A stretch of DNA of 64,000 bases. Origin: Planctomycetota bacterium (lineage in GTDB: Bacteria > Planctomycetota > Planctomycetia > Gemmatales > Gemmataceae). This document shows, piece by piece, positions 1 to 64,000 of this stretch. Numbering within the stretch: position 1 is the first letter of the stretch; each line of letters starts with the position of its first letter. A model generated the notes under the pieces. That model was not told the origin of the DNA and searched no databases. It saw only the letters and a program-made list of their open reading frames with translations. Where the stretch lies: positions 21,665-85,664 of the forward strand of contig JACPZP010000125.1 of NCBI GenBank assembly GCA_016195405.1. Reading direction: 5' to 3'. The translations under genes and the position numbers were made by a program.

Positions 1-832
1 TTTCGTTGCCCTTGCTCTTGGACATTTTCTCCGTGCCGGTTTTCATCAGCCCATTGTGCATCCAGTAGTGCACGAAGGGCTCGCCATTGAAGGACTCCGA
101 TTGGGCCAATTCGTTTTCGTGGTGCGGGAACTGCAAGTCGAGGCCGCCGCCATGGATGTCGAGTGTGGTTCCCAGAAGCTTCATGCTCATGGCCGAGCAT
201 TCGATGTGCCAGCCCGGCCGGCCCTTACCCCAGGGACTTTCCCAGAACGGCTCGCCCGGCTTAGCGCCTTTCCAGAGCGCGAAGTCGCCGGGGTTGCGCT
301 TGCGGTCGCTGACTTCGATTCTCGCGCCGGCTTCCATTTGCTCTGGGTCGCGGTGGCAGAGTTTGCCGTAATCCTCGTCCTTGGTGACGTCGAAATACAC
401 ATCGCCGGCCGCGGGGTAGGCGAAACCCTTGTCAACAAGAACTTTGATCATCTGGATAATGGCGTCGACATGGTGGGTCGCGCGCGGCAAATGGTCGACG
501 CCGGTGACGTTGAGGATTTCCAGGTTCTTGACGTAATCCTTGGTGATTCGCTCAGCCAATTCCGGGACAGTCGTATTCTGCTTGGCCGCCTCGACGATGA
601 GTTTATCGTCGATGTCCGTGATGTTGACGACGAAGGTAACCTCGTAGCCGAGGTACGACAGGTAGCGCTTGACGGTATCGAAAATCACCGGCCCAACCAT
701 GTGTCCCAGATGGCTTGGCTTGTAAACCGTCGGCCCGCATAGGTAGATGCCGACCTTGCCGGGCACGACCGTGACGAAGGGTTCCTTTTGCCGGGTCAGC
801 GTGTTGTAGACATGAAGATCGTTCGCTTCCAT
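1..832 (-). CDS. cysS: Cysteinyl-tRNA synthetase, N-terminal ~277 codons (gene runs off the window start)
   Basis: Reverse-strand translation from the ATG at 832 gives [19 protein letters not shown]...KMSKS, with the HIGH-like and KMSKS class I aaRS motifs and the CysS-specific Zn-binding region. The listed + strand ORF 56..742 is its antisense shadow. Confidence 0.85.
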
Positions 833-847
833 CTTTCCCCTCTTCTG

Positions 848-915
848 TAGGACGGTTTTGCAAACCGTCCTTTGCATATGCGGTCCAAGAGGGACGGATT
901 GAAAATCCGTCCTAC
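848..915. repeat. Pair of palindromic REP-like elements (GTAGGACGGTTTTGCAAACCGTCCT and GGGACGGATTGAAAATCCGTCCTAC) between cysS and ispF
   Basis: Two hairpin-forming units with GGACGG...CCGTCC arms. The same family recurs at 48272..48327. The second unit overlaps the ispF TAG stop. Confidence 0.7.
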
Positions 916-1385
916 GTGTTCTCAATCAACGCTATGACTTGGCAGGCGATGGCTTCGGACCGGCCGATGGCGCCGACCTGCTCGCCGGTCTTCGCTTTGA
1001 CGTTGACGGCATCGGCCGGCAAGCCCAAGAGGCCGGCGAGGCGGTCGCGCATCCTCGCCTTGAGCGGCCCCAATTTCGGTTCCTGGGCGAAAATGATGAC
1101 ATCCACGTTGACGGGTCGAAACCCCTTCTGGTTCAGACGCTCTAAGGTTTCCCTCACGAAGAAGGAAGAATCGCGGTCTTTATGGACGGGATCGCTATCA
1201 GGATAGAAGTCGCCGATGTCGCCGAGCCCCGCAGCGCCGAGCAGAGCATCGGTCAAGGCATGGAGGACGACATCCGCATCGCTATGTCCGACCAGACCGC
1301 GGGGATGCTCGATATGCAGCCCGCCCAAGATCAAGGGCCGGCCGGGCGCCAAGCGATGGGTGTCGTGTCCGATGCCGACGCGCAT
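912..1385 (-). CDS. ispF: 2-C-methyl-D-erythritol 2,4-cyclodiphosphate synthase
   Basis: 157 aa. [12 protein letters not shown]...[18 protein letters not shown]...GDIG is the canonical IspF signature. Confidence 0.9.
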
Positions 1386-1462
1386 GAGGAATCCGTCCCG
1401 TTCGAAAGATGCACTGGATACGTGATTCTAGCGAAGGAGCAGGAATGAAGGCAACGCGAGAA

Positions 1463-1885
1463 TCAATCGGCCCAGTTTTCGATTCTCAATTGAGGAATAC
1501 CCTGAAAATCACTGCGGTTTCGCGTTACCAAGACCGCATTCTTTCGAGCCAGCGCGATGCTGGCGATGAGCAGATCGGCACGGCCGCGTTTCTTCATGCC
1601 CCTGATCTTACTGAGCCGTTGCCAAATCTCGACCGCATGGTTGTCAAAAGCTAGTACTTTCCAAGGTGCCAAGGAATCTTCGAGTTCCAGAAGGAATCGC
1701 TGGGCTCGCAGGAGGTCTGGTCCAGTGCTGGCCTTCAACAAATGGTCAAATCGGCCACGAAGGAGTTCGATCCTGGTAATAATGGAGATTGTGATTTCGT
1801 CTTGAGTAGTCTCAACTTTTCGTTGGACAGTCGTGTCTCCCGCAAAAAAAAGCGAGAGCATGTCCGTATCAAGGATGAACATCAA
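1463..1885 (-). CDS. vapC: PIN-domain toxin (VapC family)
   Basis: 140 aa. N-terminal ILDTDMLS with downstream acidic residues is typical of PIN/VapC. 4-bp overlap with the upstream small DNA-binding gene. Confidence 0.75.
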   Translation of the reverse strand: MMFILDTDMLSLFFAGDTTVQRKVETTQDEITISIITRIELLRGRFDHLLKASTGPDLLRAQRFLLELEDSLAPWKVLAFDNHAVEIWQRLSKIRGMKKRGRADLLIASIALARKNAVLVTRNRSDFQGIPQLRIENWAD

Positions 1886-2280
1886 TCGTTTCCATCACCG
1901 ATCGGGTGTCGTCGACGCTCCTTGTAGATCTCTTCAACGAGCTTGGAGAATGAGGGGTCGTCCTTGAATATTCCTGCAGATTTCAGAATCTGCTTCTTGC
2001 GATGGTTCCGACACAACCATTCTTCTAGCGCGGATTTCAAGAATCGCCATTTTCGCCCGATCAGTCTACCGGGAATATCCGTTTTCTTCGCTAGTTCTCG
2101 GGTTTCCCGACTTGTTAGGCGCAGGAAGCCTGCGGCCTCTTCCAGAGTAAGGACTTCATGCTTTGGTGCGAAGTCGTTCATTATTCCGCTCGATACAAAG
2201 GTGTCGTCTGTTCTTTCCCTCATTTTCTCCGTTGCAAGTGAATCTCGCAACCGCAATTGGGCAGGCGCCGAATCGCTCAA
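1882..2280 (-). CDS. HTH (excisionase/MerR-like) DNA-binding protein, probable VapB-type antitoxin
   Basis: 132 aa. LTLEEAAGFLRLTSRETRELAKKTDIPGRLIGRKWRF helix-turn-helix. Translationally coupled upstream of vapC. Confidence 0.55.
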   Translation of the reverse strand: MSDSAPAQLRLRDSLATEKMRERTDDTFVSSGIMNDFAPKHEVLTLEEAAGFLRLTSRETRELAKKTDIPGRLIGRKWRFLKSALEEWLCRNHRKKQILKSAGIFKDDPSFSKLVEEIYKERRRHPIGDGND

Positions 2281-3635
2281 ATGAAACTGGTGGAATGATC
2301 CACCGCGAAATTCTCGAATCGCATGAATTGCTTGATGTACATGAGGCTGACCTCGCCCGTCGGGCCGTTGCGCTGCTTGCCGACGATGACTTCGACCACG
2401 CCCTCTTGCTGGCCTGGCTCGTGCAGCTCGGGACGGTGCAAAAGCATCACCGTGTCGGCATCCTGCTCGATGGCGCCCGACTCGCGCAGGTCGCTCAGCC
2501 GGGGCCGGTGGTCCTGGCGGTCTTCCGAGCTGCGGTTCACTTGGGCCAGCGCCAGTACGGGAATCTTCAACTCGCGGGCCAGGAACTTCAGCCGGCGCGA
2601 GATGGCGGCGACTTGCTCCTGCCTGCTGTCCTTGCGGTTGTCCGGGTCAATGAGCTGGAGGTAATCGATGACCACGATGCGAATCTGATGGCGCACCTTC
2701 AGCCGGCGGGCGTTGGCGGCGATGCGGAGCATGTTTTGACCGGGGATGTCGTCGATGAACAAGGGCGCCTGCGTTAGGGTCTGGCCCCCTTCCATGAGCT
2801 GGGCCATCTCATCTGAAGACAGCGTGCCCTTGCGCAAGCGATGGCTGTCGACGCGGGCCTGGCTGCACAGGAGCCGCTCGGCGATCTCGATGCGCGATTG
2901 CTCCAGGCTGACGAAAAACGCCGGCATCTTCTCCTCGACGACGACGTGCCGAAGGATGTTGAGCGCGAAGCTGGTTTTGCCGACGCTGGGACGCGCAGCG
3001 ATGATGACCAGCTCCGAATCCTGCATGCCGGCGGTGAGACTGTCGAGATCGATGAATCCGCTCGGCACTCCGCTGTAATCCTGATGATCGCCTTTGCGCG
3101 TGTTGATGCGATCGTAGGCTTCGAAGATGGCGTCCTGTAGCGTGGTCGTGGTGCCGGTCACGCCCAATTCGGCGATCTCGAGCACGCGGCGCTCCGCGGA
3201 ATCGAGCAGCTCGTTGGCCGGCATCACTTGATCGTAGGCGTCGCGCTGCAGCTCGTTGCAAGCATGGATGAGATTGCGGACGATGGCCTTCTGGCGCACG
3301 ATCTCGGCGTAGTGGACGGCGTTGGCCGCGCTGGGGGCGGCTTCCCACAACTCCACGAGGTAGCCGTAACCGCCGATGTCCTGTATCAACTGCTTTTCGT
3401 TGAGATCGTTGGCCAGCGTGACCGGATCGGCCGCCTTGTGCTTGTCGAACAGGCCGGTGATGGACTCGTAGATCTTTTGATGGGCGAAGACGTAGAAGTC
3501 TTCATAGCGGCCGCCCAAGACGTTAATGACGTCGGGGATTATTTTGTTGTCGCGCAGCATCGCCCCGAGGACGCTGCGTTCGGCGTCCCGGTTGTGGGGG
3601 GGAAGCCGATCGGCTCCTTCCTGCGACTGGGCCAT
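2277..3635 (-). CDS. dnaB: Replicative DNA helicase
   Basis: 452 aa. N-terminal DnaB domain (ERSVLGAML), Walker A (ARPSVGKTSFAL), and RecA-like helicase motifs (VIDYLQL, QVNRSSE). Confidence 0.95.
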   Translation of the reverse strand: MAQSQEGADRLPPHNRDAERSVLGAMLRDNKIIPDVINVLGGRYEDFYVFAHQKIYESITGLFDKHKAADPVTLANDLNEKQLIQDIGGYGYLVELWEAAPSAANAVHYAEIVRQKAIVRNLIHACNELQRDAYDQVMPANELLDSAERRVLEIAELGVTGTTTTLQDAIFEAYDRINTRKGDHQDYSGVPSGFIDLDSLTAGMQDSELVIIAARPSVGKTSFALNILRHVVVEEKMPAFFVSLEQSRIEIAERLLCSQARVDSHRLRKGTLSSDEMAQLMEGGQTLTQAPLFIDDIPGQNMLRIAANARRLKVRHQIRIVVIDYLQLIDPDNRKDSRQEQVAAISRRLKFLARELKIPVLALAQVNRSSEDRQDHRPRLSDLRESGAIEQDADTVMLLHRPELHEPGQQEGVVEVIVGKQRNGPTGEVSLMYIKQFMRFENFAVDHSTSFI

Positions 3636-4147
3636 TATTTCTTCTCAGGAGTATTCGAGCGCACCACGAGGACTTGCACCTTGGCCTCGGTGTCATAACC
3701 CAGGTTGAGGTTCACCTCGTAGAGGGCGCATTCCTTGATGGCGCCTTCGAGACGCACCATTTCCGGCTCGACTTTCAGGTTTTTGCCCTTGAGCGCCTTG
3801 GATATCTCCGGCGCCCCGACCGAGCCGTAGAGATGGCCTTCTTCGTTGGCGTTGGCCTCGATCGTCAAATGTTGCACGCGCGCGATCTGCTCGGCCAGCG
3901 CCTTAAGGTCGGCGATCTTGGCCTCGCGGGCCTGGTTGACGCGCTGCTTGTAAAGCTCCAGAAGCTTCAGGTTGTGCGGCGTCGGTATCGTGGCCAAGCC
4001 GTTGGGCACGAGATAATTTCGGCCATAGCCCGCCTTGACCTCGACGAGGTCGCCCTGCTTGCCGAGGTGGGCGACGTCCTCGGTCAAAACGAGCTGCATG
4101 CCGCCGTGCTTGCCCTTCAAGATTTGATTGCGTTTTCTGGTTTGCAT
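3635..4147 (-). CDS. rplI: 50S ribosomal protein L9 (true start probably the internal Met, MQLVLTEDV)
   Basis: MQLVLTEDVAHLGKQGDLVEVKAGYGRNYLVP matches the L9 N-domain consensus. Confidence 0.9.
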   Translation of the reverse strand: MQTRKRNQILKGKHGGMQLVLTEDVAHLGKQGDLVEVKAGYGRNYLVPNGLATIPTPHNLKLLELYKQRVNQAREAKIADLKALAEQIARVQHLTIEANANEEGHLYGSVGAPEISKALKGKNLKVEPEMVRLEGAIKECALYEVNLNLGYDTEAKVQVLVVRSNTPEKK

Positions 4148-4175
4148 ATTTCAGTCGCTCATTACGGGACAAGTT

Positions 4176-4658
4176 CTAAAACGGGATGTCTTCTTCGGGT
4201 CGACCCGGCGGGGGCGGCTCCATGCCGGGATCATGCGGCTCGAAGCCATCGCCGCTCGACGGCTGGGGAGCGCGCGCCGGTGCTGCGGGACGCGATCCGC
4301 CGTCATAATTGCGCGGCTCAAGATATTGGAAGTTGTCCACGGTGACCTTCAGCTTCGACCGCTTCTGACCATCTTGGGCCGTCCACTGATCGAGCTTCAA
4401 GTGACCTTCAATGAACAGTTGCTGGCCCTTGCGAAGGTTCTGTTCCACCATATCGGCCTGCTTGCCGGTTTCCCCACGGTTAAATGCTTCCACGTCAATG
4501 AAAACCGGATCGTCTTCCCACTGTCCTGTCTGCTGGTTTTTCTTGCGATTGTTCACTGCAAACCCGAACATGGCCACCTTGCCGCCGTTTGCGAATGCGC
4601 GCGTTTCGGGGTCGCGCGTAAGCCGGCCGATCAGCATCACCTTGTTGAGATTTGCCAT
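4176..4658 (-). CDS. ssb: Single-stranded DNA-binding protein
   Basis: 160 aa. OB fold (MLIGRLTRDPE), Gly/Pro-rich linker and the canonical acidic C-terminus EEDIPF. Ends with a TAG stop. Confidence 0.95.
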   Translation of the reverse strand: MANLNKVMLIGRLTRDPETRAFANGGKVAMFGFAVNNRKKNQQTGQWEDDPVFIDVEAFNRGETGKQADMVEQNLRKGQQLFIEGHLKLDQWTAQDGQKRSKLKVTVDNFQYLEPRNYDGGSRPAAPARAPQPSSGDGFEPHDPGMEPPPPGRPEEDIPF

Positions 4659-4737
4659 TGTGGGCCTCGCTGGTTTCTAGGAATGGATTCGTGACCAGCC
4701 GATACTATACATTAGTCGATCATCGTCCGCCAACATT

Positions 4738-5181
4738 TTATTCGCGCGCTTCAGCTTTTTTTCTCCTCGGCCCTTCATCCATCCCGTTGATACTAGGCGC
4801 CATTCCGCCTTCGCCGGGTTCTTCCTGGATATTGTGCAGCGCGACCGCATGCTCCCCCTTGGCGATCGACAACATCGTGTCCACTAGCTTCGGATCGATG
4901 CGAAGGACCATCATCCGCAGGATCATTTCATTGAGCGCACAGTCATGCTCGATCTCTGCAAGATTCTTGCCTTCCGACGAGAAGTAAGTGAGGTAGTACA
5001 GGCCCTTCTTCTGGTTCCGGATGGGATAGGTCAAACGCCTTTCATCCCATGGCCGCGACACCAGCACTTCGGCATTGTGCTTTTCCAAGATGCCGCGAAG
5101 CGCTTTGTCCGCGGCGGGAACATCGCCGGCAACCTTGGACGTGTCGAGCACGAACATGCACTCATATACTTTCGCTGCCAT
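4738..5181 (-). CDS. rpsF: 30S ribosomal protein S6
   Basis: YECMFVLD...WDERRLTYPI is the S6 signature. Confidence 0.9.
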   Translation of the reverse strand: MAAKVYECMFVLDTSKVAGDVPAADKALRGILEKHNAEVLVSRPWDERRLTYPIRNQKKGLYYLTYFSSEGKNLAEIEHDCALNEMILRMMVLRIDPKLVDTMLSIAKGEHAVALHNIQEEPGEGGMAPSINGMDEGPRRKKAEARE

Positions 5182-5271
5182 TCATCCCTCAGTTTTTTGA
5201 ACGTAGCCGCAGGTTTTAACCTGCGGAAGTCGCAGCCTGAAGGCCGCGGCTACAAATTCGGTTTTCGAGTT

Positions 5272-5829
5272 TTACGCATTGTATTGATTCATGCACTTTT
5301 CGATGCCTTCGCGAATCCACTGCGACACGCCTTGGACCGCGCACTCAATTCCCTCCGCTATCGCCGGCTTCTCGCTGGGCCGAAACTTTCCAAGCACATG
5401 ATCGATGGCGCCGTCTTCGCTCGGTGCATCCACACCAATGCGCAGGCGGGGATAATCGCTCGTGCCTAGATGATTCTGAATGTCCCTCAGCCCGTTATGG
5501 CCGCCGTGCGTTCCTCGGGGGCGAAAACGCAGCTTTCCCAACGGCAAGTTGATGTCATCGCAAACCACTAACAGGTCCGGCGGCATCACCTGATAGAAGT
5601 CGATGATTTGCCGCACCGCCCGCCCGCTCAAGTTCATGAAGGTCTCGGGCTTCACCAGCAAGACCTTCTCGCCGTTTTCGTAAAGCTCGGCGACTAACGA
5701 ATCGAACCGCTCTTGAAACGCTGACGCCTCGGGCGCCTTGGCCAATCCATCAACCACCGCGTAGCCGACGTTATGCCGGGTGCCGTCGTAGCGCTTGCCC
5801 GGATTGCCCAAACCGACGACAACTTTCAT
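5272..5829 (-). CDS. pth: Peptidyl-tRNA hydrolase
   Basis: 185 aa. VGLGNPG...RHNVG...GHNGLRDI are the Pth motifs. Confidence 0.95.
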   Translation of the reverse strand: MKVVVGLGNPGKRYDGTRHNVGYAVVDGLAKAPEASAFQERFDSLVAELYENGEKVLLVKPETFMNLSGRAVRQIIDFYQVMPPDLLVVCDDINLPLGKLRFRPRGTHGGHNGLRDIQNHLGTSDYPRLRIGVDAPSEDGAIDHVLGKFRPSEKPAIAEGIECAVQGVSQWIREGIEKCMNQYNA

Positions 5830-5871
5830 GAGGCCACCCTTGAGAGCCTGCCCTTGCAGCGATTTCTCGGG

Positions 5872-6525
5872 CTATTTCTCGGGCTCCTCCTCGGGCACTT
5901 CCTTCTTCTTGGTGATGACTTCCGGCTCGGCCAGTTCGGTCGCGGCCGGAACGGCGGCAACCGTGGGCTCCGCCTCGACCTGCTTCTGAACCATCTGAAC
6001 CACGATGGCGTCGGGATCGTTCTTCACCACCACGCCCGGCGGCAATGTCAATTCGCGCACGTGGATCGCCACGCCGATCTGCAGCTCGGCGATGTTCACG
6101 CGGATCGACTCGGGGACGCTGATGACCGGGCATTCCACCACGAGATTGTGCAAGGGCTGATCGATGACGCCGCCCGCCGCCGCCCCAGCTGCCGTGCCGC
6201 GCAATTCCACGCGAACGTCCAGGGTAATGCGTTCATCCGCGGACACCCGGGCGAAATCGACGTGCAGGATGTCCTTGCCGAGATAGTCCCACTGCAGATC
6301 GCGAATCAGCGCCTTTTGCAGCTTCTCCCCCTGCTTTAGGTCGATGACGCGGGCGCCCGCTTTGACTGCCTTGAATAACTCGTCATGCGGCAGCGCCACC
6401 GATACCGTGGCCTCCTTGTGCCCATAGACGACGCCGGGGATTAATCCCTGCTGGCGCAGCTTCTTGGCGCCGTGACTGCCTCGGCCACTGCGGTCCTTGG
6501 CGACCAACACAACCGTTTCCGCCAT
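5872..6525 (-). CDS. rplY: 50S ribosomal protein L25 / general stress protein Ctc
   Basis: 217 aa. L25/Ctc beta-barrel N-domain with an acidic tail. GGAG RBS before the ATG at 6525. Confidence 0.9.
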   Translation of the reverse strand: MAETVVLVAKDRSGRGSHGAKKLRQQGLIPGVVYGHKEATVSVALPHDELFKAVKAGARVIDLKQGEKLQKALIRDLQWDYLGKDILHVDFARVSADERITLDVRVELRGTAAGAAAGGVIDQPLHNLVVECPVISVPESIRVNIAELQIGVAIHVRELTLPPGVVVKNDPDAIVVQMVQKQVEAEPTVAAVPAATELAEPEVITKKKEVPEEEPEK

Positions 6526-6537
6526 GACTGGCTCCTA

Positions 6538-6570
6538 CAAAAACAAAACAGAACACCGCGCGGGGTGTTC
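6538..6570 (-). terminator. Intrinsic-terminator-like hairpin (GAACACC/GGTGTTC stem plus U-rich tract), ending ~12 nt upstream of the rplY start codon
   Basis: Reading the minus strand: GAACACCccgcgcGGTGTTC followed by TGTTTTGTTTTTG. Sits between the WD40 gene stop and the rplY RBS. Confidence 0.55.
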
Positions 6571-6635
6571 CAGTTGCGGTCCGAAAATTGGAAAGAGGCA
6601 TTATAAAAAGGGAGCGTGTGAGTGACAAGTGAGTC

Positions 6636-6663
6636 GTTAGTGGTTAGTGGTTAGTGGTTAGTG
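6636..6663. repeat. Tandem heptamer (GTTAGTG) x4
   Basis: Perfect 4-copy tandem repeat, visible directly in the sequence. Confidence 0.9.
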
Positions 6664-6673
6664 TTTCATTCTG

Positions 6674-6762
6674 CGGAGGTGTGGCCGGGGCTGAGGCTTT
6701 GCGAAGCCCCGGCATCCCCGCCGCGACCAATTCCGGGGCTCTGAAGACTCAGCCCCGGCCAC
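6674..6762. repeat. 89-bp imperfect palindrome with perfect 15-bp terminal inverted repeats (GTGGCCGGGGCTGAG / CTCAGCCCCGGCCAC)
   Basis: Nested inverted repeats (GCCCCGG...CCGGGGC) between the WD40 gene stop and the rplY leader. Confidence 0.8.
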
Positions 6763-6775
6763 GTCTTCGCAAGCA

Positions 6776-9442
6776 TCATTGCACCTTGGCCCGTAAACGG
6801 GCCAAGGCTTGACGTGCCTCGATGGTAAGACGGGCGGTAGGATCGCCGGCGGCCCAGGCTTCCAAGAGCGTGCGTGCTTGAGAATTGCCCAGACGTTCCA
6901 ATACTTCCACTGCACGGAAATGCCGAAGCGCTTCGGGAGAATGGAATGGCTGCTCGAGTTCGACCAAGAGCTTTTCAATGCGCCGCGCGGCCTCCAAGGA
7001 CGAAGGTTTCACGAGAGCCTGACGCAACGGTCCTTCCGCGCGCGGCCCCAACTTGCGGAGGTCTTCCGTTGCTTTGGCGCGAACTTTGAATTCCCCATGA
7101 TCGAGGCCGGCCAAGAGCTTCTTAATCGTCTCCACAGGAGTTGGCTCTGCCGGGGGCAGCTGCTCCTTCAGAATTGCTACGCCGTCATCACGAGAAGCAA
7201 CGAATGTCCAGATTGCTTCATAGGCTTTAACGCCTTCCGATGCTGCTAGATCGGCCCACGCCGACATCAGCGCCTTCCGGTTCCGCTTTTCCTTGGGAAT
7301 TCCCTGCCGCCAAGAATCCGGCTCCAGGCCCCAGATATACGCCGACGTGAGCCCGCCCCCGGTAATCAACGTGTTGCAATCCGCCGAGAAGTTCATGGAA
7401 CTGTGCCAATGAAACTCGCTCTTGAATTCGAGGACCGGTTTTTGCGATGCCAGTTCCACCAGCCGCATCGTGATGCCGTCATTTTGGCGCCCGTCATAAC
7501 TCACGACGACATAGCGACCATCCGGCGAGAATGCAAATTCTCGGATTTGGATTTGGTCGCCAAGGGGATGAATGGCTCGCAGATATTTCCGGGTCTTTGT
7601 CTGAAACAGATGGATTGTCGCGGGATCGCTTACTCCCAAGACCTCTCCGTCCTCGGTAAACGCAAGATGCCGCAACCACGTGATGCGCGGATCGGCTATT
7701 GTCTGCTGACGCCCCGTTGCAGTTTCGATCAATTCAAACGGTCGCGGGCGAGGATTGTCAAGAATGCCGGCGCCTCGCGGGCCGATGGCGATCCAGCGCC
7801 CGTCGCGTGAAACCGCAGCCGCGGCATGAAAGGCGAGAACTGGCACCGTTGTGTTGAGTCTTTCCCTTCCGGAATCCATCTCCCACAAGCGCAGTACGCC
7901 TTGTGCACGCGTAAACCGTAGCGGATCGTCCTTGAGATCCTCGGACAAGATCGCGCCAACAATTTTGCCGTCAGCCGTGAACGTGATTACGGTCGTGGCG
8001 CCCCAGCCCTGAGAGCGACGCAAGTCCTGGTGTTCCTCACCCGTGGCGACATTCCATATTCGAGCAGTGCCGTCGTTTGAGACTGAAGCTATGAATTTGC
8101 CGTCGGGATCGAACCGCAAGCCGTGAATGCTGCTGATATGTCCATTTAGGGTGCGCAGGCAAATGCCGCTGACCCGATCCCACAGCTTGATGGTGTAGTC
8201 ATTACCCGCGGTCGCGATCATCTTGCCGTCGCGGGACAGATCTATCGCATAGACATCGCCGCAATGGCTGGTGCGCCCTGCCTTCTCTTTGGCAGTCGCG
8301 ACGTCCCAAAAACGAACAGAATGGCCATGCCCCCCGGCTACGGCCAATGTTTCACCATCAGGAGAGAACGCCAAACCGAGATCCTCGGGCCCCCGTCTCT
8401 CCAATAGGTCTCGCGCCTTACCGCTTCGCACATCAACCAAGGTGTCGAAGTCTAACCCTTCGGACCATGCGAGAGTCTTGCCGTCTAACGACAAAGCAAG
8501 GCCCCTTAAGTACCCTTCGGTTTCTTGACCCTTGTCTTGTTCGCCTCTAACTGGCCTCATCACGCCAGGAAACTGAGCCAGCTTTTCGCCTGTGAGCGGA
8601 TCCCAAATGCGTAAGGTGTTTTTTCCCCCAACCGATTTCTTGGACTTGAGGTAAAAGTGCTTGTACCCCGCATCCACGTAAAACTTGCCGTTCGCGGTGA
8701 TGAGCGAGGCTGCATCGGAGCGCTGCTCGTCCGGGCTTCCCAGCGCCTTTTCGCGCAGCTTGGCGCCGGTGACCGCATCGAACGTTCGCAGGTTGTAGAA
8801 TCGGTCGACCGAAAGCACCTGCTTGCCGTCAGGAGAGAAGCCGAGGACCTCCATCGGCGCCGCTTCGATCGAGATATTGAGTGCTTCCTTGAATTGAACG
8901 GCGTCCCAGACGACGATTCCTTCCTTTCCCTGTGAGACCAACTTGCCGTCAACAGAGAAAGCGAAAGGATGGCGCGCTTCGTCCGGCAAGCGAGCCAAGA
9001 TTTGCCCGCTTTTGACTTCAATCACACGAATCGGGTGCCCCTTGGCGCTCACCGCTACGCGCTGGCTGTCGGCCGAAAAGGCCAGATCCTCCACATCGGT
9101 CAACTGGTGAAGTTTCTTGCCGCTTCGCACATCCCACAAGATCGCGATTTGCGGCGCCTCGCCATGCGTCAGCCGCGGAATCGTAATCGAGGCAAGCAGA
9201 TTCCCGTCAGGCGAGTAGACCACCCTCCCAACGTAGCGATGCCGAAACCGTTCCGTGCCCAGGCGAAATAGCGCCCCCGCCGGCAAGGGGTCGCCAAAGC
9301 GATCAACCGTCGGAAAAATGCGGCCGTTCTCGGATTTTGCCGGCGGGGAATCCTGACTCCACGCGATGCTCGCATGCAGCAAGGACAGAGCCGCCATGTT
9401 CGCGATGAGTATCCACGATCGGCAAGAAGTGATTCGAAACAT
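6776..9442 (-). CDS. Secreted WD40 beta-propeller repeat protein with a C-terminal helical (HEAT-like) domain
   Basis: Signal peptide (MFRITSCRSWILIANMAALSLLHA) after a GGAGGA RBS at 9442. Many WD40-type repeats (LxGH...IWD, SxDG). Long alpha-helical C-terminal tail. Confidence 0.85.
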   Translation of the reverse strand: MFRITSCRSWILIANMAALSLLHASIAWSQDSPPAKSENGRIFPTVDRFGDPLPAGALFRLGTERFRHRYVGRVVYSPDGNLLASITIPRLTHGEAPQIAILWDVRSGKKLHQLTDVEDLAFSADSQRVAVSAKGHPIRVIEVKSGQILARLPDEARHPFAFSVDGKLVSQGKEGIVVWDAVQFKEALNISIEAAPMEVLGFSPDGKQVLSVDRFYNLRTFDAVTGAKLREKALGSPDEQRSDAASLITANGKFYVDAGYKHFYLKSKKSVGGKNTLRIWDPLTGEKLAQFPGVMRPVRGEQDKGQETEGYLRGLALSLDGKTLAWSEGLDFDTLVDVRSGKARDLLERRGPEDLGLAFSPDGETLAVAGGHGHSVRFWDVATAKEKAGRTSHCGDVYAIDLSRDGKMIATAGNDYTIKLWDRVSGICLRTLNGHISSIHGLRFDPDGKFIASVSNDGTARIWNVATGEEHQDLRRSQGWGATTVITFTADGKIVGAILSEDLKDDPLRFTRAQGVLRLWEMDSGRERLNTTVPVLAFHAAAAVSRDGRWIAIGPRGAGILDNPRPRPFELIETATGRQQTIADPRITWLRHLAFTEDGEVLGVSDPATIHLFQTKTRKYLRAIHPLGDQIQIREFAFSPDGRYVVVSYDGRQNDGITMRLVELASQKPVLEFKSEFHWHSSMNFSADCNTLITGGGLTSAYIWGLEPDSWRQGIPKEKRNRKALMSAWADLAASEGVKAYEAIWTFVASRDDGVAILKEQLPPAEPTPVETIKKLLAGLDHGEFKVRAKATEDLRKLGPRAEGPLRQALVKPSSLEAARRIEKLLVELEQPFHSPEALRHFRAVEVLERLGNSQARTLLEAWAAGDPTARLTIEARQALARLRAKVQ

Positions 9443-9497
9443 GGGATCCTCCAATGCGGAGCGGTCGCGTCACTCGATACTCATTACTCCATACGTA

Positions 9498-10280
9498 TTA
9501 CTTTACACTCATCGCCCCGCGCACGATCGCGAAAAACTGCTCCGCCTGCAAGCTCGCCCCGCCGACCAGCGCTCCGTCCACGTCAGGCTCGGCCATCAGG
9601 ATTGCGGCGTTGTCCGGCCTGACGCTGCCGCCATACTGAATGACTAAGTTTTCCGCAGCTTCCTTGCCGTACAGTTGAGCCACGCGGCGGCGAACAAACG
9701 CATGCGACTCTTGTGCCTGATCCGGCGTGGCGTTCCTGCCGGTGCCGATGGCCCAGACCGGTTCGTACGCCAACGTGATCTTCTGCAAATCGGAGGCTTT
9801 GACGCCCGCTATTCCTGCCGTTACGTGCGTGTCGAGCACCTTTTCGGTCGCGTTGGCTTCGCGTTCTTGCAGGGTCTCGCCGATGCAGAGAATGATTCGC
9901 AAGCCGGCGGCTAAACCAGAATGGATTTTCTTATTGATGAAGGCATCGGTCTCACCGAGCTTGTGACGGCGCTCGCTGTGGCCCACGATCGCGTACCGGC
10001 AGCCGACGTCGACGAGCATGGCCGGGCTGACTTCGCCGGTAAAAGCGCCCTCCTTCTCGGGATAGAAGTTTTGAGCGCCCAGCGCGATAACGCTGCCTTT
10101 CAGCGTTATCGCGACTCGACTTAAGTACGGAAACGGCGGACATAGCGCGACATCAACACCCATCTCCTGGCCCAATCCCTTGACGATGGCGGCGGCGAGC
10201 TGCTCCGCGCCGGCAGCGTTCGTGAACATCTTCCAGTTGCCGGCAATGAATTTTCTGCGCATGACGACAGCTCCATTCAA
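9498..10280 (-). CDS. tpiA: Triosephosphate isomerase (probable start at MRRKFIAGNWKM, 10262)
   Basis: GNWKM, GHSERR, AYEPVWAIGTG are the TIM signatures. Confidence 0.95.
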   Translation of the reverse strand: MNGAVVMRRKFIAGNWKMFTNAAGAEQLAAAIVKGLGQEMGVDVALCPPFPYLSRVAITLKGSVIALGAQNFYPEKEGAFTGEVSPAMLVDVGCRYAIVGHSERRHKLGETDAFINKKIHSGLAAGLRIILCIGETLQEREANATEKVLDTHVTAGIAGVKASDLQKITLAYEPVWAIGTGRNATPDQAQESHAFVRRRVAQLYGKEAAENLVIQYGGSVRPDNAAILMAEPDVDGALVGGASLQAEQFFAIVRGAMSVK

Positions 10281-10301
10281 CTCACCCCTCTCCCCCGGCG
10301 A

Positions 10302-11468
10302 TTACTGCTTTGCACGCGCGAGGTCGCCCGGGCCGGGGGAGAGGGGAACCACATGTTCAAGGGCAAATTCGTGCTTCACGCCGTCGAGGTCACGGCCGGC
10401 TTTTAGGTTGCGGACGCGCGTCTTGAGAGTCTTCAACGCGCCTCGGTCCTTTTCGATGACGGCGGCGGACCGGCCCATCTTGACGGCCACCGCCAGTGTC
10501 GTGCCGCTGCCCGCGTAGGGATCGAGCACGGAATCGCCGGGACGGGTGCATATCTCCATCAGAAAGCGTAAAATCGCCTCCGGCTTCTTCGAATCCTTGA
10601 AGTCGCAACCCGGGCCGCCCTCTCTATATATGGTGGGAACGACTTCGGTGAAGTCGAGATCATTCGTGGGCAGCAACGGACGCCCGGCGGCAAGCTGCGA
10701 CTGAAAATAGACGCCGCTACGGCGTTTGCCGTTGCCGGTTTGGAACCAGCGATAGCCGAGGCCGTCGCGCTCCAATCCGGGCACCTGAATCAACAAGTTC
10801 TCGCCCAGATGCTTGAGATGCGTCTCGTACCACTCTCCCGACCAGTTCGCCGTCGCCAGCTTGCCCGCAATGACGTACCGGCGCAGAGCATCCGGGGAGT
10901 ATCCGGTTTCGGCGATCTCGTACTGATGAGGCAGATAGACTTGGACGTTCTTGCCGCGGACCACCATCGTCTGGTCTGGACCGCCCAGCAGATGGATCGA
11001 ATGAATGAACTTATCGGGCCGCGAAGGCGTTTGCGTTGTGATGAAGCGCGCCTGCGGGTTCTTCCTGTAGATAAGCAGGTATTCATAGAGATCGTGAAAC
11101 GTGGCATTGATCATCAGTTGCCGTTGCCGATGGCGAATCTTGACGGGAAAGAGGCCGACGAAACATTTCTCGCCCAGCGCGTCGTCCAGAACTTGCTTGA
11201 GAGTGAATAGCTCGGTTTGATTGATCGACGCGGCGAGAAAGCCGGCCGGGCCAAGCAAATCGGCCGATCCTTGCACGACTTCGCGAACTTCCTTGCGCCA
11301 ATCCTTGTTGCAGGCGTCGCGAAAGAGCTTCCGCGCGCCGCGCAGCCGGCCCGTGTTGTAGGGAGGATCGAGGTAGACCAGTTGGCAACGCCATTCGGCG
11401 GTTCTGAGAAAGGCGAGGGCCCGCGTGTTCTCCTGAGGCATGAGGAGATAGCGCGGGCCCTTATGCAT
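10302..11468 (-). CDS. DNA amino-methyltransferase (N6-adenine or N4-cytosine), beta-class motif order, orphan
   Basis: 388 aa. Catalytic motif IV LDPPYN near the N-terminus and SAM-binding motif I VLDPYAGSGTT near the C-terminus. No adjacent endonuclease. Confidence 0.85.
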   Translation of the reverse strand: MHKGPRYLLMPQENTRALAFLRTAEWRCQLVYLDPPYNTGRLRGARKLFRDACNKDWRKEVREVVQGSADLLGPAGFLAASINQTELFTLKQVLDDALGEKCFVGLFPVKIRHRQRQLMINATFHDLYEYLLIYRKNPQARFITTQTPSRPDKFIHSIHLLGGPDQTMVVRGKNVQVYLPHQYEIAETGYSPDALRRYVIAGKLATANWSGEWYETHLKHLGENLLIQVPGLERDGLGYRWFQTGNGKRRSGVYFQSQLAAGRPLLPTNDLDFTEVVPTIYREGGPGCDFKDSKKPEAILRFLMEICTRPGDSVLDPYAGSGTTLAVAVKMGRSAAVIEKDRGALKTLKTRVRNLKAGRDLDGVKHEFALEHVVPLSPGPGDLARAKQ

Positions 11469-11495
11469 GTGCCGTTCCTCCTGCAGGCTGCGACG

Positions 11496-11876
11496 CTACT
11501 TCGAGCGCTTGTATTCCTCTACTTTTACCTTTTCATCCATAAGGATCAGCTCTTTGTCCGTGAGCTTCTTGATCGTGTGCGCTTCGGTCTTGCTCTTGTC
11601 GCCGAAAGTGACCTTCGTGACGATTTGGTCTTTTTTCACCTCGTAAGTGCCATCAACCTTGATCTCCATGTCCTTTACCTTGGCGCGAAGCTTGATCTTG
11701 CCGTCCTTCGTAAACTCCACGGTGGCCCCGGGCGGCGCTTCGTCGCTCTTGGTGACCTCCCAGACTCCTACGAGTCTCTTGGCGGTGTCCGTCCCTGCGG
11801 CGCCCACGAGAACGAGCCCGAAAAACAATGTCCCAGCGCCCAGAATCCTTGTCCAGCTCATCGTCCGCTCCTTCAT
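11496..11876 (-). CDS. Small secreted Lys-rich protein (Gemmata-type paralogous family, lipocalin-like)
   Basis: 126 aa. Signal peptide, then LVGVWEVTKSDEAPPGATVEFTKDGKIKL; an alternating beta pattern. Confidence 0.6.
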   Translation of the reverse strand: MKERTMSWTRILGAGTLFFGLVLVGAAGTDTAKRLVGVWEVTKSDEAPPGATVEFTKDGKIKLRAKVKDMEIKVDGTYEVKKDQIVTKVTFGDKSKTEAHTIKKLTDKELILMDEKVKVEEYKRSK

Positions 11877-12130
11877 TAAGATACCGAGTGGTTAACGTCG
11901 CTTTGATTGCCCATTGGCAGGGGCATCTTACGTGCGTTCGCTCCGCGAGCAAGAGATGGCAACGATGTAACGCATCACACTGCCGCTCCTCCGCGTGAGG
12001 ATGGCTTCATAGCTTAACCCAAGAAGGATGTTGCAGAGCCGCGCCCGTCAGGAAGCGTCGGATGTGTCGCTGCTAATGGGCCACACTTTGATTCCGGACT
12101 CGGCTCCGACAAGCCATCAGGGACCGCGCC

Positions 12131-13573
12131 ATGCTTCACATCACCAGCTTCATCGATGGCAAATTCGTGCCACCGATCTCCGGCCAATTCCTCGACAACG
12201 TCGATCCAGCTGCCGGCACGGTCTACTCCAAAGTTCCCGACAGCGACGCTCGCGACGTCGATGCGGCCGTCAAGGCTGCCCAAGCGGCGTTTCCGGGCTG
12301 GGCAGCGACTCCCGCGGCCGAGCGTTCGCGCATCCTGCTCGCCATCGCCCAGGGAATCGAGGACAATCTCGACGATTTGGCACGCGCGGAGTGCATCGAT
12401 ACCGGCAAGCCTCTCCGCCTTGCTCGCACCGTGGACATTCCCCGTGCCGCCAGCAATTTCCGCTTTTTCGCGACGGCCATCCTACACTTCCATTCCGAGG
12501 CGTATCGCACCGACCAGCTCGCCCTCAACTACACGCTCCGGCAGCCGCGCGGAGTGGCGGGGCTGATCTCGCCGTGGAACCTGCCGCTCTATCTGTTCAC
12601 CTGGAAAGTGGCGCCTGCCCTCGCCACCGGCAACACCGCGGTCGCCAAGCCGAGCGAGCTGACGCCGATGACGGCCCATCTGCTCGCCGACATCTGCAAC
12701 AAAGCAGGCTTGCCGCCGGGAGTTCTGAACATCGTTCACGGCCTGGGAAGCAAAGTCGGCGCCGCCATCGTCGCCCATCCAGCCATACGCACGATCTCGT
12801 TCACCGGCGGCACCGCGACCGGCGCCGAAATCGCCCGCACCGCCGCGCCGCTCTTCAAGAAAGTCACCCTCGAGCTGGGCGGCAAGAATCCGAACGTGAT
12901 CTTCGCCGACGCCGATATGGAAACCGCGCTTGCGACGGGTCTGCGATCATCCTTCGAAAACCAAGGCCAGATCTGCTTGTGCGGCTCACGTATTCTTGTC
13001 GAGAAACCGGCATATAGCGCATTTGTTGAGCGCCTTGTCGAGCGCACGACGAAGCTGAAGGTTGGCGACCCGTTAGAAGAGGACACCGACCAAGGCGCTG
13101 TTGTTTCAAAGAACCACTTCGACAAGGTGATGTCCTACCTTCGATTGGCACGAGAGGAGGGCGGCAAAATCTTGTGCGGCGGTGAAGCCGCGAAGATGTC
13201 CGGACGCTGCGCGGCCGGCTATTTCATTCGCCCGACAGTCATTGTCGATTTGCCGATGCAATGCCGCACCAATCAGGAGGAAATCTTCGGCCCGGTGGTG
13301 ACGATCACGCCGTTCGAAGGCGAAGAGCAAGCCATCGAAATGGCGAACGGCGTCCCGTACGGTTTATCCGCAACGCTCTGGACGCGCGACTTGAATCGAG
13401 CGCATCGCGTGGCCGAGCGGCTCGAAAGCGGCACGGTCTGGGTCAATTGCTGGCTATTGCGCGACCTGCGCACGCCCTTCGGCGGCATGAAACAAAGCGG
13501 CGTCGGCCGCGAAGGCGGTGAAGAGGCGCTGCGATTTTTCACGGAGCCGAAGACGGTGTGCGTGAAGTATTAG
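12131..13573 (+). CDS. NAD+-dependent aldehyde dehydrogenase, probably 2-aminomuconate/2-hydroxymuconate semialdehyde dehydrogenase
   Basis: 480 aa. ALDH glutamate motif (ELGGKNP), catalytic Cys region (ENQGQICLCGSRILV), Rossmann GxGxxG. Function inferred from the linked kynurenine-pathway genes. Confidence 0.85.
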   Translation: MLHITSFIDGKFVPPISGQFLDNVDPAAGTVYSKVPDSDARDVDAAVKAAQAAFPGWAATPAAERSRILLAIAQGIEDNLDDLARAECIDTGKPLRLARTVDIPRAASNFRFFATAILHFHSEAYRTDQLALNYTLRQPRGVAGLISPWNLPLYLFTWKVAPALATGNTAVAKPSELTPMTAHLLADICNKAGLPPGVLNIVHGLGSKVGAAIVAHPAIRTISFTGGTATGAEIARTAAPLFKKVTLELGGKNPNVIFADADMETALATGLRSSFENQGQICLCGSRILVEKPAYSAFVERLVERTTKLKVGDPLEEDTDQGAVVSKNHFDKVMSYLRLAREEGGKILCGGEAAKMSGRCAAGYFIRPTVIVDLPMQCRTNQEEIFGPVVTITPFEGEEQAIEMANGVPYGLSATLWTRDLNRAHRVAERLESGTVWVNCWLLRDLRTPFGGMKQSGVGREGGEEALRFFTEPKTVCVKY

Positions 13574-13661
13574 GAGTTAAAGTAGGTCCGGCGAGCCGAG
13601 CCGGACCAGAAAGACGCGGTATAATCAAAGGCAGATTCCCATTTCGAGAGGAGGATGTGCC

Positions 13662-14402
13662 ATGCCAGTACATGACTGGACTCGTGTCGGAGCAGGCATT
13701 TTTCACGATTTTCATCACACATGGATTACGGAAATCAAGCGGTCGCTTAATGCCGGCCTTCTTCCCGAAGGAGTCTACGCTCTCGCTGAGCAAATAACGA
13801 GCGGCTGGGGCCCCGACGTCTTGACGTTGGAAGCGCCCGCGAACGCTCCCAAAGTACCCAAAACAGCAATTCGCGGCGTGGCTGTCATGGATGCTCCCCC
13901 TCGCGTCCGCTTCCACGCGAAAGGTGAGATCGACCAATATGCCGCGAAGGCAAAGGCAGTCACGATCCGTCATTCCAGCAACCACAAGGTGCTTGCGATT
14001 CTCGAAATCGTCTCGCCGGGCAACAAAGATAGCCGTCACGGGATTCGAAGCTTCGTAGATAAGGCGTATGAAATCATGCGGGCCGGAGTGCATTTGCTGG
14101 TGGTTGACTTGTTTCCGCCGGGGCTGCGCGATCCGGAGGGTATTCACAAGCTGATATGGACAGAATGGCAGGATAACGATTTTGCGTTGCCTGCAGACAA
14201 ATGCTTGACATTGGCGTCCTACATCGGCGGTCCAATCCCGGAGGCATTTGTCGAGCCCGTTGCCGTTGGCGGCGAACTACTCGACATGCCGCTGTTCTTA
14301 ACGCCTGATGAATACGTCTCCACGCCGCTGGAAGCGACATATCGCGCTGCATGGGAAGCGGTGCCGGCGTACTGGCGAGAAGTACTGGCGACGCCTCACT
14401 GA
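13662..14402 (+). CDS. Hypothetical protein, DUF4058-like
   Basis: 246 aa. Coherent non-repetitive ORF. N-terminal MPVHDWTRV...FHDFHHTWITEI pattern resembles the DUF4058 family of cyanobacteria/planctomycetes (my recollection, unverified). The overlapping reverse ORFs are low complexity. Confidence 0.5.
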   Translation: MPVHDWTRVGAGIFHDFHHTWITEIKRSLNAGLLPEGVYALAEQITSGWGPDVLTLEAPANAPKVPKTAIRGVAVMDAPPRVRFHAKGEIDQYAAKAKAVTIRHSSNHKVLAILEIVSPGNKDSRHGIRSFVDKAYEIMRAGVHLLVVDLFPPGLRDPEGIHKLIWTEWQDNDFALPADKCLTLASYIGGPIPEAFVEPVAVGGELLDMPLFLTPDEYVSTPLEATYRAAWEAVPAYWREVLATPH

Positions 14403-14819
14403 GCGGTTCTCCTGAATGGCAAGGTCGCCCAAGCTCGCAATTGCACCTGGAGGAGGAAGCAACACCACCGGTGCACTCAATATTGGCGCGCCCATTGTGT
14501 TCCATCCGCCACGTTGGCATGATACGCGCGATCCAGCGCTCCAAAGTCAACGTCAACGAGGAGCTGGCGGAGTTTGGCAAGAGTGCTTGGAGGAAGTTTG
14601 AATTCCTTCCTCCACCACTCATCGTGCCCTGTCGAAAAGACATAAGTCGCGTTCCCCTCTGAATCCACGCGGAACACATCGAGCCCGTACATGCCGCTGC
14701 CGACGCCCATGGTGAAGAAAAAATCGCCGGCGTGCAACATGTCCTCGTTCCGCACACGCGTCGGAGCGGGGACAAATTGAAAGCGGTCTGATTTCGGTCG
14801 GAGGTCTTAATGCGCGACT

Positions 14820-15098
14820 CTAATCGGGGGCAGCCATGGATGTTTCCGTGTGCGAGGGAGACGCGACTGCTTGCGGTGGCAGACTCGGCGTGCCTTCCAA
14901 TCGAGCCAAAAGCTCAGCCCGGTGCCGGCATAATATGCTCATCAATTCGTCATCTTCGATGTATCCGAGGCCGCGACCAATGTGGACCTCACCCAAGAAA
15001 CCGAGATGGGCGAAAAGCTGGCCCAAGCGGATGTCAGGTGAAAGGTCCCAAACCTCGGCGAGTATAGAAAGGGCTTCTCGTTTTACATCAGAGTTCAT
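14820..15098 (-). CDS. Hypothetical small protein
   Basis: 92 aa. Non-repetitive helical sequence with no recognisable domain. Confidence 0.3.
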   Translation of the reverse strand: MNSDVKREALSILAEVWDLSPDIRLGQLFAHLGFLGEVHIGRGLGYIEDDELMSILCRHRAELLARLEGTPSLPPQAVASPSHTETSMAAPD

Positions 15099-15180
15099 GG
15101 GAGCAAGTCTCCTATCTTGGGCTCAGAATTAAGTGCTTGCTAGTCAAGATCTTAAGAAAATGCTTTCAGCGCTAGGCCGG

Positions 15181-15232
15181 ATGGTTTCAGCGAAGTGCCG
15201 GATTGTATCTGTCCCAGCGCCGCGCTGAAACC
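15181..15232. repeat. Inverted repeat ATGGTTTCAGCG ... CGCTGAAACCAT (12-bp arms, 28-bp spacer) followed by TTTCGC
   Basis: Visible directly in the sequence. The arms are 1-nt variants of the arms of the 15271..15305 palindrome. Confidence 0.7.
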
Positions 15233-15270
15233 ATTTTCGCATCTCTTGTTCTGATATGCCTTTGCAGCCG

Positions 15271-15305
15271 AAAAATGGCTTCAGCGTCGGCTGAAGCCAT
15301 TTTTC
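15271..15305 (-). terminator. Bidirectional intrinsic-terminator-like perfect palindrome AAAAATGGCTTCAGC-gtcg-GCTGAAGCCATTTTT just 3' of kynB
   Basis: 15-bp arms with A-run and T-run flanks, ~48 nt downstream of the kynB stop on the minus strand. Confidence 0.6.
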
Positions 15306-15352
15306 GTTCCAGATTCCTGCCATGAGAGCCTCAATGCTCTAGGAAAGTGCTG

Positions 15353-15994
15353 CTATTGCACTTTCATGATCGAATCTCGTCCGCCCTTCAGCACCGCCCG
15401 CACTGGACTCGCATCGAATCCAGCCAACTTCAACGGCAGCGCGATCAACTCGTAGGTTCCCTCCGGTACGCCATCAAGCACCAATCCTTCGAGAATCGCC
15501 ATGTCGTGCCGCAGGAACATTTGGTGCGCCGGCAGATCTTTTGAATCGAACAAGTCCACGCTCGGCGTGTCGATGCCAATCAATACTACCGCTTGTTGAT
15601 GGAGCATGTCCACCAGGACGGGGCTGAGCGCGGCGAAGTCCGTGTTGAAATGATCGGGATTCGGAAACGTCCCCGTCCAGAGCAGCACTCGCGACGCGGT
15701 GATCGGCGAGGTAAGCATCTCGGCCGTGATGCACGCCCCGCGCGGAACCTTGACGCGCATCACCTGACATGGGCCAATGTAATAGTCGAGGCGGCGCTGA
15801 TCAATCGACTGGCCGTCGGCGGCATAATGGCTCGGGGCGTCGGCGTGAGCGCCCAGGTGTACCGTGGCGCGGAGGGCCGACAGGGTGATGCTGTCGCCGC
15901 GCTTCATGTCGAGCAGCACTTCGCGCCGCGGCGGCACGTCGCCGGGCCAGACTGCGAGCCGTTCCGTTATGGCTGGTGAAATATCGTAGATCAT
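15353..15994 (-). CDS. kynB: Kynurenine formamidase (arylformamidase, cyclase family). Start taken at the internal Met MIYDISPAI, preceded by GGAGGAA
   Basis: HxGxHxD-like metal site (VHLGAHADAPSH) and the cyclase-family fold pattern. ORF track gives 15353..16117. Confidence 0.8.
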   Translation of the reverse strand: MIYDISPAITERLAVWPGDVPPRREVLLDMKRGDSITLSALRATVHLGAHADAPSHYAADGQSIDQRRLDYYIGPCQVMRVKVPRGACITAEMLTSPITASRVLLWTGTFPNPDHFNTDFAALSPVLVDMLHQQAVVLIGIDTPSVDLFDSKDLPAHQMFLRHDMAILEGLVLDGVPEGTYELIALPLKLAGFDASPVRAVLKGGRDSIMKVQ

Positions 15995-16188
15995 CCGGTT
16001 CCTCCAGGCCAAAAATGGCTTGCAGGGCTGTCCGCGGGGGGTCGCAATGCACGCAATAATGCCATTAGTTCCCCATTCCCCTGAACGTGATTTTAGTGGT
16101 CGTCCGCCCGGTAACAAACGGCTTGTTGCCAGAACCCTTTTTCTGGCTTATGGTGACGAAGGACCTCTCTAACTCACGAGGTGACGCC

Positions 16189-16692
16189 ATGACGCTCCAA
16201 GCCCCGTTCAACCTCCAAACGTGGATCAACGAGAATCGGAACCTCTTGAAGCCGCCGGTGGGCAACCACATGCTCTTCAATCAGAACTTCATGGTTATGG
16301 TCGTGGGCGGGCCCAACCAGCGCACCGATTTTCACGTCAATCCGACCGAAGAGTTGTTTTACCAGCTCGAGGGCGACATCGTCTTGCGGGTCATGGAAAA
16401 GGGGCAGCCACGCGACATTCCCATCAAGCAGGGCGACATGTTCCTATTGCCGCCGGGCATCCCGCACTCACCGCAGCGGCCCGCCAACACCGTCGGCCTG
16501 GTCATCGAGCGCAAGCGTCCCGACAACGCCGACGACCACATGCGCTGGTTTTGCAAGAAATGCGGCGCCGTCATCCACGACGCCGAGTTTCACCTTGTGG
16601 ACCTGGGCAAGCAACTCAAACCGATCATCGAAGAATACAAGAGCAAGAAAGAGTTGCAAACGTGCAACGCGTGCGGGACCGTCAATGAATGA
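16189..16692 (+). CDS. nbaC: 3-hydroxyanthranilate 3,4-dioxygenase (cupin)
   Basis: MTLQAPFNLQTWINENRNLLKPPVGN, the FHVNPTEE...GDMFLLPPGIPHSPQR cupin metal site, and the C-terminal CxxC...CxxC rubredoxin-like site. Confidence 0.9.
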   Translation: MTLQAPFNLQTWINENRNLLKPPVGNHMLFNQNFMVMVVGGPNQRTDFHVNPTEELFYQLEGDIVLRVMEKGQPRDIPIKQGDMFLLPPGIPHSPQRPANTVGLVIERKRPDNADDHMRWFCKKCGAVIHDAEFHLVDLGKQLKPIIEEYKSKKELQTCNACGTVNE

Positions 16693-16695
16693 AAC

Positions 16696-17706
16696 ATGAA
16701 GATCGACCTCCACACCCACATCCTGCCCAAGACTTGGCCCGACCTGCGCCAGCGTTACGGCTACGGCGGCTTCGTGCAGCTTGAGCATCACGGCCCCGGG
16801 TGTGCCCGGATGACAATCGACGGCAAGTCGTTCCGCGAAATTGAGGACAACTGCTGGGACCCCAAGCGCCGCATTGCGGATTGTGAAAGCCACGGCGTGG
16901 ATGTGCAGGTGTTGTCCACCGTGCCCGTCATGTTCAGTTATTGGGCCAAGCCGCAAGACACGCTCGATCTCGCCCGGCTCCTCAATGATCATTTGGCTGA
17001 ACTGGTGGCCTCGCACCCACGCCGATTCATCGGGCTCGGTACGCTGCCGATGCAAGACGCCGCCTTGGCAATCCGCGAGCTGGAGCGGTGTGTCAACGAT
17101 CTCGGTTTCCCCGGCGTGCAGATCGGCAGCCACGTCAACGGCTGGAACCTCAATCATCCAATCCTGTTCCCGATTTTTCAGCGAGCCGAGAAGCTTGGCG
17201 CTTGCATCTTCGTGCACCCGTGGGACATGCTGGCGAAAGAGCGGATGGAGCAATACTGGCTGCGCTGGCTGGTCGGCATGCCCGCGGAAACGTGTCTGGC
17301 GATCTGCTCGGTCATTTTCGGAGGCGTCTTGGAACGGCTGCCGAAGCTCCGCATCTGCTTCGCGCACGGCGGCGGCAGCTTCCCCGGCACCGTCGGCCGC
17401 ATCGCCCACGGCTTCGAAAGCCGACCCGATCTTTGCGCCGTCGACAACGCCGTCGATCCGCGCGCCTATCTGGGCAAGTTCTATGTCGATTCATTGGTGC
17501 ACGACGCCGCGGCCCTACGGTATTTGCTGGAATTGATGGGCGTCGATCGCGTGGCGCTAGGGAGCGACTATCCGTTTCCACTGGGAGAAGCCGTGCCGGG
17601 GCGGTTGATTGATTCTATGGCGGAACTTTCCGCGGACGTTCGCAAGAAACTAATGGCGGAAAACGCACTAGATTTCTTAGGATTGAAGCAGGAAGGGTTT
17701 TGTTGA
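16696..17706 (+). CDS. 2-amino-3-carboxymuconate-6-semialdehyde decarboxylase (amidohydrolase_2)
   Basis: [11 protein letters not shown]...[11 protein letters not shown]...[14 protein letters not shown] family. 3 bp downstream of the HAAO gene. Confidence 0.9.
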
Positions 17707-17722
17707 GGCAGAGCATCTTGCC

Positions 17723-19000
17723 ATGACAGATGTCTTTCAGCCCGGAGAAGATTTCGCCCGGCAGCTCGATGCCGAAGATCTGCTTCGCCATTTCCGCGAC
17801 CGGTTCCACTTCCCGCGCCGGCCGAATGGCTCACCTTATCATTACTTTTGCGGCCATTCGCTCGGGCTACAACCCAAGGCGGTGCGCCACCTGATCGAAC
17901 AGGAGCTGGACGACTGGGCAAGGCTCGGCGTCGAAGGGCACTTCGAAGGAACGACTCCGTGGTACAGCTACCACGAGATCTTTCGCGATAATGGAGCGAG
18001 GCTAGTCGGCGCCCAGCCCGGCGAGGTTGTGATGATGAACAGCCTCACCGTGAATTTGCACCTGATGTTGGCTACGTTCTACCGACCGACTGGCAAGCGC
18101 CGCAAGATTCTAGTCGACAGCCCGACCTTCCCGTCTGATCTTTTCGCCGTGCAGACACATTTACGCCATCGAGGGGCCGATCCGGCGAACGATCTCCTCG
18201 TCGCCCGGCCGCGGTCCGGCGAGCACCTATTGCGCATGGAAGACGTCGAAACGCTGCTTAATACGCATGGCCATGAGATTGCCGTCGTACTTTGGAACGG
18301 CGTCAACTTTTACACGGGCCAACTTTTCGACTTGCAGCTGCTGAGCGAGATCGGCCATGCGCACGGCTGCGTGGTTGGGCTCGAATTGGCGCATGGAGCA
18401 GGCAACGTCGTTCTGCAACTCCATGATTGGCAGGTCGATTTCGCCGTTTGGTGCAACTACAAGTATCTGAATTCAGGACCTGGCGCGGTCGCCGCTTGCT
18501 TCGTGCATGAAAAACATGGCCGAAACCTCGATTTGCCGCGCCTCGCCGGCTGGTGGGGGACCGATCCGCATACGCGCTTTCAAATGGAAGACGGCGACTT
18601 CAAGGCGCAACCCGGCGCCGAAGGCTGGCAAGTGAGCAACCCGCCGATCTTCTCCTTGGCGCCTGTGCGGGCATCGCTGGCGCTTTTTGACGCAGCGGGA
18701 ATGCCCGACCTCCGCGCCAAATCCGAAAAACTGACCGGTTACCTCCACTACCTGCTCGAAGGGCAGGCAGCCAAGGCGTTCGAGATTATCTCGCCGGCCC
18801 GTCTCGAAGAACGCGGCTGTCAGCTATCACTTTTGGTGCATCGCGAGCCGCGCAAGCTCTTTGACGCCTTGCACGGTGCGGGAATGCTGTGCGATTTCCG
18901 GGCGCCCAACGTGATTCGCGTCGCGCCCGTGCCGCTCTACAATTCCTTTGAGGATGTGTGGATGTTTGCCAACACCGTTAAGACGCTGTCGATGAGTTGA
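17723..19000 (+). CDS. kynU: Kynureninase (PLP-dependent)
   Basis: 425 aa. YHYFCGHSLGLQPK...NSLTVNLH...KYLNSGPGAV (PLP lysine region). Confidence 0.9.
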   Translation: MTDVFQPGEDFARQLDAEDLLRHFRDRFHFPRRPNGSPYHYFCGHSLGLQPKAVRHLIEQELDDWARLGVEGHFEGTTPWYSYHEIFRDNGARLVGAQPGEVVMMNSLTVNLHLMLATFYRPTGKRRKILVDSPTFPSDLFAVQTHLRHRGADPANDLLVARPRSGEHLLRMEDVETLLNTHGHEIAVVLWNGVNFYTGQLFDLQLLSEIGHAHGCVVGLELAHGAGNVVLQLHDWQVDFAVWCNYKYLNSGPGAVAACFVHEKHGRNLDLPRLAGWWGTDPHTRFQMEDGDFKAQPGAEGWQVSNPPIFSLAPVRASLALFDAAGMPDLRAKSEKLTGYLHYLLEGQAAKAFEIISPARLEERGCQLSLLVHREPRKLFDALHGAGMLCDFRAPNVIRVAPVPLYNSFEDVWMFANTVKTLSMS

Positions 19001-20364
19001 TTGTGTCCATTTCAGACGCCCCTCAATTCACGATCGTCGGCTCGGGCCTCGCCGGCGCGCTCTTGGCGTGCTACCTCGGCAAGGCGGGTAAACGCGTCGA
19101 CCTCTATGAGAAGCGTTCCGATCCACGCCGTCATGGGGCGGAGAGCGGTCGTTCGATCAACTTGGCCCTTTCCGTTCGCGGCATCAAGGCGCTAGAGGAA
19201 GTTGGGCTGGCGGACCGCGTGCTTCAGAACGCCATTCCGATGCGCGGGCGAATAATTCATTCGCCGACCGGACAACAGACCTTTCAGCGGTACGGCAAAG
19301 ACGAAAGCCAGGCGATCAACTCGGTCTCACGGGCGGGGCTCAATCTCATCTTGATCGAAGCGGCGGCGCGATATCCCAACGTGCGGATGTACTTCGAATC
19401 TCGCTGCACGGGGGTCGATCTCAAAGACATGGCGGTCGAGGTGGTGGAGGAAGTTGGAGTCTGCAATCAGGAGGCTGACACCCCCCGTTCGCCGCGACAT
19501 ATACAATTCGAGACCCTTGTCGGGGCGGATGGGGCGTATTCAGCGGTGCGGGCGGCATTGGAGAAGCAGGAACGCTTCAACTTTCAGCAGGATTATCTCT
19601 CGCACGGTTACAAGGAATTGACGATTCTGCCGGGACAGGGCGGGACGTTTTGTATGGAGAAGAACGCCCTGCACATTTGGCCGCGACATTCATTCATGAT
19701 GATCGCGCTGCCCAACATCGACGGCTCTTTCACGTGTACCCTTTTCTGGGCGTGCGAAGGGCCCAACAGCTTCGCGGCCATTCAGAGCGAAGCGGACCTG
19801 CTTCGATTCTTCAAGGAACAATTTGCCGATGCGATGCCGTTGTTGCCCAACCTCGCAGAAGAATATTTCCACAATCCAGTCGGGCCGCTGGTAACGATGC
19901 GCTGCTCGCCGTGGCACTTCGAGGATCGGATAGTGCTACTGGGAGACGCGGCTCACGCGGTCGTGCCGTTCTTGGGTCAAGGGATGAACGCCGCCTTCGA
20001 GGATTGCACGGTGCTGGCGCGGTGTTTGGAAAAACAACAGACTGAGGCGGCATTCCAAGACTACGAGCGACTGCGCAAGGAACATGCCGACGCGCTCGCA
20101 GACATGGCGATCGATAACTTTCTCGAGATGCGTGACCGCGTGGCTTCGCGGTGGTTTCTCATTCGCAAGAAGGCGTCGCTCCTGCTCTATAAGCTGTTTC
20201 CCGTCTGGTACGTGCCGCTCTACAACTTGATTCAGTTCACGACCACACCGTATGCCGACGCGCGTGGCCGTGCACGGAAGCAAGATCGCATGGTTTGGCG
20301 CGTCGGAATTGGTGTTCTGCTCGTCCTCACCGGCCTCTTCGTTTGGCTATCTGCATTTCGATAG
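18997..20364 (+). CDS. kmo: Kynurenine 3-monooxygenase (FAD-dependent), C-terminal membrane anchor
   Basis: 455 aa. FAD GxGxxG (IVGSGLAGALLA), the DG/GD motifs of class A flavin monooxygenases, hydrophobic C-terminus. Start overlaps the kynU stop. Confidence 0.85.
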   Translation: MIVSISDAPQFTIVGSGLAGALLACYLGKAGKRVDLYEKRSDPRRHGAESGRSINLALSVRGIKALEEVGLADRVLQNAIPMRGRIIHSPTGQQTFQRYGKDESQAINSVSRAGLNLILIEAAARYPNVRMYFESRCTGVDLKDMAVEVVEEVGVCNQEADTPRSPRHIQFETLVGADGAYSAVRAALEKQERFNFQQDYLSHGYKELTILPGQGGTFCMEKNALHIWPRHSFMMIALPNIDGSFTCTLFWACEGPNSFAAIQSEADLLRFFKEQFADAMPLLPNLAEEYFHNPVGPLVTMRCSPWHFEDRIVLLGDAAHAVVPFLGQGMNAAFEDCTVLARCLEKQQTEAAFQDYERLRKEHADALADMAIDNFLEMRDRVASRWFLIRKKASLLLYKLFPVWYVPLYNLIQFTTTPYADARGRARKQDRMVWRVGIGVLLVLTGLFVWLSAFR

Positions 20365-20381
20365 CAGGAACGCGCCGCGCG

Positions 20382-21668
20382 CTACCATTTCCAGGTGGCC
20401 TTGCGAACTTTCGCAGGAACGTAGTTGTCGAGGAACGACCAGCGACCAACGGTTTCACCCCAAATGGCCACAAGGCGAATGACCAGCAGCAACATTTGGT
20501 AGAGCGGCACCAGGAAGAACACCATGCAGATGGGCACGTCGCGGCGGAGATTGTTGCTGAAATATAGAAGGGAGGCCACCTGAATGATTTCGAACACCAG
20601 GTAGAGGAGATACAGGGTGAGGAGAATCCACCCGCCGTTGTCGGGTCCTGCGATGAAGAACCAAATGAACCAACCTAATATGGCGAGCGGACAGAAAAGG
20701 GAAAAGAAGCAAGCATCGACCATGAGAAACAGGTTGCTCCAGGAGAAGTTGGCGTTTCGGAAATCCGCAAGGTCGGAGTGTTTGCGGCAATGGTTGCGCA
20801 CGACTCCGCTTTGCTCCCAGCGCATGCGCTGGCGGATGAGTTGTTTCCAAGTGGTGGGGACCTCCGTCAAGCAGTGCGAATAAGGCGCGAACGCGACCCG
20901 GTAGCCGATCTTCCTAAGCGTCAAAGTCAGGTCGAGATCCTCCGGTGGACCCACGTCCCAGCCCTGTACTTTGTCCAAAGCGTCACGGCGGAAGGCGCCA
21001 AAAGCGCCGGAGACGATTCCCAGAATGCCGAACATCGCGGAGACCATCCGGCCCACAAAGATGGTGCTGAGATATTCATAGGCTTGCAACCAAGTGGCCA
21101 AGCTGGTGAACGAGTTGCGAGCCACGACGCAGCCTGCCACGGCGCCCACGCGAGGGTCCCGAAGTGGCTGCACCACCTCCCAAATCGCCTGCGGACCGAG
21201 TTCCGAGTCGGCGTCGATGACCACCACCACTTCCGCTTGGGTGTAGCGCAAGGCGAAGTTCATGGCTGAAGATTTGCCGCCGCGTTCGGGACGGCTTAGC
21301 ACCAAAACCCCGGAATGGGTGCGGGCGAATTGCTGGGCGACCCCTGACATGTCGTCGATCGAGCCGTCGCTGACGACTATGATCTCCAGCCGTGGATACG
21401 ATCCCCACAGGCCGGCGAGAGTGTGACTTATCATCTCCTCTTCGTTGAAACCTGCGACGACGGCGCACACACTCGGACAATAGGTGAAGCGGGGGTTTCG
21501 AGGCCGGCCGCGAAGCCAGCGCCAGAAGCCGCGCGCGCAATCCATCAAGCAAAGAAAGATCTTCGCCACCGCGTAACGCGGCACGTCAGTTAGCAGCAGA
21601 CCCAGGCCGAACAGGAGCAGCTCGTCCGCATGAAGCGAGGAAAGCCAGTGGATCCAATCGGTGAGCAT
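20382..21668 (-). CDS. Family 2 glycosyltransferase, processive membrane-embedded synthase (Alg8/PgaC/cellulose-synthase-like). Start uncertain
   Basis: 428 aa. GT-A motifs (VVSDGSID, DAD, QRMRW = QxxRW), N- and C-terminal TM helices. The 83-bp overlap with the upstream ORF suggests a later start. Confidence 0.85.
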   Translation of the reverse strand: MLTDWIHWLSSLHADELLLFGLGLLLTDVPRYAVAKIFLCLMDCARGFWRWLRGRPRNPRFTYCPSVCAVVAGFNEEEMISHTLAGLWGSYPRLEIIVVSDGSIDDMSGVAQQFARTHSGVLVLSRPERGGKSSAMNFALRYTQAEVVVVIDADSELGPQAIWEVVQPLRDPRVGAVAGCVVARNSFTSLATWLQAYEYLSTIFVGRMVSAMFGILGIVSGAFGAFRRDALDKVQGWDVGPPEDLDLTLTLRKIGYRVAFAPYSHCLTEVPTTWKQLIRQRMRWEQSGVVRNHCRKHSDLADFRNANFSWSNLFLMVDACFFSLFCPLAILGWFIWFFIAGPDNGGWILLTLYLLYLVFEIIQVASLLYFSNNLRRDVPICMVFFLVPLYQMLLLVIRLVAIWGETVGRWSFLDNYVPAKVRKATWKW

Positions 21669-22584
21669 GATAACCTACCAGTTCCAGCTCGAGGGCCTGG
21701 TGGCAGGGAAAACGCAGTTGGCAGCGCAGGCACTGGGCCACGAGGTCCAGCTCGGGGGCGCTCCAATGACAGTCGAAGCAGGTTTGGCGGCCGCGCAGAT
21801 GCTCGAAATCGGCGCCGACGACCAGGCGGCGCGTGCGGCATTTGGGGCAGACCAACTCGCCGCCGGATTCGAAATCGGCCGCGAAGCCGACATGAGCGCA
21901 GGCATAATGGTGGATGAGGCGGTCCTGGGTGACCCGCGCCGAGCCGCACGCCTGGCAACCGCGACGAAAACTCGGCATTCCCTCGCATCGGGGACAGACG
22001 TGCACGCGGTCCCAGGTGAAGCGTTCGAGCACTCCCAGTTCCGCCCACCGCTCGAGCAAGGCCGCCGGTTGGGGCAGGACATATGCCAATTGGCTCGCTA
22101 CGAAACTCGGGGTCAGGTTTTTTGGGTCCAGTAGGTCGTGGGCGGCACCCCCGAAACGGCCACCTAAGTGCAGATCGGGCGTTTCACCGGGCTCATCGCA
22201 AACGGCCAAGCCGGTGCAGACGAAGCCCCCGCCGGGTTTGTCAAGAACGACGACGACGTCCTGGGTCAGGAGATCGACGGGCGATTCCAACTTCAGTCCC
22301 ATGCCCTCGACGCTCAGATCGACTGCGATGGCGTGGCGGCGCCGCACCAGGTCCGGCGAACAATCGGGAAGCAGGGGGATGACTACGGCCGGCGCTTGAA
22401 TGCCGCGGCGTGGGTTCGCACGCACGGCATGCGGCGCAGGCATATCGTGGATCGTTTCGCCGTCGCCGATGACGATCAAGTCCACGAACGTATCACGCGA
22501 ATTAGGCGGACTTTCCTCGAGCGTAAGCACTTGCTCTTCAGTTGCCGGCGACATTGCGTCTCCCAGAATATTGACTCGCGGCAT
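21586..22584 (-). CDS. PilZ-like domain protein with a C-terminal Cys-rich (multi CxxC zinc-ribbon) domain
   Basis: 332 aa. RANPR (RxxxR), then ~32 aa later DLSVEG (DxSxxG). C-terminal half has CPRC...CQAC...CPKC...CFDC...CLRC pairs. Confidence 0.5.
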   Translation of the reverse strand: MPRVNILGDAMSPATEEQVLTLEESPPNSRDTFVDLIVIGDGETIHDMPAPHAVRANPRRGIQAPAVVIPLLPDCSPDLVRRRHAIAVDLSVEGMGLKLESPVDLLTQDVVVVLDKPGGGFVCTGLAVCDEPGETPDLHLGGRFGGAAHDLLDPKNLTPSFVASQLAYVLPQPAALLERWAELGVLERFTWDRVHVCPRCEGMPSFRRGCQACGSARVTQDRLIHHYACAHVGFAADFESGGELVCPKCRTRRLVVGADFEHLRGRQTCFDCHWSAPELDLVAQCLRCQLRFPCHQALELELVGYHAHRLDPLAFLASCGRAAPVRPGSAAN

Positions 22585-22587
22585 GCG

Positions 22588-23757
22588 TCAGGGAAGCTTG
22601 ACTACGCCCCCGATACGCAAGGCCATCCATTGTGCCGATTCGGCTTGGGGAGACAGGTAAAGCGGTAGGAACTTTTGCCCGGCCGCGGAATAGCGTTTAA
22701 GGTGTTCCGGCGCAGCCTCAAATTGTTGGCCCCATCCGTCCACGGTGGCAGTCATGCGATTGGGGTAGGGTTCCACGCACAAAGCCACCGCGTCGCCGAC
22801 GTTGAAATTCTCCGTCATGGATTGCGGCACGAACACCACCGCCCGCAGCGAGCCCTCCTCGAGGAGAGAAATCACCGGCTCGCCTTCCGGGCAGTGTTCC
22901 CCGGCAAAGTGATGGATCTTGAGCACACGACCGGGGCCGCTGGCCAACACGCGGCCTCGATCCAACTGCTCCTTCACGCGTGCCCGCTCCGCGCTCAAGT
23001 ACGCGATCTTGGCAAGGTGCGGCTTGAGTTGATCGTCGCCGTCCTTTGCCAAGCTCTCGCCCAGGTCGACGTCGCCGGCAAGCAGGATCGTGGCCAGCTC
23101 CTTGTGTTTTTTCATTGCCCGCAGCGATTCCTGAAGCTTCTCGACCTTTTTTTGCTGACCAAGGGTTTCGATGCAAATGCGGTCGAGTTCGGCTTCGGCT
23201 AAGGCTTTCTTGACGTACAAGTTCTCGGCCCGGGCGCGTTCCGCCAAGAGCTTTTGCAGGTTAGCTTGTTCGGCGCGAAAGTTACCCACGCTTTCCAGGT
23301 AGCGCGCGCTGGCGGCGTGGCTTTGGTCGAGGTGGAAGGCCGCCTGCCATTTGAGACGCGCAGTCTCCGCGTCCAGAGACGCCTGTGCTTGCTTGATTTC
23401 GTCATCGAGTTGTTGATAGCGGTGCCTTAACGCCGCGTTCTCGACCATCACGAGCAACTGTCCTTGGCGGACAACCTCTCCTTCGTGAACATGGAATTCG
23501 ACCAGCACTCCGGCGTGCGGGGCCGGCACACGCACCACGCGGCCTTCGACGGTTCCGTAGGCACGGTAACGGAAAAATGAGTCCCAAACCTGGTAGCCGC
23601 CCCAACCGCACGCTGCCACCAACAAGATGCCGATAAACCAGCGACCCTTGGGACGATGATGCACCGGAGTCGGCTCCGCAGGCGCTCGGGCTGGCGCCGG
23701 CGTGGCGCCGCGGTAGTTGGGGTAACCGAATTGGGTTGCGGTTTCTGCCGGATTCAT
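22588..23757 (-). CDS. HlyD-family periplasmic adaptor / membrane fusion protein
   Basis: 389 aa. N-terminal TM anchor, biotin-lipoyl-like beta hairpins flanking a long coiled coil. 4 bp upstream of the PilZ-like gene. Confidence 0.8.
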   Translation of the reverse strand: MNPAETATQFGYPNYRGATPAPARAPAEPTPVHHRPKGRWFIGILLVAACGWGGYQVWDSFFRYRAYGTVEGRVVRVPAPHAGVLVEFHVHEGEVVRQGQLLVMVENAALRHRYQQLDDEIKQAQASLDAETARLKWQAAFHLDQSHAASARYLESVGNFRAEQANLQKLLAERARAENLYVKKALAEAELDRICIETLGQQKKVEKLQESLRAMKKHKELATILLAGDVDLGESLAKDGDDQLKPHLAKIAYLSAERARVKEQLDRGRVLASGPGRVLKIHHFAGEHCPEGEPVISLLEEGSLRAVVFVPQSMTENFNVGDAVALCVEPYPNRMTATVDGWGQQFEAAPEHLKRYSAAGQKFLPLYLSPQAESAQWMALRIGGVVKLP

Positions 23758-24288
23758 GGTAAGGCGGGCTCAATCGGCATGGGCTTCTGGCGGACCGTAC
23801 ACTCAGACATGAAAACTTAGGTCATGGTTGGTTCTTGTCAAAAAATGCGCCGGAAAAATCATTAAAAAGAGCCTTCAAGCGCCATCGACGGCGCGCATTG
23901 TGCTTTCGGCTCATTGAATCTCAGAGCAGCCAATTCTCATGCTACGCAGAGTGACACGTCCCGCGATTTCGAGACCCCCAGCAGAAAATCGTACCGCTCG
24001 AGGGTGAATTCACAAGTGCTTGGCAATAAATGGGATCGGGATTTCGTTTCACTCGAGCGGGACGTTTTGCATGAGGGCGTACTCCCGGAATTGTCCGTAT
24101 TCCCAAACCTGATGACAAAGTGCCAAAGCAATGCCTCCACAAGCAATATCTCCACCTGTTAGCAGAGGATTAAGCGCGGGCTCACGTTGTGGAACATTCG
24201 ACGGGCCGTTAGAAACTCATGTACGAAATCGCTTCGTCTCGGGAAGCATTTAATAGAAGAGTACAAGCCAATAACTGGGAAGGAACGA

Positions 24289-25752
24289 ATGGCGACAAGC
24301 CAGATAAACGGGGTAATGAGACATCTGCGGCGAGTGCTCCGGCCTCGCGAGATAGAACGCACGACCGATGGCAAACTGTTGACGGACTTCCTGCGTCATC
24401 GCGACGAGGGTGCTTTTGAGACCATCGTGCGGCGGCACGGCGGCCTGGTCATGGGCGTTTGTCGCCGCGTGCTTGCGAACACGCACGATGCCGAGGATGC
24501 TTTTCAGGCCACCTTCCTGGTGCTCATCCGCAAGGCCAGCTCCCTGGCGTCGCCGGATCTGCTTGCGAATTGGCTCTACGGCGTCGCCTATAACACGGCT
24601 CTCAAAGCTCGGGCATGGACGGCGAAGCGCCGCCGGAGGGAACAACACTTGACGCATCTGCCTGATACGGAAGCGGCCGAACGAAATGCGGACGAGCGGG
24701 ATTTATGGAACGATCTGCAGCCCTTGCTCGATCAGGAACTCAGCCGCTTGCCCGACAAGTATCGTGTCCCGATCGTGCTCTGCGATCTGGAGGGCAAGAG
24801 CCGGAGGCAAGCCGCGCAGCGAATCGGCTGTCCCGAAGGGACGGTTTCGGGCCGGCTCGCTCGAGCGCGCGCCATGCTCGCCAAGCGGCTCACGCGGCGC
24901 GGCCTAGCGTTGGCTGGAGGATCGTTGGCATTCGTGTTGGCCGAGAACGCTTCCGCGGCCAGCGTGCCAAGCTCGGTGGTGATTACGATTGTCAAGGCCG
25001 CAGGCTTGCATGCGGCAGGGCAGGCGGCGACCGCAAGCATGGTCTCGACCAAGGTTGCTGCTCTCGCAGAAGGAGTGCTCAAGTCCATGATGCTAACCAA
25101 ATGCAAAATCGCGACAGCGGTACTTTTCATCGCGGCTGCGCTGGGATTCAGCGGCCACGGGTTCTTGCAGGCGCTGGCGGATGAACCTACGCAACCAATC
25201 GCCAAGCAAGAACCGCAAGAGCCCAATGGCAAGCCCGCGCAGGACGACGACGTCGGCAAACTCACTTTGCCTCAAGGCCCGATGCCGACTCAGGCATTGG
25301 TGAGTCTTGATGATGCGGGTCAATTGGTCGTGCGAACGCGCGAGGCAGCCTATAAGCAATTCGCTCAGGGGCAACAATTAATGGTGGTCGACGAAATCAA
25401 GACTCGTCAATACAAGCTGGGAGAAGTGCAAGTGTTCGACGTGCGCGTCGAGCCGATTGACCCCAAACAACTTCCGAAGATGCTCGCGAAGGAAGTCGCG
25501 GCCCTGATCATTCGAGGCCGGCAACCGCTCGATCCGCTTCACTTCCGCCTTCATAAGGAAGGGACGCTGGTCTTCGTGATTCCGCTTCCACCTGGGCCTG
25601 CTCCGCCTGCGGCTGCGGGCGGCTTCGGCGGCGGAGGATTCGCAGTGCCTCTTCCACCTGCAGGCGCCGTGCCCGTGCGCAATGGAGTCCCTGTACTCCC
25701 GCCCCCCGTGGCACCCCAGCAGGCTCTGCCAAGCGCGCCGCAGAGACGATAA
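24289..25752 (+). CDS. ECF sigma factor fused to a C-terminal transmembrane / Pro-Gly-rich extension (start at MATSQ; ORF opens at 24187)
   Basis: Sigma-2 region ([20 protein letters not shown]) and sigma-4 HTH ([32 protein letters not shown]), then a TM helix ([14 protein letters not shown]) and a Pro-rich tail. Confidence 0.8.
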
Positions 25753-25831
25753 CATTTGCCTTAACGCGGGGTCAGGATCTTCAAGCTTACAGATCCTGAC
25801 CCTCCTTTTTCGGTCCCTTTCGGATTACACT

Positions 25832-26683
25832 TCAAGCTACACTAGCGCAATAATGAGCACCCCACGCGGCGGGAAGAGCTTCAGGATCGAGGCCGCGAAG
25901 CAACCCCTGCTGCCGATCGATTTCGTCCGCCTTTAACAGATTCAATGCCTGAAGTTGGTCGCGGACTTCGTCGTAGAACATCAACATGTTCTCAATCATC
26001 AGCTCGTTCGACCGGCATTCCGACCAGCCGGCGCGCACACAGCTGTAACCCGCCGCTTCAAGCGATCTGGCTAAGCTCGCGCCCACGTCGGGCGAGAGCC
26101 GCTTAACGAGGTAAAGCTGGTTGATGACTTCCCCCCAAACACGCAGAGGCGCAAGCTCGGTTCGGCCGCTCGCTTCGAGAAACGCGAGGCGGGCCAGCGG
26201 CGCCCGAAAGTCCGGCTCAATGAAACCAACACGCGTTCCCGGTCGAAGGCGAGTGCGAAGGCGGCCAATCATGATTTCAACCATCGGCACATGATGAAGC
26301 ACCGCCCGGCCGACAACCACATCCGCCCCGTCGAGCCATTCTCCGAGCATCGAAATATCGGAAGCGACGGTCTCGAAGCGCGCGGGACCGAGCTTGCCTA
26401 AGCTGTTTCGCGCCTGGGCAAGTAAGCATTCGCTCGCATCGACGCCGATCAGTACGCCGCCCGCGCCAAGACGCCGGAGAATTCGGCGGCTCAGGCCGCC
26501 CGGGCCGCAGCCGAGTTCGATGACTCTGTCGTGTGGTCGCAGCGCCAGCTCGTCAAGAAGTTTCTCGGAAACGTCCGCGAAATGACTGTCTTGGATTTCG
26601 AGTCGCCGTGCGGCGCCTACCGATTGCCCCAGCACATAGTCGTGCGCTGCACTCTTATTTGCACTCACCCTTGCATTCCCCAT
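25832..26683 (-). CDS. Class I SAM-dependent methyltransferase
   Basis: 283 aa. Motif I VIELGCGPGG, motif II GVDASE, motif post-I. Start overlaps the upstream cyclase gene by 19 bp. Confidence 0.8.
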   Translation of the reverse strand: MGNARVSANKSAAHDYVLGQSVGAARRLEIQDSHFADVSEKLLDELALRPHDRVIELGCGPGGLSRRILRRLGAGGVLIGVDASECLLAQARNSLGKLGPARFETVASDISMLGEWLDGADVVVGRAVLHHVPMVEIMIGRLRTRLRPGTRVGFIEPDFRAPLARLAFLEASGRTELAPLRVWGEVINQLYLVKRLSPDVGASLARSLEAAGYSCVRAGWSECRSNELMIENMLMFYDEVRDQLQALNLLKADEIDRQQGLLRGLDPEALPAAWGAHYCASVA

Positions 26684-27894
26684 TTCCAGGCCTTCACCTT
26701 GCCGACATTGCGGGCTTCCAGCGCGTCCATCTCTTGAAAGCCGCTTTTGACCGTGTCGGGTAATTCGTTGAATGTGGTGTTGCCGACGACCATTTCACCG
26801 GGACCGGCGGCCGCCATCAATCGGGCGGCGATATTGATCGGGTCGCCGATGGCCCCCATGTGGGTGCGGCTGTAGGGACGCAGCGAAAGGAACTGAAGGT
26901 TGCCCTGAGCCATGCCGATGTGTACGCCCGAAAACTCCTGAACGCGGTCCAGTTGCCTCTGCCAGTCTTGGGCAACTGAATTGCCGATGCTCAAAAGCCC
27001 CCGAGCCGCTTGAAAGGCGTTGGCTGCGTCCTCGGAGCTTTGCTTGGGAACGCCGAAGAGCCCGATGGCTTCATCGCCGACGAATTGATAGAACATGCCG
27101 CCCCGGTTGATGATCTCGTAGCGGGATTTGGAATAGAACGACGTGAGGCTGTTGCGGACTACCGCGTCGTCGTGGGTGTCGCGGACAAAACTGGAAAACG
27201 AACACAGATCGGCCAGTACCACGACCACCTTGTCGTATTTACCCGGCGGCAATAGCTGTCGCGTCGTGAATTGGTGCTTTTCGCGCAGTTGCCGAATTTT
27301 CCAAAAGCCCAGATGCCAAGTCAGCACCGAACGCAAGTGAGTGTGGTCGTACTTTTCCAGCGAAGCGCCGCCGAATGCATAGAAACCTTTGGCGCGATCC
27401 ACGGCCTGGCGAATCTGGAGAAGACTCTCTTCGGAAATGGCAGTGATGTCGACGCCGAAATTCTGCCGCAACAGGGCCATCAGGCGTTCTTCGTCCCAGA
27501 CCTCCAGCGTCAAACCCGCGCCGGCCAAAACCTGACGAAGCTTCTCGATCGTGTCATCCCAATCAGGCCGTCCCTGCCGGTCCACGAATAGGGTCACTTG
27601 TTGGGCATTCTCCATTGCGGGCGTGCGCGCGCCGTACTTGCGGCCCATATGTTGCAACAGCACCGGCTGCGGATATCCGAACTTGATTTCGACAAAAACA
27701 GGGGGCTGGCCGGGCTGCGAAACGCGAATGTCGGCAAACGCGCCCGAGCTGCCCAAATCAACTTCGCGCTCAATCGCCAGGCATTCGGGTTGAACTTCCT
27801 TGTTTCGCAGGCCCTGGAATCGAAGCAGATCGCAGCACAACTCTTCGAGGAGAAGCCGCAATGGATTCAAGGAACCATCAGAGTGCTCGGCCAT
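26665..27894 (-). CDS. Class III adenylate/guanylate cyclase with an N-terminal ~200-aa restriction-endonuclease-like (PD-(D/E)xK-like) domain
   Basis: C-terminal CHD: VVVVLADLCSFSS...FVGDEAIGLFG...GDPINIAARL. N-terminal half has E...FADIRV...VFVEIKF, i.e. the E/D-(D/E)xK arrangement. Confidence 0.8.
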   Translation of the reverse strand: MAEHSDGSLNPLRLLLEELCCDLLRFQGLRNKEVQPECLAIEREVDLGSSGAFADIRVSQPGQPPVFVEIKFGYPQPVLLQHMGRKYGARTPAMENAQQVTLFVDRQGRPDWDDTIEKLRQVLAGAGLTLEVWDEERLMALLRQNFGVDITAISEESLLQIRQAVDRAKGFYAFGGASLEKYDHTHLRSVLTWHLGFWKIRQLREKHQFTTRQLLPPGKYDKVVVVLADLCSFSSFVRDTHDDAVVRNSLTSFYSKSRYEIINRGGMFYQFVGDEAIGLFGVPKQSSEDAANAFQAARGLLSIGNSVAQDWQRQLDRVQEFSGVHIGMAQGNLQFLSLRPYSRTHMGAIGDPINIAARLMAAAGPGEMVVGNTTFNELPDTVKSGFQEMDALEARNVGKVKAWKWGMQG

Positions 27895-27898
27895 TGAG

Positions 27899-29293
27899 TT
27901 AGCTCAGAATCTCTTGAATTGGTCCATTTCCCTCTTCGACCAAGCGCATGGTTCGCCCCAGCACCTGGATTTCCATCCGCTGGTGATCCAGTCCCAACTG
28001 CTGAAGAATCGTGGCATGCAAATCACTGAAATAATGCCGATTCTCGACGGCTCGATAGCCGACTTCATCCGTGGCGCCGTGGACGATGCCGCCTTTGACG
28101 CCGCCGCCCGCGAGCCAGGACGTGAAGCCCCGCGGATTGTGATCGCGGCCGGTCGTGTTCTGCGACCACGGACTTCTGCCGAACTCGCTGGTCCACACCA
28201 CGAGCGTTTCGTCGAGCATGCCGCGCTGCTTCAAGTCGCGGATCAGGCCGGCAATAGGCTTGTCGGTCGCCCGGCAGAGCGGTCCCTGAGTCCGGATGTC
28301 GCCGTGCGCGTCCCAGGCGCCGTTGCCGCCGCCGGCATGGCAAACTTGGATGAAGCGAACTCCTCGCTCCGCCAAACGGCGGGCGAGCAGAAGCTGCCGG
28401 CCGAAGTCTTCGGTTTCGCTCTCGCCGATGCCGTAGAGGTCTCGCACGTGCCTTGGTTCGCCGGCAAAATCAACCGCCTCCGGGGCGGCCAGTTGCATTC
28501 GGGCGGCTAGCTCGTAGGACCTCGCACGGGCCGCAATCTCTGAATTGGTGGCGTATCGTTCGCGGAACTCACGGTTAAGATCGTGAAGAGCCTGCATCTG
28601 CCGTTCACGCTCGGCGGGGTTGGTTCCCACGGGCGCGTTCAAGTTGGGGACTGGGGACGGTCCCGGCTGGAACGGCGTGGCGGCCACACTCGCACCTAGG
28701 TAGCCGCCGGTTAGCTGCACCGGCGAGGAAGGCCGGCCAATGTTCACGAACGTCGGTAAGTTCTCATTGGCGCTGCCGAGCGCGTGCGCGACCCAACTGC
28801 CAAGCGTCGGATGATCGAATTGCCGGCCCTGGTGTCCCGTGCAGCACTCGATCGCTGCCGGAAAGTGATTCGCTTCATTGCACCAAATCGAGCGAACGAC
28901 GGCAATGTCGTCGATAACGCCGCCAACGTGCGGGAACCAATCGGAAACCGGGATGCCAGACTGCCCATAGCGTCGAAAGGTCCTGAGGCATGGGATCACC
29001 GGGCGCCGCATCTCGGCTTGGTTGTCGCCAAAACCGATGACATCGATAAGCGTGCCGGCCCAACGATTGTCTTTGGGGTCAAAAGTGTCAATATGGCTGA
29101 CGCCGCCGCACATGAAGAGGAAGATGACGGACTTCGCCTTGGGCTGCGGGCGCTGCTCAGACAAAGTGTCCCGTGTCTGGCCTGCTTTCGCCCAGAGAGC
29201 GCCGAGCGCGAGTCCGAGGAAGCCGCCGCCGGCCTGAAAGAAAAAGCCGCGGCGGGAGATGCGGTCGCAAAGGTAGAGATACGAGTTGGGCAT
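27899..29293 (-). CDS. DUF1501 family protein (sulfatase-like, Tat-signal)
   Basis: 464 aa. Twin-arginine-like signal (SRRGFFFQAGGG). Planctomycete DUF1501 architecture. Sits 5 bp upstream of the cyclase and 6 bp downstream of the DUF1553 ORF. Confidence 0.85.
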   Translation of the reverse strand: MPNSYLYLCDRISRRGFFFQAGGGFLGLALGALWAKAGQTRDTLSEQRPQPKAKSVIFLFMCGGVSHIDTFDPKDNRWAGTLIDVIGFGDNQAEMRRPVIPCLRTFRRYGQSGIPVSDWFPHVGGVIDDIAVVRSIWCNEANHFPAAIECCTGHQGRQFDHPTLGSWVAHALGSANENLPTFVNIGRPSSPVQLTGGYLGASVAATPFQPGPSPVPNLNAPVGTNPAERERQMQALHDLNREFRERYATNSEIAARARSYELAARMQLAAPEAVDFAGEPRHVRDLYGIGESETEDFGRQLLLARRLAERGVRFIQVCHAGGGNGAWDAHGDIRTQGPLCRATDKPIAGLIRDLKQRGMLDETLVVWTSEFGRSPWSQNTTGRDHNPRGFTSWLAGGGVKGGIVHGATDEVGYRAVENRHYFSDLHATILQQLGLDHQRMEIQVLGRTMRLVEEGNGPIQEILS

Positions 29294-29298
29294 TGGAA

Positions 29299-31466
29299 TT
29301 ACCGCACAAAAACAAACTCATCCAAATTAAACAGCAGCCACGCGAAGCCAGTTAGCCGCGCCGCGTCATTGCCAAGATACGCCAGTGCTCGGTTCATCTC
29401 CGACTCCGAAGACGGGCGTGCGATCGCCGTTCGATAGCCCAGGTCCACGGCGGCTTTCAAATCCTCGCCAACGGCTTTCTTGAGCCTTTCGGCGAACTTC
29501 GTGGTGGCCTTTTCGATCACGTCGCTATTCATCAGGAACAGGGCCTGCGGCGCGGTGACGGTGTGCGTCCTTATCGGACAGGGAGCGCGGCCGTCGTCGG
29601 CATCGAACGCTTGCAGGAAGCTCGGCATGACATCGCGGTTGTTCGCGTAGCCGCGGATGATGTAGGCGCCGCGACGTACGAGAGGCGAAGAAGAGGGGCG
29701 AGGGGCGAGCACTGATAATCCATCCTTCGGATCAAAGGACGGGCCGCCGATCGTCAGGTCGAGGCTTCCGGCCGAGCCGAAAATCGAATCCCAAACCGTC
29801 TCGGCGTCGAGACGCCGCAGCGGGAAACGCCAAAGATGCGTATTTCCAGGATCGATTTTCAGATTGGCCTCTCGCTCCTCAGACGTTCGCCGGTACGCTC
29901 CTGAAGTAACGATGAGCCGGTGCATCGCCTTCATGCTGAAGTTCTGCTTCACGAATTCGGACGCCAACCAATCGAGCAATTCCGGATTGGACGGCGATCC
30001 ACCCAGCTTGCCGAAATCGTTGGGCGTCTTTTGCAAACCCTCGCCGAAGTGCCACTGCCAGAGGCGATTCACCGCTACTCGGGCGAAAAGCGGGTTTTCG
30101 GGCGCGGTGAGCCATTGGGTGAATGCCTCGATCCTGCCGTTGCGGAAGTCGATCTTGGGCGTGGTAAACGGCCAGCCGGGGCCAACCTCGTTCCTTTTTT
30201 GCGGCCTGGCGGGATCGCCGCTCGTCAGGATGTAGCTCTTTTCCAGTTCCTTTTTCCGATCGACTTCCACGGTCCAGAAGACAGGCAGCGTCAAATCTGC
30301 TTTGGTTTTCTCCAATTGCTTGAAGCCATTGACCAGCGCTTGGTACTTTTGACGATCCGTTTCCGGCATGATCCCCATGATCTTGCCCACGTCGATGCGC
30401 AGGATCGGGAAGTAATCGTCGGCGATCTTCTCCTCAAGGGCGGGCGCTGTTTCTCGGGCTTGAGAATGACGGCCCGCACGTCAGCGGGAAGCTGGGCCAC
30501 GCGCTCATCGAACAGTTTCTTCTTGTAAGGAGCGATCAACTCGAGAATGGGCGTCTGCACTGCCGCCAACTTTTTGTCCAGCGCATCGAGCGCGTGGCCA
30601 TGCGCCGTCACCTCGGCCGGATTGGCGAGCGTGACCTTTCTCAAAACGAGCGGATCGAAGAGCGCTTTCATGGCGTAGAAGTCACGCTGCTTGATGGGGT
30701 CGTACTCGTGGTCGTGGCATTTGGCACAGCCGACGGTCAAGCCCATGAAAGCCGTGGACACGGTCTCGACGGCCGCGATGGGCAATTCCTGGATTTCCTT
30801 GTCGCCGTGAACGACCGCGCCGCGGGCGAGAAACCCCAGAGCGAATAGGTCATCCGGCCGAGGCGCCACGCGCTCTTGAAAGCCGAGAACCGAGACCTCG
30901 GTGCGCGCAGTGGTTCGGCAGCCGGTCAACTGTGCGCACACGAATTGGTTGTAGGGCATATCGCTGTTGAGGGCGTTGATGACCCATTGACGCCACAGAT
31001 GGATGCCGGGCGCGGCGATCATGCCCTCGTCTACGTCGGCGTAACGGAGCACGTCGAGCCAATGCCGCGCATAGCGGACGCCGTGCTGCTCGCTGGCCAA
31101 AAGCCGATCGACCACTTTTTCATAGGCATCCGAAGACTGGTCCTGGAGAAACGCCTCCTGTTCGGCGGGACTCGGCGGGATGCCGACCAAATCGAGGTGG
31201 ACGCGCCGCAGCAGAGTGCGCCGATCGGCGGCTTCTGCTGCTTTCAGGCCTTTCGTCTGATGTTGGGCTGCGATAAAGGCGTCGATGGGATTGGCCGACT
31301 TGGCGGCTCCAACCGGAAGCGGCGGGCGGATTACGGGCTTGAGATACCAGGGCTTCGGAGTCTTGTCGTCGGTGTCGTCCGGCTTTGACGATCCGGCACC
31401 TGTTCCTGCAAGCCCGAGCGCGGACACAAGCATGCAAACACACACAGGCCAGCGAAGCGTTGCCAT
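29299..31466 (-). pseudogene. DUF1549/DUF1553 (PSCyt/PSD) family gene, interrupted by a -1/+1 frameshift near 30440-30455
   Basis: ORFs 30291..31466 (signal peptide, DUF1549-like N part) and 29299..30390 (DUF1553-like C part) overlap by 100 bp. A continuous sensible protein (...ILKPEKQRPALEEKIADDYFPILRIDVGKIMGIMPE...) is recovered by a 1-nt shift in the CGCCCGCCC run. Confidence 0.7.
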
Positions 31467-31657
31467 CTCTCTTGGCCCCCCAGGAAATCGTCGGCGCAGA
31501 ATTGATGCTATCCTTTGGGAAGCACAGAGTCAAACCGACACGCCGGCGGCATTCTTCAGCCGCAAGGACTTTTGCTGGCCCGCCATACCTTACATGGCCC
31601 AATCCGTGAGCTATGCTTGATTTGCAACAACTGTTCCCCCATCGGTGAGGCTCAGTC

Positions 31658-32974
31658 ATGCGGAGAAAATCGTCCAGGGTCAGATTGGCGAAGATCGGGA
31701 AATACCAGATCCTCGAAAAGATCGGCACCGGCGGCCAGGGGAAGGTCTACAAAGGGCTTGACCGGAACACGGGTCAATTCGTCGCGATCAAGATGATACC
31801 CGTGGAAGCGGCCGAAGACAGGGAGCAGGGCTTGCGGTTCGCCCAGGAATGTCAGGTCACCAAAAAGCTCGATCACCCTCACATCTTGCGCGTCCTGGAT
31901 TTCGGCATGGAGGGTCAGAAGCCGTTTCTCGTTATGGAATTCGTCGACGGCGAAAACCTGATGCAACGGCTCACCCGCGACGGCAAGATCCCGCCGGCGG
32001 AAGCGGTTCGCTTGCTGTCCCAAGTCGGCCACGCCCTGAATTGGACGCACCAGCGACAACTCATTCATCGCGACATCAAGCCGGCCAACATTCTCATCAC
32101 GAAGAACGGCGATGCCAAGCTCACCGATTTCGGCATCGCCAAGAACCTCGAGGGCGAATTCCAGCTTACGCAGCCCTGCAGTTGGCTCGGCACGCCAAGC
32201 TTCATGTCTCCCGAGCAATTTGAGGACGCCAAACGGGCCGATGCTTTGTGCGATCTCTATTCGCTGGCTGCCACCTTGTACATGACGATTACGGGCGTCA
32301 TCCCCTTTCGGGGCCGCTCGGCGAGCGCCCTGGCCGCGATTTACAAGAAAAAGCTGGCCAACGATATTGTGCCTCCGCGACAACTCGTGCCCGAGACGAG
32401 CGAGCGCGTGAACGCCGCCATCCTCCAAGGAATGCGGGCCGATCGGCGCGAACGCCACGCTTCCATGGCGGCATTTCTGGAAGCGCTTCTCGGAGAGGAG
32501 TCGGCTGCGGCCGCGGCGAATGCCATTAATGCGCGAGCGGATTCCTCCGCGCCGCAGGCGCCCGCTTCCGGGAAAGAACGCAGAATTCTGAAACGCTATC
32601 CCTGCGGCCAAAGCGCCGCCTGCCAGCCCATGGAGAGAGTTGTCCCGTGGGTCGGCAAAGTCGTGAACATCTCCCAGACCGGCCTTTGCGTGGAGTTGCC
32701 GCGCCGCTTCGAGCCCGGCGCCATTCTCCAAATCGCGCTGCCCGCCAAAGACACCGAACGGAACGTCATCGTGCGCGTCATGTGGGTCAAGAGACAAGCC
32801 GAGAAGCTCTGGCAAATGGGATGTCAATACGATTACCCACTGTACGATTTCGAAGTGGACGGCTTTCGCGTCACGAAACGCCGCGGGGACAAAAGTGGGG
32901 AACGGCCGCGCCCACGAAAATCGTCGGCATCCATACCCCGGCCACGGCAGCAGGTCGCAGGCAACGCGCGTTGA
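31658..32974 (+). CDS. Ser/Thr protein kinase fused to a C-terminal PilZ domain
   Basis: Hanks kinase motifs (GxGxxG, VAIK, HRDIKPAN, DFG, SPEQ). C-terminal RRILKR (RxxxR) then NISQTG (NxSxxG) 22 aa later. Confidence 0.85.
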   Translation: MRRKSSRVRLAKIGKYQILEKIGTGGQGKVYKGLDRNTGQFVAIKMIPVEAAEDREQGLRFAQECQVTKKLDHPHILRVLDFGMEGQKPFLVMEFVDGENLMQRLTRDGKIPPAEAVRLLSQVGHALNWTHQRQLIHRDIKPANILITKNGDAKLTDFGIAKNLEGEFQLTQPCSWLGTPSFMSPEQFEDAKRADALCDLYSLAATLYMTITGVIPFRGRSASALAAIYKKKLANDIVPPRQLVPETSERVNAAILQGMRADRRERHASMAAFLEALLGEESAAAAANAINARADSSAPQAPASGKERRILKRYPCGQSAACQPMERVVPWVGKVVNISQTGLCVELPRRFEPGAILQIALPAKDTERNVIVRVMWVKRQAEKLWQMGCQYDYPLYDFEVDGFRVTKRRGDKSGERPRPRKSSASIPRPRQQVAGNAR

Positions 32975-33608
32975 CCGGTTGAGTCATCGGCACATTTGAC
33001 TTGCATTGCAAGGGGGGGTGGACAGCCCTGCAAGTCATTTTTGGCCGATTTCAGCGCAACTCGTTCCAGGATCGACCCCTAATTCTTTGCAACACAGCCC
33101 TGCAAACCAAGCAGCCTCGGGTCCAACGCAGGCTTCACTCGCTCATGGTGCCGGTAACCCTTTGCTCCCAAGAATTCGTTGTGTCGCCACCCCCCCACAC
33201 ACCCCTGGCGACGCAATCCAATGGAATGCCTTGCACCTTAACTCACCAGGCAGCAATGAGTTACGGAATGAAGCGAACAGATTCGTCGGGGGGGATGGCT
33301 CGAAAAGGTCTCCTGGCAAAACGATGGTTCTTTGCTACCCTAAAGAATCAGTTTCTGAACCGTGCCAAATTCCGCAGTCAACGTGGCGGCAAGTTTCCAA
33401 CTTGTCGACCAAACACGAAGTCTGAAGTGTCTGAAAGGCGCCGTAAGTGCGCGCGAAGTCGCATTATTGCGCGCCAAAATGACATCTCGTTGACGTTTTT
33501 CGACGCTTCGCGCTTGCAATGGGACGCTTCAGGCACACGAATTTCGTCCACGCATCCACACTGTTTTGGAGCGGGATCGGCGTCACGATGAAAAATGGTT
33601 TCGGGAAT

Positions 33609-33845
33609 CTATTTCTCTTTGGAATACGGGGGCAAGCTCAACGGCGCTGCGCCCGCCTGCGTGCCTGCGATTTCCTGCGGAAACAAGCCCTGCTCCCTGC
33701 TCGCCGGAATCCACTGAGCGATCCCGCTTTGCCAGATCAGGTCGGTCGGTTTGAGAAGTCCCGCACGCGCCAATTGCCTGAGTTCGGCCGCCGTGACCGG
33801 ATCCATCCGCTGGCCTTCCATCATGTAATACCACTGCGAAGCCAT
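33609..33845 (-). CDS. Small GYF-like / DUF4339-like protein
   Basis: 78 aa. W...G...GP...L.L...G.I...WQSGI..W pattern. Confidence 0.45.
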   Translation of the reverse strand: MASQWYYMMEGQRMDPVTAAELRQLARAGLLKPTDLIWQSGIAQWIPASREQGLFPQEIAGTQAGAAPLSLPPYSKEK

Positions 33846-33865
33846 GGCATACCTCTCGTCGGGGG

Positions 33866-35056
33866 TTAAAGAATACCCGGCGCCGACACCTTGATGCCTT
33901 TGAGGGCCATCTTGAGCTGGTCGGGATTGCTCGACACCTCCAAGGCGACCGAGCGCTCGATGTCGCCGCGCTCCACGAGCTGGCGCAGGTTCTCGTTGAA
34001 ATCGACCATTCCTTCCAAGTAGCCGATGCGAATCGCGTCGGGGAGCTTCTTGTCCTCAGCCCGCGAAATCAGCTCGCGAATCATGGGATTGACGATCATG
34101 ATCTCATTGGTCGGCACGCGGCTCTTGCCCGGCTTGATGCTCTTGACGAGCTTCTGCGCGACCACGGCGCGCAGATTGTTCGCCAGTCCTTGGCGAATCG
34201 CCGAGTGCTTGAGGGCTGGAAACAGGTCGAGGATACGGTTGATGGAGCTTCCCGCCGTGGAGGCGTGGATGGTGCCGAAAACGAGGTGACCGGTCTCCGC
34301 CGCATAGATGGCGGCTTCGAAGGTCTCGATGTCGCGCAATTCGCCAATCAGGATGACGTCGGGGTCTTGGCGGACGGCGTCCTTGAGGGCCTTGGACCAG
34401 TCGCGCGTGTCGAGGCCGATCTCGCGCTGGTTGATGTAGGCTTTCTTGTCGGTGAAGACGAACTCGATCGGGTCTTCGATCGTGAGGATGTGGAGGTATT
34501 CGCGCTCGGCGATGTAGTCGAGCATGGAAGCGATGGTAGTGCTTTTGCCGCTGCCCGTGACGCCGGCCAGAATGATCATGCCGTCGGGGTAATTGCAAAG
34601 CTTCTCGATGCTGGGGGGCAACCCGAGGTCGGCGAAGTTGGGAATCTCGTTATTGACGCGCCGCGCAACGAGCGACAAGGACCCACGTTGTTTGAACAGG
34701 CTGACGCGGAAACGCTGTTCGTCATTGCCGACGACGTAGGAGAAGTCGACGCCGCCCTCTTCATCCAGAATCTTGCGGTGCTTCGAATCCAGAAGCGGCA
34801 AGAGCAGCCTTTCCATGTCCGCCTGCGTCAAGGCGCGCATCTCCATGCGGCGTATGTCGCCTTTGAGCCGCATCATCGGCGCCTGCCCGACCTTGAGGTG
34901 CAGGTCCGAAGCCTGGTGCTTCATGGTCATTCGAAAAAGCTTGTTGACTTCGGGCTCTTTCTTGACGTCAGCTGGAATCCTGGCGTCGAGGGCAATGATC
35001 GGTACATCGGCGCCATTGCCGCCGTTGACGCCGTTGACGGTTTCGATAAAGGACAT
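33866..35056 (-). CDS. pilT: Type IV pilus retraction ATPase PilT/PilU family
   Basis: 396 aa. Walker A GVTGSGKST, Asp box, Walker B ILIGELRD, His box. N-terminal PilT N-domain. Confidence 0.9.
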   Translation of the reverse strand: MSFIETVNGVNGGNGADVPIIALDARIPADVKKEPEVNKLFRMTMKHQASDLHLKVGQAPMMRLKGDIRRMEMRALTQADMERLLLPLLDSKHRKILDEEGGVDFSYVVGNDEQRFRVSLFKQRGSLSLVARRVNNEIPNFADLGLPPSIEKLCNYPDGMIILAGVTGSGKSTTIASMLDYIAEREYLHILTIEDPIEFVFTDKKAYINQREIGLDTRDWSKALKDAVRQDPDVILIGELRDIETFEAAIYAAETGHLVFGTIHASTAGSSINRILDLFPALKHSAIRQGLANNLRAVVAQKLVKSIKPGKSRVPTNEIMIVNPMIRELISRAEDKKLPDAIRIGYLEGMVDFNENLRQLVERGDIERSVALEVSSNPDQLKMALKGIKVSAPGIL

Positions 35057-35126
35057 GGAATAGACTCCTTGGTGTTTGCTATTTCAAGGGCGCAGCGTTG
35101 TTTGGCGCGGCAGCCACGATGAGGCT

Positions 35127-35648
35127 CTAATCGCGGCGCTGGCTCGTGAGACGATCGCGGACAATCGTGGGGGGACTGTCGCTGCCCGAAGTCCTCTGGT
35201 TCACCCTGTGGACAAGATGCTTGACCATCTCGCGGCATTCGCGTGCGCACTGCCGGCATGCCTTGGCGCAAGCGGCCATGTGCATGTCCGAGTCGAATTT
35301 CTCGCATGACGCCGCGCAGAGATCGGCGCCATTGGCACAAGCTTCGCATGCCAAGGCGCTCAAGGGACTGTGGCGGGCGACCAGCTTCGCTGCCGTGGAG
35401 CACAACTCCGCGCAGTCCACGCACAGCTGCATGGACTTGGCGTGCTCCTTCTTGCCGTCCGCCAACAGTTTTGCGCAATGATGAAAGCAGGCATCGCACT
35501 GTAGCTGGCAATCGGCGCACGTCTTGGCGCACTTGGCAAAGTTCTCGTGGTGTTTGGGATCGTCGTCGCCTCCCGCCCCCCTTACCGGGAACGACGCCAG
35601 GACCACGGCGACCGAAACGGCAAACAAACTGATACGATTCATGCTCAA
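35127..35648 (-). CDS. Secreted Cys-rich four-helix-bundle protein (copper storage protein/DUF326-like)
   Basis: 173 aa. Signal peptide. ~18 Cys in repeated CxxxC / CxxC spacing along predicted helices. Confidence 0.65.
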   Translation of the reverse strand: MSMNRISLFAVSVAVVLASFPVRGAGGDDDPKHHENFAKCAKTCADCQLQCDACFHHCAKLLADGKKEHAKSMQLCVDCAELCSTAAKLVARHSPLSALACEACANGADLCAASCEKFDSDMHMAACAKACRQCARECREMVKHLVHRVNQRTSGSDSPPTIVRDRLTSQRRD

Positions 35649-35822
35649 CCTCCATAAACAAGCAAAAAAAAACCGACGTGGTCGAATACCAAGAGTATTC
35701 GACCACGTCGGCTTACTCGCTAACGGGCCGCCCGGGCGCTTTCCGGGCTGCCATTCATCTAGTCGTCCGACGACCTAAAAGACTGCAACTGTATTGTACG
35801 AACTTCTCAAGCTTGGCGGTGT

Positions 35823-36707
35823 TCATCCGCCCTTGACGGTGATCTTCTTCGGCTTGACAGCCTCAGCCCTCGGCAGGTGGATCGTTAGGACGCCGTTGAT
35901 GAGCTCGGCGGCAATCTTCTGCCAGTCGATGCGCTCGCTGATCGAAAAGGTCCGATAGAAATCGCCGACGCCGTATTCGGACAAGAGGTAATTCGCCCCT
36001 GCGTGGCGGGGAGCGCAGCGGCCATCGATGATGAGTTCGCCGTTTTCGAAACGCAGGTCCACGTCTTCCGGTTTCACCCCGGGAAGGTCGGCCAGCAACA
36101 GCGATTCCTCGTCGGTCTCCATGATGTCAACACGGGGAGTGAAAGAGAGGCCGAGCGCAACCACGGGTTTATCGAGCTCGGTACGCACTTCTATCTTGTT
36201 TGCGGGGATGTTCACGATATCGTTGACGCTGATGCGTCGGGGCTTGGCGGCTTCGTTCTTGGGCAAAGTCACCAAGAGGACGCCGTGTTCGAAACGGGCC
36301 TCGACCTTCTCGGCATCCACGTTCACGGGCAGCATGATCGTCCGGCTAAACTGGCCGAACCCGCGTTCTTGCCCGTACCAGGCGCCTTTCTCCGGGACGC
36401 CATTGTCCAGCGCGCCTTGGTCCAGCGCGTACCGCCGGCGCTCACCCTGGATAGTCAGCTGGTTGCCATCCGTTACGTAGATTTCGAGATGGTCGAGCTG
36501 CATGCCGGGTAATTCCGCCTCGGCGTAAACTTTGTCGTTGTCGCCCCATATGTTCACCGGCGGATAGGATTCCGCAAGGGCTGGGCCCGTTTCCGCGCCG
36601 AAGCGCCTGCAAACCCGGTTCACTTCTTCCTGAAACTCCCGCAATGGGCGCCACGAAAAGTTCTGCCAACGGGGTACCAGCATTTGTTGCTTGTTGGTCT
36701 TCATCAT
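35823..36707 (-). CDS. Small heat-shock protein with two tandem alpha-crystallin (Hsp20) domains
   Basis: 294 aa. Two ACD units, each ending in the GVLTV/I..PK motif (GVLLVTLPK; GVLTIHLPRAE). Confidence 0.85.
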   Translation of the reverse strand: MMKTNKQQMLVPRWQNFSWRPLREFQEEVNRVCRRFGAETGPALAESYPPVNIWGDNDKVYAEAELPGMQLDHLEIYVTDGNQLTIQGERRRYALDQGALDNGVPEKGAWYGQERGFGQFSRTIMLPVNVDAEKVEARFEHGVLLVTLPKNEAAKPRRISVNDIVNIPANKIEVRTELDKPVVALGLSFTPRVDIMETDEESLLLADLPGVKPEDVDLRFENGELIIDGRCAPRHAGANYLLSEYGVGDFYRTFSISERIDWQKIAAELINGVLTIHLPRAEAVKPKKITVKGG

Positions 36708-37082
36708 GATGAATTCCTCAGTTAAAGGTCGGGCAATTTCTGCCGGACCACGCGGTCCAGATCATTAGTCGAATGAACTCAGTCGAAACACGGGCTTTTT
36801 AGAAGACTGTCGCCGTAACAGGGCCTTGGTCCAAAACAGGATAGGCGGCTTGATTGAGATGGATCAGGCGGCAAGTGGTGAGAGGGACCCTGAAAGAGAA
36901 CTTTCAGTCCTCACTTCGTATTCTCTGCTTGCACTCTAGAACTGTCAAGCCAAAAATATACTTTTTCTGTCTGTAGTCTCTAAAATAACCTTCTGACTCC
37001 TCCGGAATGCAAGGAATCTCGCTGTTCATCTTCCGGTCAAGCGGCATCACAGACAAGGCGATGTGTCGCTCTTACCGTTTGC

Positions 37083-37676
37083 ATGTCCGACTGCCGGCCC
37101 GTAGACTCAAAGTTTATGACCGACGTCACCCAGATTCTAAATGCCATCGAGCAAGGCGACCCGCACGGCGCCGAGCAACTTCTGCAGGTCGTCTACGATG
37201 AACTGCGCAAATTGGCGGCGGAAAAGATGGCACAGGAAAAACCGGGGCAGACCCTAGAAGGCACGGCCCTGGTCCACGAGGCCTACCTTCGCTTGGTGGA
37301 CGTCAAGCGAGCGCAGCACTGGAACAGCCGCGGCCACTTCTTTGCCGCTGCCGCCGAAGCCATGCGGCGGATACTGATCGAAAGCGCGCGCAGCAAGGCG
37401 CGCGAGAAACGCGGCGGCAACTGGCAGCGTGTTGATTTTGAGGATCTCAACGTAGCGACTTCCGTCTCCCCCGATCAACTGCTCGCCTTGGACGATGCAC
37501 TCGTGCGGCTAGTGGCCGTTGACCGCGTGGCCGGTGAACTCGTCAAGCTTCGTTATTTTGCCGGTCTGGCTCTGGACCAGGCCGCCGCGGCCCTTGGCGT
37601 CTCGACGGCAACAGCTTATCGGCACTGGGCTTACGCGCGCGCGTGGCTGCACAGCGAACTGTTGAAAGAAACGTAG
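37083..37676 (+). CDS. ECF sigma factor (Planctomycete STK-associated type, ECF43-like)
   Basis: 197 aa. Sigma-2 (ALVHEAYLRL) and sigma-4 HTH (AAALGVSTATAYRHWAYAR). Immediately upstream of a Ser/Thr kinase gene. Confidence 0.85.
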   Translation: MSDCRPVDSKFMTDVTQILNAIEQGDPHGAEQLLQVVYDELRKLAAEKMAQEKPGQTLEGTALVHEAYLRLVDVKRAQHWNSRGHFFAAAAEAMRRILIESARSKAREKRGGNWQRVDFEDLNVATSVSPDQLLALDDALVRLVAVDRVAGELVKLRYFAGLALDQAAAALGVSTATAYRHWAYARAWLHSELLKET

Positions 37677-37759
37677 CCTGGGATTATTCTGCCGTCGTGA
37701 GAAAACCTCCCAGGCTACGTCGCACTGGTTAATAGAGGCGAAGCCCCTGTGAGGATGCC

Positions 37760-40546
37760 ATGAACGCTTTCGAAGACAATGCCAGGTCGATTTTCCTCGC
37801 CGCCCTGGAACGTGCGCCCGACCAATGGCCCGCTTTCCTGGACGAGGCCTGCGGCGACAATGCTGAGCTGCGGGCACGGGTCGATCAACTCCTGCACTCC
37901 CACCAGGCGATAGGCAGCATTCATGCGATAGGCAACATTCATGGGGGCGGCGCAGAGAAGCAAGATGGCACGCGCGACCAGTCCATGGCCGAGCGCCCCG
38001 GCGCCGTCATCGGCCCGTACAAGCTCCTGCAGCAGATTGGTGAAGGCGGCTTCGGGACGGTCTTCATGGCTGAGCAGACCCAGCCGGTGCAGCGCAAAGT
38101 CGCCCTCAAGGTCATCAAGCCCGGCATGGGCGGCCGCCAGGTGATCGCCCGCTTCGAGGCGGAACGACAAGCCCTGGCCATGATGGACCATGTCAACATC
38201 GCCCGCGTCCTCGACGCCGGGACAACGGAATCCGGCCTGCCGTATTTTGTCATGGAGCTGGTCCACGGAGTGCCCATTACCAAGTATTGCGACGACAACC
38301 AACTGACGCCGCGCGAGCGCCTGGAGCTGTTCGTGCCGGTGTGCCAGGCGATCCAGCACGCCCACCAGAAGGGCATCATTCACCGCGACATCAAGCCGTC
38401 CAACGTCATGGTCACGCTCTACGACGGCAAGCCGGTCCCCAAGGTGATCGACTTCGGCGTGGCCAAGGCGACCGAGCAAAAGCTGACCGAGCGGACCCTG
38501 TTCACGCAGTACGGCACCATGGTCGGCACGCTGGAATACATGAGCCCGGAGCAGGCGGAGATGAGCGGGCTGGGCGCCGACACCCGCAGCGACATCTACT
38601 CGCTGGGCGTGCTCCTGTACGAGCTCTTGACGGGCAGCACGCCGCTCTCCCACAAGCGGCTCAAGGAAGCGGCCTATGCCGAGATTCTCCGCATGATCAA
38701 GGAGGAGGAGCCGCCCAAGCCGAGCACGCGGCTCTCCGACTCGGGGGAAGCGCTGGCGTCGATCTCGGCGCATCGCCACATGGAACCGGCCAAGCTGACG
38801 AAGCTGGTCAAGGGCGAGCTGGACTGGATCGTGATGAAATGCCTCGAGAAAGACCGCAACCGCCGCTACGAGACCGCCAACGGCTTCGCCGCCGACGTGC
38901 AGCGCTACTTGGACGACGAGCCGGTGCTGGCTTGCCCACCGTCGGCAGTCTACCGGCTCGGTAAGTTTGTCCGCCGCAACCGCGGCCAGGTCATCGTCGT
39001 TGCCGTCGTGCTGCTCTGCTTGATCGGAGGCATGGTAGGCACGACCTGGGGCCTCATTCGTGCAATAAACGCAGAGGAACAGGCTAAGGACGATGCCAAG
39101 AAAGCGAAGCGCTCCGATGAGGAGGCGCGGGCGGTGCTCGGCTTCTTCCAGGAACGGGTTCTGTCAGCCCTGCGGCCGAAGGGCCTGGAGGGGGGGCTCG
39201 GCAAGGACGCCACGATTCGCGACGCCCTGGACGCGGCCGAGCCGGAGATCGAGAAGGCCTTCGCCGGACAGCCCCTCGCAGAGGCCACCATCCGCGACAC
39301 GCTGGCCACCAGCTACTGGCACCTCGGCGAAAACGAGGTAGCCATCCGGCAATATGAGCGCGCTCTGGCCCTTCGTCGCCAAGCTCTCGGTCCCAACCAC
39401 CGCGATACGCTCATGAGCATGAACAACCTCGCCAATGCCTACGGAGACGCCGGCCGCATCGCGGACTCGCTGGCGTTGCACGAACAAACACTCCGGGAGC
39501 GCCGTGCCCAGTTGGGGCCCGAGGACATCGATACGCTGGAAAGCCTGAACAACCTCGGCATGTTTTATATTGATGCCGGACGGCCTGCGGAGGCTGTGCC
39601 GCTGCTTGAGGAATCGTTCCGGAAAGCCAAAGCAAAGCTCGGCCCCGACCACGTGGATTCCCTGTCAGGCATGGGTAATCTGGTCCGGGGATACGTCGAG
39701 GCCGGCCGACCGACCGAGGCTTTGCCGCTTGCCCTGGAGGTGGTCGAACGCTGCACGCTCAAACTTGGGCTCGACCACCCGGGCACGCTCATCGCGCGGC
39801 AGAACTTGGCGCTGACTTACCGCGACATGGGTCGGCTAAGCGAAGCCTTGCCGCTGTTTGAGGATGTCCGCAATCGCGCCGAGGCTGTGGTCGGCGGTGA
39901 TCATCCCGGTGCGCTGAGCGGCATGTATTTCCTCGGCGTGGCCTATCAATGCATGGGCCGATTGGACGACGCCGGTCCCCTTCTGGCGGAGACACTCAAA
40001 CGGTGCAGAGCCAAGATAGGCTCGGACCACCGGAAGACGCTCATGGTCATCGCCGCCTTGGCCGCGACCTACGAGGAGGCCGGCGAATTGGGCAAAGCGG
40101 AACCCCTCGGCCAGGAGTTGGTGTCCGGCACTCGCCGGCGGCTCGGTCTGGATCACCCCGACACCAACGCAGCCCTGACCCAGCTCAGCCTGATCTTGGT
40201 GAAGCAGCACAAGCTCGACGACGCCGAGCCCCTCGCGCGCTAGGGCCTGGCCCTAGTGGAGAAGAAGCAGCCGGACAGCTGGCAGCGTTTCCAAGCTATG
40301 AGTGTGCTTGGCGCTGGCCTGCTCGCCCGGAAGAAATACGCGGAAGCCGAACCACTTCTACTCCAGGGTTACGCCGGGCTGCAGGAACGGGCCGCCAAGA
40401 TGCCGGCGCCCGCCAAGAAGCACCTCGGCGAGGCCCTTGAGCGGCTCGTGCGGCTCTACGACGCGGCCGGCCAGCCGGAGAACGCGGCCGAGTGGCGGCG
40501 GAAGTTCGAGGCGGAAAAGAGGGAAGAAAAAAAGCCGGGACCGTGA
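37760..40546 (+). CDS. Ser/Thr protein kinase with TM segment and C-terminal TPR array. Reading frame interrupted by a single in-frame TAG at 40241..40243
   Basis: Kinase motifs ([27 protein letters not shown]), TM ([14 protein letters not shown]), >8 TPR units. The TPR sequence continues in the same frame after the TAG (...[22 protein letters not shown]...). Confidence 0.85.
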
Positions 40547-40574
40547 CCCCGGCTGACGACCGCCCAAAAGAAAC

Positions 40575-40616
40575 GGCCGGTGAGGTCCTTACCGCCAAGC
40601 AAGCCCCTCACCGGCC
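40575..40616. repeat. Palindromic element GGCCGGTGAGG-(loop)-CCTCACCGGCC, copy 1
   Basis: 11-bp perfect inverted arms around a TCCTTACCGCCAAGCAAGCC loop. Related copies at 42253..42343. Confidence 0.8.
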
Positions 40617-40702
40617 CGGCACCGCCCCGGCGCTCGGTCTGCGCGCCGGGAACGATGTCTCTCCAATTTATCGCAGACCAATCTTCCCAAGGAGTCTTTG
40701 CT

Positions 40703-42229
40703 ATGCGTATTTCATTCTGGCTGCGATCCGCACGTTCCCTCTTCGTGCCGTCCGGCACCGAGAAAGGACATCGTCCCACACGGCTTCGTAAGCGGGCCTT
40801 GGCCGCCCCGTTGAGCGTCGAACGGCTGGAGGACCGGACCGTCCCCAGCACCTTTATGGTCGGCAACCTCAGCGACAGCGGCCCCGATTCGCTGCGGCAG
40901 GCAATCCTCGACGCCAACGCCAACCCTGGCGCCGACCTGATCCGCTTCGCCCCCGCGGCCCGTGACGGCACCATCGCGCTGGCCGGCGGTCAGCTGAGCA
41001 TCACGGACGATCTCATCATCGACGGCCCGGGCGCCGGCCGGCTGGCCGTCAGCGGCAACGACGCCAGCCGAGTCTTCCAGGTCGGCCGCGGCGTGGCCGC
41101 GAGCATCGACGACCTGACCATCACCCACGGGCGAGCCATCGGGCAGGGCGGCGGCATCTTGAATGCCGGCACCTTGACCCTGTCCCATGTCATCCTGTCT
41201 GACAACCTGGTCGTTGGCCTCCCGAGCGCGAGCGTCGTCGTGGACGCCTTCGGCGGCGGCATCTTTAACTCGGGAACCCTCACCGTCGGCCACAGCAGCT
41301 TCGTCCACAACCAGGCGACTGGCGGGGACGGCGCCATTGGCACCACGGGCAGCTCCGCACTCGGCGGGGCCATCATGTCCAATGGGACCGCGATCGCGCC
41401 GGCCACCGCCACCGTCAGTTACAGCAAGTTCCTCGACAACCACGCCATCGGCGGTGCGGCCGGCGCCGGCGCCAGCCGCGCCGGCGTGGGCGGCGCCATC
41501 AACAATGCTACTGGCACCTTCACCGTCAGCCACAGTGTGTTCCGCGACAATCAGGCCGTCGGCGGGCTCGACAATGGCGTCCCGGGCGGCTTCGGCGCGG
41601 GTGCGGGCGGCGCCATCTCGAACGTCGCGCGCTTTGGCAGCGCGTTCCTCTCCGTCAGCCATAGCACGTTCCTCGACAACCGGGCCGTTGGCGGGGCCGC
41701 CGGCAACGGCGGCAACGCGCAACCCGGCAGGGGCGGTGCGATCGCGAACTACATTTTCGGGGGGGTCCCGCAACCCGTGACGGTCACCGCGACCGCCCAC
41801 ATCGACCACAGCATGCTACTCGGCAACCAGGCCATCGGCGGTGCCGGCACCACGGGCGGAACCGGCCAAGGCGGCGGCATCGCGAATTTGAACGGCGGCG
41901 TCCTCTCTGTGTCGAACTCGTTGATCGCCTTGAACCAGGCCATCGGCGGCGCGGGCAACGGCGGCAACGGCGGCAATGGCCTGGGCGGCGGCATCTTCAA
42001 CGGTGGTCCCAACCAAACCGGCACGCCGAGCCTCACGCTCAACCACAGTATCGTCGCGCTCAACCGGGCCGACGGCGGCGTGGCAGTAGGCGGCGGCAGC
42101 GCCGGCCTGGGAGTCGGCGGAGGCCTCTACCTTTCGCCGGGCGGCGTCGCGTCCGCCGACCCGTGGACACTGATCTTCGCCAACGACGCTTCCACAAGCG
42201 ACGATGACGTGTTTGGAATTCTGGCCTAA
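40703..42229 (+). CDS. Secreted Pmp-like (GGAI / FxxN repeat) parallel beta-helix protein with Planctomycete ERLEDRTVPS N-terminal motif (start at MRISFW; ORF opens at 40580)
   Basis: Repeated GGAI (GGAIMSNG, GGAINNATG, GGAISNV, GGAIANY) and FxxN (FVHN, FLDN, FRDN) motifs, Gly-rich beta-helix rungs, N-terminal SVERLEDRTVPS. Confidence 0.75.
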   Translation: MRISFWLRSARSLFVPSGTEKGHRPTRLRKRALAAPLSVERLEDRTVPSTFMVGNLSDSGPDSLRQAILDANANPGADLIRFAPAARDGTIALAGGQLSITDDLIIDGPGAGRLAVSGNDASRVFQVGRGVAASIDDLTITHGRAIGQGGGILNAGTLTLSHVILSDNLVVGLPSASVVVDAFGGGIFNSGTLTVGHSSFVHNQATGGDGAIGTTGSSALGGAIMSNGTAIAPATATVSYSKFLDNHAIGGAAGAGASRAGVGGAINNATGTFTVSHSVFRDNQAVGGLDNGVPGGFGAGAGGAISNVARFGSAFLSVSHSTFLDNRAVGGAAGNGGNAQPGRGGAIANYIFGGVPQPVTVTATAHIDHSMLLGNQAIGGAGTTGGTGQGGGIANLNGGVLSVSNSLIALNQAIGGAGNGGNGGNGLGGGIFNGGPNQTGTPSLTLNHSIVALNRADGGVAVGGGSAGLGVGGGLYLSPGGVASADPWTLIFANDASTSDDDVFGILA

Positions 42230-42252
42230 AGCGAAAGCCAACCAAGAAATGC

Positions 42253-42343
42253 GGCCGGTGAGGTCCTTACCGCCAAGCAATCGTCGATGGCAAGGAAAGA
42301 CGACTGTTGAGGTCTTAAACGCCAAGAAACCTCCTCACCGGCC
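42253..42343. repeat. Palindromic element GGCCGGTGAGG...CCTCACCGGCC, expanded copy with duplicated inner unit
   Basis: Same 11-bp arms as 40575..40616. Inner GTGAGGTCCTTACCGCCAAGCAA unit plus a diverged second unit TTGAGGTCTTAAACGCCAAGAAACC. Confidence 0.8.
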
Positions 42344-42532
42344 ATCGTAGACCTCTGGGTGGCCGTTTCGTCCTTTCCCGTCGCAGAGGGACGGCCGACT
42401 TCTCGCTCACTGTCCAGCAGAATAACGGTTTCCACCGCTGTGATCTGGGAAAGCTGTGGGCGACGGTGGAACGACCGCATCGAGGACGCAACTTCGGATA
42501 AAGTCTATCCGTCGCGGCCTTGGTCGCGCTCG

Positions 42533-43912
42533 TCATTTCAACCGTTTGACGTCGATCAGATGGACCCCGCCGGAGCCGCCAACGGCCAGCGTTTTTCCGT
42601 CGGGATGGAACGCCAGCCCGCCAACCGCGCCGCTGGGCAACATCAGCATTTGCGGGGTGCGGTTCGGGTTGGCCAGACTGATGATCAGCATGCGCGGCTG
42701 CGGCAGGTCCTCCGGATCCGGGTTGCGCCTTATCGCTTTCAGATCAAGCTTCGGAAAGCCCGCCACCACGACATGCCGGCCGTCCGGGCTGAGCGCTGCC
42801 TGGCCGAACTGAATTTCGTCGAGCGGGACCGTGCGGGCAACCTTCTTACCGACTAAATCCCACACGATCAGCGGTCCGCCGGCACGCCCAATCATCGTTC
42901 GGCCATCCGCGGCAAAAAGCGGCGGTGCGAAATACGCGAGCGGGTCGGCGTTCTTCGGTCCGGGGACGCGAGCGACCTCCTCCAGCGTGTCGGGCGCGAC
43001 AATCACCAAGGTCTTGGAGTCCGGTTGCAGTCGCCGTAGTGAGGAAACCAGCCACTTGCCGTCCGGCGACAGGTACACGCCGTCGAAGAAGGTCTTGTCA
43101 TCGGGCGCGTCCAAGGTCTTCAGGGCTTTTTCCGCGGCGAGATCGTACTTCACGAGCGCGGCGTTCACTTTTCCGTCCGGCTGAAACTGGTATGTCGTCA
43201 GATAGGCCGTTTTCCCATCTTGGGTAAACACGGGATAGGCATGAGTGTTCAACAGCGTCTTCGACTTCTTGCTCGCCAGGTCCACCAGCTCCGCGGCCTG
43301 CGGTTGATTCCTCGAGGTCGCGGCCGTGTAGGAGCCGATCGTGTTGACGTAGGCAGACTTGCCGTCGGGGAGGAGGAACACATTCGACGGCCCGCGATCA
43401 CGGAAGACGATCGAATCTTTCAGCTTGCCCGAGACAGCGTCGTACAGGTCGATGCGGCCATTGATCTCTAACCGGTCGCTCACCTTGCCGTCCTTTTCCT
43501 CGCGGACGACCTTGCGCGTCTTCACGTCCACCAGGATCGTCTTCCAGTCGGGCGTCGGGTTGGCGTAGTTCCAGTTGTTGCGCAGCCCGCTTGGGGTATC
43601 GAAGCGAGCCGTCTCCTTCCAGTTTGCCGTGTCCCAGAGCTGGACAACGCCGGAGGGGTATCCCGCCATCATCATGCGCTTGCCGTCGGGCGAGAAGCGG
43701 ACGTCGCTGATGGAGGCCTTGCGGTCGGGATGAGGCAGGGTCTTGACCAGACGCTCCGTGACCGGGTCGCGTTTTGGCCCCTTCTTGGGCGCCAGGACGG
43801 TGATGTCGTGACGGGTCGGGGCCACCTTCGCTTCGGGCCAGGCATCGAACGAGATGACGACTTCGGCGGCGCCCTCGAACTCGGCGGCCCGAACCGGGCC
43901 GTGCAAGTTCAC
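42533..43912 (-). CDS. Beta-propeller (PD40/WD40-like) repeat protein, GTG start overlapping the upstream ORF stop (GTGA)
   Basis: 459 aa. Repeated SPDGK / LPDGK / HPDGK blades. Confidence 0.75.
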   Translation of the reverse strand: MNLHGPVRAAEFEGAAEVVISFDAWPEAKVAPTRHDITVLAPKKGPKRDPVTERLVKTLPHPDRKASISDVRFSPDGKRMMMAGYPSGVVQLWDTANWKETARFDTPSGLRNNWNYANPTPDWKTILVDVKTRKVVREEKDGKVSDRLEINGRIDLYDAVSGKLKDSIVFRDRGPSNVFLLPDGKSAYVNTIGSYTAATSRNQPQAAELVDLASKKSKTLLNTHAYPVFTQDGKTAYLTTYQFQPDGKVNAALVKYDLAAEKALKTLDAPDDKTFFDGVYLSPDGKWLVSSLRRLQPDSKTLVIVAPDTLEEVARVPGPKNADPLAYFAPPLFAADGRTMIGRAGGPLIVWDLVGKKVARTVPLDEIQFGQAALSPDGRHVVVAGFPKLDLKAIRRNPDPEDLPQPRMLIISLANPNRTPQMLMLPSGAVGGLAFHPDGKTLAVGGSGGVHLIDVKRLK

Positions 43913-44511
43913 GTATCAGCACGAGCGTCGGCCGGCTTGGCGCCGAACTCCAACACGCCGTTGGTGTCAAAGATGGTCAGCATGTAGGAGACGCGCCCGC
44001 CGACGCCGCCCCCTTTCAGCGAGGCGCACTCCACGTCGATGGCGAGCTGCCCGGTCAGCGCGTCGGGTCTTTTCTTGATGGCTGCGCCCACTTGCGGCAG
44101 TGCAAGCACGTTCGGATTATCGGCAACCAATTTGAGAGGGAAGACGCTCACTTCCAGCCCCTTGTGCGTCTTGCCGCCGACGTGCAGCTCGCCGACGTCG
44201 AATTGGAACGCACCTTCGGCAACGCCGGGGAGGGACTTGGTCGCGGCAACTTTTTCGCCGACTTCGGTGAGGTCGCCGTTGCCGTTGCGGTCCACATAGA
44301 GCGTATCACCGTCCTGGACGAGCCAAACGCGGTGCTTCGCCTCGGCCCCAAAGACGAGCAGACAGTACTTCGGTTTGCCGGTGTATTTCGGTTCCTTCAG
44401 AATGGTGCGATCGACCTTGGAGAGATCGCCCGCCGTAGCGACGCCACACGCCGCCAACAGCAAAACACAAACGACGGATCGCATAAGGCACCTCGGTCGG
44501 TAGTAAGCCAC
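43909..44511 (-). CDS. Secreted hypothetical protein, possibly the N-terminal part of the downstream beta-propeller gene
   Basis: 200 aa. Signal peptide (MRSVVCVLLLAACGVATA). 4-bp GTGA overlap with the next ORF. Confidence 0.45.
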   Translation of the reverse strand: MAYYRPRCLMRSVVCVLLLAACGVATAGDLSKVDRTILKEPKYTGKPKYCLLVFGAEAKHRVWLVQDGDTLYVDRNGNGDLTEVGEKVAATKSLPGVAEGAFQFDVGELHVGGKTHKGLEVSVFPLKLVADNPNVLALPQVGAAIKKRPDALTGQLAIDVECASLKGGGVGGRVSYMLTIFDTNGVLEFGAKPADARADT

Positions 44512-44517
44512 ACCTGC

Positions 44518-46947
44518 TCAATCCAAATCCAAGCTCTGAAACTCGCCCTTCGCATCCAGCACCGTTGCCCAGACCTTGTGCGATCCTTGATGCTCACTGG
44601 GGCCGAAGGTGAGCGGCGCGCCCAGGCCGAAATCGAGACCGCGAATGGATTCGATGGCTTCGACGAGCGCTTCGGTCGTCAAATCGGGGCCGGCTTTATC
44701 GAGTGCGGTGCAGAGGAGCTTGGCGGCGATGTAGCCTTCGAGCGAAACGAAGCCGGGGCGCTCTTCGGGGGAGAACTGGGCGAGGTGTTCGCGATATTGC
44801 AGGACGCCGGTGGCGCTGGAGCCGTGGAAGGGGACCACCTGCGTGACGATTACGCCTTGTGCGTACATGGGCGACATTTCCATGAGCGTCTCGGCCAAGG
44901 CGTCGCTGCCCACGAAAGAGACATTGCTGAAGATCGGATTCATGCCGGCGTCGCGGACGCGCTTGATGAAGGCGGCCGCCGGCCGATATGTGGGGACCAT
45001 GACCACCGCCTTGATCCGGTCCTTGTGCTTGAGCAACTCGGCGACGGCGGCGTCCACGTTGCTCGAGTTGCGCTCGTAGCCCACGCGGAGAATCTTGTCC
45101 GTGTCGAAGCCGACTTTGCGCAATGCCTTGGCGACGCCGTTGAAGCCGGCGTCGCCGTAGCCGTCCTGCTGGGCGAAGACGGCGATCTCGTCGGGCTTAA
45201 GCTTGCGCACGCCGAGCAAGTAGTGCACGATGGCGGCGGTTTCCTCGGCGTAGCTGGCGCGGTAGTTGAAGACGTAGCGGTCGGGCGGATCGCGCCGGAG
45301 CAGGCCAGCGCCCGTAAAGGCGCCGAAGAACACGCGCTTGTGCTTGAGGATCAAAGGCACGGCCACCTCGGCGGTCGGCGTCCCCACGTTGCCGACGAAG
45401 GCGAAAACAGGCCGTTTGTCGAGCATATCCTGCATTGTTTCGGCGCAGCGCTTGGGTTCGTAGCCGTCGTCCAAGGAAAGGAGCTTGAGCTTACGTCCAT
45501 GAATGCCGCCGGCCGATTCATTGACATGGCGAAGATAAGTTTCGATGCCGGTCTGCATGCCGCGGCCGAGTTCCTTGGCCGGACCGGAGAAGGGCGCGCT
45601 GATGCCGAGCGTGATCTCGCCAGGGGTGACGCCCGGAGCGCTGGCCGTCAGCGTGGACTTGTCGGCGCCGGAACCGTCGCCGGCGCCACTGGCGTGGCGG
45701 TCGTCTTGCCTGCCTCCGAAAGCCAGCCACAGCGCCAGCGCGCCGCCGATAAGAATCAGCGCCGCGAAAGCCGCCAGCGTGATGTGCCGTGACTTGGATG
45801 GCGGCGCGGGCACGCCCGTTACGGTCGGGGGGTGACGGTGAAATTGCGTGGCCGACTTTGGAGCGACGGCGGTGGTTGTAGCGCCTGTTGAGCCGCCCAC
45901 GCGAACCCGGGGATTGCTCAAGATGCCCGTCAAGATGGCCTCCAACGCTCCCTTGAACTCGCCGACACTCTGGTAGCGGTCTTCGGGCGCGATGCTCATG
46001 GCCTTGTGCAGCACCGGCTCCAGCGCCTCGGCGCCGGCCAGTCCCTGGGCCGGGAAATCGATCGGCTCCGGCGCCTGGGTCATCTGTTTCGCCAGAACGG
46101 AATTGAGCGTCTTTCCCGTGTAGGGCGGCCGGGCCGTAAGGAGGAAATAGAGGATGGCGCCCAAGCCGTAGACGTCGGCCCTGGCATCGGGTTCGCCGGT
46201 GCCTTCGAGCTGCTCGGGAGCGGTGAAGCCGCAGGTGCCGACGCCGACGCCGGCCTGAGTGACGGCCAGGCCCGACTCGGGCGTTGGGGTCGCCGGTTTC
46301 GCCAGGCCGAAGTCGAGGAGCTTGACGACGGGTTCGGACGACCCGGGCACACTGACGACAAAGACATTGGAGGGTTTGAGATCGCGGTGAACGATGTTGG
46401 CCTGATGTGCCGCGGCGATGCCCGCGATGATCTGCCCCATCAAGTGCAGCACCTGGCGCAAGGGCGGCCGGTTCTGCGCGGTGACGAAGGCGTCCAGCGG
46501 TTTGCCGGACAAGAGTTCCATGACGATGAACGGCGTCGCGGCCGGCTCGGCGCCTCCTAGCGCGGTAGTCCCGAAATCGATGATGCTGACGATATTGGGG
46601 TGATTGAGCTGGCTGAGTATTTTGGCTTCGCGAAAGAACCGTTGGACCGTGTCCTCGGAGAGCTTGTTCGTCGCCGACAGGGTCTTGATGGCGACCGCGC
46701 GGCCCAAGGAAAGTTGTACGCCGCGATAAACGGTCCCCATGCCCCCCTCGCCGAGCTTGGATTCGACGCGAAACGCGCCCTTGAGAACCTCGCCCGCCAG
46801 CGACGCCGCCGGCCCGCCTCCCGCTTCGCTCTCCGGCACGTGCGTCGACTCGAAGACGCTTGTTGGATGATTGGTGTTTTCGGAGGCGGACATCAAGAAG
46901 TCTCCAGGGTGCAAGCACGGGGTTGGTGGCACGCCCACGTCTCGCAT
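44518..46947 (-). CDS. Ser/Thr protein kinase fused via a TM helix to an extracytoplasmic LivK-like (type I periplasmic binding protein) ligand-binding domain
   Basis: Kinase motifs (GEGGMGTVY, AIK, HRDLKPSN, DFG, APEQ), TM (ITLAAFAALILIGGALALWLAF), then a branched-chain-amino-acid-binding-protein-like domain (ITLGISAPFSGPAKELG...VFAFVGNVGTPTA...). Confidence 0.85.
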   Translation of the reverse strand: MRDVGVPPTPCLHPGDFLMSASENTNHPTSVFESTHVPESEAGGGPAASLAGEVLKGAFRVESKLGEGGMGTVYRGVQLSLGRAVAIKTLSATNKLSEDTVQRFFREAKILSQLNHPNIVSIIDFGTTALGGAEPAATPFIVMELLSGKPLDAFVTAQNRPPLRQVLHLMGQIIAGIAAAHQANIVHRDLKPSNVFVVSVPGSSEPVVKLLDFGLAKPATPTPESGLAVTQAGVGVGTCGFTAPEQLEGTGEPDARADVYGLGAILYFLLTARPPYTGKTLNSVLAKQMTQAPEPIDFPAQGLAGAEALEPVLHKAMSIAPEDRYQSVGEFKGALEAILTGILSNPRVRVGGSTGATTTAVAPKSATQFHRHPPTVTGVPAPPSKSRHITLAAFAALILIGGALALWLAFGGRQDDRHASGAGDGSGADKSTLTASAPGVTPGEITLGISAPFSGPAKELGRGMQTGIETYLRHVNESAGGIHGRKLKLLSLDDGYEPKRCAETMQDMLDKRPVFAFVGNVGTPTAEVAVPLILKHKRVFFGAFTGAGLLRRDPPDRYVFNYRASYAEETAAIVHYLLGVRKLKPDEIAVFAQQDGYGDAGFNGVAKALRKVGFDTDKILRVGYERNSSNVDAAVAELLKHKDRIKAVVMVPTYRPAAAFIKRVRDAGMNPIFSNVSFVGSDALAETLMEMSPMYAQGVIVTQVVPFHGSSATGVLQYREHLAQFSPEERPGFVSLEGYIAAKLLCTALDKAGPDLTTEALVEAIESIRGLDFGLGAPLTFGPSEHQGSHKVWATVLDAKGEFQSLDLD

Positions 46948-47103
46948 TGCACAGTTTCGGGTGCCGCATACGATGACGTGGACGTGCCACCGTGCCGCCC
47001 GGCGCCGCAGACGATCAAGCTCGTATTATATTTCGATTGCTGCGTAATGGAATTGGACTGAGGGACTGGGTGGCGCGCGGGATGAAGCGGTCGTCATCCA
47101 ACG

Positions 47104-47424
47104 TTACTCACCGTCGAATGAAGACAAGCCGTCCTCATCGTCGCGGCTTGTGAACCGCGCGGCATGAATTTCAAGGACGCGGGCTGAAATATCGCGGCGG
47201 ACAAAGAAAAGAAAGGCGAAATCCCCATATACGGGATCCGAAAGCGTCAACGGACACGTGAACATGTTGGCGAAGGGCACCACCGGCTCTTTGAGGAATG
47301 AGCTTGGGTCAGCAGCCACGTCAATGTTTAGCAGGTTAAGAAGGTCGATAAGGATTTTTCGATCCAATCCCCAGGATTGAATCTCAGATCGGACGTTCGG
47401 CGGGATTCTTACCCTGTAGCTCAC
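47104..47424 (-). CDS. RelE/ParE-family toxin-like protein
   Basis: 106 aa. N-terminal MSYRVRI...VRSEIQSW and C-terminal FAFLFFVRRDISARVLEIHAARFTSRDD resemble the ParE/RelE YRIIY...ILRILHGRRD pattern. Confidence 0.45.
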   Translation of the reverse strand: MSYRVRIPPNVRSEIQSWGLDRKILIDLLNLLNIDVAADPSSFLKEPVVPFANMFTCPLTLSDPVYGDFAFLFFVRRDISARVLEIHAARFTSRDDEDGLSSFDGE

Positions 47425-47893
47425 TGATCCACTCCCCTAGGTCAATTCCTTCACCTCGACCGAAAGAAGCTACCGACGCTTCGAGTTCATTCTTTTTCGG
47501 AAACGGCCATTTCTCCTCAAATCGCGCTTGGAGTTGTTGGAGCCGATCAGCGCGCTTGCGGAATTCCGACGCTTCGCTAAGAGCGTAGCCGCATTCCTCC
47601 GCGGAGGCAAGCATTTCACCGACCGCAACGGCCGCTTTCGAAGCCGCGTCAAAGGTACGCTTAAGGTCCCGTCCGCGCTCAAGCACGCGAACGATCTTGC
47701 CTGCGCGCAGGTCCTTCCAGGCGGCGTCTTGGACGCGTTCCATCCACTCCAACATGGAAAGCGTTTCGTTTACGATATCGCGCGCTCCCCGTTGCAATTT
47801 GTGCGGCTCCGAATTGTCATGGCGCGCTTCCCAAGCGCCAACGGCGTCTTCAACAGTTCGCACGCGCCCGCGAAGAATTGCTTCCTCAATCAT
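47384..47893 (-). CDS. Helical hypothetical protein, candidate atypical antitoxin for the downstream ParE-like gene
   Basis: 169 aa. Overlaps the downstream ORF by 41 bp. No recognised domain. Confidence 0.35.
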   Translation of the reverse strand: MIEEAILRGRVRTVEDAVGAWEARHDNSEPHKLQRGARDIVNETLSMLEWMERVQDAAWKDLRAGKIVRVLERGRDLKRTFDAASKAAVAVGEMLASAEECGYALSEASEFRKRADRLQQLQARFEEKWPFPKKNELEASVASFGRGEGIDLGEWISELQGKNPAERPI

Positions 47894-48271
47894 GGTAAGC
47901 TCCGCAATTCGTTGTCGCTTTCGCCGGTGCCGCCACTCGACACCCTAATTATAGTCTATAGACCATACGCCTTGGCCTAGCGTATGCCGCATTTGCTTTC
48001 AAGCAATCCGTTTGGGTCAACGGGTCAAGCGTGCATTCTCAGTATCGCGGCGTTTCGGAATTCTCGCGAATTCCGCTACGAGTAGCTCTTCCGGCGTAAT
48101 TGCCTGTGCGTCCTGATGTCATTATGTTCAGATCTTCCTTTTTTTCGCAAAGCTCCGCTTTCCAGAATAGAATAACCCACCAGTAGCCTAATCGCGCGCC
48201 TCACGGCGTGAGAGCGGGGGAACCAACTGGGGCGGCTTTGGCCGCCTCTGGGGCGTAGGTCCGCAGAAGTT

Positions 48272-48327
48272 GTAGGACGGATTTGCAATCCGTCACTTCG
48301 ACTGGACGGTTTGCAAAACCGTTCTAC
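48272..48327. repeat. Second pair of GGACGG...CCGTCC REP-like palindromes (GTAGGACGGATTTGCAATCCGTCAC and TGGACGGTTTGCAAAACCGTTCTAC)
   Basis: Same family as 848..915. Confidence 0.7.
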
Positions 48328-48456
48328 ATTGCGGATCGGGGTACTTTCAAGCCCTAGCCCGTCAGCTAACCCCGTCGGCAGGTCCGGGCGCGTTGCCTGG
48401 GCCGTAATTGAAAGGGCACCCCCGTCTTTCTCCGTCCCGACGAAGAGCCCCATCTC

Positions 48457-50760
48457 TTGCCAAGGTGCGACATGTTTGCGCTGCCGTCTCTCTTCGCCGA
48501 TGGCTTTCCGACCTGGACCGAATTAGCGCCCGTATTGTCCCAAGTCGTCGTTGGTCTGGCCCTGCTTACGGCGGTCGGCGTGATTGCCGCCTGGTTGACA
48601 CTGCGCCGCATACCGAACCAGCAAGTGGGCGTTGTCGAAAAACTTTGGTCGCGCGGCGGCTCCGTTCCTGAGGGGAGCATCATCGCCCTGAACGGCGAGG
48701 CCGGTTACCAGGCCGACCTTTTGCGCGGCGGCATCCACTTTGGACTTTGGCGCTGGCAGTACCGCGTTCACAAGGTCCCGCTGGTGACCATTCCGCAAGG
48801 CAAGATCGGCTACGTCTATGCCCGTGACGGCGAGCCGCTCTCGCCCAGTCAAACGCTGGGCCGCGTCGTCGATTGCAACAATTTTCAGGACGCCCGCAGA
48901 TTTTTGAGTGAAGCCGAAGCCGTGGTCGGCGGCGAAGCCGCGAGCGGTTCGGTGCGAGGACAGCGTGGCCGGCAGCGGGTGATTCTGCGCGAAGGCGTTT
49001 ACGCCATCAACCCTGCCCTGTTCGTGGTCATTACCGACGACGCCGTCTATTACCTCCCGCAACTTTTGGGGGCGCGCGAGGGCGAGGTCGTCGCCGGCTG
49101 GCAACAACAGCTCCGCGAAATCGAAGGCTTTAGGCCCCTCATCGTCGGCGCGGCGGTGGCGACCGTCGATCCACTGCGCCCGGAGACCGCCGGCAACGTC
49201 GACAGCATCGCCATCATCACCGTCCACGACGGGCCATCGTTGGCGCCCGGCGAGATCATCGCGCCGCCGGTCGGCACCACGCCCGGCGAGTCGAATTACC
49301 ATAGTAACTATCAAGATCCCGAAGCGTTCCTGCGCGCGGGCGGCCGCCGCGGCCGGCAGTACCTGCCGCTCACCGACGGCACCTATTTCCTCAACCGCTG
49401 GTTCGTCACCACCGAAATCATTCCCAAGACCGTCGTGCCGATCGGCTACGTCGGCGTCGTCGTCAGCTATTACGGCAGGCCGGGCCGCGACCTCTCCGGA
49501 GAGGCATTCCGCCACGGCGAGCGTGTCGCCGAGGGAGAACGCGGCGTCTGGGAGAGGCCGCTCGGTCCCGGCAAGTATCCGTTCAACACCTACGCCGGCA
49601 AGGTCATCCTCGTGCCCACGACTAACTTCGTGTTGCACTGGATCACGGGCAAGTTCGAAGCGCACCGCTATGATGAAAGCCTTCGCTCCATCGATCTCGT
49701 GACCAAGGACGCGTATGAGCCGATGCTGCCGCTTTCGGTGGTGGTGCACATCGACTACCAAAAGGCGCCCAGCGTCATTCAGCGGTTTGGCGACGTCAAG
49801 AAGCTGATCACGCAGACGCTCGATCCGCTCTTGAGCGCGTTCTTCCGCGACGTGGCCCACAAGAAGACCATGCTGGAGCTGCTCCACCAGCGCGACGCCA
49901 TCCAGCAAGAGGCGCGTGAGGAGTTGCGCCGCAAGTTTCTCAGTTTTGACATCGAGTGCGTCGACGTGCTCATCGGCAAGCCCGACACGGCCGAGGCCGG
50001 CGGCAAGATTGAAGTGCTGCTGGAACAGCTTCGATTACGGCAGCTTTCCATCGAGCAGTTGGAGACGTACGACCGGCAGCGGGCCGCGGCGGACAAGCTG
50101 AAGACATTGAACGACGCCCAGGCGCAAGCGGCCATGCAGACGCAGTTGACCAACACGCAAGTGCAAGTGCGGATCGCCGAAAGCCAAGCGGAAGCCGACC
50201 TGGCCCGCTCCCGCAAACAAGCCGACCAGACCATCGTCGTCGCAGAGGCGGAGCTGGCCCGGTCGCGCCGTCAGGCCCAACAATTCGTCGTCCTGGCTGA
50301 CGGCGAATTGGAAAAAGCGCGGCGTCAAGCCGAGCAGACCGTGGTCACGGCGCAGGCGCAAAGCCAAGAGCGCGTGCTGGCCGGCCGCGGCGAGGCGCAG
50401 CGCGTCCTGCAAGTCGGTTTGTCGGAGGCGTTGGTGCTCTTGCGCAAGATCGCCTCGTTCGGCGATCCACGGCTCTACGCGCTTTCCGGTGTCGTCGAGC
50501 ACCTGTCCCACAGCAGCCAACCGCTGGTTCCCGAACGCGTCTTCATGGCCGGCGGCGGCAACGACGGCGCCAGCGCGGCCGGCGGGGCCAGCGGCATGCT
50601 CGGAATGCTCATCAACCTGCTCGTCGCCGAGAAAGCTGGCTTTCACCCCGCTGACGGCAACGGCGAGACCGACGAACCGGCAGCTCTAAAGGAAATCGGC
50701 GAACGGTTGACGCGCGAGGCGATGGCGTCTCTGCAGAAAGAGCCGGCCGCAAACAAGTAG
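48457..50760 (+). CDS. Flotillin-like SPFH/Band-7 domain protein with long coiled-coil C-terminus
   Basis: 767 aa. N-terminal TM helix, SPFH core, then ~250 aa of ARRQAEQ / ELARSRRQAQQ heptad-like repeats. Confidence 0.8.
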   Translation: MPRCDMFALPSLFADGFPTWTELAPVLSQVVVGLALLTAVGVIAAWLTLRRIPNQQVGVVEKLWSRGGSVPEGSIIALNGEAGYQADLLRGGIHFGLWRWQYRVHKVPLVTIPQGKIGYVYARDGEPLSPSQTLGRVVDCNNFQDARRFLSEAEAVVGGEAASGSVRGQRGRQRVILREGVYAINPALFVVITDDAVYYLPQLLGAREGEVVAGWQQQLREIEGFRPLIVGAAVATVDPLRPETAGNVDSIAIITVHDGPSLAPGEIIAPPVGTTPGESNYHSNYQDPEAFLRAGGRRGRQYLPLTDGTYFLNRWFVTTEIIPKTVVPIGYVGVVVSYYGRPGRDLSGEAFRHGERVAEGERGVWERPLGPGKYPFNTYAGKVILVPTTNFVLHWITGKFEAHRYDESLRSIDLVTKDAYEPMLPLSVVVHIDYQKAPSVIQRFGDVKKLITQTLDPLLSAFFRDVAHKKTMLELLHQRDAIQQEAREELRRKFLSFDIECVDVLIGKPDTAEAGGKIEVLLEQLRLRQLSIEQLETYDRQRAAADKLKTLNDAQAQAAMQTQLTNTQVQVRIAESQAEADLARSRKQADQTIVVAEAELARSRRQAQQFVVLADGELEKARRQAEQTVVTAQAQSQERVLAGRGEAQRVLQVGLSEALVLLRKIASFGDPRLYALSGVVEHLSHSSQPLVPERVFMAGGGNDGASAAGGASGMLGMLINLLVAEKAGFHPADGNGETDEPAALKEIGERLTREAMASLQKEPAANK

Positions 50761-50809
50761 ATGCCGCGAGCCGAGCGGCATCGGTCCGGCTCGGCTCGCC
50801 GGACCTACT

Positions 50810-51658
50810 TTGGAGGTTGCAATGGTTACTACATTGGATGAAAGCCAAGACGTCATGCAGGTCTGTCGCAATGGCCACGTCATCACGGACCGTCTGCGCG
50901 GCGATCCCGACAGCGGGCGATCTCACTGCGACCGCTGCGGCGCTGTGACGTTCTACCACTGCCCGACATGCGGCGGCGAGTTCCCCGGCGCGCTGGATGT
51001 GACCGGCTTGGCTCCCATAGGCGGCAGACCGGCGCCGCACTACTGCTTAATGTGCGGCGCCGCGTTGCCTTGGGTGCGAAGGGCCCGACCTGCACCCGAG
51101 CCGGTCGCTGCACTCGAAGGCCTCCTGCGCCGGCTGCCGCTTGCTATCCGCCAACTTCGCTGGCGCCAGGGAGACCGGCCCCCCTACCGCGTGGAGGACG
51201 AGCGCGACCTCGAAGATCTGCTCCGAGCCTTGCTGACATTGCCCTTCGATGATGTACGCCTTGAAGGCCGCACACCCGCGTATAGTCCACGAAATCGAAC
51301 CGACTTGCTGTTGTCCAGAGGAAAGATCGCGCTCACCGTGAAGTTCGCGCGGCCCGACCTGCGCGAGCCGCAACTGGCGGAGCAACTAATGCAAGACGCC
51401 CTGTACTACCGCGAGCGCGGCGGCTGCCGGACGCTCGTGGGCTACGTCTACGATCCGGAAGGAACCCTTCGTGACATCCGCCGGGCCGAGAGCATCGGCG
51501 CCGGATGGGCGGAGGGACTGGAGGTGCGCTGCATCGTGAGCGGATTAGTGGATGCCGAAGGTGGGAATTTCACGACTCCGCTTGAGATCGGAACTTTCTT
51601 GCCTCAGGTTGAGCCGATTAGGCCGTTTGCTAACGGCGGTGCAGGCTCGCTTCGATGA
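50810..51658 (+). CDS. Hypothetical protein with an N-terminal 4x Cys-pair zinc ribbon and a C-terminal restriction-endonuclease-like region
   Basis: 282 aa. CRNGH...CDRC...CPTC...CLMC, then YRVEDERDLEDLL...RTDLLL...IALTVKF (E / D / xK-like spacing). Confidence 0.45.
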   Translation: MEVAMVTTLDESQDVMQVCRNGHVITDRLRGDPDSGRSHCDRCGAVTFYHCPTCGGEFPGALDVTGLAPIGGRPAPHYCLMCGAALPWVRRARPAPEPVAALEGLLRRLPLAIRQLRWRQGDRPPYRVEDERDLEDLLRALLTLPFDDVRLEGRTPAYSPRNRTDLLLSRGKIALTVKFARPDLREPQLAEQLMQDALYYRERGGCRTLVGYVYDPEGTLRDIRRAESIGAGWAEGLEVRCIVSGLVDAEGGNFTTPLEIGTFLPQVEPIRPFANGGAGSLR

Positions 51659-51892
51659 CTTCGACTGCCGATTTGGCAACAAAAACATCAAGCAGGCGGT
51701 TTATTGACGGCCAGCCTGCGAGCGGGCGAAGTCGCGGCCGGCGACGAGGTTTGTCGCGATCGAGTACGTATCGGGTTTGAAACGTTGGCGGCGCGGATTT
51801 CAATTGTTATTCGGCGCCGGCTACCGGGAACAGGGGAATGTGGATAAAATGACCATTTGTGCTTGTGTGTCAGGCGACATTTGGGGAAGGCG

Positions 51893-52147
51893 ACGATGAT
51901 TTCCAGCCATACGAGTTCTGTCGCTGAACGTGCGAAAGCGATCTACAGCCGACGGCTTCAAGCTGAATTGGAAGCGACGCATCCCGACGACTATGTGGCA
52001 ATTGAGCCGGAGTCGGACGAGCACTTTCTCGCCAATTCCTTCGCAGCAGCGGTTGCAGCCGCGCGTGCCGCTCATCCCGACTGCATCTCCTTCGTGATCC
52101 GCATCGGCCACCCAGCCGCGATCCATTTGGGAGGGTTGACCATTTGA
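51893..52147 (+). CDS. Hypothetical small protein (start taken at MISSHTS)
   Basis: ~84 aa. YVAIEPESDEHFLANSF...FVIRIG pattern, reminiscent of small TA-associated families (unverified). Confidence 0.3.
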   Translation, partial: TMISSHTSSVAERAKAIYSRRLQAELEATHPDDYVAIEPESDEHFLANSFAAAVAAARAAHPDCISFVIRIGHPAAIHLGGLTI

Positions 52148-52387
52148 ACGGTCGCGTCCGACATCGACTTTGCGCTAGGCGTTGCCGGTGGGGCGCACCT
52201 CGCGGAAGTCGTCGCTGACTGGACGGCTCGGATTTACCGCGAGTCGAGCGCCGTCCACCACGACACCCTGCAGGTCGACTCGAACGCCTGGCCGGGTCTC
52301 TGAAGGAACTGGCAGGATAGGGGTACAGCGGAATGACCAAAAACAAGCTGCTTCAGCTGCTGGGATGACCGTCCTCCTGCTCCTCCC

Positions 52388-52702
52388 ATGGGTAATTGGC
52401 CGGCATTGAGCGCATTTATCCTTGGAGAAGTTGGCCGATTTAACACGCCCAATGCGGCCAACGTTGCCAATATGATCAATCGTTGTCTTGGACTTGCTGA
52501 TGTAAGAATCTCATGGGGATGGAAGAACTGCACAGCGGCCCAAGCGGAGACTCTGCTTAACGAAGCGCTCGACCATCGTCATGAAATCGCCCACGGAGTC
52601 AATCCGCGTCCTGTCATCACAACGCGTACTCAAGATGGCTTCCTGGCTTCATACGGAGGCTTGCGATTTGCACCGATCAGTCCGTTCGTCAGCATTTGGT
52701 AG
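52388..52702 (+). CDS. Hypothetical small protein with an Rx4HG (HEPN-like) motif
   Basis: 104 aa. DHRHEIAHG fits Rx4-6H. Weak assignment. Confidence 0.25.
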   Translation: MGNWPALSAFILGEVGRFNTPNAANVANMINRCLGLADVRISWGWKNCTAAQAETLLNEALDHRHEIAHGVNPRPVITTRTQDGFLASYGGLRFAPISPFVSIW

Positions 52703-53052
52703 CGGTCAACGGGTTGCCAAATCCCTGGCCACCCTGACTGGCGGCGCTCGCCGAAGGGTCGGTGCGCTCGCTCGACGCCGGCGAACTCCAGCAAGCCTTC
52801 GGCGTGGTGATGCACGCGCTGATCGCAGAGTCGGTCGTGCCGACGTCGCTCAGGTAGAGGAGGCTGTAGCCGGAGAAGACTTTCGCCTGGTTGGTAACCT
52901 GGTAGCCCACAGGTTGACCGTGACCTCCGGGAGGACGGCAAAGCCCAAGTGGCCGGCAGTCGCTCGTTTGTGAGCATCCTTTTTGGGATAAAACACCTCT
53001 AAGTCCGGCAATCCACGGGTTCCGCCGGCGAAATACTCGGAAGGAGAAGACA

Positions 53053-53199
53053 ATGACGAACATGCGACCGACCTTGAATTTTCCCACGCCGAAGCCAACC
53101 TGGATGCCGCGGCGTGCCAGGCCCATCAGTACGCTCCTGGACTTGCTAATCGCCATTGGAGCGGTTGCGGTCATGGGGGCCGTGCTGTTCTTGCTCTGA
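53053..53199 (+). CDS. Candidate 48-aa tail-anchored membrane peptide (not in the supplied ORF track, below its length cutoff)
   Basis: Strong SD (AAGGAG) 6 nt before the ATG at 53053. MTNMRPTLNFPTPKPTWMPRRARPISTLLDLLIAIGAVAVMGAVLFLL, basic N-part plus one C-terminal TM helix. ~75 nt from the tRNA 3' end. Confidence 0.3.
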   Translation: MTNMRPTLNFPTPKPTWMPRRARPISTLLDLLIAIGAVAVMGAVLFLL

Positions 53200-53273
53200 T
53201 AATTCGGGCTTGACCGCGCCGCCTATTGGATGTGACGCCAGCCGAGTCCATTGCTGGTATGCAGGTGTTGAAA

Positions 53274-53345
53274 AGCCGCCTCAGGGATTTGAACCCTGGA
53301 CCCCCGCTTTACGAAAGCGGTGCTCTACCGCTGAGCTAAGGCGGC
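53274..53345 (-). tRNA. tRNA-Thr (anticodon CGU)
   Basis: Reverse complement reads GCCGCCTTAGCTCAGCGGTAGAGCACCGCTTTCGTAAAGCGGGGGTCCAGGGTTCAAATCCCTGAGGCGGCT: 7-bp acceptor stem, D-loop AGCTCAGCGGTAGAGC, anticodon loop TTCGTAA, T-arm GGTTCAAATCC. Confidence 0.85.
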
Positions 53346-53398
53346 GCATCGGCGCTGACCGAATTTTATTGCGGCCCGCCGTAGCTGTCAATTCGGGC
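53306..53398. repeat. Direct repeat copy 1 (tRNA-Thr 5' half plus ~55 bp of upstream flank), left boundary of islet
   Basis: 93 bp matching 55696..55788 with 4 mismatches. Confidence 0.85.
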
Positions 53399-53583
53399 TC
53401 GAACGAGATCAGAAACGGTTGGAACCTCGCGGGAGAAAGGGAGGACGGCGCACGTATAGTCCTTCGGCGCCGGTTCCTAAACGAACGGGAAGAGGGCAAA
53501 GACAAGAGGGATGCAAGGGAACATACCGGGATTGTGACCGAGCAAGGTGCCGCGGGCAACAATAAACGCCGCGGTCATTTATA

Positions 53584-54534
53584 ATGAAAGGATCGCGGGC
53601 AATTTCCCCATTCCGGGAGACTAACCCAATGATCACAACGCCCACCGTATTCATCTTGGGCGCCGGCGCGAGCATTCCCTATGAGTTTCCGTCCGGACAG
53701 GCACTTGCGGATTCCATCTGTGAACCCGGAGAGAATGTAGGTTGGTTGGTGGCTTATGGATTCGAAGAGAGCCACGCCAAGAGATTCGTCAAGGAGCTGA
53801 GACGCGCGCAAAGCGAATCAATTGATTCTTTTCTGGAAGACCGGCCAGAGTTCAAAGAAATTGGCAAAACTGCCATCGCCATAAGGCTAATTAAGTATGA
53901 AAACCAGGAACAGTTTTTCATCGTCAACAAGCGGAATTGGTACACCCTTTTGCTCAAACGGATGTATAGTTCCCTCGACGAGTTCCCCAACAACACAGTA
54001 AGTATCGTTACGTTCAACTACGATCGGTCACTTGAGCACTTCATCTTCGAGGCTCTGTGCGCTCGATCCGGGAAGCCACCTAGTGAAGTCGCCGCTGCAT
54101 TGCAGAAGATACCGTTCATTCATGTTCACGGACAGATGGGATTCTTGCCCTGGCAAACTTCAAGCGACAATGACAAAAGGCCATACGCAACTACCGAATC
54201 GGAAGTCGCAGTGCGAACGGCCGCAAAAGGCATCAAGATTGTTTCCGAAGGAAATGAAGAAAGCGAAGAGTTCGTCGCCGCGCGAAGGTCCATCAACGAC
54301 GCTCGACGCCTTCACTTTCTTGGCTTTGTGTATCATGAAACCAATATGCGCCGCTTGGGTGCTTCGTTCGAGCTGTTCGACAAAAAAGAAGTCTCAGGAA
54401 CTTGTTTCGGGATGACCGACGCCGAGCAAGATCTTGTGCTACGGCGCGTTAACTACAGTCTGAAACATTTCGGGCCAGCGAACCAAGGCAATCATGAGTT
54501 TCTGCGCAACTCAAAGCTGTTCCTCAGTGACTAA
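53584..54534 (+). CDS. SIR2-like (SIR2_2 / sirtuin-fold, putative NAD+-consuming) protein (alternative start MITTPTVF at 53629 after GGGAGA)
   Basis: 316 aa. FILGAGASIPYEFPSGQ (compare sirtuin GAGIStesGIPdFRS), TFNYDRSLEH (SIR2_2 TTNYD motif) and HVHGQ (catalytic His) in the correct order with ~36-aa N-to-H spacing. Visibly AT-richer than its surroundings. Confidence 0.65.
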   Translation: MKGSRAISPFRETNPMITTPTVFILGAGASIPYEFPSGQALADSICEPGENVGWLVAYGFEESHAKRFVKELRRAQSESIDSFLEDRPEFKEIGKTAIAIRLIKYENQEQFFIVNKRNWYTLLLKRMYSSLDEFPNNTVSIVTFNYDRSLEHFIFEALCARSGKPPSEVAAALQKIPFIHVHGQMGFLPWQTSSDNDKRPYATTESEVAVRTAAKGIKIVSEGNEESEEFVAARRSINDARRLHFLGFVYHETNMRRLGASFELFDKKEVSGTCFGMTDAEQDLVLRRVNYSLKHFGPANQGNHEFLRNSKLFLSD

Positions 54535-54708
54535 ACCTAAACTCACTTCACCGGCCGGCCACGCCACGCTTGGCCTTGTTTTTGAGCCGCGGCTTTTGTT
54601 GAAATGTGGTGCAGCCCACGCCGAGGGCATCGGCCAGCGCGATGGGCGACCGGAGGGTGATTCAAGGAATAATGGGCAGAATTTGCAAGCTTCCGACTGG
54701 CCACATGC

Positions 54709-55512
54709 TCATCGAGCTTCCGCCAGCCCGGCTCTTCTTGCAGCGGCCGGAAGGCCAGCGCGTGCGCTCGGTCCAATTCTGGGATCATTGGCAAGATCGA
54801 TCGCTAGGTTGTGAAGATCTGGAAAAAGAGACGCACGACGAATGCCCAATATCCGAAGCTCTTCTGAAAATGTTGCCCTCGCTTGCTCTGGAATCACAAG
54901 CTTCACCAAGTATTTGTCCGCGTTCCCACGATCCTCCAAGGGTGTGTTGTCTCCGTGAATTGTGTATGCACCTTGTTGCACCGTCATTCGAATATCCGAT
55001 TCCTCTCCCAAAGCTGCAAGTGCCGTGTCTGTCCTTGGGCCTCGATCAAACGCAGCTTTCACGAGTGGGTCCGCTTGCGGTCCACTCATGACAGCAATTC
55101 CGTCGAAGTGATCTTTATTTAGGTTAACAGGTGAGAGAACCCAAATAGCCGCAGGGCCTGGTTTGGGATCGAACGAAGCCGCAAAGTAAAGGGCGGCTTG
55201 AAGTGACGCAGTCCAATCCAACAAGCGAGTCGGCAGGCCGTAATGCTGCATGAGGCATAACCAGCCCCCAAGGTCGTCTTGAGCCGGCAATCGCCCATGC
55301 CTCATCGGAGCTTCCAGCTTAAAACGGTGGACAAGAAACGTTTCATCCATCGCATCAAACTTGCGATGCACGGACGGCACAAGTGTCCAACTATCACACG
55401 AATGGCCTCTGTACCACTCAGTCGTCAAGCCGACATTCGGGCAGACTTTTCGAATACCGCTTAAGAGCGATGCTGTATCGACAACTTCAATTTGGTTAAT
55501 TTGTCTGTTCAA
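54709..55512 (-). CDS. FRG-domain protein
   Basis: 267 aa. WYRGHSCDSWTLVPSVHRK matches the F/Y-R-G...W.L.PS..R signature that names the FRG domain. TTG start 7 nt after GAGGTGG. Convergent with the SIR2-like gene. Confidence 0.55.
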   Translation of the reverse strand: MNRQINQIEVVDTASLLSGIRKVCPNVGLTTEWYRGHSCDSWTLVPSVHRKFDAMDETFLVHRFKLEAPMRHGRLPAQDDLGGWLCLMQHYGLPTRLLDWTASLQAALYFAASFDPKPGPAAIWVLSPVNLNKDHFDGIAVMSGPQADPLVKAAFDRGPRTDTALAALGEESDIRMTVQQGAYTIHGDNTPLEDRGNADKYLVKLVIPEQARATFSEELRILGIRRASLFPDLHNLAIDLANDPRIGPSARAGLPAAARRAGLAEAR

Positions 55513-55695
55513 AGTGCCACCTCTACGGATAATTCGAAAACGGAGTGAAGAAATTTCGACCGGGTGTCATGACACCCGCAAGCAAGGTTTTTCACTGGTT
55601 TTTGCGGTCTTCGAAGGGCAATGCAAAAGTGGCGTTTTCCCAGCAAATAATCAGCTTTCCGCGTGTGTTACAGGACCGGCGTGATCGGCCTTATT

Positions 55696-55788
55696 GCTTT
55701 ACGAAAGCGGTGCTCTACCGCTGAGCTAAGGCGGCGCGTCCGCGCTGACCGAATTTTATTGCGACCCGCCGTAGCTGTCAATTCGGGG
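55696..55788. repeat. Direct repeat copy 2 (partial tRNA-Thr 5' half, nt 1-40 of the tRNA, plus upstream flank), right boundary of islet
   Basis: Identity with 53306..53398 starts exactly within the anticodon stem (GCTTTACGAAAGCGG...). 4 mismatches over 93 bp. Confidence 0.85.
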
Positions 55789-55878
55789 TCGTCTCCAGTG
55801 GATGGAGCGGATTGAAAAGAATGAGGCTGGCCGTTGAGGGGAAAACGGCCAGCCTCGTGGGTTCCTTGCGGAACGTCG

Positions 55879-57606
55879 TCATTTCACTTCGTCGAGCTTC
55901 TTGCCGCCGCCGAGTTGCAATTGGCTCGCGTCTTGCCCTGCATGCATCACGCTGGGACGGAAGCTGGAGGCGCCAAGATCGTTGGCGCTGCGCGAGCGGC
56001 GGTGGCCGATGACGCCGAGGAAGTTCTCGGCCGAGATGATGAACATGCCGCGCTCGATGGCGTCTTTGCGCATGGCCCGCATGGTCTCGTTAATGGCTTT
56101 GGCGCGGTCGGGCGTGTCGTCCCTCGCCTCTTTCGCCTCGGCTTCCTTCGCTTCGCCTTGCTTCGCTTCGCCGTCTTTGCCCTCGGCGTCCTTGTCCTTC
56201 TGCTTGGGCTTGAAGGCGTCGCCGTTCTTGGGCTCGGGAAGCAGGTCACCCAAGATCAGGTAGCGGGTGCGATAGTTGAGTTCGCCCTTAATCGTGTTGT
56301 CGGTCAGGTCGAGATAAGCGTCGACGCGGACGCCGTTGTTTTGCAGGATTTGCATGAACGCGTTCAGATTCCGCGTCTGCTCGGCCGGGGTGTCCGCGGG
56401 CTGGCCGTTCGGGTTGACGTTGCCGACCACGGCGACGTGCGAGCCCCAAAACATGTTGAAGAGGAGATCGCCTTCCTTGAGCGCGTTTTCCGATTCGCGC
56501 GCCAGCCGGCCCTTGGAAGCGTCGGCCAGCACGATTTCGCGGCCCTCGAGATCATAGAGGGAAGTAATGCGGCAGACCGAGGCGTTGTCGAGCACGCGAA
56601 TGACTTCACAGGTTCCCTTCATTTGGCCGGTCGCCTGGCGCTTGCCGTTGTCCGCGAAAATGTTGAAACTCAGCCCAGGCTTGGCGCCTTGCGCGGCGCC
56701 GATGTTGACGAAGAGCTGGCCGTTCTCGATGTCGACGCGCGTGACTTTGCCGAGCGGATTGTCCCACAACGTCTTGCCGGGGGACATGTCAAGCATGAGG
56801 GCGTGCACGTCGCCGGCCAACTTGACGGGAGCGTTGGGGTCTGCCTTTTGCACCTCAAATGCGACGATTTTCTTGTTCAGGTTGCGAATGACTGCCTCAT
56901 ACTTGGCCTTGTCGTTCTCAAGCTGGTCGCTCTGCTGTTTCTTCTCGTCATTGAGATCCTGGTTGCGTTTCATCTGTTTCTGCATTTCTTCGGTCTGCGC
57001 TTGAGCGGCCTTGAGCGTCTTGTTATTGCCGTCGGTGATAGCGACGTTAGCATCCTTCCACGACTTGTTAGTGGCGGCCTCCAGCTTTTCATAGCGCTCG
57101 TTGAGGGCCTTGTAGTCGGCTTGAGCGGTGTTGACTTGGGCACGGGCGTCTTCAAGGCTCTTGTTCAGCGTGGTAAAGGAGTCCTTGAATGTCTCCTTGT
57201 ACTTTTTTCCTTCCTTGTCGTAGTTCAGGCTCTTGCGCATCTCGGCGACCATCTTCTTGGCGGCCTCGCGCACTTTGGCGTCCTGCTTTCCGAATTCGCC
57301 GCCATCGCTGAGAAGATCGTCGATGGCAAGCTTGTAAAGATTCATTTCATCCGGATCCAACGCGTCGCCGTAGGCGAGCCGGGCTTCGCGGGCCAAGGTC
57401 AAGGCGTATTGCTCGCCGGTGTTGTTGGACTTGGCGAGTTGCGATTTTGCCTTGGCCTCTTCGCGCAGCTTCTCTTGTCCGGAGTAGCCGAAGTAGCCCC
57501 AAACGCCGAGGCCGATGCTCAAGAGGACGAAGAACGACAAGAAAATGACGAGGATCGTGCTCGGATTGGAGCCGTCGCGTTTGCCTGGTTTTCTCAGACC
57601 TGCCAT
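55879..57606 (-). CDS. Membrane-anchored coiled-coil protein with Lys/Glu-rich tail, hypothetical
   Basis: 575 aa. N-terminal TM (ILVIFLSFFVLLSIGLGVWGYF), long heptad coiled coil, C-terminal globular region. The overlapping + strand 664-aa ORF is a low-complexity antisense shadow. Confidence 0.55.
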   Translation of the reverse strand: MAGLRKPGKRDGSNPSTILVIFLSFFVLLSIGLGVWGYFGYSGQEKLREEAKAKSQLAKSNNTGEQYALTLAREARLAYGDALDPDEMNLYKLAIDDLLSDGGEFGKQDAKVREAAKKMVAEMRKSLNYDKEGKKYKETFKDSFTTLNKSLEDARAQVNTAQADYKALNERYEKLEAATNKSWKDANVAITDGNNKTLKAAQAQTEEMQKQMKRNQDLNDEKKQQSDQLENDKAKYEAVIRNLNKKIVAFEVQKADPNAPVKLAGDVHALMLDMSPGKTLWDNPLGKVTRVDIENGQLFVNIGAAQGAKPGLSFNIFADNGKRQATGQMKGTCEVIRVLDNASVCRITSLYDLEGREIVLADASKGRLARESENALKEGDLLFNMFWGSHVAVVGNVNPNGQPADTPAEQTRNLNAFMQILQNNGVRVDAYLDLTDNTIKGELNYRTRYLILGDLLPEPKNGDAFKPKQKDKDAEGKDGEAKQGEAKEAEAKEARDDTPDRAKAINETMRAMRKDAIERGMFIISAENFLGVIGHRRSRSANDLGASSFRPSVMHAGQDASQLQLGGGKKLDEVK

Positions 57607-58014
57607 GGGACCACCTCAGGGGGTGAAATGCAAAAGAAGATCGGGAACTCCGCCGCGCCAAAGCCCGGCAAAGCGTCTTCTATCAAGTCTAAAGGCATTG
57701 AGATTCTTGTCAAACCATTTGGCCTGGGAAAACTTTGCGGGCGCATTTTGCGAGCCGATCGCGACGGTTGTGCCAAGGAATGGCTCTGGATGGATTGTGG
57801 CGCTCGCCCGAACTTGACAGGTTGTTAAGTGCCTTTAGAATACGAGAAGCACCCAGATACCATTAGCGCGGCGTTTGTTCCTGGTCTTTCCGCTGGGACC
57901 CTGGCCTTTCACGGAGCGCGTCCCAGCCGTCCGCGCCCCTAACCTTCCGCGGTTGTTCCCGTCCTTCGTCCTCGGCGTTCGCAAGATTCGAGTTCCGCAG
58001 GTTCGACACGGTCC

Positions 58015-60894
58015 ATGTCGTCAGGCAGCGAGACGTTATACCTGATCGATGCGTATTCACTCATTTTCCAGGTGTTCCACGCCCTCCCGGAAATGAGCAG
58101 CCCTTCCGGTCTGCCGACCAACGCGGTCTTCGGCTTCACCAAAGACCTCCTGTATTTGCGCGACGAGCGGAAGCCGACGTATCTCCTGTGCGTCTTCGAC
58201 ATGCCGGGGCCGACTTTCCGCGACGAAATCTACACCGAGTACAAGGCAAACCGGGCGCCGATGCCCGACGACCTGCAATTGCAGATCCCCCTCATCCGCC
58301 AGGTGCTGGAGGGCGTGCGCATCCCCGTGCTCGGCATGGAAGGCTACGAGGCGGACGACCTCATCGCCACCCTAGCACGCCGCGGCGCCGAACGCGGCAT
58401 GGACGTCTACATCTGCTCCAGCGACAAGGATTGCCGGCAGCTGCTCTCCGACCACGTCAACATCTTCAACCTTCGCAAGCTGGAAGTCTACGACCGGGAA
58501 GCCTTGCTGAAGGACTGGGGCGTGACGCCCGAGCAAGTGATCGACTTTCAGACGCTGGTGGGCGATTCCGTCGATAACGTGCCCGGCGTGCCTGGCATCG
58601 GCCCAAAAACGGCGAGCAAGCTGCTGCAAGACTACAAGACGCTCGAAAACCTGCTCGCCCACGTCAGCGAGATTCCGGGAAAGAAGCAGGAAAGCCTGAA
58701 GGCCGCGACGCAGACGATCGCCACCAGTCGAAAACTCGTGAAATTGGCGACCGACGTGCCCGTCAAGGAAGACTGGGAGCATTGGCGCGTGCGGCCGTGG
58801 GATGGCCCGAAACTGCTGGAACTGTTCCGCGGCTTCGGCTTCGCTCGGTTCGCGGACATGATGCGGGCTTCACTCAACGCGGAGGCAAAAGCTGCCGGGG
58901 CTCAAGCGAAAAAGAGGACCGGAGCATTTCAAGGATCGCTGTTCGATGTTGTGGAGAACGGCGAACTCTCGACGGATGTCGCGAGTCCGGAGAATGCAAG
59001 GCCGCAAGCAGCATGGATTGCGAAGTACCACTTGGTGGACACGCCGGAGTTGTTTTCAACGTTTCTTGAAGAGCTCAAGAAACAGCCGCGCTTCGCCATC
59101 GACCTGGAAACGACGTCGCTGCAGCCGCGGAATGCTGACTTGGTGGGCCTGGCGTTCTCTTGGCGCGAGGGTGAGGCATGGTACGTGCCGGTGCGCGGGC
59201 CCAAGAATGATCGGGTGCTGGATGAGGACGTGGTTTTGGCGGCGCTTCGGCCGATTCTCGAAAGCGAACGCTGTGGGAAGATCAACCAAAACATCAAATA
59301 CGACTGGCAGGTTCTCAAGGCGCGTGGCATTCATGTCGCCGGGGTCGCCGGCGATTCGATGGTGGCCGATTACCTATTGCATGCGGGCGAGCGCAGCCAT
59401 AACATGGAGGTTCTCGCGGAAAAACATTTACAGCATCGTGTCATCCCCATCAGCGACCTGATTGGCACGGGCAGGACGCAGCGGCGCATGGATGAAGTGC
59501 CGACCGCCCGGGTCGCCCAGTATTCCGGCGAGGATGCCGACGTGGCCTGGCGTCTGTGCGCCCGGCTCGAACCCCTCTTGCAGGAGCTAAGCTTCAAGAA
59601 ACCGGGAAACGCTTCGTCGCACGACGCTTCATTGCAAAACGCGCCGTCGCGGCCTTCCCTGTTCCTTTACGACGACCTGGAGATTCCGCTCATCGAGGTG
59701 CTCGGCGACATGGAGTTTGCCGGCATTCGCCTCGACTTGCCGTTGCTCGCAAGGATGAGCGGCGACATGGCCGGCGCCCTCGTGGGCTTGGAGCGCGAGA
59801 TTCACGACCTGGCGGGCAGGGAATTTAACATTGCCTCGACCAAACAGCTCCGCGAGGTGCTCTTTGAAGAGAAAGGCTTCAAAAGGGGAAAGAAGACGGC
59901 GATCCTGGGGGAAGCGAGCACCGACCAGATGACGCTCGAAAAGCTGGCGCGTGAGGGCCATGAACTTCCGCGCAAATTGCTCGAGCAACGCAAAATCGCC
60001 AAGCTGAAAAGCACCTACGTCGACGCGCTGCCGGCGCTGGTGAACGAAAGAACGGGGCGCGTTCACGCTTCGTTCAACCAGACGGTGGCCTCGACGGGCC
60101 GGCTCAGCTCCAGCGACCCGAACTTGCAAAACATCCCCATTCGCTCGGAGCAGGGCGAGCAGATTCGGCAGGCGTTCTTGCCCGAGGAAGGGTGGACGCT
60201 CCTGACCGCGGACTACTCGCAGATCGAGTTGCGGCTTTTGGCTCATCTGTGCGGCGACGCGGAATTGCGGCGGGCGTTTGCCCTTGAGCAGGACATCCAT
60301 GCTCGTGTGGCGGCACAGGTCTTCAGCGTCGAGGAGAAAGACGTCACCAGCGCTATGCGGCGGACCGCCAAGACGATCAACTTCGGCGTCATCTACGGCA
60401 TTAGCGCTTTCGGCCTGGCGGCCCGGCTGGAAATCAGCAAGGATGAGGCGGCGGGATTTATCGAGGCCTACTTCAAGAAATATCCGCGCGTGCTGGCCTA
60501 CCAAGAACAACTCTTGGAATCGTGCCGCAACCAGGGATATGTGAGCACCATTCTGGGACGACGCCGGGCAATTACGGGAATCCGCTTCAAATCGAGCTAT
60601 CGAGGACGTAATCAGCCGGAGCGTGAAGCGATCAACATGCAAGTGCAAGGCTCGGCAGCAGACTTGATCAAAGTGGCGATGGTCCAGATCCATCGCCGCC
60701 TGAAAAAGGAACAGCGACGGGCCCGAATGCTCCTGCAGATCCACGATGAACTGGTGTTCGAGGTTCCGCCGGAGGAGCTTGGCGACGTTTCGACACTGGT
60801 TCGTGAGGAGATGACCGGCGCCCTGAGTTCGGAGCTGACCGTACCCTTGGGCGTGGACATGGGCGTCGGACCGAATTGGCTGGATGTCGCATGA
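58015..60894 (+). CDS. polA: DNA polymerase I (5'-3' exonuclease, 3'-5' exo-like and polymerase domains)
   Basis: 959 aa. FEN-like N-domain (LYLIDAYSLIFQ), Pol A motifs A (DYSQIELR), B (RRTAKTINFGVIYG), C (HDELVFE). Confidence 0.95.
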   Translation: MSSGSETLYLIDAYSLIFQVFHALPEMSSPSGLPTNAVFGFTKDLLYLRDERKPTYLLCVFDMPGPTFRDEIYTEYKANRAPMPDDLQLQIPLIRQVLEGVRIPVLGMEGYEADDLIATLARRGAERGMDVYICSSDKDCRQLLSDHVNIFNLRKLEVYDREALLKDWGVTPEQVIDFQTLVGDSVDNVPGVPGIGPKTASKLLQDYKTLENLLAHVSEIPGKKQESLKAATQTIATSRKLVKLATDVPVKEDWEHWRVRPWDGPKLLELFRGFGFARFADMMRASLNAEAKAAGAQAKKRTGAFQGSLFDVVENGELSTDVASPENARPQAAWIAKYHLVDTPELFSTFLEELKKQPRFAIDLETTSLQPRNADLVGLAFSWREGEAWYVPVRGPKNDRVLDEDVVLAALRPILESERCGKINQNIKYDWQVLKARGIHVAGVAGDSMVADYLLHAGERSHNMEVLAEKHLQHRVIPISDLIGTGRTQRRMDEVPTARVAQYSGEDADVAWRLCARLEPLLQELSFKKPGNASSHDASLQNAPSRPSLFLYDDLEIPLIEVLGDMEFAGIRLDLPLLARMSGDMAGALVGLEREIHDLAGREFNIASTKQLREVLFEEKGFKRGKKTAILGEASTDQMTLEKLAREGHELPRKLLEQRKIAKLKSTYVDALPALVNERTGRVHASFNQTVASTGRLSSSDPNLQNIPIRSEQGEQIRQAFLPEEGWTLLTADYSQIELRLLAHLCGDAELRRAFALEQDIHARVAAQVFSVEEKDVTSAMRRTAKTINFGVIYGISAFGLAARLEISKDEAAGFIEAYFKKYPRVLAYQEQLLESCRNQGYVSTILGRRRAITGIRFKSSYRGRNQPEREAINMQVQGSAADLIKVAMVQIHRRLKKEQRRARMLLQIHDELVFEVPPEELGDVSTLVREEMTGALSSELTVPLGVDMGVGPNWLDVA

Positions 60895-61487
60895 GCCGGA
60901 TTCCGATCCTCGGCCTCATCGGCGGCATCGGCAGCGGCAAGAGCCTGGTTGCGGAAGAGTTCGTCAAACAGGGCGGCTTCTTGATCGCGGGCGACGCGCT
61001 AGGGCATGAAGCCTTGCGGCAAGACGACATCAAGGCCCGTATCGTCGAGCGCTGGGGACCGGACGTTCTGGATGAAAATGGCCGCATTCAACGTCGAAAC
61101 CTGGGGACCATCGTCTTCGGAAATCCGGAGGAGTTGCGAGCGCTTGAGGCAATCGTCTTTCCATTCATCGGCAAGCGCATTCGGGAGGAGATCGCCAAGG
61201 CCGGCGCCGCGAAGTTCATTGTCTTGGACGCGGCCGTCATGATGGAGGCGGGCTGGGACCATAACTGTGACCGCATCATCCTCGTGGATGCACCCGCTGA
61301 CGTGCGGTTGCGACGGTTGCTCGAAAAACGAGGCTGGAACGAAGCGGAGATCCAGGCCCGCGAAAAGTCCCAGTTGCCGGTCGAGGACAAGCGCCGCCGT
61401 GCCGACTTCGTGATCGACAACGCGGGGCCGCCCGAAAGGTTGGCGTCGCAGGTGCAGAAGATACTCGAGGAACTTGGGGTACGCTAA
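60891..61487 (+). CDS. coaE: Dephospho-CoA kinase (start MSRIPILG overlapping the polA stop, ATGA)
   Basis: P-loop GLIGGIGSGKS, then the CoaE fold. Confidence 0.9.
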   Translation: MSRIPILGLIGGIGSGKSLVAEEFVKQGGFLIAGDALGHEALRQDDIKARIVERWGPDVLDENGRIQRRNLGTIVFGNPEELRALEAIVFPFIGKRIREEIAKAGAAKFIVLDAAVMMEAGWDHNCDRIILVDAPADVRLRRLLEKRGWNEAEIQAREKSQLPVEDKRRRADFVIDNAGPPERLASQVQKILEELGVR

Positions 61488-61505
61488 TTACCCTCGCCGG
61501 CGGAC

Positions 61506-63182
61506 TTGAAGGAGGAACGGACCATGCCTGAACCGAGAGGCCGTCGCGAGGGGCAACCCCTCAAGAGCCGAACCCGTCCCCGGCCCGATCCGGACAGGTA
61601 TGCAGACGACCGCAGAAGCGATGACCGCGGAACCGATGATCGCAGACCCGATGATCGTCGGCACGACGACCGGCGGCCTGAAGATCGCAGGAGCGACGAC
61701 CGTCGCTACGAACAGCGACGGGATGAGCGTGACGAACGGCCTCGCGACGAAAGGCCTCGCGAGGAACCTCGTGACGAGCGTGCTCACGGCGAGCCTCGCC
61801 GTGAGGACGAGCGCGACGAACGCGATCGCCCGGCGCCGCAGGGGTATGTAGAAGACGAGAATTTCACGGGCGGCTTCGACGCCGAGACCAATAGCCGCTA
61901 CGAGGAAATCAAGCGCGGCACCACCTTTATCTCGCAACTCCAGCAAATGACGATGCCGCAACTCCTCAAGACCGCCAAGGAGGAGTCGCTGTCGGAATAC
62001 ACCGGCCTCAAGAAGTAGGACCTGATCTTCAAGATTCTCAAGGAGCGCGTCAAACAGAACGGCCTCATGTTTGGCGAAGGCACGCTGGAAGTGCTTCCCG
62101 ACGGTTTCGGCTTCCTGCGCAGCCCCGATTACAATTACCTCCCCTGCCCTGACGACATCTACATTTCCCCAAGCCAGATTCGCCGCTTCGGTCTCAGAAC
62201 CGGCAGCGTGGTCGCCGGCCAAATTCGCCCACCGAAGGAAAACGAGCGCTACTTCGCGCTCCTGCGTGTCGAGGCCATCAATTACAACGACCCCGAGATT
62301 CTGACGCAGAAGGTTGTCTTCGACGACCTGACGCCCTTGCACCCCAACCAGCGCCTTGTGCTGGAGGCCGATCCGCAAGAAATCAACATGCGCGTCATGG
62401 ACCTGGTGACGCCGATCGGCAAGGGCCAGCGCGGCCTCTTAGTGGCGCCGCCGCGCACCGGCAAGACAATCCTTCTGCAAAAGATGGCCAACAGCATCCT
62501 CCGCAATCACGCCGAATGCTACGTCATCGTGCTGCTAATCGACGAGAGGCCCGAAGAAGTGACCGAGATGGAACGGACCGTGCGCAGCCCGCATGCCGAG
62601 GTCGTCAGCTCCACATTCGACGAGCCCACGAGCCGCCACGTCCAAGTCGCCGAGATGGTGATCGAAAAGGCGAAGCGCATGGTCGAATTCGGCACCGACG
62701 TTGTGATCCTGCTCGATTCGATCACCCGCCTCGCCCGCGCCTACAACACCGAAGTGCCGCACTCCGGCAAGATTCTGTCCGGCGGCGTCGACGCCAACGC
62801 GCTCCATAAGCCGAAACGCTTCTTCGGGGCGGCACGAAACATCGAAGAAGGCGGCAGCCTAACGATCTTGGCGACCGCCCTCATCGACACCGGCAGCCGC
62901 ATGGATGAAGTGATTTTCGAAGAATTCAAAGGCACCGGCAATATGGAGTTGCACCTCGACCGCCGCCTGGTCGACAAGCGCATTTGGCCGGCGATCGACG
63001 TCAACGCCTCCGGCACGCGTAAGGAAGAATTGCTCACCTCCGCCGAAGAGTTGCGCCGCGTCTACATCCTGCGCAAGGTGCTCAGTGACATGAACCCCGT
63101 TGAGGCAATGGAGTTGCTTATCAGCCGGATGGGCCGAACCAAGAGCAATAATGAGTTTCTCAATAGCATGAACTTGTCGTAG
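61506..63182 (+). CDS. rho: Transcription termination factor Rho with Arg/Asp-rich N-terminal insertion; frame interrupted by an in-frame TAG at 62016..62018
   Basis: ORF 61506..62018 (RD-rich region plus ...LSEYTGLKK) and ORF 62067..63182 (CSD RNA-binding, Walker A/B, Q and R loops) share one frame. The codons between them read [16 protein letters not shown], the conserved Rho N-terminal helix (E. coli RKQDIIFAILK). The TAG replaces the conserved Gln. Confidence 0.85.
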
Positions 63183-63187
63183 AGATT

Positions 63188-63454
63188 TTGAGCGCTGCTG
63201 GGCATAATGACGTGCAGGCTCGGTTGGAACGCTCTATGGATACAGCTACCTACACGGTTATCTACGAGTTGGCGGAAGAAGGCGGCTACTACGCGCACAT
63301 TCCAGCCTTGGAAGTAACTACGGAAGGCGAAACGCTTGAGGAGGCCAAGGAAATGGCCCGCGACGCCATCGAATCCACGCTGGCCTGCCTGAAAGAGCTT
63401 GATTTGCCCTTTCCACAGGAGGTCGCCAGCGAGCGCGTCGGAGCGGGGGCATGA
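63188..63454 (+). CDS. hicB: HicB-family antitoxin (UPF0150), probable start at MDTATYTV (63236)
   Basis: YTVIYELAEEGGYYAHIPALEVTTEGETLEEAKEMARDAIE is the HicB N-domain consensus. Confidence 0.7.
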   Translation: MSAAGHNDVQARLERSMDTATYTVIYELAEEGGYYAHIPALEVTTEGETLEEAKEMARDAIESTLACLKELDLPFPQEVASERVGAGA

Positions 63455-63678
63455 AAGCCCGCCTCCCGAGCCTTAAACCCGCCGAAGTCATCCGCATTCT
63501 GGAACGCAATGGGTTCCACGTACTTCGATCCACCAAACACCGGACATACGCTGATGACGCCAATCCGCCTCATCTTGTCCGAGTTCCTTACCATGGCCGG
63601 GACCTCAAAAGCAAGACGCTACGTTCCATCGTTCGCCAGGCTGGATGGACGGAAGAGGAGTTTCTAAAGAAACTGTAG
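63451..63678 (+). CDS. hicA: HicA-family mRNA interferase toxin
   Basis: 75 aa. LKPAEVIRILERNGFHVLRSTKHRTY...PYHGRDLKSKTLRSIVRQAG. ATGA overlap with hicB. Confidence 0.75.
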   Translation: MKARLPSLKPAEVIRILERNGFHVLRSTKHRTYADDANPPHLVRVPYHGRDLKSKTLRSIVRQAGWTEEEFLKKL

Positions 63679-63686
63679 CAACGCCA

Positions 63687-64000
63687 TGGGAACATTCACA
63701 GGAACTTTTGAGCCTTCTCCCAGCGCCCGCTTCGCTGTTGTAGCTGCTCGCTTCAATCAAATCGTCGTCGATGCCCTGGTCCGTGGCGCCCTCGACGGAC
63801 TTCGGCGCCACGGCGTCGCCGAGGACGCGGTCGACGTTGTCTGGGTGCCGGGCTCGCTTGAAATCCCACTAATCGCCAAGAAACTCGCCGAATCGACGAA
63901 TTACACAGGGGTGATTTGCTTGGGCGCGGTAATCCGCGGCGAAACCAGCCATTACGAGCATGTTGCCGGACAGGCCGCGTCAGGAATCATGCAGGCCGGG
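63687..64000 (+). CDS. ribH: 6,7-dimethyl-8-ribityllumazine synthase, N-terminal part (runs off the window end)
   Basis: FAVVAARFNQIVVDALVRGALDGLRRHG...VVWVPGSLEIPLIAKKLAES...VICLGAVIRGETSHYEHV is the lumazine synthase signature. Confidence 0.85.

What the first reader, a model, noticed from the sequence alone, without database searches (positions are those of the whole stretch)
53274..55788. AT-rich islet at tRNA-Thr carrying a convergent SIR2-like and FRG-domain gene pair: candidate uncharacterised anti-phage module
The ~2.4-kb segment between two 93-bp direct repeats (53306..53398 and 55696..55788) is visibly AT-richer than the >65% GC surroundings. It contains only two genes, in convergent orientation. 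The first (53584..54534) has the three ordered signatures of the SIR2_2 / sirtuin-fold NADase family (GAGxS-IP..F, TxNYD, HG). The second (54709..55512) has the WYRGH...W.L.PS..R signature of the FRG domain, which is poorly characterised. SIR2-fold proteins are NAD+-depleting effectors in Thoeris, DSR, SIR2-HerA and prokaryotic Argonaute systems. A stand-alone 316-aa SIR2 paired with an FRG-domain protein is not a described system to my knowledge.
Basis: partly seen in the sequence, partly recalled or inferred. Interest (0 to 1): 0.85.

Follow-up and report, generated by a model that had tools for sequence, protein, structure and literature searches.

The report
tRNA mini-islet with two NAD-enzyme genes
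A 2.3-kb piece of foreign DNA inserted in a threonine tRNA gene of a planctomycete carries two unrelated, probably independent candidate anti-phage genes (a minimal SIR2-type NAD-degrading enzyme and an FRG/ADP-ribosyltransferase-fold protein).

Summary
tRNA-Thr(CGT) lies at 53274..53345 (-). Two 96-nt direct repeats (92/96 identical) flank a 2.29-kb segment, the lowest-GC stretch of the window (52% against 60%). It holds two convergent genes.

A relative with the same gene order has an intact tRNA and no islet, so this is an insertion. Unusually, the repeat is the tRNA promoter plus the 5' 40 nt of the tRNA, not the 3' end. There is no integrase.

Gene 2 is an FRG-domain protein (Pfam E 1.5e-19). 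It matches PADLOC's untested single-gene candidate PDC-S15 (E 1.7e-37) and has a weak ADP-ribosyltransferase fold.

The pairing is not conserved. Of 104 loci with SIR2-like relatives, one holds an FRG gene. Of 160 FRG loci, none holds a SIR2-like gene. The best reading is two independent single-gene defence candidates stacked at a tRNA hotspot. Neither has a proven function. The window copy of the SIR2 gene carries a unique Gly234Val change.

The parts
53274..53345 (-). Intact tRNA-Thr(CGT). Hybrid gene: the 3' 32 nt (53274-53305) are native and the 5' 40 nt (53306-53345) belong to repeat copy 1, supplied by the islet.
   Evidence: ARAGORN; Rfam RF00005 70.6 bits; alignment with the empty site L166.
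53306..53401 (.). Direct repeat copy 1 (islet-borne): tRNA positions 1-40 plus 56 nt upstream. Beyond 53401 the sequence is islet-specific.
   Evidence: the repeat finder D1, 96 nt; alignment A4.
53363..53391 (-). Promoter-like site TTGACA-17-TAAAAT (11/12) that would drive the intact tRNA. It lies inside repeat copy 1.
   Evidence: Consensus scan. This and its twin are the only two such sites in 53200-55900.
53402..55695 (.). Unique islet DNA, 2294 bp, GC 0.521. Absent from the relative L166.
53629..54534 (+). Minimal single-domain SIR2_2/SIRim-type protein, 301 aa. Motifs G11AGAS15, T128-F-N130-Y-D132-R-S and H165-V-H167-G168. The window allele has Val234 in place of a near-invariant Gly.
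54329..54329 (+). Single-nucleotide difference: T in the window, G in the independent Logan contig L273. It changes Gly234 to Val in the LGFGYH motif.
   Evidence: Gly in 232 of 243 family members, Val in none of the others.
54709..55512 (-). FRG-domain protein, 267 aa, TTG start with GAGG upstream. Divergent ADP-ribosyltransferase-like fold. Matches PADLOC PDC-S15.
55696..55791 (.). Direct repeat copy 2 (native): displaced tRNA 5' fragment (55696-55735) plus the native promoter region. It is contiguous with the terminator of the 575-aa gene, as in the empty site.
   Evidence: terminator hairpin 55856-55823.
55753..55781 (-). Native tRNA promoter copy (TTGACA-17-TAAAAT). It now points through the tRNA fragment towards the FRG gene, 183 nt further on the same strand. 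That it transcribes FRG is inference.
   Evidence: coordinates.

Best explanation
A 2.3-kb foreign mini-islet is inserted in the chromosomal tRNA-Thr(CGT) gene of a Gemmataceae-like planctomycete.

Insertion geometry. The insertion point is at the anticodon stem-loop. The islet brought its own copy of the tRNA promoter and the first 40 nt of the tRNA. The tRNA therefore stays intact and expressed, while the native promoter and 5' fragment were displaced to the far end. This is the mirror image of the usual duplication of the tRNA 3' end. The islet has no integrase, so it was either moved in trans or is a stripped-down remnant (inferred).

Cargo. The islet carries two unrelated single-gene candidate defence effectors that both use NAD+ and most likely act independently.
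1. A minimal SIR2_2/SIRim-type enzyme of 301 aa with no sensor domain. Its predicted action is to hydrolyse NAD+ on activation and abort infection. Activation is probably by oligomerisation or filament formation, as in ThsA, KomC and FAM118B.
2. An FRG-domain protein (PADLOC PDC-S15) with a divergent ADP-ribosyltransferase fold. It is predicted to degrade NAD+ or ADP-ribosylate a target.

What is shown: the insertion, the folds, the motif conservation and the lack of co-occurrence.
What is inferred: NADase activity, the defence role, the mode of activation, and transcription of the FRG gene from the displaced tRNA promoter.
For: Insertion:
- The empty site is seen in L166. Its 575-aa orthologue is 84% identical, the order Rho-CoaE-PolA-575aa-tRNA-Thr is the same, and its tRNA lies 153 nt after the gene with no islet.
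- GC and GC3 are outliers.
- Copy 2 is contiguous with the native terminator; copy 1 is flanked by islet DNA.

SIR2-like gene:
- for fold and motif alignment.
- N130 is invariant in 243/243, D132 in 241/243 and G168 in 243/243 family members.
- Literature places nearly all bacterial SIR2_2/SIRim proteins in defence neighbourhoods (bioRxiv 10.1101/2024.09.18.613514; PMC12700824).

FRG gene:
- for domain, candidate-family match and fold.
- PMC9503650 for the superfamily assignment.
- Relatives occur in at least 93 viral contigs and after the replication gene of a P2-like phage.

Independence of the two genes:
- 1 of 104 and 0 of 160 cross-hits.
- No conserved neighbour.
- 71 of 91 SIR2-like genes lack any tightly coupled upstream gene.
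- The best 150 representatives are nearly all about 300 aa and single-domain.
- The one other co-occurrence, L043, is a row of SIR2-like, FRG, an unknown gene and TIR. That looks like island stacking.
Against: - Neither family has been tested experimentally. PDC-S15 is explicitly untested.
- The immediate neighbours of the SIR2-like family are mostly housekeeping genes, with only a few defence or mobile genes. Its defence-island association was therefore not shown here.
- The window protein itself gets no Pfam SIR2_2 hit.
- The window allele has Gly234Val in a near-invariant motif and may be inactive.
- No integrase was found within about 15 kb, so the integration mechanism is unproven.
Confidence: 0.6

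Rival explanations
1. One reading: the SIR2-like and FRG proteins form one two-gene system. For example, the ART-like FRG protein might make an NAD-derived signal or modify the SIR2 protein, which then depletes NAD+.
For: - The two are the only genes on the islet and are convergent with a 174-nt gap.
- Both folds bind NAD+.
- A second adjacency exists in Ferruginibacter L043.
- Small SIR2 effectors such as KomC and the SIR2 of SIR2-HerA normally need partners.
Against: - Co-occurrence is 1/104 and 0/160.
- Orientation differs between the only two cases: convergent here, tandem in L043.
- Convergent genes cannot be co-transcribed.
- The SIR2-like protein has no signal-binding domain such as SLOG or Macro.
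- No fusions appear among the best 120-150 relatives of either protein.
Confidence: 0.08
2. The genes are not functioning defence genes here. They may be decaying or selfish cargo, for example toxin-like genes that merely hitch-hike, or NAD-dependent enzymes with another role.
For: - Gly234Val is unique to the window copy, at a position that is Gly in 232/243 members.
- Neighbourhoods of the SIR2-like family are dominated by ordinary genes.
- No experimental evidence exists for either family.
- The flank on the other side of the tRNA holds gene remnants, including a HEPN fragment.
Against: - Both ORFs are full length with all other conserved residues intact.
- Both families are large and well conserved, which implies selection.
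- The closest folds are defence NADases and ART toxins.
- An independent assembly has the Gly allele.
Confidence: 0.22
3. Assembly artefact. The islet is really a separate (for example excised, circular) molecule that shares the 42-nt identical core with the tRNA and was threaded into the chromosome contig.
For: - Both Logan contigs stop 28 nt inside the tRNA part of the repeat (53318 and 55708). This independent k=31 assembly therefore does not span either critical junction.
Against: - The two repeat copies differ at 4 positions, and the identical core is only 42 nt. Ordinary reads and k-mers above 42 resolve that (inference).
- A 2.4-kb circle without a replication gene is implausible.
- Each Logan contig carries the repeat variant expected for the integrated arrangement next to its own flank.
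Confidence: 0.05

Closest known systems
SIR2_2 / SIRim defence sirtuins: the SIR2 of SIR2-HerA (Nezha), KomC of Kongming, ThsA of Thoeris, DSR2, and human FAM118B
   Same: - Rossmann SIR2 fold without the zinc module.
- GAGxS loop, TxNYD and xHG motifs that align residue for residue with KomC (N, D, H146).
- Similar size to KomC (264 aa) and the FAM118B core (about 300 aa).
   Different: - No HerA, KomA/KomB, TIR or pAgo partner, and no SLOG, Macro or sensor domain.
- Only 12-18% identity.
- Below the Pfam SIR2_2 threshold.
- The family has extra signatures: S-x-D-x-FLE-x-R, GK, LPWQ and GFGYH-x-x-N.
- The canonical catalytic His is Tyr in 62 of 243 members.
PADLOC PDC-S15 (single-gene FRG-domain defence candidate) / Pfam FRG PF08867
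   Same: Full-length HMM match (E 1.7e-37, profile positions 61-267 of 276) and the FRG domain above the Pfam cut-off. Single-gene architecture of about 250 aa.
tRNA-targeting genomic islets, and integrase-less cis-mobilisable remnants
   Same: Foreign DNA flanked by direct repeats that include part of a tRNA gene. An empty site exists in a relative. The boundary lies at the anticodon stem-loop, one of the classical crossover sublocations.
   Different: - The repeat is the 5' half plus the promoter, not the 3' part.
- Integration on the 5' side is rare but has been reported for Klebsiella arg2 islands (bioRxiv 10.1101/2020.11.02.365908).
- No integrase or excisionase.
- Only 2.3 kb.

Membership tests
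SIR2_2 / SIRim sirtuin subfamily | SIR2 Rossmann fold | tested here: met
SIR2_2 / SIRim sirtuin subfamily | NAD-binding GAGxS loop, catalytic Asn/Asp (TxNYD) and His (xHG) | tested here: met
   G11AGAS15, N130, D132 and H167 align with KomC GAGVS, TTNYDR and H146. Conservation.
SIR2_2 / SIRim sirtuin subfamily | Absence of the zinc-binding Cys4 module of canonical sirtuins | tested here: met
   The 301-aa sequence has no CxxC pairs. A helical insert at 12-112 occupies that place. Criterion taken from PMC12700824.
SIR2_2 / SIRim sirtuin subfamily | Pfam PF13289 above the gathering score | tested here: not met
   The window protein has no Pfam hit at E<=1. Some relatives carry PF13289. The L043 homologue scores 23.7 bits against a cut-off of 24.5.
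SIR2_2 / SIRim sirtuin subfamily | NAD+ hydrolysis | not testable with these tools
   Needs an enzyme assay.
Thoeris | ThsA with a SLOG or Macro sensor domain, plus an adjacent TIR ThsB | tested here: not met
   Single-domain 301-aa protein. The islet holds only two genes and neither is TIR.
SIR2-HerA (Nezha) | Adjacent HerA ATPase | tested here: not met
   No such gene in the islet. No ATPase neighbour is conserved across 80 loci.
Kongming (KomABC) | KomA deaminase and KomB HAM1 partners | tested here: not met
   Absent from the islet.
DSR1/DSR2 | Protein of about 1000 aa with a C-terminal sensor region | tested here: not met
   301 aa; family median 304 aa.
Pfam FRG (PF08867) | HMM score above the gathering cut-off | tested here: met
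   71.1 bits against a cut-off of 25, E 1.5e-19.
PADLOC PDC-S15 | Match to PDC-S15 models as a single gene | tested here: met
   PDLC04938 E 1.7e-37, 14 PDC-S15 models hit. No conserved partner in 160 loci.
ADP-ribosyltransferase (ART) superfamily | ART fold and an NAD-binding catalytic triad | tested here: inconclusive
Two-gene SIR2 + FRG system (as proposed) | Conserved co-localisation of the two families | tested here: not met
   1 of 104 SIR2-like loci has FRG; 0 of 160 FRG loci has a SIR2-like gene.
tRNA-integrated genomic island | Direct repeats containing tRNA sequence, and an empty site in a relative | tested here: met
tRNA-integrated genomic island | Element-encoded integrase | tested here: not met
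   Only two genes in the islet. No recombinase domain in ORFs from 37.7 to 60.9 kb.

The most novel reading that the evidence does not exclude
The 301-aa protein represents a very large, unnamed family of self-contained single-gene SIR2 NADase defence proteins. The family has at least 6,139 clusters at 50% identity (E<=1e-30) and is found across bacteria, archaea and prophages. On this reading the proteins sense infection and activate without any partner or sensor domain, for instance by filament assembly. About a quarter of them have replaced the canonical catalytic His with Tyr. In this window the gene also rides on an integrase-less cassette that rebuilds the tRNA from the promoter side.
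Probability: 0.35. Interest if true: 0.55.

Novelty: new member of a known kind. Interest (0 to 1): 0.35.

Why it matters
The result removes a tempting false lead, a "SIR2+FRG system". It replaces that lead with three concrete, testable items.

1. A huge and uncharacterised clade of minimal SIR2 proteins. It would be the simplest known SIR2 defence architecture and a bacterial counterpart to the human FAM118 proteins.
2. A clean natural example of the untested PADLOC candidate PDC-S15 (FRG). It comes with a good structural model that supports the predicted ADP-ribosyltransferase ancestry.
3. A rare mirror-image mode of tRNA-gene integration, in which the incoming DNA supplies the promoter and 5' half of the tRNA.

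None of these overturns current ideas. They extend known themes: NAD+ depletion in defence, and tRNA integration hotspots.

Tried and rejected
- Conserved-partner search for the SIR2-like family. All-against-all BLASTP clustering of ORFs within 4 kb in 80 genome loci found no cluster in more than 4 loci. Pfam and PADLOC scans of 142 immediate neighbours gave at most 3 members per family.
- Upstream partner. The two closest homologues with long contigs each have an upstream gene overlapping by 4 nt (257 and 271 aa). The P0005 partner has no relative or remnant in the window or in the 80 genome loci. The P0007 partner could not be compared because its locus returned no DNA. Only 20 of 91 loci have any tightly coupled upstream ORF.
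- Direct sequence searches of PDB with the single proteins gave nothing. NCBIfam gave nothing. The FRG profile against PDB gave nothing.
- Exact look-up of the FRG protein's contig failed.
- The SIR2-like protein has no hit in GenBank phages and only distant hits on three Rhizobium megaplasmids.
- Islet DNA was not found in any of 273 fetched loci apart from the same-sample contigs.
- The intergenic region between the convergent genes has no significant structure (z 0.4-0.7). Rfam found only the tRNA.
- There is no synteny on the 3' side of the tRNA with L166 or L167.
- One literature search was wasted on FRG1/FSHD hits. The Burroughs & Aravind 2020 paper is not held in the library.
Full report
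**1. Observation**

ARAGORN finds one tRNA in the window, tRNA-Thr(CGT), at 53274..53345 on the minus strand. Rfam agrees. The longest direct repeat near it is 96 nt, at 53306-53401 and 55696-55791, with 92 of 96 positions identical. Between the copies lie only two credible ORFs, in convergent orientation.

The unique segment 53402-55695 has GC 0.521. That is the minimum among all 2.3-kb windows of the 64 kb (mean 0.600, sd 0.027). Its genes have GC3 of 0.58 and 0.49, against 0.77-0.79 for PolA and the neighbouring 575-aa gene.

Three details needed correction:
- The surroundings are about 60% GC, not above 65%.
- The repeats are 96 nt, not 93.
- The SIR2-like gene starts at 53629, not 53584. 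All homologues begin MIxxPT, an SD-like GGGAG precedes that ATG, and an independent gene call gives 301 aa.

**2. The islet is a true insertion with an unusual geometry**

The identical FRG and 575-aa proteins are named in NCBI as coming from a Planctomycetes MAG, and relatives are Gemmataceae.

A Logan contig, L166, encodes an 84%-identical orthologue of the 575-aa gene with the same order Rho-CoaE-PolA-575aa. In L166 an intact tRNA-Thr(CGT) follows 153 nt after that gene, with nothing in between.

The alignment shows how the two repeat copies differ in origin:
- Copy 2 (55696-55791) is contiguous with the terminator hairpin of the 575-aa gene, exactly as in L166. It is therefore the native tRNA promoter region plus native tRNA positions 1-40. 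It breaks off after position 40, inside the 3' strand of the anticodon stem.
- Copy 1 is flanked on its outer side by islet-specific DNA. It is joined to the native 3' 32 nt to give the intact tRNA.

Each copy contains TTGACA-17 nt-TAAAAT. These are the only two sigma-70-like sites in 53200-55900. The incoming DNA thus supplied a promoter and the 5' half of the tRNA. This is the mirror image of the usual duplication of the 3' part.

All four mismatches between the copies lie in the promoter part and none in the tRNA part. That pattern fits an element-borne look-alike site better than a duplication made at insertion (inference).

Integration on the 5' side of a tRNA gene is rare but has been reported for Klebsiella arg2 islands (bioRxiv 10.1101/2020.11.02.365908).

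No integrase is present in the islet or in ORFs from 37.7 to 60.9 kb. The displaced native promoter now points towards the FRG gene on the same strand. Whether it drives that gene is untested.

The other, 3' side of the tRNA is also variable between relatives.

Independent Logan contigs from SRR12113414 reproduce both halves of the region but stop inside the 42-nt identical core. I could not span the two critical junctions with independent data. I rate an assembly artefact as unlikely (0.05).

**3. Gene 1, 53629..54534**

Sequence-level evidence:
- Pfam and NCBIfam give no hit.
- PADLOC SIR2 models hit the N-terminal half at E 9.4e-9.

Structural evidence:
- The AF2 model is confident, with pLDDT 92.8.
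- All of Foldseek's top hits are defence NADases.

Catalytic residues:
- A family profile aligns GAGAS, TFNYDRS and HvHG with KomC's GAGVS, TTNYDR and H146. The catalytic set is therefore N130, D132 and H167.
- All three are present here.
- N130 is invariant in 243 relatives. H167 is Tyr in 62 of 243, while H165 is nearly invariant.

Architecture and family size:
- The whole protein is one SIR2 domain with a helical insert. It has no zinc module and no sensor domain.
- A profile search of 1.84 billion cluster representatives finds 6,139 at E<=1e-30. The best 150 are almost all 295-320 aa.
- Sources name the proteins only "hypothetical" or "SIR2 family protein".

Possible inactivation of the window copy:
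- The single nucleotide that differs between the window and the independent Logan contig is at 54329, T against G. It turns Gly234 of the LGFGYH motif into Val.
- That position is Gly in 232 of 243 members and Val in none of the others.
- The window copy may therefore be an inactive allele, or this may be a consensus error.

**4. Gene 2, 54709..55512**

- Pfam FRG scores 71.1 bits against a cut-off of 25.
- Fourteen PADLOC PDC-S15 models hit, the best at E 1.7e-37 over nearly the full length.
- PDC systems are 145 untested candidates predicted from genes embedded in known defence loci (bioRxiv 10.1101/2024.01.29.577857).
- The Aravind group assigns Frg to the ADP-ribosyltransferase superfamily and predicts it to be an antiviral effector, possibly an NADase (PMC9503650).
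- FRG relatives occur in at least 93 IMG/VR contigs. One sits just after the replication gene at the right end of a P2-like phage. From my own knowledge, that position is a known cargo hotspot of P2-like phages.

**5. Are the two genes one system?**

Both directions of the co-occurrence test were run:

| Loci searched | Collection | Cross-hit found |
|---|---|---|
| 80 with SIR2-like relatives | genomes | 1 FRG gene (L043) |
| 24 with SIR2-like relatives | viral contigs | 0 FRG genes |
| 80 with FRG relatives | metagenomes | 0 SIR2-like genes |
| 80 with FRG relatives | viral contigs | 0 SIR2-like genes |

Further points:
- No protein family of any kind is a recurrent neighbour of the SIR2-like gene.
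- 71 of 91 SIR2-like copies lack a tightly coupled upstream gene.
- The one other adjacency, in Ferruginibacter L043, is tandem rather than convergent. It sits in a row of SIR2-like, FRG, an unknown gene and a TIR protein that matches PDC-S66 and ThsB-like models. That looks like stacking of separate NAD-consuming candidates in an island.

I conclude that the two genes are independent single-gene modules. I leave 0.08 for a local functional link.

**6. Mechanism, with its basis**

Shown:
- The insertion.
- The folds.
- Intact catalytic motifs, apart from the Gly234Val question.
- Independence of the two families.

Inferred from established knowledge of SIR2-HerA, Thoeris, DSR2, Kongming and FAM118B:
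- The SIR2-like protein hydrolyses NAD+ when activated and aborts infection.
- Lacking a sensor or partner, it is most likely controlled by oligomerisation.

Inferred from the ART assignment:
- FRG consumes NAD+ or ADP-ribosylates a target.

The neighbourhood data here do not demonstrate a defence-island association for the SIR2-like family. A few neighbours are AAA_21 ATPases, methylases, Mrr-type nucleases or transposases, but many are housekeeping genes. The defence role is therefore a prediction at about 0.55-0.6.

**7. Comparison and novelty**

- The SIR2-like protein works like a SIR2_2/SIRim NADase but fails the membership tests for Thoeris, SIR2-HerA, Kongming and DSR. It lacks the partners and the extra domains. 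It also falls below Pfam's SIR2_2 threshold.
- FRG is a straightforward member of Pfam FRG and PADLOC PDC-S15.
- The islet is a tRNA-integrated element without an integrase and with a rare 5'-side repeat.
- Overall these are new members of known kinds, not a new system.
- Interest is moderate to low, 0.35. The most interesting residue is the size and simplicity of the unnamed SIR2 family, together with the mirror-image tRNA rebuild.

Noticed in passing
window 54329 (codon 234 of the SIR2-like gene): This is the only difference between the window and an independent 1,490-nt Logan contig of the same region (T against G). It converts a near-invariant Gly of the LGFGYH motif to Val. It is either an inactivating allele in the population or a consensus error.
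   Followed up: partly
SIR2-like family, position 167 (window 54127-54129): The canonical catalytic His, which aligns with KomC H146, is Tyr in 62 of 243 family members. The His two residues upstream (H165) is conserved in 241 of 243. This hints at a shifted or altered catalytic arrangement in part of the family.
   Followed up: partly
window 55753-55781 (-) towards 55512: The displaced native tRNA promoter (11/12 match to consensus) now reads through the 40-nt tRNA fragment towards the FRG gene on the same strand. It could give that gene strong constitutive transcription.
   Followed up: no
window 50810-51658 (+): A 282-aa protein with an N-terminal DUF2321 zinc-ribbon and a DpnII/MboI-type restriction-endonuclease fold. 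It also matches PADLOC Argonaute-associated 'Helical-REase' models. It is a further defence-like gene on the other side of the tRNA.
   Followed up: partly
window 51660-53270, especially 52388-52702 (+): A gene-poor stretch of lower GC (0.58) on the 3' side of the tRNA. It holds a 104-aa ORF that matches only the C-terminal part of a RiboL-PSP HEPN domain (RHEIAH motif), probably a remnant. This side has no synteny with either relative (L166, L167), so the tRNA is variable on both sides.
   Followed up: partly
L043 8001-11985 (Ferruginibacter MAG): Four genes in a row on one strand: SIR2-like, FRG (PDC-S15), a 248-aa unknown and a TIR-domain protein (PDC-S66 / ThsB-like). Three different NAD-consuming folds lie side by side.
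   Followed up: partly
L162 5231-6948 and the P0007 locus (no DNA returned): In the two closest SIR2-like homologues on long contigs, an upstream gene of 257 or 271 aa overlaps the SIR2 start by 4 nt. One has a weak Trypsin_2 hit; the other has no Pfam hit. The 257-aa partner has no relative in the window or in the other fetched SIR2 loci. These may be variable partners in a subclade.
   Followed up: partly
L167 8951-10715: In a more distant relative, the 3' side of the same tRNA-Thr(CGT) carries an HNH nuclease gene and a DDE_3 transposase. This supports the tRNA as a recurrent insertion hotspot.
   Followed up: no
L166 7625-7696 against window 53274-53345: The orthologous tRNA-Thr differs by a compensatory base-pair change in the anticodon stem (CCGCT/AGCGG against CAGCT/AGCTG).
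   Followed up: no
L168 (P2-like phage P22H1, record 30979-32343): A 454-aa protein with an FRG domain lies just after the replication gene at the right end of the phage genome, where P2-like phages carry variable anti-phage cargo.
   Followed up: partly

What the first reader, a model, noticed from the sequence alone, without database searches (positions are those of the whole stretch)
53306..55788. Unusual integration geometry: duplicated tRNA 5' half plus upstream flank, and no integrase in the islet
The intact tRNA-Thr (minus strand, 53274..53345) lies at the left boundary. The right boundary repeats tRNA nucleotides 1-40 plus ~55 bp of upstream flank, at 96% identity, rather than the usual 3' end of the tRNA. 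The islet has no integrase or recombinase. This suggests either integration by an element whose att site overlaps the tRNA 5' half and promoter followed by loss of the integrase, or a non-canonical mobilisation mechanism. The 4 mismatches between the repeats argue the event is not very recent.
Basis: seen in the sequence. Interest (0 to 1): 0.55.

Follow-up and report, generated by a model that had tools for sequence, protein, structure and literature searches.

The report
Integrase-less defence islet at tRNA-Thr 5′ side
A 2.3-kb piece of foreign DNA carrying two anti-phage-type genes sits just upstream of a tRNA-Thr gene in a Gemmataceae genome, flanked by two copies of the tRNA's promoter and first 40 bases; this is a rare but already known integration layout, and the element no longer encodes its own integrase.

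Summary
An intact tRNA-Thr(CGT) lies at 53274-53345 (minus). A 96-nt direct repeat (R1 53306-53401, R2 55696-55791, 92/96 identical) covers tRNA bases 1-40 plus 56 nt upstream. That upstream part is the tRNA's complete sigma-70-type promoter (TTGACA-17-TAAAAT) and leader. The repeat ends in the anticodon stem.

The 2,294 bp between the copies is the lowest-GC stretch of the window (0.52 versus 0.60). It holds two intact genes, a SIR2-fold defence-type protein and an FRG-domain protein (PADLOC candidate PDC-S15). No recombinase was found in the islet or in the large ORFs scanned across the 64-kb window.

Two related metagenomic contigs (L088, about 85% nucleotide identity; L089, more distant) keep the flanking synteny. 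Both have one promoter, one tRNA and no islet, so they are empty sites.

Best reading: a decayed or non-autonomous integrative element. It entered by tyrosine-integrase-type recombination at the anticodon loop in the minority "5′-fragment" orientation (159 of 3,919 Islander islands) and brought its own promoter plus 5′ half to rebuild the tRNA gene. Integrase involvement is inferred, not shown.

This is a new member of a known kind, of modest interest.

The parts
53274..53345 (-). Intact tRNA-Thr(CGT), the regenerated target gene
   Evidence: ARAGORN. Rfam tRNA model, 70.6 bits, full length. Identical over 72/72 nt to the tRNA of L089 and 70/72 to that of L088.
53306..53401 (-). R1, the tRNA-proximal repeat copy. 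It covers tRNA nt 1-40, a 17-nt leader and the promoter, and ends 10 nt upstream of the -35 box. This copy now drives the tRNA.
   Evidence: It is 88/93 identical to the orthologous empty-site sequence of L088.
53363..53391 (-). Sigma-70-type promoter TTGACA-17-TAAAAT inside R1
   Evidence: 11 of 12 consensus matches. The same boxes are present in L088. TTGACA-17-TAAGAT is present in L089.
53402..55695 (.). Islet body, 2,294 bp of foreign DNA that is absent from the related contigs
   Evidence: GC is 0.521, the minimum of all 2,294-bp windows (mean 0.600, sd 0.027). The L088 alignment jumps from window 55696 to 53398.
53629..54534 (+). SIR2-fold, defence-type protein of 301 aa. An alternative upstream start at 53584 gives 316 aa.
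   Evidence: PADLOC SIR2 model, E=9e-9. 21 of 39 homologues hit Pfam SIR2_2. The AlphaFold model has pLDDT 93.6. Foldseek matches SIR2-HerA, KomC, DSR2 and ThsA at E from 4e-5. The GAGxS loop, N130 and H165 are conserved. Homologues cover it at full length.
54709..55512 (-). FRG-domain protein of 267 aa (PADLOC candidate PDC-S15). It is on the same strand as the tRNA and downstream of the R2 promoter.
   Evidence: Pfam FRG, E=1.5e-19, 71 bits. PADLOC PDC-S15, E=1.7e-37. Homologues of 250-260 aa cover 90-95% of it.
55561..55578 (.). Perfect 18-nt palindrome CGGGTGTCATGACACCCG in the FRG 5' leader. It may be an operator or a hairpin.
   Evidence: Read from the sequence. It forms a hairpin in the fold. 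Its function is untested.
55696..55791 (-). R2, the distal repeat copy. It is the displaced tRNA 5' fragment (55696-55735) with its leader and promoter.
   Evidence: It is 85/92 identical to L088 and carries the 3 polarisable derived changes.
55753..55781 (-). Second copy of the TTGACA-17-TAAAAT promoter, inside R2, pointing into the islet towards FRG
   Evidence: It is the only consensus-like promoter upstream of FRG on its strand, and no terminator-like site lies between it and FRG.
55823..55856 (-). Intrinsic terminator of the conserved upstream 575-aa gene. It marks native chromosome to the right of R2.
   Evidence: It is conserved in L088.
55879..57606 (-). Conserved flanking gene of 575 aa, used to find the empty sites
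   Evidence: 84% identical to P0242 in L088 and 54% to P0244 in L089.

Best explanation
The islet is the remnant, or a non-autonomous derivative, of an integrative genetic element.

The element inserted into the tRNA-Thr(CGT) gene by conservative site-specific recombination of the tyrosine-integrase type. Strand exchange was in or next to the anticodon loop, in the minority orientation in which the element lands on the 5' side of the gene.

That orientation cuts the tRNA 3' half off from its promoter. The element's attP therefore carries a host-like copy of everything needed to rebuild an expressed gene: from 10 nt upstream of the -35 box, through the leader, to tRNA base 40.

After integration, one copy (R1) joined to the native 3' half is the working tRNA gene. 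The displaced native promoter plus 5' fragment (R2) is left at the far end, where it now points into the islet and probably transcribes the FRG gene.

The cargo is two defence-type genes, a SIR2-fold protein and an FRG/PDC-S15 protein. The integrase has either been deleted or was never on this unit. In the second case the islet would be a CIME-like hitchhiker needing an integrase supplied from elsewhere.

Shown: the insertion, the duplication, its boundaries, the foreign composition, the absence of a recombinase, and the empty sites in relatives.

Inferred: the recombinase type, the crossover position, which copy came in with the element, and promoter read-through into FRG.
For: 1. Empty sites. 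L088 is 85% identical to the window over about 7.5 kb. Its alignment runs through R2 to window 55696 and resumes at 53398-53250. It has one promoter, one tRNA and no islet. L089 shows the same synteny and a tRNA identical over 72/72 nt, again with no islet.
2. Classical tDNA-island signature. There is an intact tDNA plus a cognate end fragment in direct orientation, with the 5' fragment upstream, as Islander's configuration filter requires (PMC4383910).
3. Both edges of the repeat fall on functional landmarks. The inner edge is 3 nt into the 3' arm of the anticodon stem, at the anticodon-loop sublocation used by about half of Islander islands (2,083 of 3,919). The outer edge is 10 nt upstream of an 11/12-match -35/-10 promoter.
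4. The tRNA part of the repeat is 40/40 identical and all 4 mismatches lie in the leader and promoter flank, outside both hexamers. This is the pattern expected of two functional tRNA-gene copies that diverged in separate lineages.
5. The islet is the lowest-GC segment of the window.
6. Relatives of both cargo genes were seen next to tyrosine recombinases elsewhere: an FRG homologue in L082 and a SIR2-like homologue on a JGI contig about 4 kb from a Phage_integrase gene.
7. An independent assembly reproduces both repeat variants and two junctions.
Against: - No integrase, integrase pseudogene or arm-type repeat could be found, so recombinase involvement is purely inferential.
- No related element with an integrase and the same attP was found in viral contigs, phages or plasmids, nor in the two metagenome contigs that matched the tRNA-promoter pattern.
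- Polarity is awkward. Under a strict anticodon-loop crossover, R2 should be the native copy. Yet R1 is the one that agrees with the L088 empty site at the 3 polarisable mismatch positions. This needs either post-integration decay of the now-useless R2 or an ancestral-like donor copy. Both are plausible, and a 3:0 or 4:0 split is not statistically decisive.
- The order of segments across the 42-nt exact block rests on the MAG assembly alone.
Confidence: 0.62

Rival explanations
1. It is the same insertion, but R2 rather than R1 is the copy that came in with the foreign DNA. A circular DNA that had picked up promoter plus tRNA 5' half from a previous closely related host, for example by imprecise excision, entered in one of two ways. 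Either RecA-dependent single-crossover (Campbell-type) recombination through the 96-bp homology, or a site-specific crossover at the upstream edge of the repeat. No anticodon-loop integrase is involved.
For: R1 matches the orthologous L088 sequence better than R2 does (88/93 versus 85/92), and all 3 polarisable differences are on R2. No integrase or arm sites are present. A 96-bp homology is enough for homologous recombination (general knowledge).
Against: It does not explain why the identity block stops inside the anticodon stem-loop, a canonical integrase target, or why it begins just upstream of the -35 box. Capturing the segment still requires an earlier integration at this same locus. The 3:0 polarity is also expected if R2 simply decayed after losing its function.
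Confidence: 0.15
2. There is no integrative element. An ancestral local tandem duplication of promoter plus tRNA-Thr was followed by illegitimate insertion or replacement that destroyed the 3' part of the upstream copy and left foreign DNA between the copies.
For: It would produce a 5' fragment with its own promoter upstream of an intact gene. The truncated copy (R2) is the more diverged one.
Against: Both relatives have a single copy at this locus, so two independent events are needed in one lineage where a single integration explains everything. The foreign DNA fills exactly the interval between the repeat copies. The fragment of 40 tRNA bases shows no decay at all.
Confidence: 0.08
3. It is a transposition-like insertion that generated a 96-bp target-site duplication.
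For: There are direct repeats of host sequence on both sides of foreign DNA, and no integrase.
Against: No transposase and no terminal inverted repeats were found. I know of no transposon family that makes target duplications of this length (general knowledge). The duplicated segment coincides with functional landmarks rather than an arbitrary stagger.
Confidence: 0.03
4. It is an assembly artefact. The true state would be an empty chromosomal site plus a separate 2.39-kb circular or tandem molecule, wrongly threaded through the shared 42-nt block.
For: The Logan k=31 contigs break at the shared block, so they do not confirm the order of segments across it.
Against: The exact shared block is only 42 nt, far shorter than reads and than the larger k values used by metagenome assemblers (inference). 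The 85.7-kb MAG contig traverses both copies. Even in this scenario the object is the same integrative element, merely excised.
Confidence: 0.05

Closest known systems
tDNA genomic islands with a displaced 5' tDNA fragment (Islander database class; 159 of 3,919 islands, Hudson et al. 2015, PMC4383910)
   Same: An intact tRNA gene at one end, a cognate 5' end-fragment in direct orientation upstream, foreign DNA between them, and a fragment endpoint at the anticodon stem-loop sublocation.
   Different: Islander islands contain an integrase by definition. This one has none and, at 2.39 kb, is only just above Islander's 2-kb size floor. Islander's integrase filter would reject it.
pTN3-like integrative elements of Thermococcales (attB is the 5' half of a tRNA gene; PMC8371274)
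   Same: The element integrates on the 5' side, so the recombinant tRNA gene must be expressed from an element-borne promoter.
   Different: Those are archaeal and integrase-encoding, and the tRNA is expressed from the integrase promoter. Here the host is bacterial (Gemmataceae), and the element-side copy is a near-identical duplicate of the tRNA's own sigma-70-type promoter.
CIMEs, cis-mobilizable elements (e.g. Streptococcus thermophilus; definitions in PMC6323972 and PMC5704250)
   Same: Flanked by attL- and attR-like repeats and lacking integration and transfer genes, so it looks like a decayed integrative element retaining its att sites.
   Different: CIMEs are defined relative to ICE/IME ancestors and usually sit at the 3' ends of target genes. 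No ICE/IME ancestry, accretion partner or mobilisation is shown here.
Klebsiella pneumoniae islands arg2A-VII and others with clade I.d integrases, which integrate upstream of arg2 (bioRxiv 10.1101/2020.11.02.365908)
   Same: A bacterial example of tDNA islands lying upstream of the target tRNA gene rather than downstream.
   Different: The reported sublocation is the D-loop and an integrase is present. Here the repeat ends in the anticodon stem and no integrase is present.

Membership tests
tDNA-integrated genomic island (Islander signature) | Intact tRNA or tmRNA gene at one end | tested here: met
   tRNA-Thr(CGT) at 53274-53345. It scores 70.6 bits over the full Rfam model.
tDNA-integrated genomic island (Islander signature) | Cognate tDNA end-fragment at the other end, in the same orientation and in the right configuration (a 5' fragment upstream of the gene) | tested here: met
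   tRNA nt 1-40 is repeated at 55696-55735 on the same strand, upstream of the gene.
tDNA-integrated genomic island (Islander signature) | Tyrosine integrase gene inside the island | tested here: not met
   No Phage_integrase or recombinase hit in the two genes or in eight small ORFs of the islet, nor in the large ORFs scanned across the window.
tDNA-integrated genomic island (Islander signature) | Length of 2-200 kb | tested here: met
   The start-to-start spacing of the repeats is 2,390 bp.
tDNA-integrated genomic island (Islander signature) | Fragment endpoint at a recognised crossover sublocation (anticodon loop, T-loop or 3' junction) | tested here: met
   Identity ends after tRNA base 40, which is 3 nt past the 7-nt anticodon loop. 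The actual cleavage points were not determined.
Integrative genetic element in general | Uninterrupted (empty) site in related genomes | tested here: met
   L088 and L089 keep the flanking synteny and have a single promoter and tRNA with no islet.
Integrative genetic element in general | Excision or circular form, or movement between sites | not testable with these tools
   This needs read-level data from SRR12113414, or experiments.
CIME (cis-mobilizable element) | Retains attL and attR but lacks integration and transfer genes | tested here: met
   96-nt direct repeats are present and no recombinase, relaxase or T4SS domains were found. That the repeats still work as att sites is not shown.
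CIME (cis-mobilizable element) | Derived from an ICE or IME and mobilisable by a related element's integrase | not testable with these tools
   No related full-length element was found. The rest of the genome is not available.
SIR2-family defence NADase (cargo gene 53629-54534) | SIR2 (Rossmann-like) fold with a conserved NAD-binding loop and a catalytic Asn/His pair | tested here: met
   Model pLDDT is 93.6. Foldseek gives E=4e-5 to SIR2-HerA, KomC, DSR2 and ThsA. G11-A12-G13-x-S15 and N130 are invariant and H165 is nearly invariant in 39 homologues. Assigning N130 and H165 as the catalytic pair is by analogy only, and NADase activity and defence function are untested.
FRG-domain protein / PADLOC PDC-S15 (cargo gene 54709-55512) | Match to Pfam FRG above the gathering score, and to the PDC-S15 models | tested here: met
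   FRG scores 71.1 bits against a cut-off of 25. PDC-S15 gives E=1.7e-37. PDC-S15 is only a candidate defence family.

The most novel reading that the evidence does not exclude
The islet is not a dead remnant. It would be a working, non-autonomous mini-island that carries only att sequences plus two defence genes and is moved in and out of tRNA-Thr(CGT) by an integrase encoded elsewhere in the genome or on a helper element. Its 5'-side geometry would be adaptive: it brings a replacement promoter for the tRNA and uses the displaced native tRNA promoter to drive high, constitutive expression of its FRG defence gene.
Probability: 0.18. Interest if true: 0.45.

Novelty: new member of a known kind. 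Interest (0 to 1): 0.3.

Why it matters
This is a clean, well-bounded example of the rare 5'-side mode of tRNA-gene integration in a little-studied phylum (Planctomycetota, Gemmataceae). The repeat shows exactly what such an element must carry: the promoter, the leader and the 5' half up to the anticodon loop.

It also illustrates how small defence-gene cargos can persist at tRNA hot spots after the recombination machinery is gone. Integrase-anchored island finders such as Islander and TIGER would not call it, because both require an integrase. If the displaced tRNA promoter really drives the FRG gene, that would be a simple route by which 5'-side integration gives a cargo gene strong expression.

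None of this changes current understanding of integrative elements.

Tried and rejected
Searches and tests that led nowhere:
- Scanning genome contigs with the 575-aa flank protein gave no confirmed relative.
- A PolA-based scan gave 80 loci. The four closest (58-68% identity, Gemmataceae and Planctomycetia MAGs) either lack tRNA-Thr near polA or end too early, so they gave no empty site.
- Exact-protein look-ups of the two islet proteins and the left-flank REase-like protein were not on record.
- The metagenome scan for the tRNA 5' end plus the -10 box found only two contigs of a more distant organism. They have a normal single tRNA and no synteny.
- The tRNA 5' 40-mer is absent from viral contigs. 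The islet has no DNA match in phage or plasmid collections.
- FRG and the SIR2-like gene were tested as a conserved two-gene system. The neighbours of FRG homologue P0004 are unrelated to the SIR2-like protein. SIR2-like homologue P0127 has a Trypsin_2-like partner and no FRG neighbour. They look like independent cargo.
- A search for arm-type integrase binding repeats in the islet's non-coding ends found nothing above shuffled controls.
- The 21-nt similarity D3 (53196-53216 versus 53385-53405) does not extend and is at chance level.
- There is no tRNA 3' fragment anywhere in the window, so there is no evidence for a classical 3'-side island boundary on the left.
- Rfam finds no other RNA family in 50-58 kb, and R2 is not detected as a tRNA-like gene.
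- The R2-to-FRG leader has no unusually stable fold (z = -1.3).
- Williams 2002 (PMC100330) could not be read. Its content is cited only through papers that quote it.
Full report
**Observation**

The window contains a single tRNA gene, tRNA-Thr(CGT), on the minus strand at 53274-53345. Rfam scores it at 70.6 bits over the full model.

A 96-nt direct repeat has copies at 53306-53401 (R1) and 55696-55791 (R2), 92/96 identical. The 40-mer of the tRNA 5' part occurs exactly twice in the window and the 3' part once, with none expected by chance. A sensitive word-7 search finds no further copy. The four mismatches (53348, 53351, 53374, 53398) all lie in the 56-nt upstream flank.

**Anatomy of the repeat**

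Read in the tRNA's orientation, the repeat has four parts in order:
- 10 nt of upstream sequence;
- an 11/12-match sigma-70-type promoter, TTGACA-17 nt-TAAAAT, present in both copies and the only two promoter-like sites in 53-56 kb;
- a 17-nt leader;
- tRNA bases 1-40.

It ends after the third base of the 3' arm of the anticodon stem (...CCGCT TTCGTAA AGC|). So the repeat runs from just upstream of the promoter to the anticodon stem-loop. That is exactly the part an element would need to carry to rebuild an expressed tRNA gene after landing on its 5' side. None of the four mismatches touches either promoter hexamer.

**The islet**

The 2,294 bp between the copies (53402-55695) has a GC content of 0.521. 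This is the minimum of all 2,294-bp windows in the 64-kb window (mean 0.600, sd 0.027). It holds two intact, convergent genes.

Gene 53629-54534 (+) has no Pfam hit itself, but several lines place it in the SIR2 family:
- It matches PADLOC SIR2 models at E=9e-9.
- 21 of 39 homologues hit Pfam SIR2_2.
- Its family profile weakly hits the KomC SIR2 NADase.
- A confident model (pLDDT 93.6) matches the defence sirtuins SIR2-HerA, KomC, DSR2 and ThsA (E from 4e-5).
- The GAGxS loop, N130 and H165 are conserved.

Gene 54709-55512 (-) is an FRG-domain protein (Pfam 71 bits) that matches the PADLOC candidate family PDC-S15 at E=1.7e-37.

The two are not a conserved pair. FRG lies on the tRNA strand, 241 nt downstream of the R2 promoter, with no terminator-like site between them. 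The displaced promoter is therefore its most likely promoter, though this is an inference.

**No recombinase**

Neither islet gene nor the small ORFs in the islet's non-coding ends hit an integrase, recombinase or transposase family. None of the large ORFs scanned across the whole window does either. No arm-type repeat motif exceeds shuffled controls.

**Is it real?**

The window comes from an 85.7-kb contig of an NCBI MAG labelled Planctomycetes bacterium (HY040_21340-21350). By PolA similarity it belongs to the Gemmataceae.

An independent Logan assembly of SRR12113414 gives two relevant contigs. L081 equals window 59477-55708 and carries the R2 variants. L087 equals window 53318-54807 and carries the R1 variants. 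Both break at the same repeat offset, 30 nt before the first mismatch, as expected for a k=31 graph. Both variants and two junctions are thus reproduced. The order of segments across the 42-nt exact block still rests on the MAG assembly.

**Empty sites**

Homologues of the 575-aa gene that abuts R2 led to two syntenic contigs.

L088 (flank protein 84% identical; about 85% nucleotide identity over about 7.5 kb) carries rho-coaE-polA-79aa-574aa, then the terminator, TTGACA-17-TAAAAT and a complete tRNA-Thr(CGT), with nothing in between. Its alignment to the window runs through R2 to 55696 and resumes at 53398-53250.

L089 (54% identical flank protein) shows the same order, a tRNA identical to the window's over 72/72 nt and a TTGACA-17-TAAGAT promoter.

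The islet plus one repeat copy is therefore an insertion specific to the window's lineage. The tRNA's 3' side differs in all three genomes, so this tRNA sits at the edge of a variable region.

**Polarity**

L088 agrees with R1 at the three mismatch positions that can be polarised. The fourth falls at an ambiguous 1-nt gap. Overall R1 is 88/93 and R2 is 85/92 identical to L088.

With a strict anticodon-loop crossover, R2 should be the native copy. The derived changes on R2 would then mean one of two things: decay of a promoter that no longer serves the tRNA, or an element copy that happened to be ancestral-like. Alternatively, R2 is the imported copy and the crossover lay at the upstream edge or was homologous. 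A 3:0 or 4:0 split cannot decide between these.

**Mechanism**

My best explanation (confidence about 0.6) is a tyrosine-integrase-type integration at the anticodon loop in the 5'-fragment orientation, with an attP that carries promoter, leader and 5' half. The integrase was later lost, or was always supplied in trans, which would make the unit CIME-like.

The insertion, the duplication, its boundaries, the foreign composition and the lack of a recombinase are shown. The recombinase type, the crossover position and read-through into FRG are inferred.

Anecdotally, relatives of both cargo genes occur next to tyrosine recombinases elsewhere.

Rivals, with my confidence in each:
- Homologous or upstream-edge recombination with R2 as the imported copy (0.15).
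- Tandem tRNA duplication followed by truncation (0.08). This is disfavoured by the single-copy state in both relatives.
- A 96-bp target duplication (0.03).
- Mis-threading in assembly (0.05).

**Comparison with what is known**

The layout is uncommon but described:
- Islander records 159 islands with a 5' tDNA fragment against 3,760 with a 3' fragment, and its configuration filter explicitly allows a 5' fragment upstream of the gene (PMC4383910).
- pTN3-like archaeal integrases use the 5' half of tRNA genes, with the tRNA expressed from an element promoter, and this is said to be seldom met in bacteria (PMC8371274).
- Klebsiella islands that integrate upstream of arg2 have been reported.
- Elements that keep attL and attR but have lost their integration genes are known as CIMEs (PMC6323972, PMC5704250).

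The islet meets the island signature except for the integrase, so I do not file it as a full Islander-type island. It works like one that has decayed.

**Verdict**

This is a new member of a known kind, with interest about 0.3.

Noticed in passing
window 50810-53250: The tRNA's 3' side carries a patch of defence-like or degraded genes. These are a DUF2321 + REase_DpnII-MboI-like protein (50810-51658, also hitting the PADLOC Aga_Helical-REase model), a 96-aa ORF (51857-52147) and a C-terminal HEPN RiboL-PSP fragment (52388-52702). Homology to L088 ends at 53250, and no tRNA 3' fragment marks a boundary. This may be an older, decayed island on the canonical side.
   Followed up: partly
L088 7697-8076; L089 8885-10986: The region downstream of tRNA-Thr(CGT) differs in each relative. 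L088 has the end of a gene I read as Calx-beta-like; this was not domain-scanned. L089 has an HNH protein and a DDE_3 (IS630-like) transposase. The tRNA marks a boundary between the conserved polA side and a variable side.
   Followed up: partly
window 55561-55578: A perfect 18-nt palindrome, CGGGTGTCATGACACCCG, lies about 50 nt upstream of the FRG start codon, between the displaced tRNA promoter and FRG. It could be an operator or an attenuating hairpin.
   Followed up: no
window 53550, 53569, 53593: The motif CCGCGG(G/T)CA occurs three times at roughly 20-nt spacing just upstream of the SIR2-like gene start. This is not above what shuffled sequence gives.
   Followed up: partly
L082 7082-8918: The closest FRG homologue (P0002, 56% identity) lies immediately downstream of a 282-aa tyrosine recombinase (Phage_int_SAM_4 + Phage_integrase) at the end of a farmland-soil contig. 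No tRNA was detected there.
   Followed up: partly
JGI sample 3300047160, 131-kb contig (no DNA available): A 47%-identical homologue of the SIR2-like protein overlaps a Trypsin_2-like gene in an apparent operon, about 4 kb from a 425-aa Phage_integrase gene. A resolvase lies about 3 kb downstream. This looks like an integrase-bearing island with related cargo.
   Followed up: no
window 53274-53345 versus L088 7625-7696: The two tRNA-Thr(CGT) genes differ only by a compensatory change in one anticodon-stem pair (C27:G41 in the window, A27:T41 in L088). The more distant L089 has the window's version.
   Followed up: yes
window 15353-20364: An apparent kynurenine-pathway cluster: a putative cyclase (possibly kynurenine formamidase, my inference), an Amidohydro_2 protein, a kynureninase-like protein and an FAD-dependent monooxygenase.
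   Followed up: no
window 10302-11468: A stand-alone N6_N4 DNA methylase gene sits next to triosephosphate isomerase. No adjacent restriction gene was identified.
   Followed up: no
window 55834-57828 (+): A 664-aa ORF lies antisense to the conserved 575-aa gene. It is most likely a high-GC shadow ORF, not a gene.
   Followed up: no

Follow-up and report, generated by a model that had tools for sequence, protein, structure and literature searches.

The window analysed here, a stretch of 64,000 nucleotides of planctomycete DNA, contains a rho gene with a TAG codon inside its reading frame. The question is whether this codon is an error of the assembled sequence, a real nonsense mutation or a stop that is read through. 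The initial annotation described two same-frame rho ORFs joined across a single TAG, and one-frame translation of 61506-63182 confirms this. The gene is otherwise intact over 552 codons, from ATG 61524 to TAG 63182. Its frame is not uninterrupted: the internal TAG, which reads CTC AAG AAG TAG GAC CTG ATC with its neighbours, is the sole break and divides 164 from 387 codons. The coordinates of this and the related features are collected in Table 1.

Table 1. Positions of the rho features and of the two further lesions in the window
Feature	Position	Strand	Basis or remark
Shine-Dalgarno-like AGGAGG	61510..61515	+	8 nt 5' of the likely rho ATG, read from sequence
rho 5' segment, 164 codons: RD-rich N-terminal extension and first part of the Rho_N helical domain	61524..62015	+	
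In-frame TAG, ancestral codon CAG, equivalent to E. coli Gln32	62016..62018	+	homologue, codon and structure comparisons
rho TAG context TAGGACCTG, one base off the perfect palindrome CAGGACCTG	62016..62024	+	
rho 3' segment: remaining Rho_N, OB-fold RNA-binding domain, RecA-type ATPase, normal TAG terminator 63180-63182	62019..63182	+	
First ATG 3' of the TAG, equivalent to E. coli Ile49, only candidate restart codon	62067..62069	+	
Second in-frame TAG, in the Ser/Thr kinase-TPR gene 37760..40546	40241..40243	+	100 codons ahead of the normal end
C-runs, CGCCCGCCC on the minus strand, with a putative one-base loss splitting the PSCyt2/PSD1 gene 29299..31466	30438..30446	-	frame restoration

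The start of rho is likely ATG 61524, not the in-frame TTG at 61506 from which the ORF was originally drawn. The AGGAGG listed in Table 1 precedes this ATG, and an independent gene call on a Logan contig (L124) begins at it too. The conceptual read-through product matches three Pfam families in the order Rho_N (PF07498, residues 138-180, E 1.7e-12), Rho_RNA_bind (PF07497, residues 185-258, E 1.9e-33) and ATPase (PF00006, residues 289-496, E 1.6e-24). It is also collinear with E. coli Rho (1pv4, E 4.9e-173, query 15-428 against chain residues 4-417), and the Rho structures of Thermotoga (3l0o) and M. tuberculosis (7oqh) match as well. By the 1pv4 alignment the TAG, residue 165, corresponds to Gln32 in the N-terminal helical subdomain, and Met 62067 corresponds to Ile49 at the start of the OB-fold. 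The upstream ORF had been described as an RD-rich insertion plus the first helix. Its RD-rich character stands, but the segment is an N-terminal extension that precedes Rho_N, and the TAG lies inside Rho_N, leaving roughly the N-terminal half of the helical bundle in the upstream ORF.

Like Rho of the M. tuberculosis type, the planctomycete protein combines Rho_N, an OB-fold and a RecA-type ATPase with an Arg/Asp-rich low-complexity N-terminal region. The M. tuberculosis protein contains an N-terminal disordered extension or insertion, termed NID (PMC8828861, PMC13650167), whereas the RD-rich segment found here precedes Rho_N and is not inserted within the N-terminal domain. A further difference is the TAG at the Gln32 equivalent, which interrupts the reading frame of the planctomycete gene. 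The nearest homologues, among the matches listed, are Rho proteins from MAGs of Gemmataceae and Gemmatales with ~90% identity over the conserved part. The C-terminus FLNSMNLS is common to homologues, and the gene order polA-coaE-rho-...-ribH is common to the loci of the nearest ones. In the window a HicB-like (UPF0150)/HicA toxin-antitoxin pair (63236-63678, plus strand) sits between rho and ribH; in a related contig, L125, ribH directly follows rho with no such pair between them.

The residue replaced by the TAG is invariant among relatives. In a MAFFT alignment the corresponding column contains Gln in each of the 120 closest homologues. The surrounding motif can be located in 116 homologues, always with Gln, and it reads YTGLKK-Q-DLIFKIL in 98. 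The codon at this site was recovered from 61 species-representative loci in several phyla, where it is CAG in 58, CAA in two and CAC in one. Public metagenome contigs were also matched to the 29 bases around the site, any base being allowed at the variable position; 39 contigs match, and all 39 have C there. The matches of a metagenome DNA scan are relatives at 69-83% identity only, all of them with CAG. TAG occurs at the site in none of these homologues, species loci or metagenome contigs. The initial annotation had placed the TAG at a conserved Gln position and proposed a comparison with orthologues. That comparison bears it out: the position is Gln in all aligned proteins and a Gln codon in 60 of the 61 species loci, with no TAG in any relative.

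These comparisons show that the ancestral codon is CAG, from which the rho TAG differs by one C-to-T transition, a change strongly supported as the event. No relative carries a stop, and the TAG is therefore specific to this strain rather than a feature that has evolved. The initial annotation had listed three explanations; a C-to-T change from CAG stands as the event, and suppression or read-through is disfavoured because no relative has a stop here and TAG terminates genes elsewhere in the window.

The rest of the gene is well preserved and looks functional. Of the alignment columns, 338 show a conservation of 97% or more across the 120 homologues, and rho departs from them only at the TAG, at F135 and at K354R. 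The Phe at position 135 is lineage-specific; it also occurs in P0456, which of the fragments resembles the N-terminus most closely. K354R is a conservative change. A decaying pseudogene would be expected to contain several lesions or relaxed conservation; rho has a single lesion.

A second in-frame TAG is present in a Ser/Thr kinase-TPR gene (Table 1). A six-frame scan for stops with coding-like sequence on both sides gives five same-strand cases in the window. Three of these are ordinary boundaries (3-HAO/amidohydrolase, L25/Pth and DUF5640/methylase), and the other two are the rho TAG and the TAG at 40241. In-frame stops at 16690, 11498, 10304 and 5874 were considered as lesions and rejected as ordinary gene boundaries. 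The window also contains a kynurenine-pathway cluster (15353-20364). Its minus strand encodes a putative cyclase/kynurenine formamidase, and its plus strand a 3-hydroxyanthranilate dioxygenase, an ACMSD-like amidohydrolase, a kynureninase and a KMO-like flavoprotein.

The 100 codons past the kinase TAG encode the usual C-terminal tail of the family, with 7452 matches that are typically C-terminal in much longer proteins. At the column of the TAG, 147 aligned family members contain mostly acidic residues (E in 110, D in 14, Q in 10 and A in 7). These members are distant paralogue-like relatives, with which an ancestral codon of either GAG or CAG is compatible.

The two in-frame TAGs share their sequence context. 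Both precede GNCCTG, as TAG GAC CTG in rho and TAG GGC CTG in the kinase gene. The motif TAGGNCCTG has two copies in the window on either strand, and these are the rho TAG and the kinase TAG only. In the predicted genes GNCCTG follows only 10 of the 2909 codons that are one step from TAG. A second amber arising at random would therefore match the context of the first with a probability below 1%, a figure that takes no account of the motif having been chosen post hoc. This is suggestive of one context-specific cause behind both TAGs, and the two are probably related by a common cause.

The nature of the context suggests what such a cause may be. The unmutated rho site is the palindrome CAGGACCTG and resembles a methyltransferase-type site; a C that is methylated can be deaminated in the cell, or a methylation-sensitive sequencer can miscall it as T. 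The kinase context, TAGGGCCTG, lies inside a perfect 17-nt palindrome, CTAGGGCC-T-GGCCCTAG (40240-40256). A putatively methylated CAGGNCCTG site, either miscalled or deaminated, is one suggested example. A 5-methylcytosine in a CAG codon is a classical hotspot of amber mutation, as at the CCAGG sites of lacI, and the resulting alleles likewise arise by a single CAG-to-TAG step. The rho site differs from the Dcm site CCAGG in reading GCAGG, and four other CAGGNCCTG sites in the window are unchanged. An ancestral kinase codon of GAG, not CAG, would weaken a common C-to-T cause.

Two other candidates for a common cause were rejected. Quasi-palindrome correction fits the kinase gene, where it makes the 17-nt palindrome, and does not fit rho, where it breaks CAGGACCTG. 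A DddA-type deaminase acts in a TC context, and the preceding base is G at rho and C at the kinase site. The window encodes an apparently orphan N6/N4 DNA methyltransferase (10302..11468, minus strand), between tpiA and a lipocalin-like gene, and a protein with a DpnII/MboI-like restriction endonuclease domain (50810-51658, plus strand). Either of these may be relevant to a methylation-linked explanation of the TAGs.

Two in-frame stops in conserved genes, both TAG with the same pattern over the six following bases and both in genes that are otherwise intact, could also indicate that the codon is read through. A suppressor tRNA with a CUA anticodon, or read-through in the TAG-GNCCTG context, would give full-length Rho and kinase; we consider this very improbable. 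In programmed recoding, such as Sec at UGA and Pyl at UAG, an in-frame stop is likewise found within an otherwise intact gene, but the rho stop is unconserved, is followed by no RNA element and stands in place of an ordinary conserved Gln. The predicted RNA fold of the 130 nt from the rho TAG is no better than that of shuffled sequences (z +0.47), and the same is true after the kinase TAG (z -0.65). The only tRNA in the 64-kb window is Thr-CGT, with none that has a CUA anticodon. Rfam models run over the window match only this tRNA and a c-di-AMP riboswitch, and no relevant family at the TAGs. To our knowledge there is no bacterial read-through signal of the TAG-GNCCTG form. On this sequence evidence the rho TAG does not look like a programmed recoding signal. 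The riboswitch (ydaO/yuaA, 48175-48395, plus strand, 49 bits against a gathering threshold of 38) lies directly 5' of a gene for an SPFH/Band 7 protein of 767 residues (48457..50760).

The use of TAG elsewhere in the window bears on the same point. At least 11 Pfam-supported genes are terminated by TAG, including ssb, L25 and rho itself. The claim that TAG is a genuine stop elsewhere in the window holds for ssb, ispF, the KMO-like flavoprotein and the ECF sigma gene, which end at TAG at family-normal ends (ssb at ...EEDIPF, ispF at profile position 154/155), and the genes for ribosomal protein L25 and an aldehyde dehydrogenase are also TAG-ended. In a rough gene model 23 genes end in TGA, 17 in TAG and 12 in TAA, where the 17 include the two internal TAGs of rho and the kinase gene and two ORFs treated as antisense artefacts. 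The in-frame continuation past the TAG of L25 leads into pth; read-through would fuse L25 to Pth, and efficient suppression would therefore be costly. That a Gemmataceae-like planctomycete tolerates or uses TAG-GNCCTG ambers, by a natural suppressor or context read-through, with TAG still terminating elsewhere, is given a slimmer chance again. Genome-wide reassignment of TAG to an amino acid such as Gln would account for a stop at a conserved Gln. Such reassignment is next to impossible, being refuted by the TAG-terminated genes of the window: TAG closes roughly a quarter to a third of the predicted genes, and ssb (DIPF), IspF (154/155) and Rho (FLNSMNLS) stop at it exactly at family-typical C-termini.

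A third lesion in the window is a frameshift. PSCyt2 (DUF1549, 30291..31466) and PSD1 (DUF1553, 29299..30390) are encoded on the minus strand in different frames with a 100-nt overlap. By Pfam architecture, we take it that PSCyt2 and PSD1 are normally one protein, encoded next to a DUF1501 gene. One base added in the C-runs at 30438-30446 (CGCCCGCCCTT) would rejoin the frames and give ...KPEKQRPPLEEKIADDYFPILRID..., the exact lost base being placed by frame restoration and not by an aligned orthologue. The remaining genes that were compared with Pfam look complete. In planctomycetes the kinase/TPR and PSCyt/PSD1 families are presumably large and rich in paralogues, and real pseudogenes among them would be unremarkable.

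Independent sequence covers part of the window. It is 100% identical to five same-strain Logan contigs (L081-L084 and L124) from the runs SRR12113414 and SRR12113415, which together are ~7.4 kb long and cover ~5.6 kb of the window when overlaps are counted once. These contigs were found through HicA, the ECF sigma gene and coaE with an ATG start. Around rho they stop at 61787 and resume at 62876, and none of them covers 62016, 40241 or the frameshift. Exact-protein look-ups found no record of the 371-aa C-terminal or the 164-aa N-terminal rho ORF, and polA, coaE with a TTG start, the 425-aa ORF 17723..19000 and the 96-aa ORF past the kinase TAG were also unmatched. Homology searches found no identical fragment around the rho TAG, the best match being 86% identical.

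Two of the Logan contigs, L083 and L084 (window 36083-38120), come from different runs and both end exactly at 38120, in the kinase domain. The shared end suggests a branch in the de Bruijn graph, caused by k-mers common to paralogues or relatives, and not a gap in coverage. The conserved core of rho is probably missing from the assemblies of those runs for the same reason.

In our judgement the likeliest explanation, at an even chance, is that base 62016 is an uncorrected consensus error, arising in base calling or polishing. The miscall would probably be tied to the local context CAGGNCCTG, for example through a methylated cytosine read as T, and the organism would make normal Rho at its full length of 552 residues. 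In nanopore consensus sequences the errors that remain are mainly substitutions at methylation motifs and errors of homopolymer length (PMC6591954). The window likewise has two substitutions in one motif and one base missing from a C-run; its three lesions would match the nanopore pattern. We infer that the three may share a technical origin in which methylation is involved. The second TAG in the same 9-nt context and the homopolymer frameshift make a technical or context-specific mutational cause more probable.

The invariance of the Gln codon and the absence of decay elsewhere in rho argue for a consensus error, as do rho genes broken by in-frame stops in other contigs. Two such contigs come from related Gemmataceae-like MAGs. 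In L125 (ENA ERZ26871208 contig_66005_np1212, 2501-3994), which its name suggests is a nanopore-polished assembly, rho contains two in-frame TAC-to-TAA stops, 11 codons apart. In L126 (ENA ERZ25039465 contig_26847, 2501-3962) rho contains an in-frame TAG and frameshifts, and polA is split. Truncated Rho proteins on long contigs mostly have frameshifted tails, and broken rho genes are frequent among public assemblies of the clade. Recurrent truncation at ...GLKK (P0454, P0465) was considered as further evidence and rejected, the ends of fragments being scattered across the region like the ends of contigs or reads.

Other observations argue against a consensus error. The window is exact wherever the Logan contigs overlap it, and the assembly is therefore not generally error-ridden. 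The density of lesions, three in 64 kb, is low for long-read consensus errors, and the four intact CAGGNCCTG sites show no change. In addition the kinase and PSCyt/PSD1 lesions sit in the families taken above to be paralogous, where they could plausibly be real pseudogenes.

Several of these points support a real and recent nonsense allele, in which a spontaneous C-to-T change converted Gln165 to amber in the sequenced population. We hold this possible, at somewhat less than even probability. C-to-T is the commonest type of spontaneous mutation, and the change could possibly have occurred by deamination of a putatively methylated cytosine at a CAGGNCCTG site; a methylation hotspot and a miscall would account equally well for the palindromic context of both TAGs. 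The exact agreement with independent contigs also fits such an allele. It is, however, carried by no relative, and as rho is without other signs of relaxed selection it could only have arisen extremely recently. A further requirement is that all three lesions, in ~55 genes, are real and independent.

Such an allele could survive in three ways. Rho may be dispensable in this organism, or a near-cognate tRNA-Gln may read UAG and allow some full-length Rho to be made. Alternatively, translation may resume at Met 62067 and yield a Rho without the helical N-terminal subdomain. This ATG is 48 nt downstream of the TAG and is the first in-frame ATG, GTG or TTG past it. Such a product would have no counterpart of E. 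coli residues 1-48, and the ATG has no Shine-Dalgarno sequence at canonical spacing, the nearest being AAGGAG 21 nt upstream.

A consensus error and a nonsense allele both fit known biology, and only the unlikely read-through would be a surprise. If the TAG is a consensus error, annotation pipelines would call rho a pseudogene or two genes, and TAGGNCCTG would serve as a flag for motif-specific error and perhaps as a pointer to a methylated CAGGNCCTG site. If it is real, it would be a natural planctomycete rho nonsense allele, bearing on the dispensability of Rho or of its N-terminal helical subdomain in this phylum, and it might indicate a methylation-driven amber hotspot.
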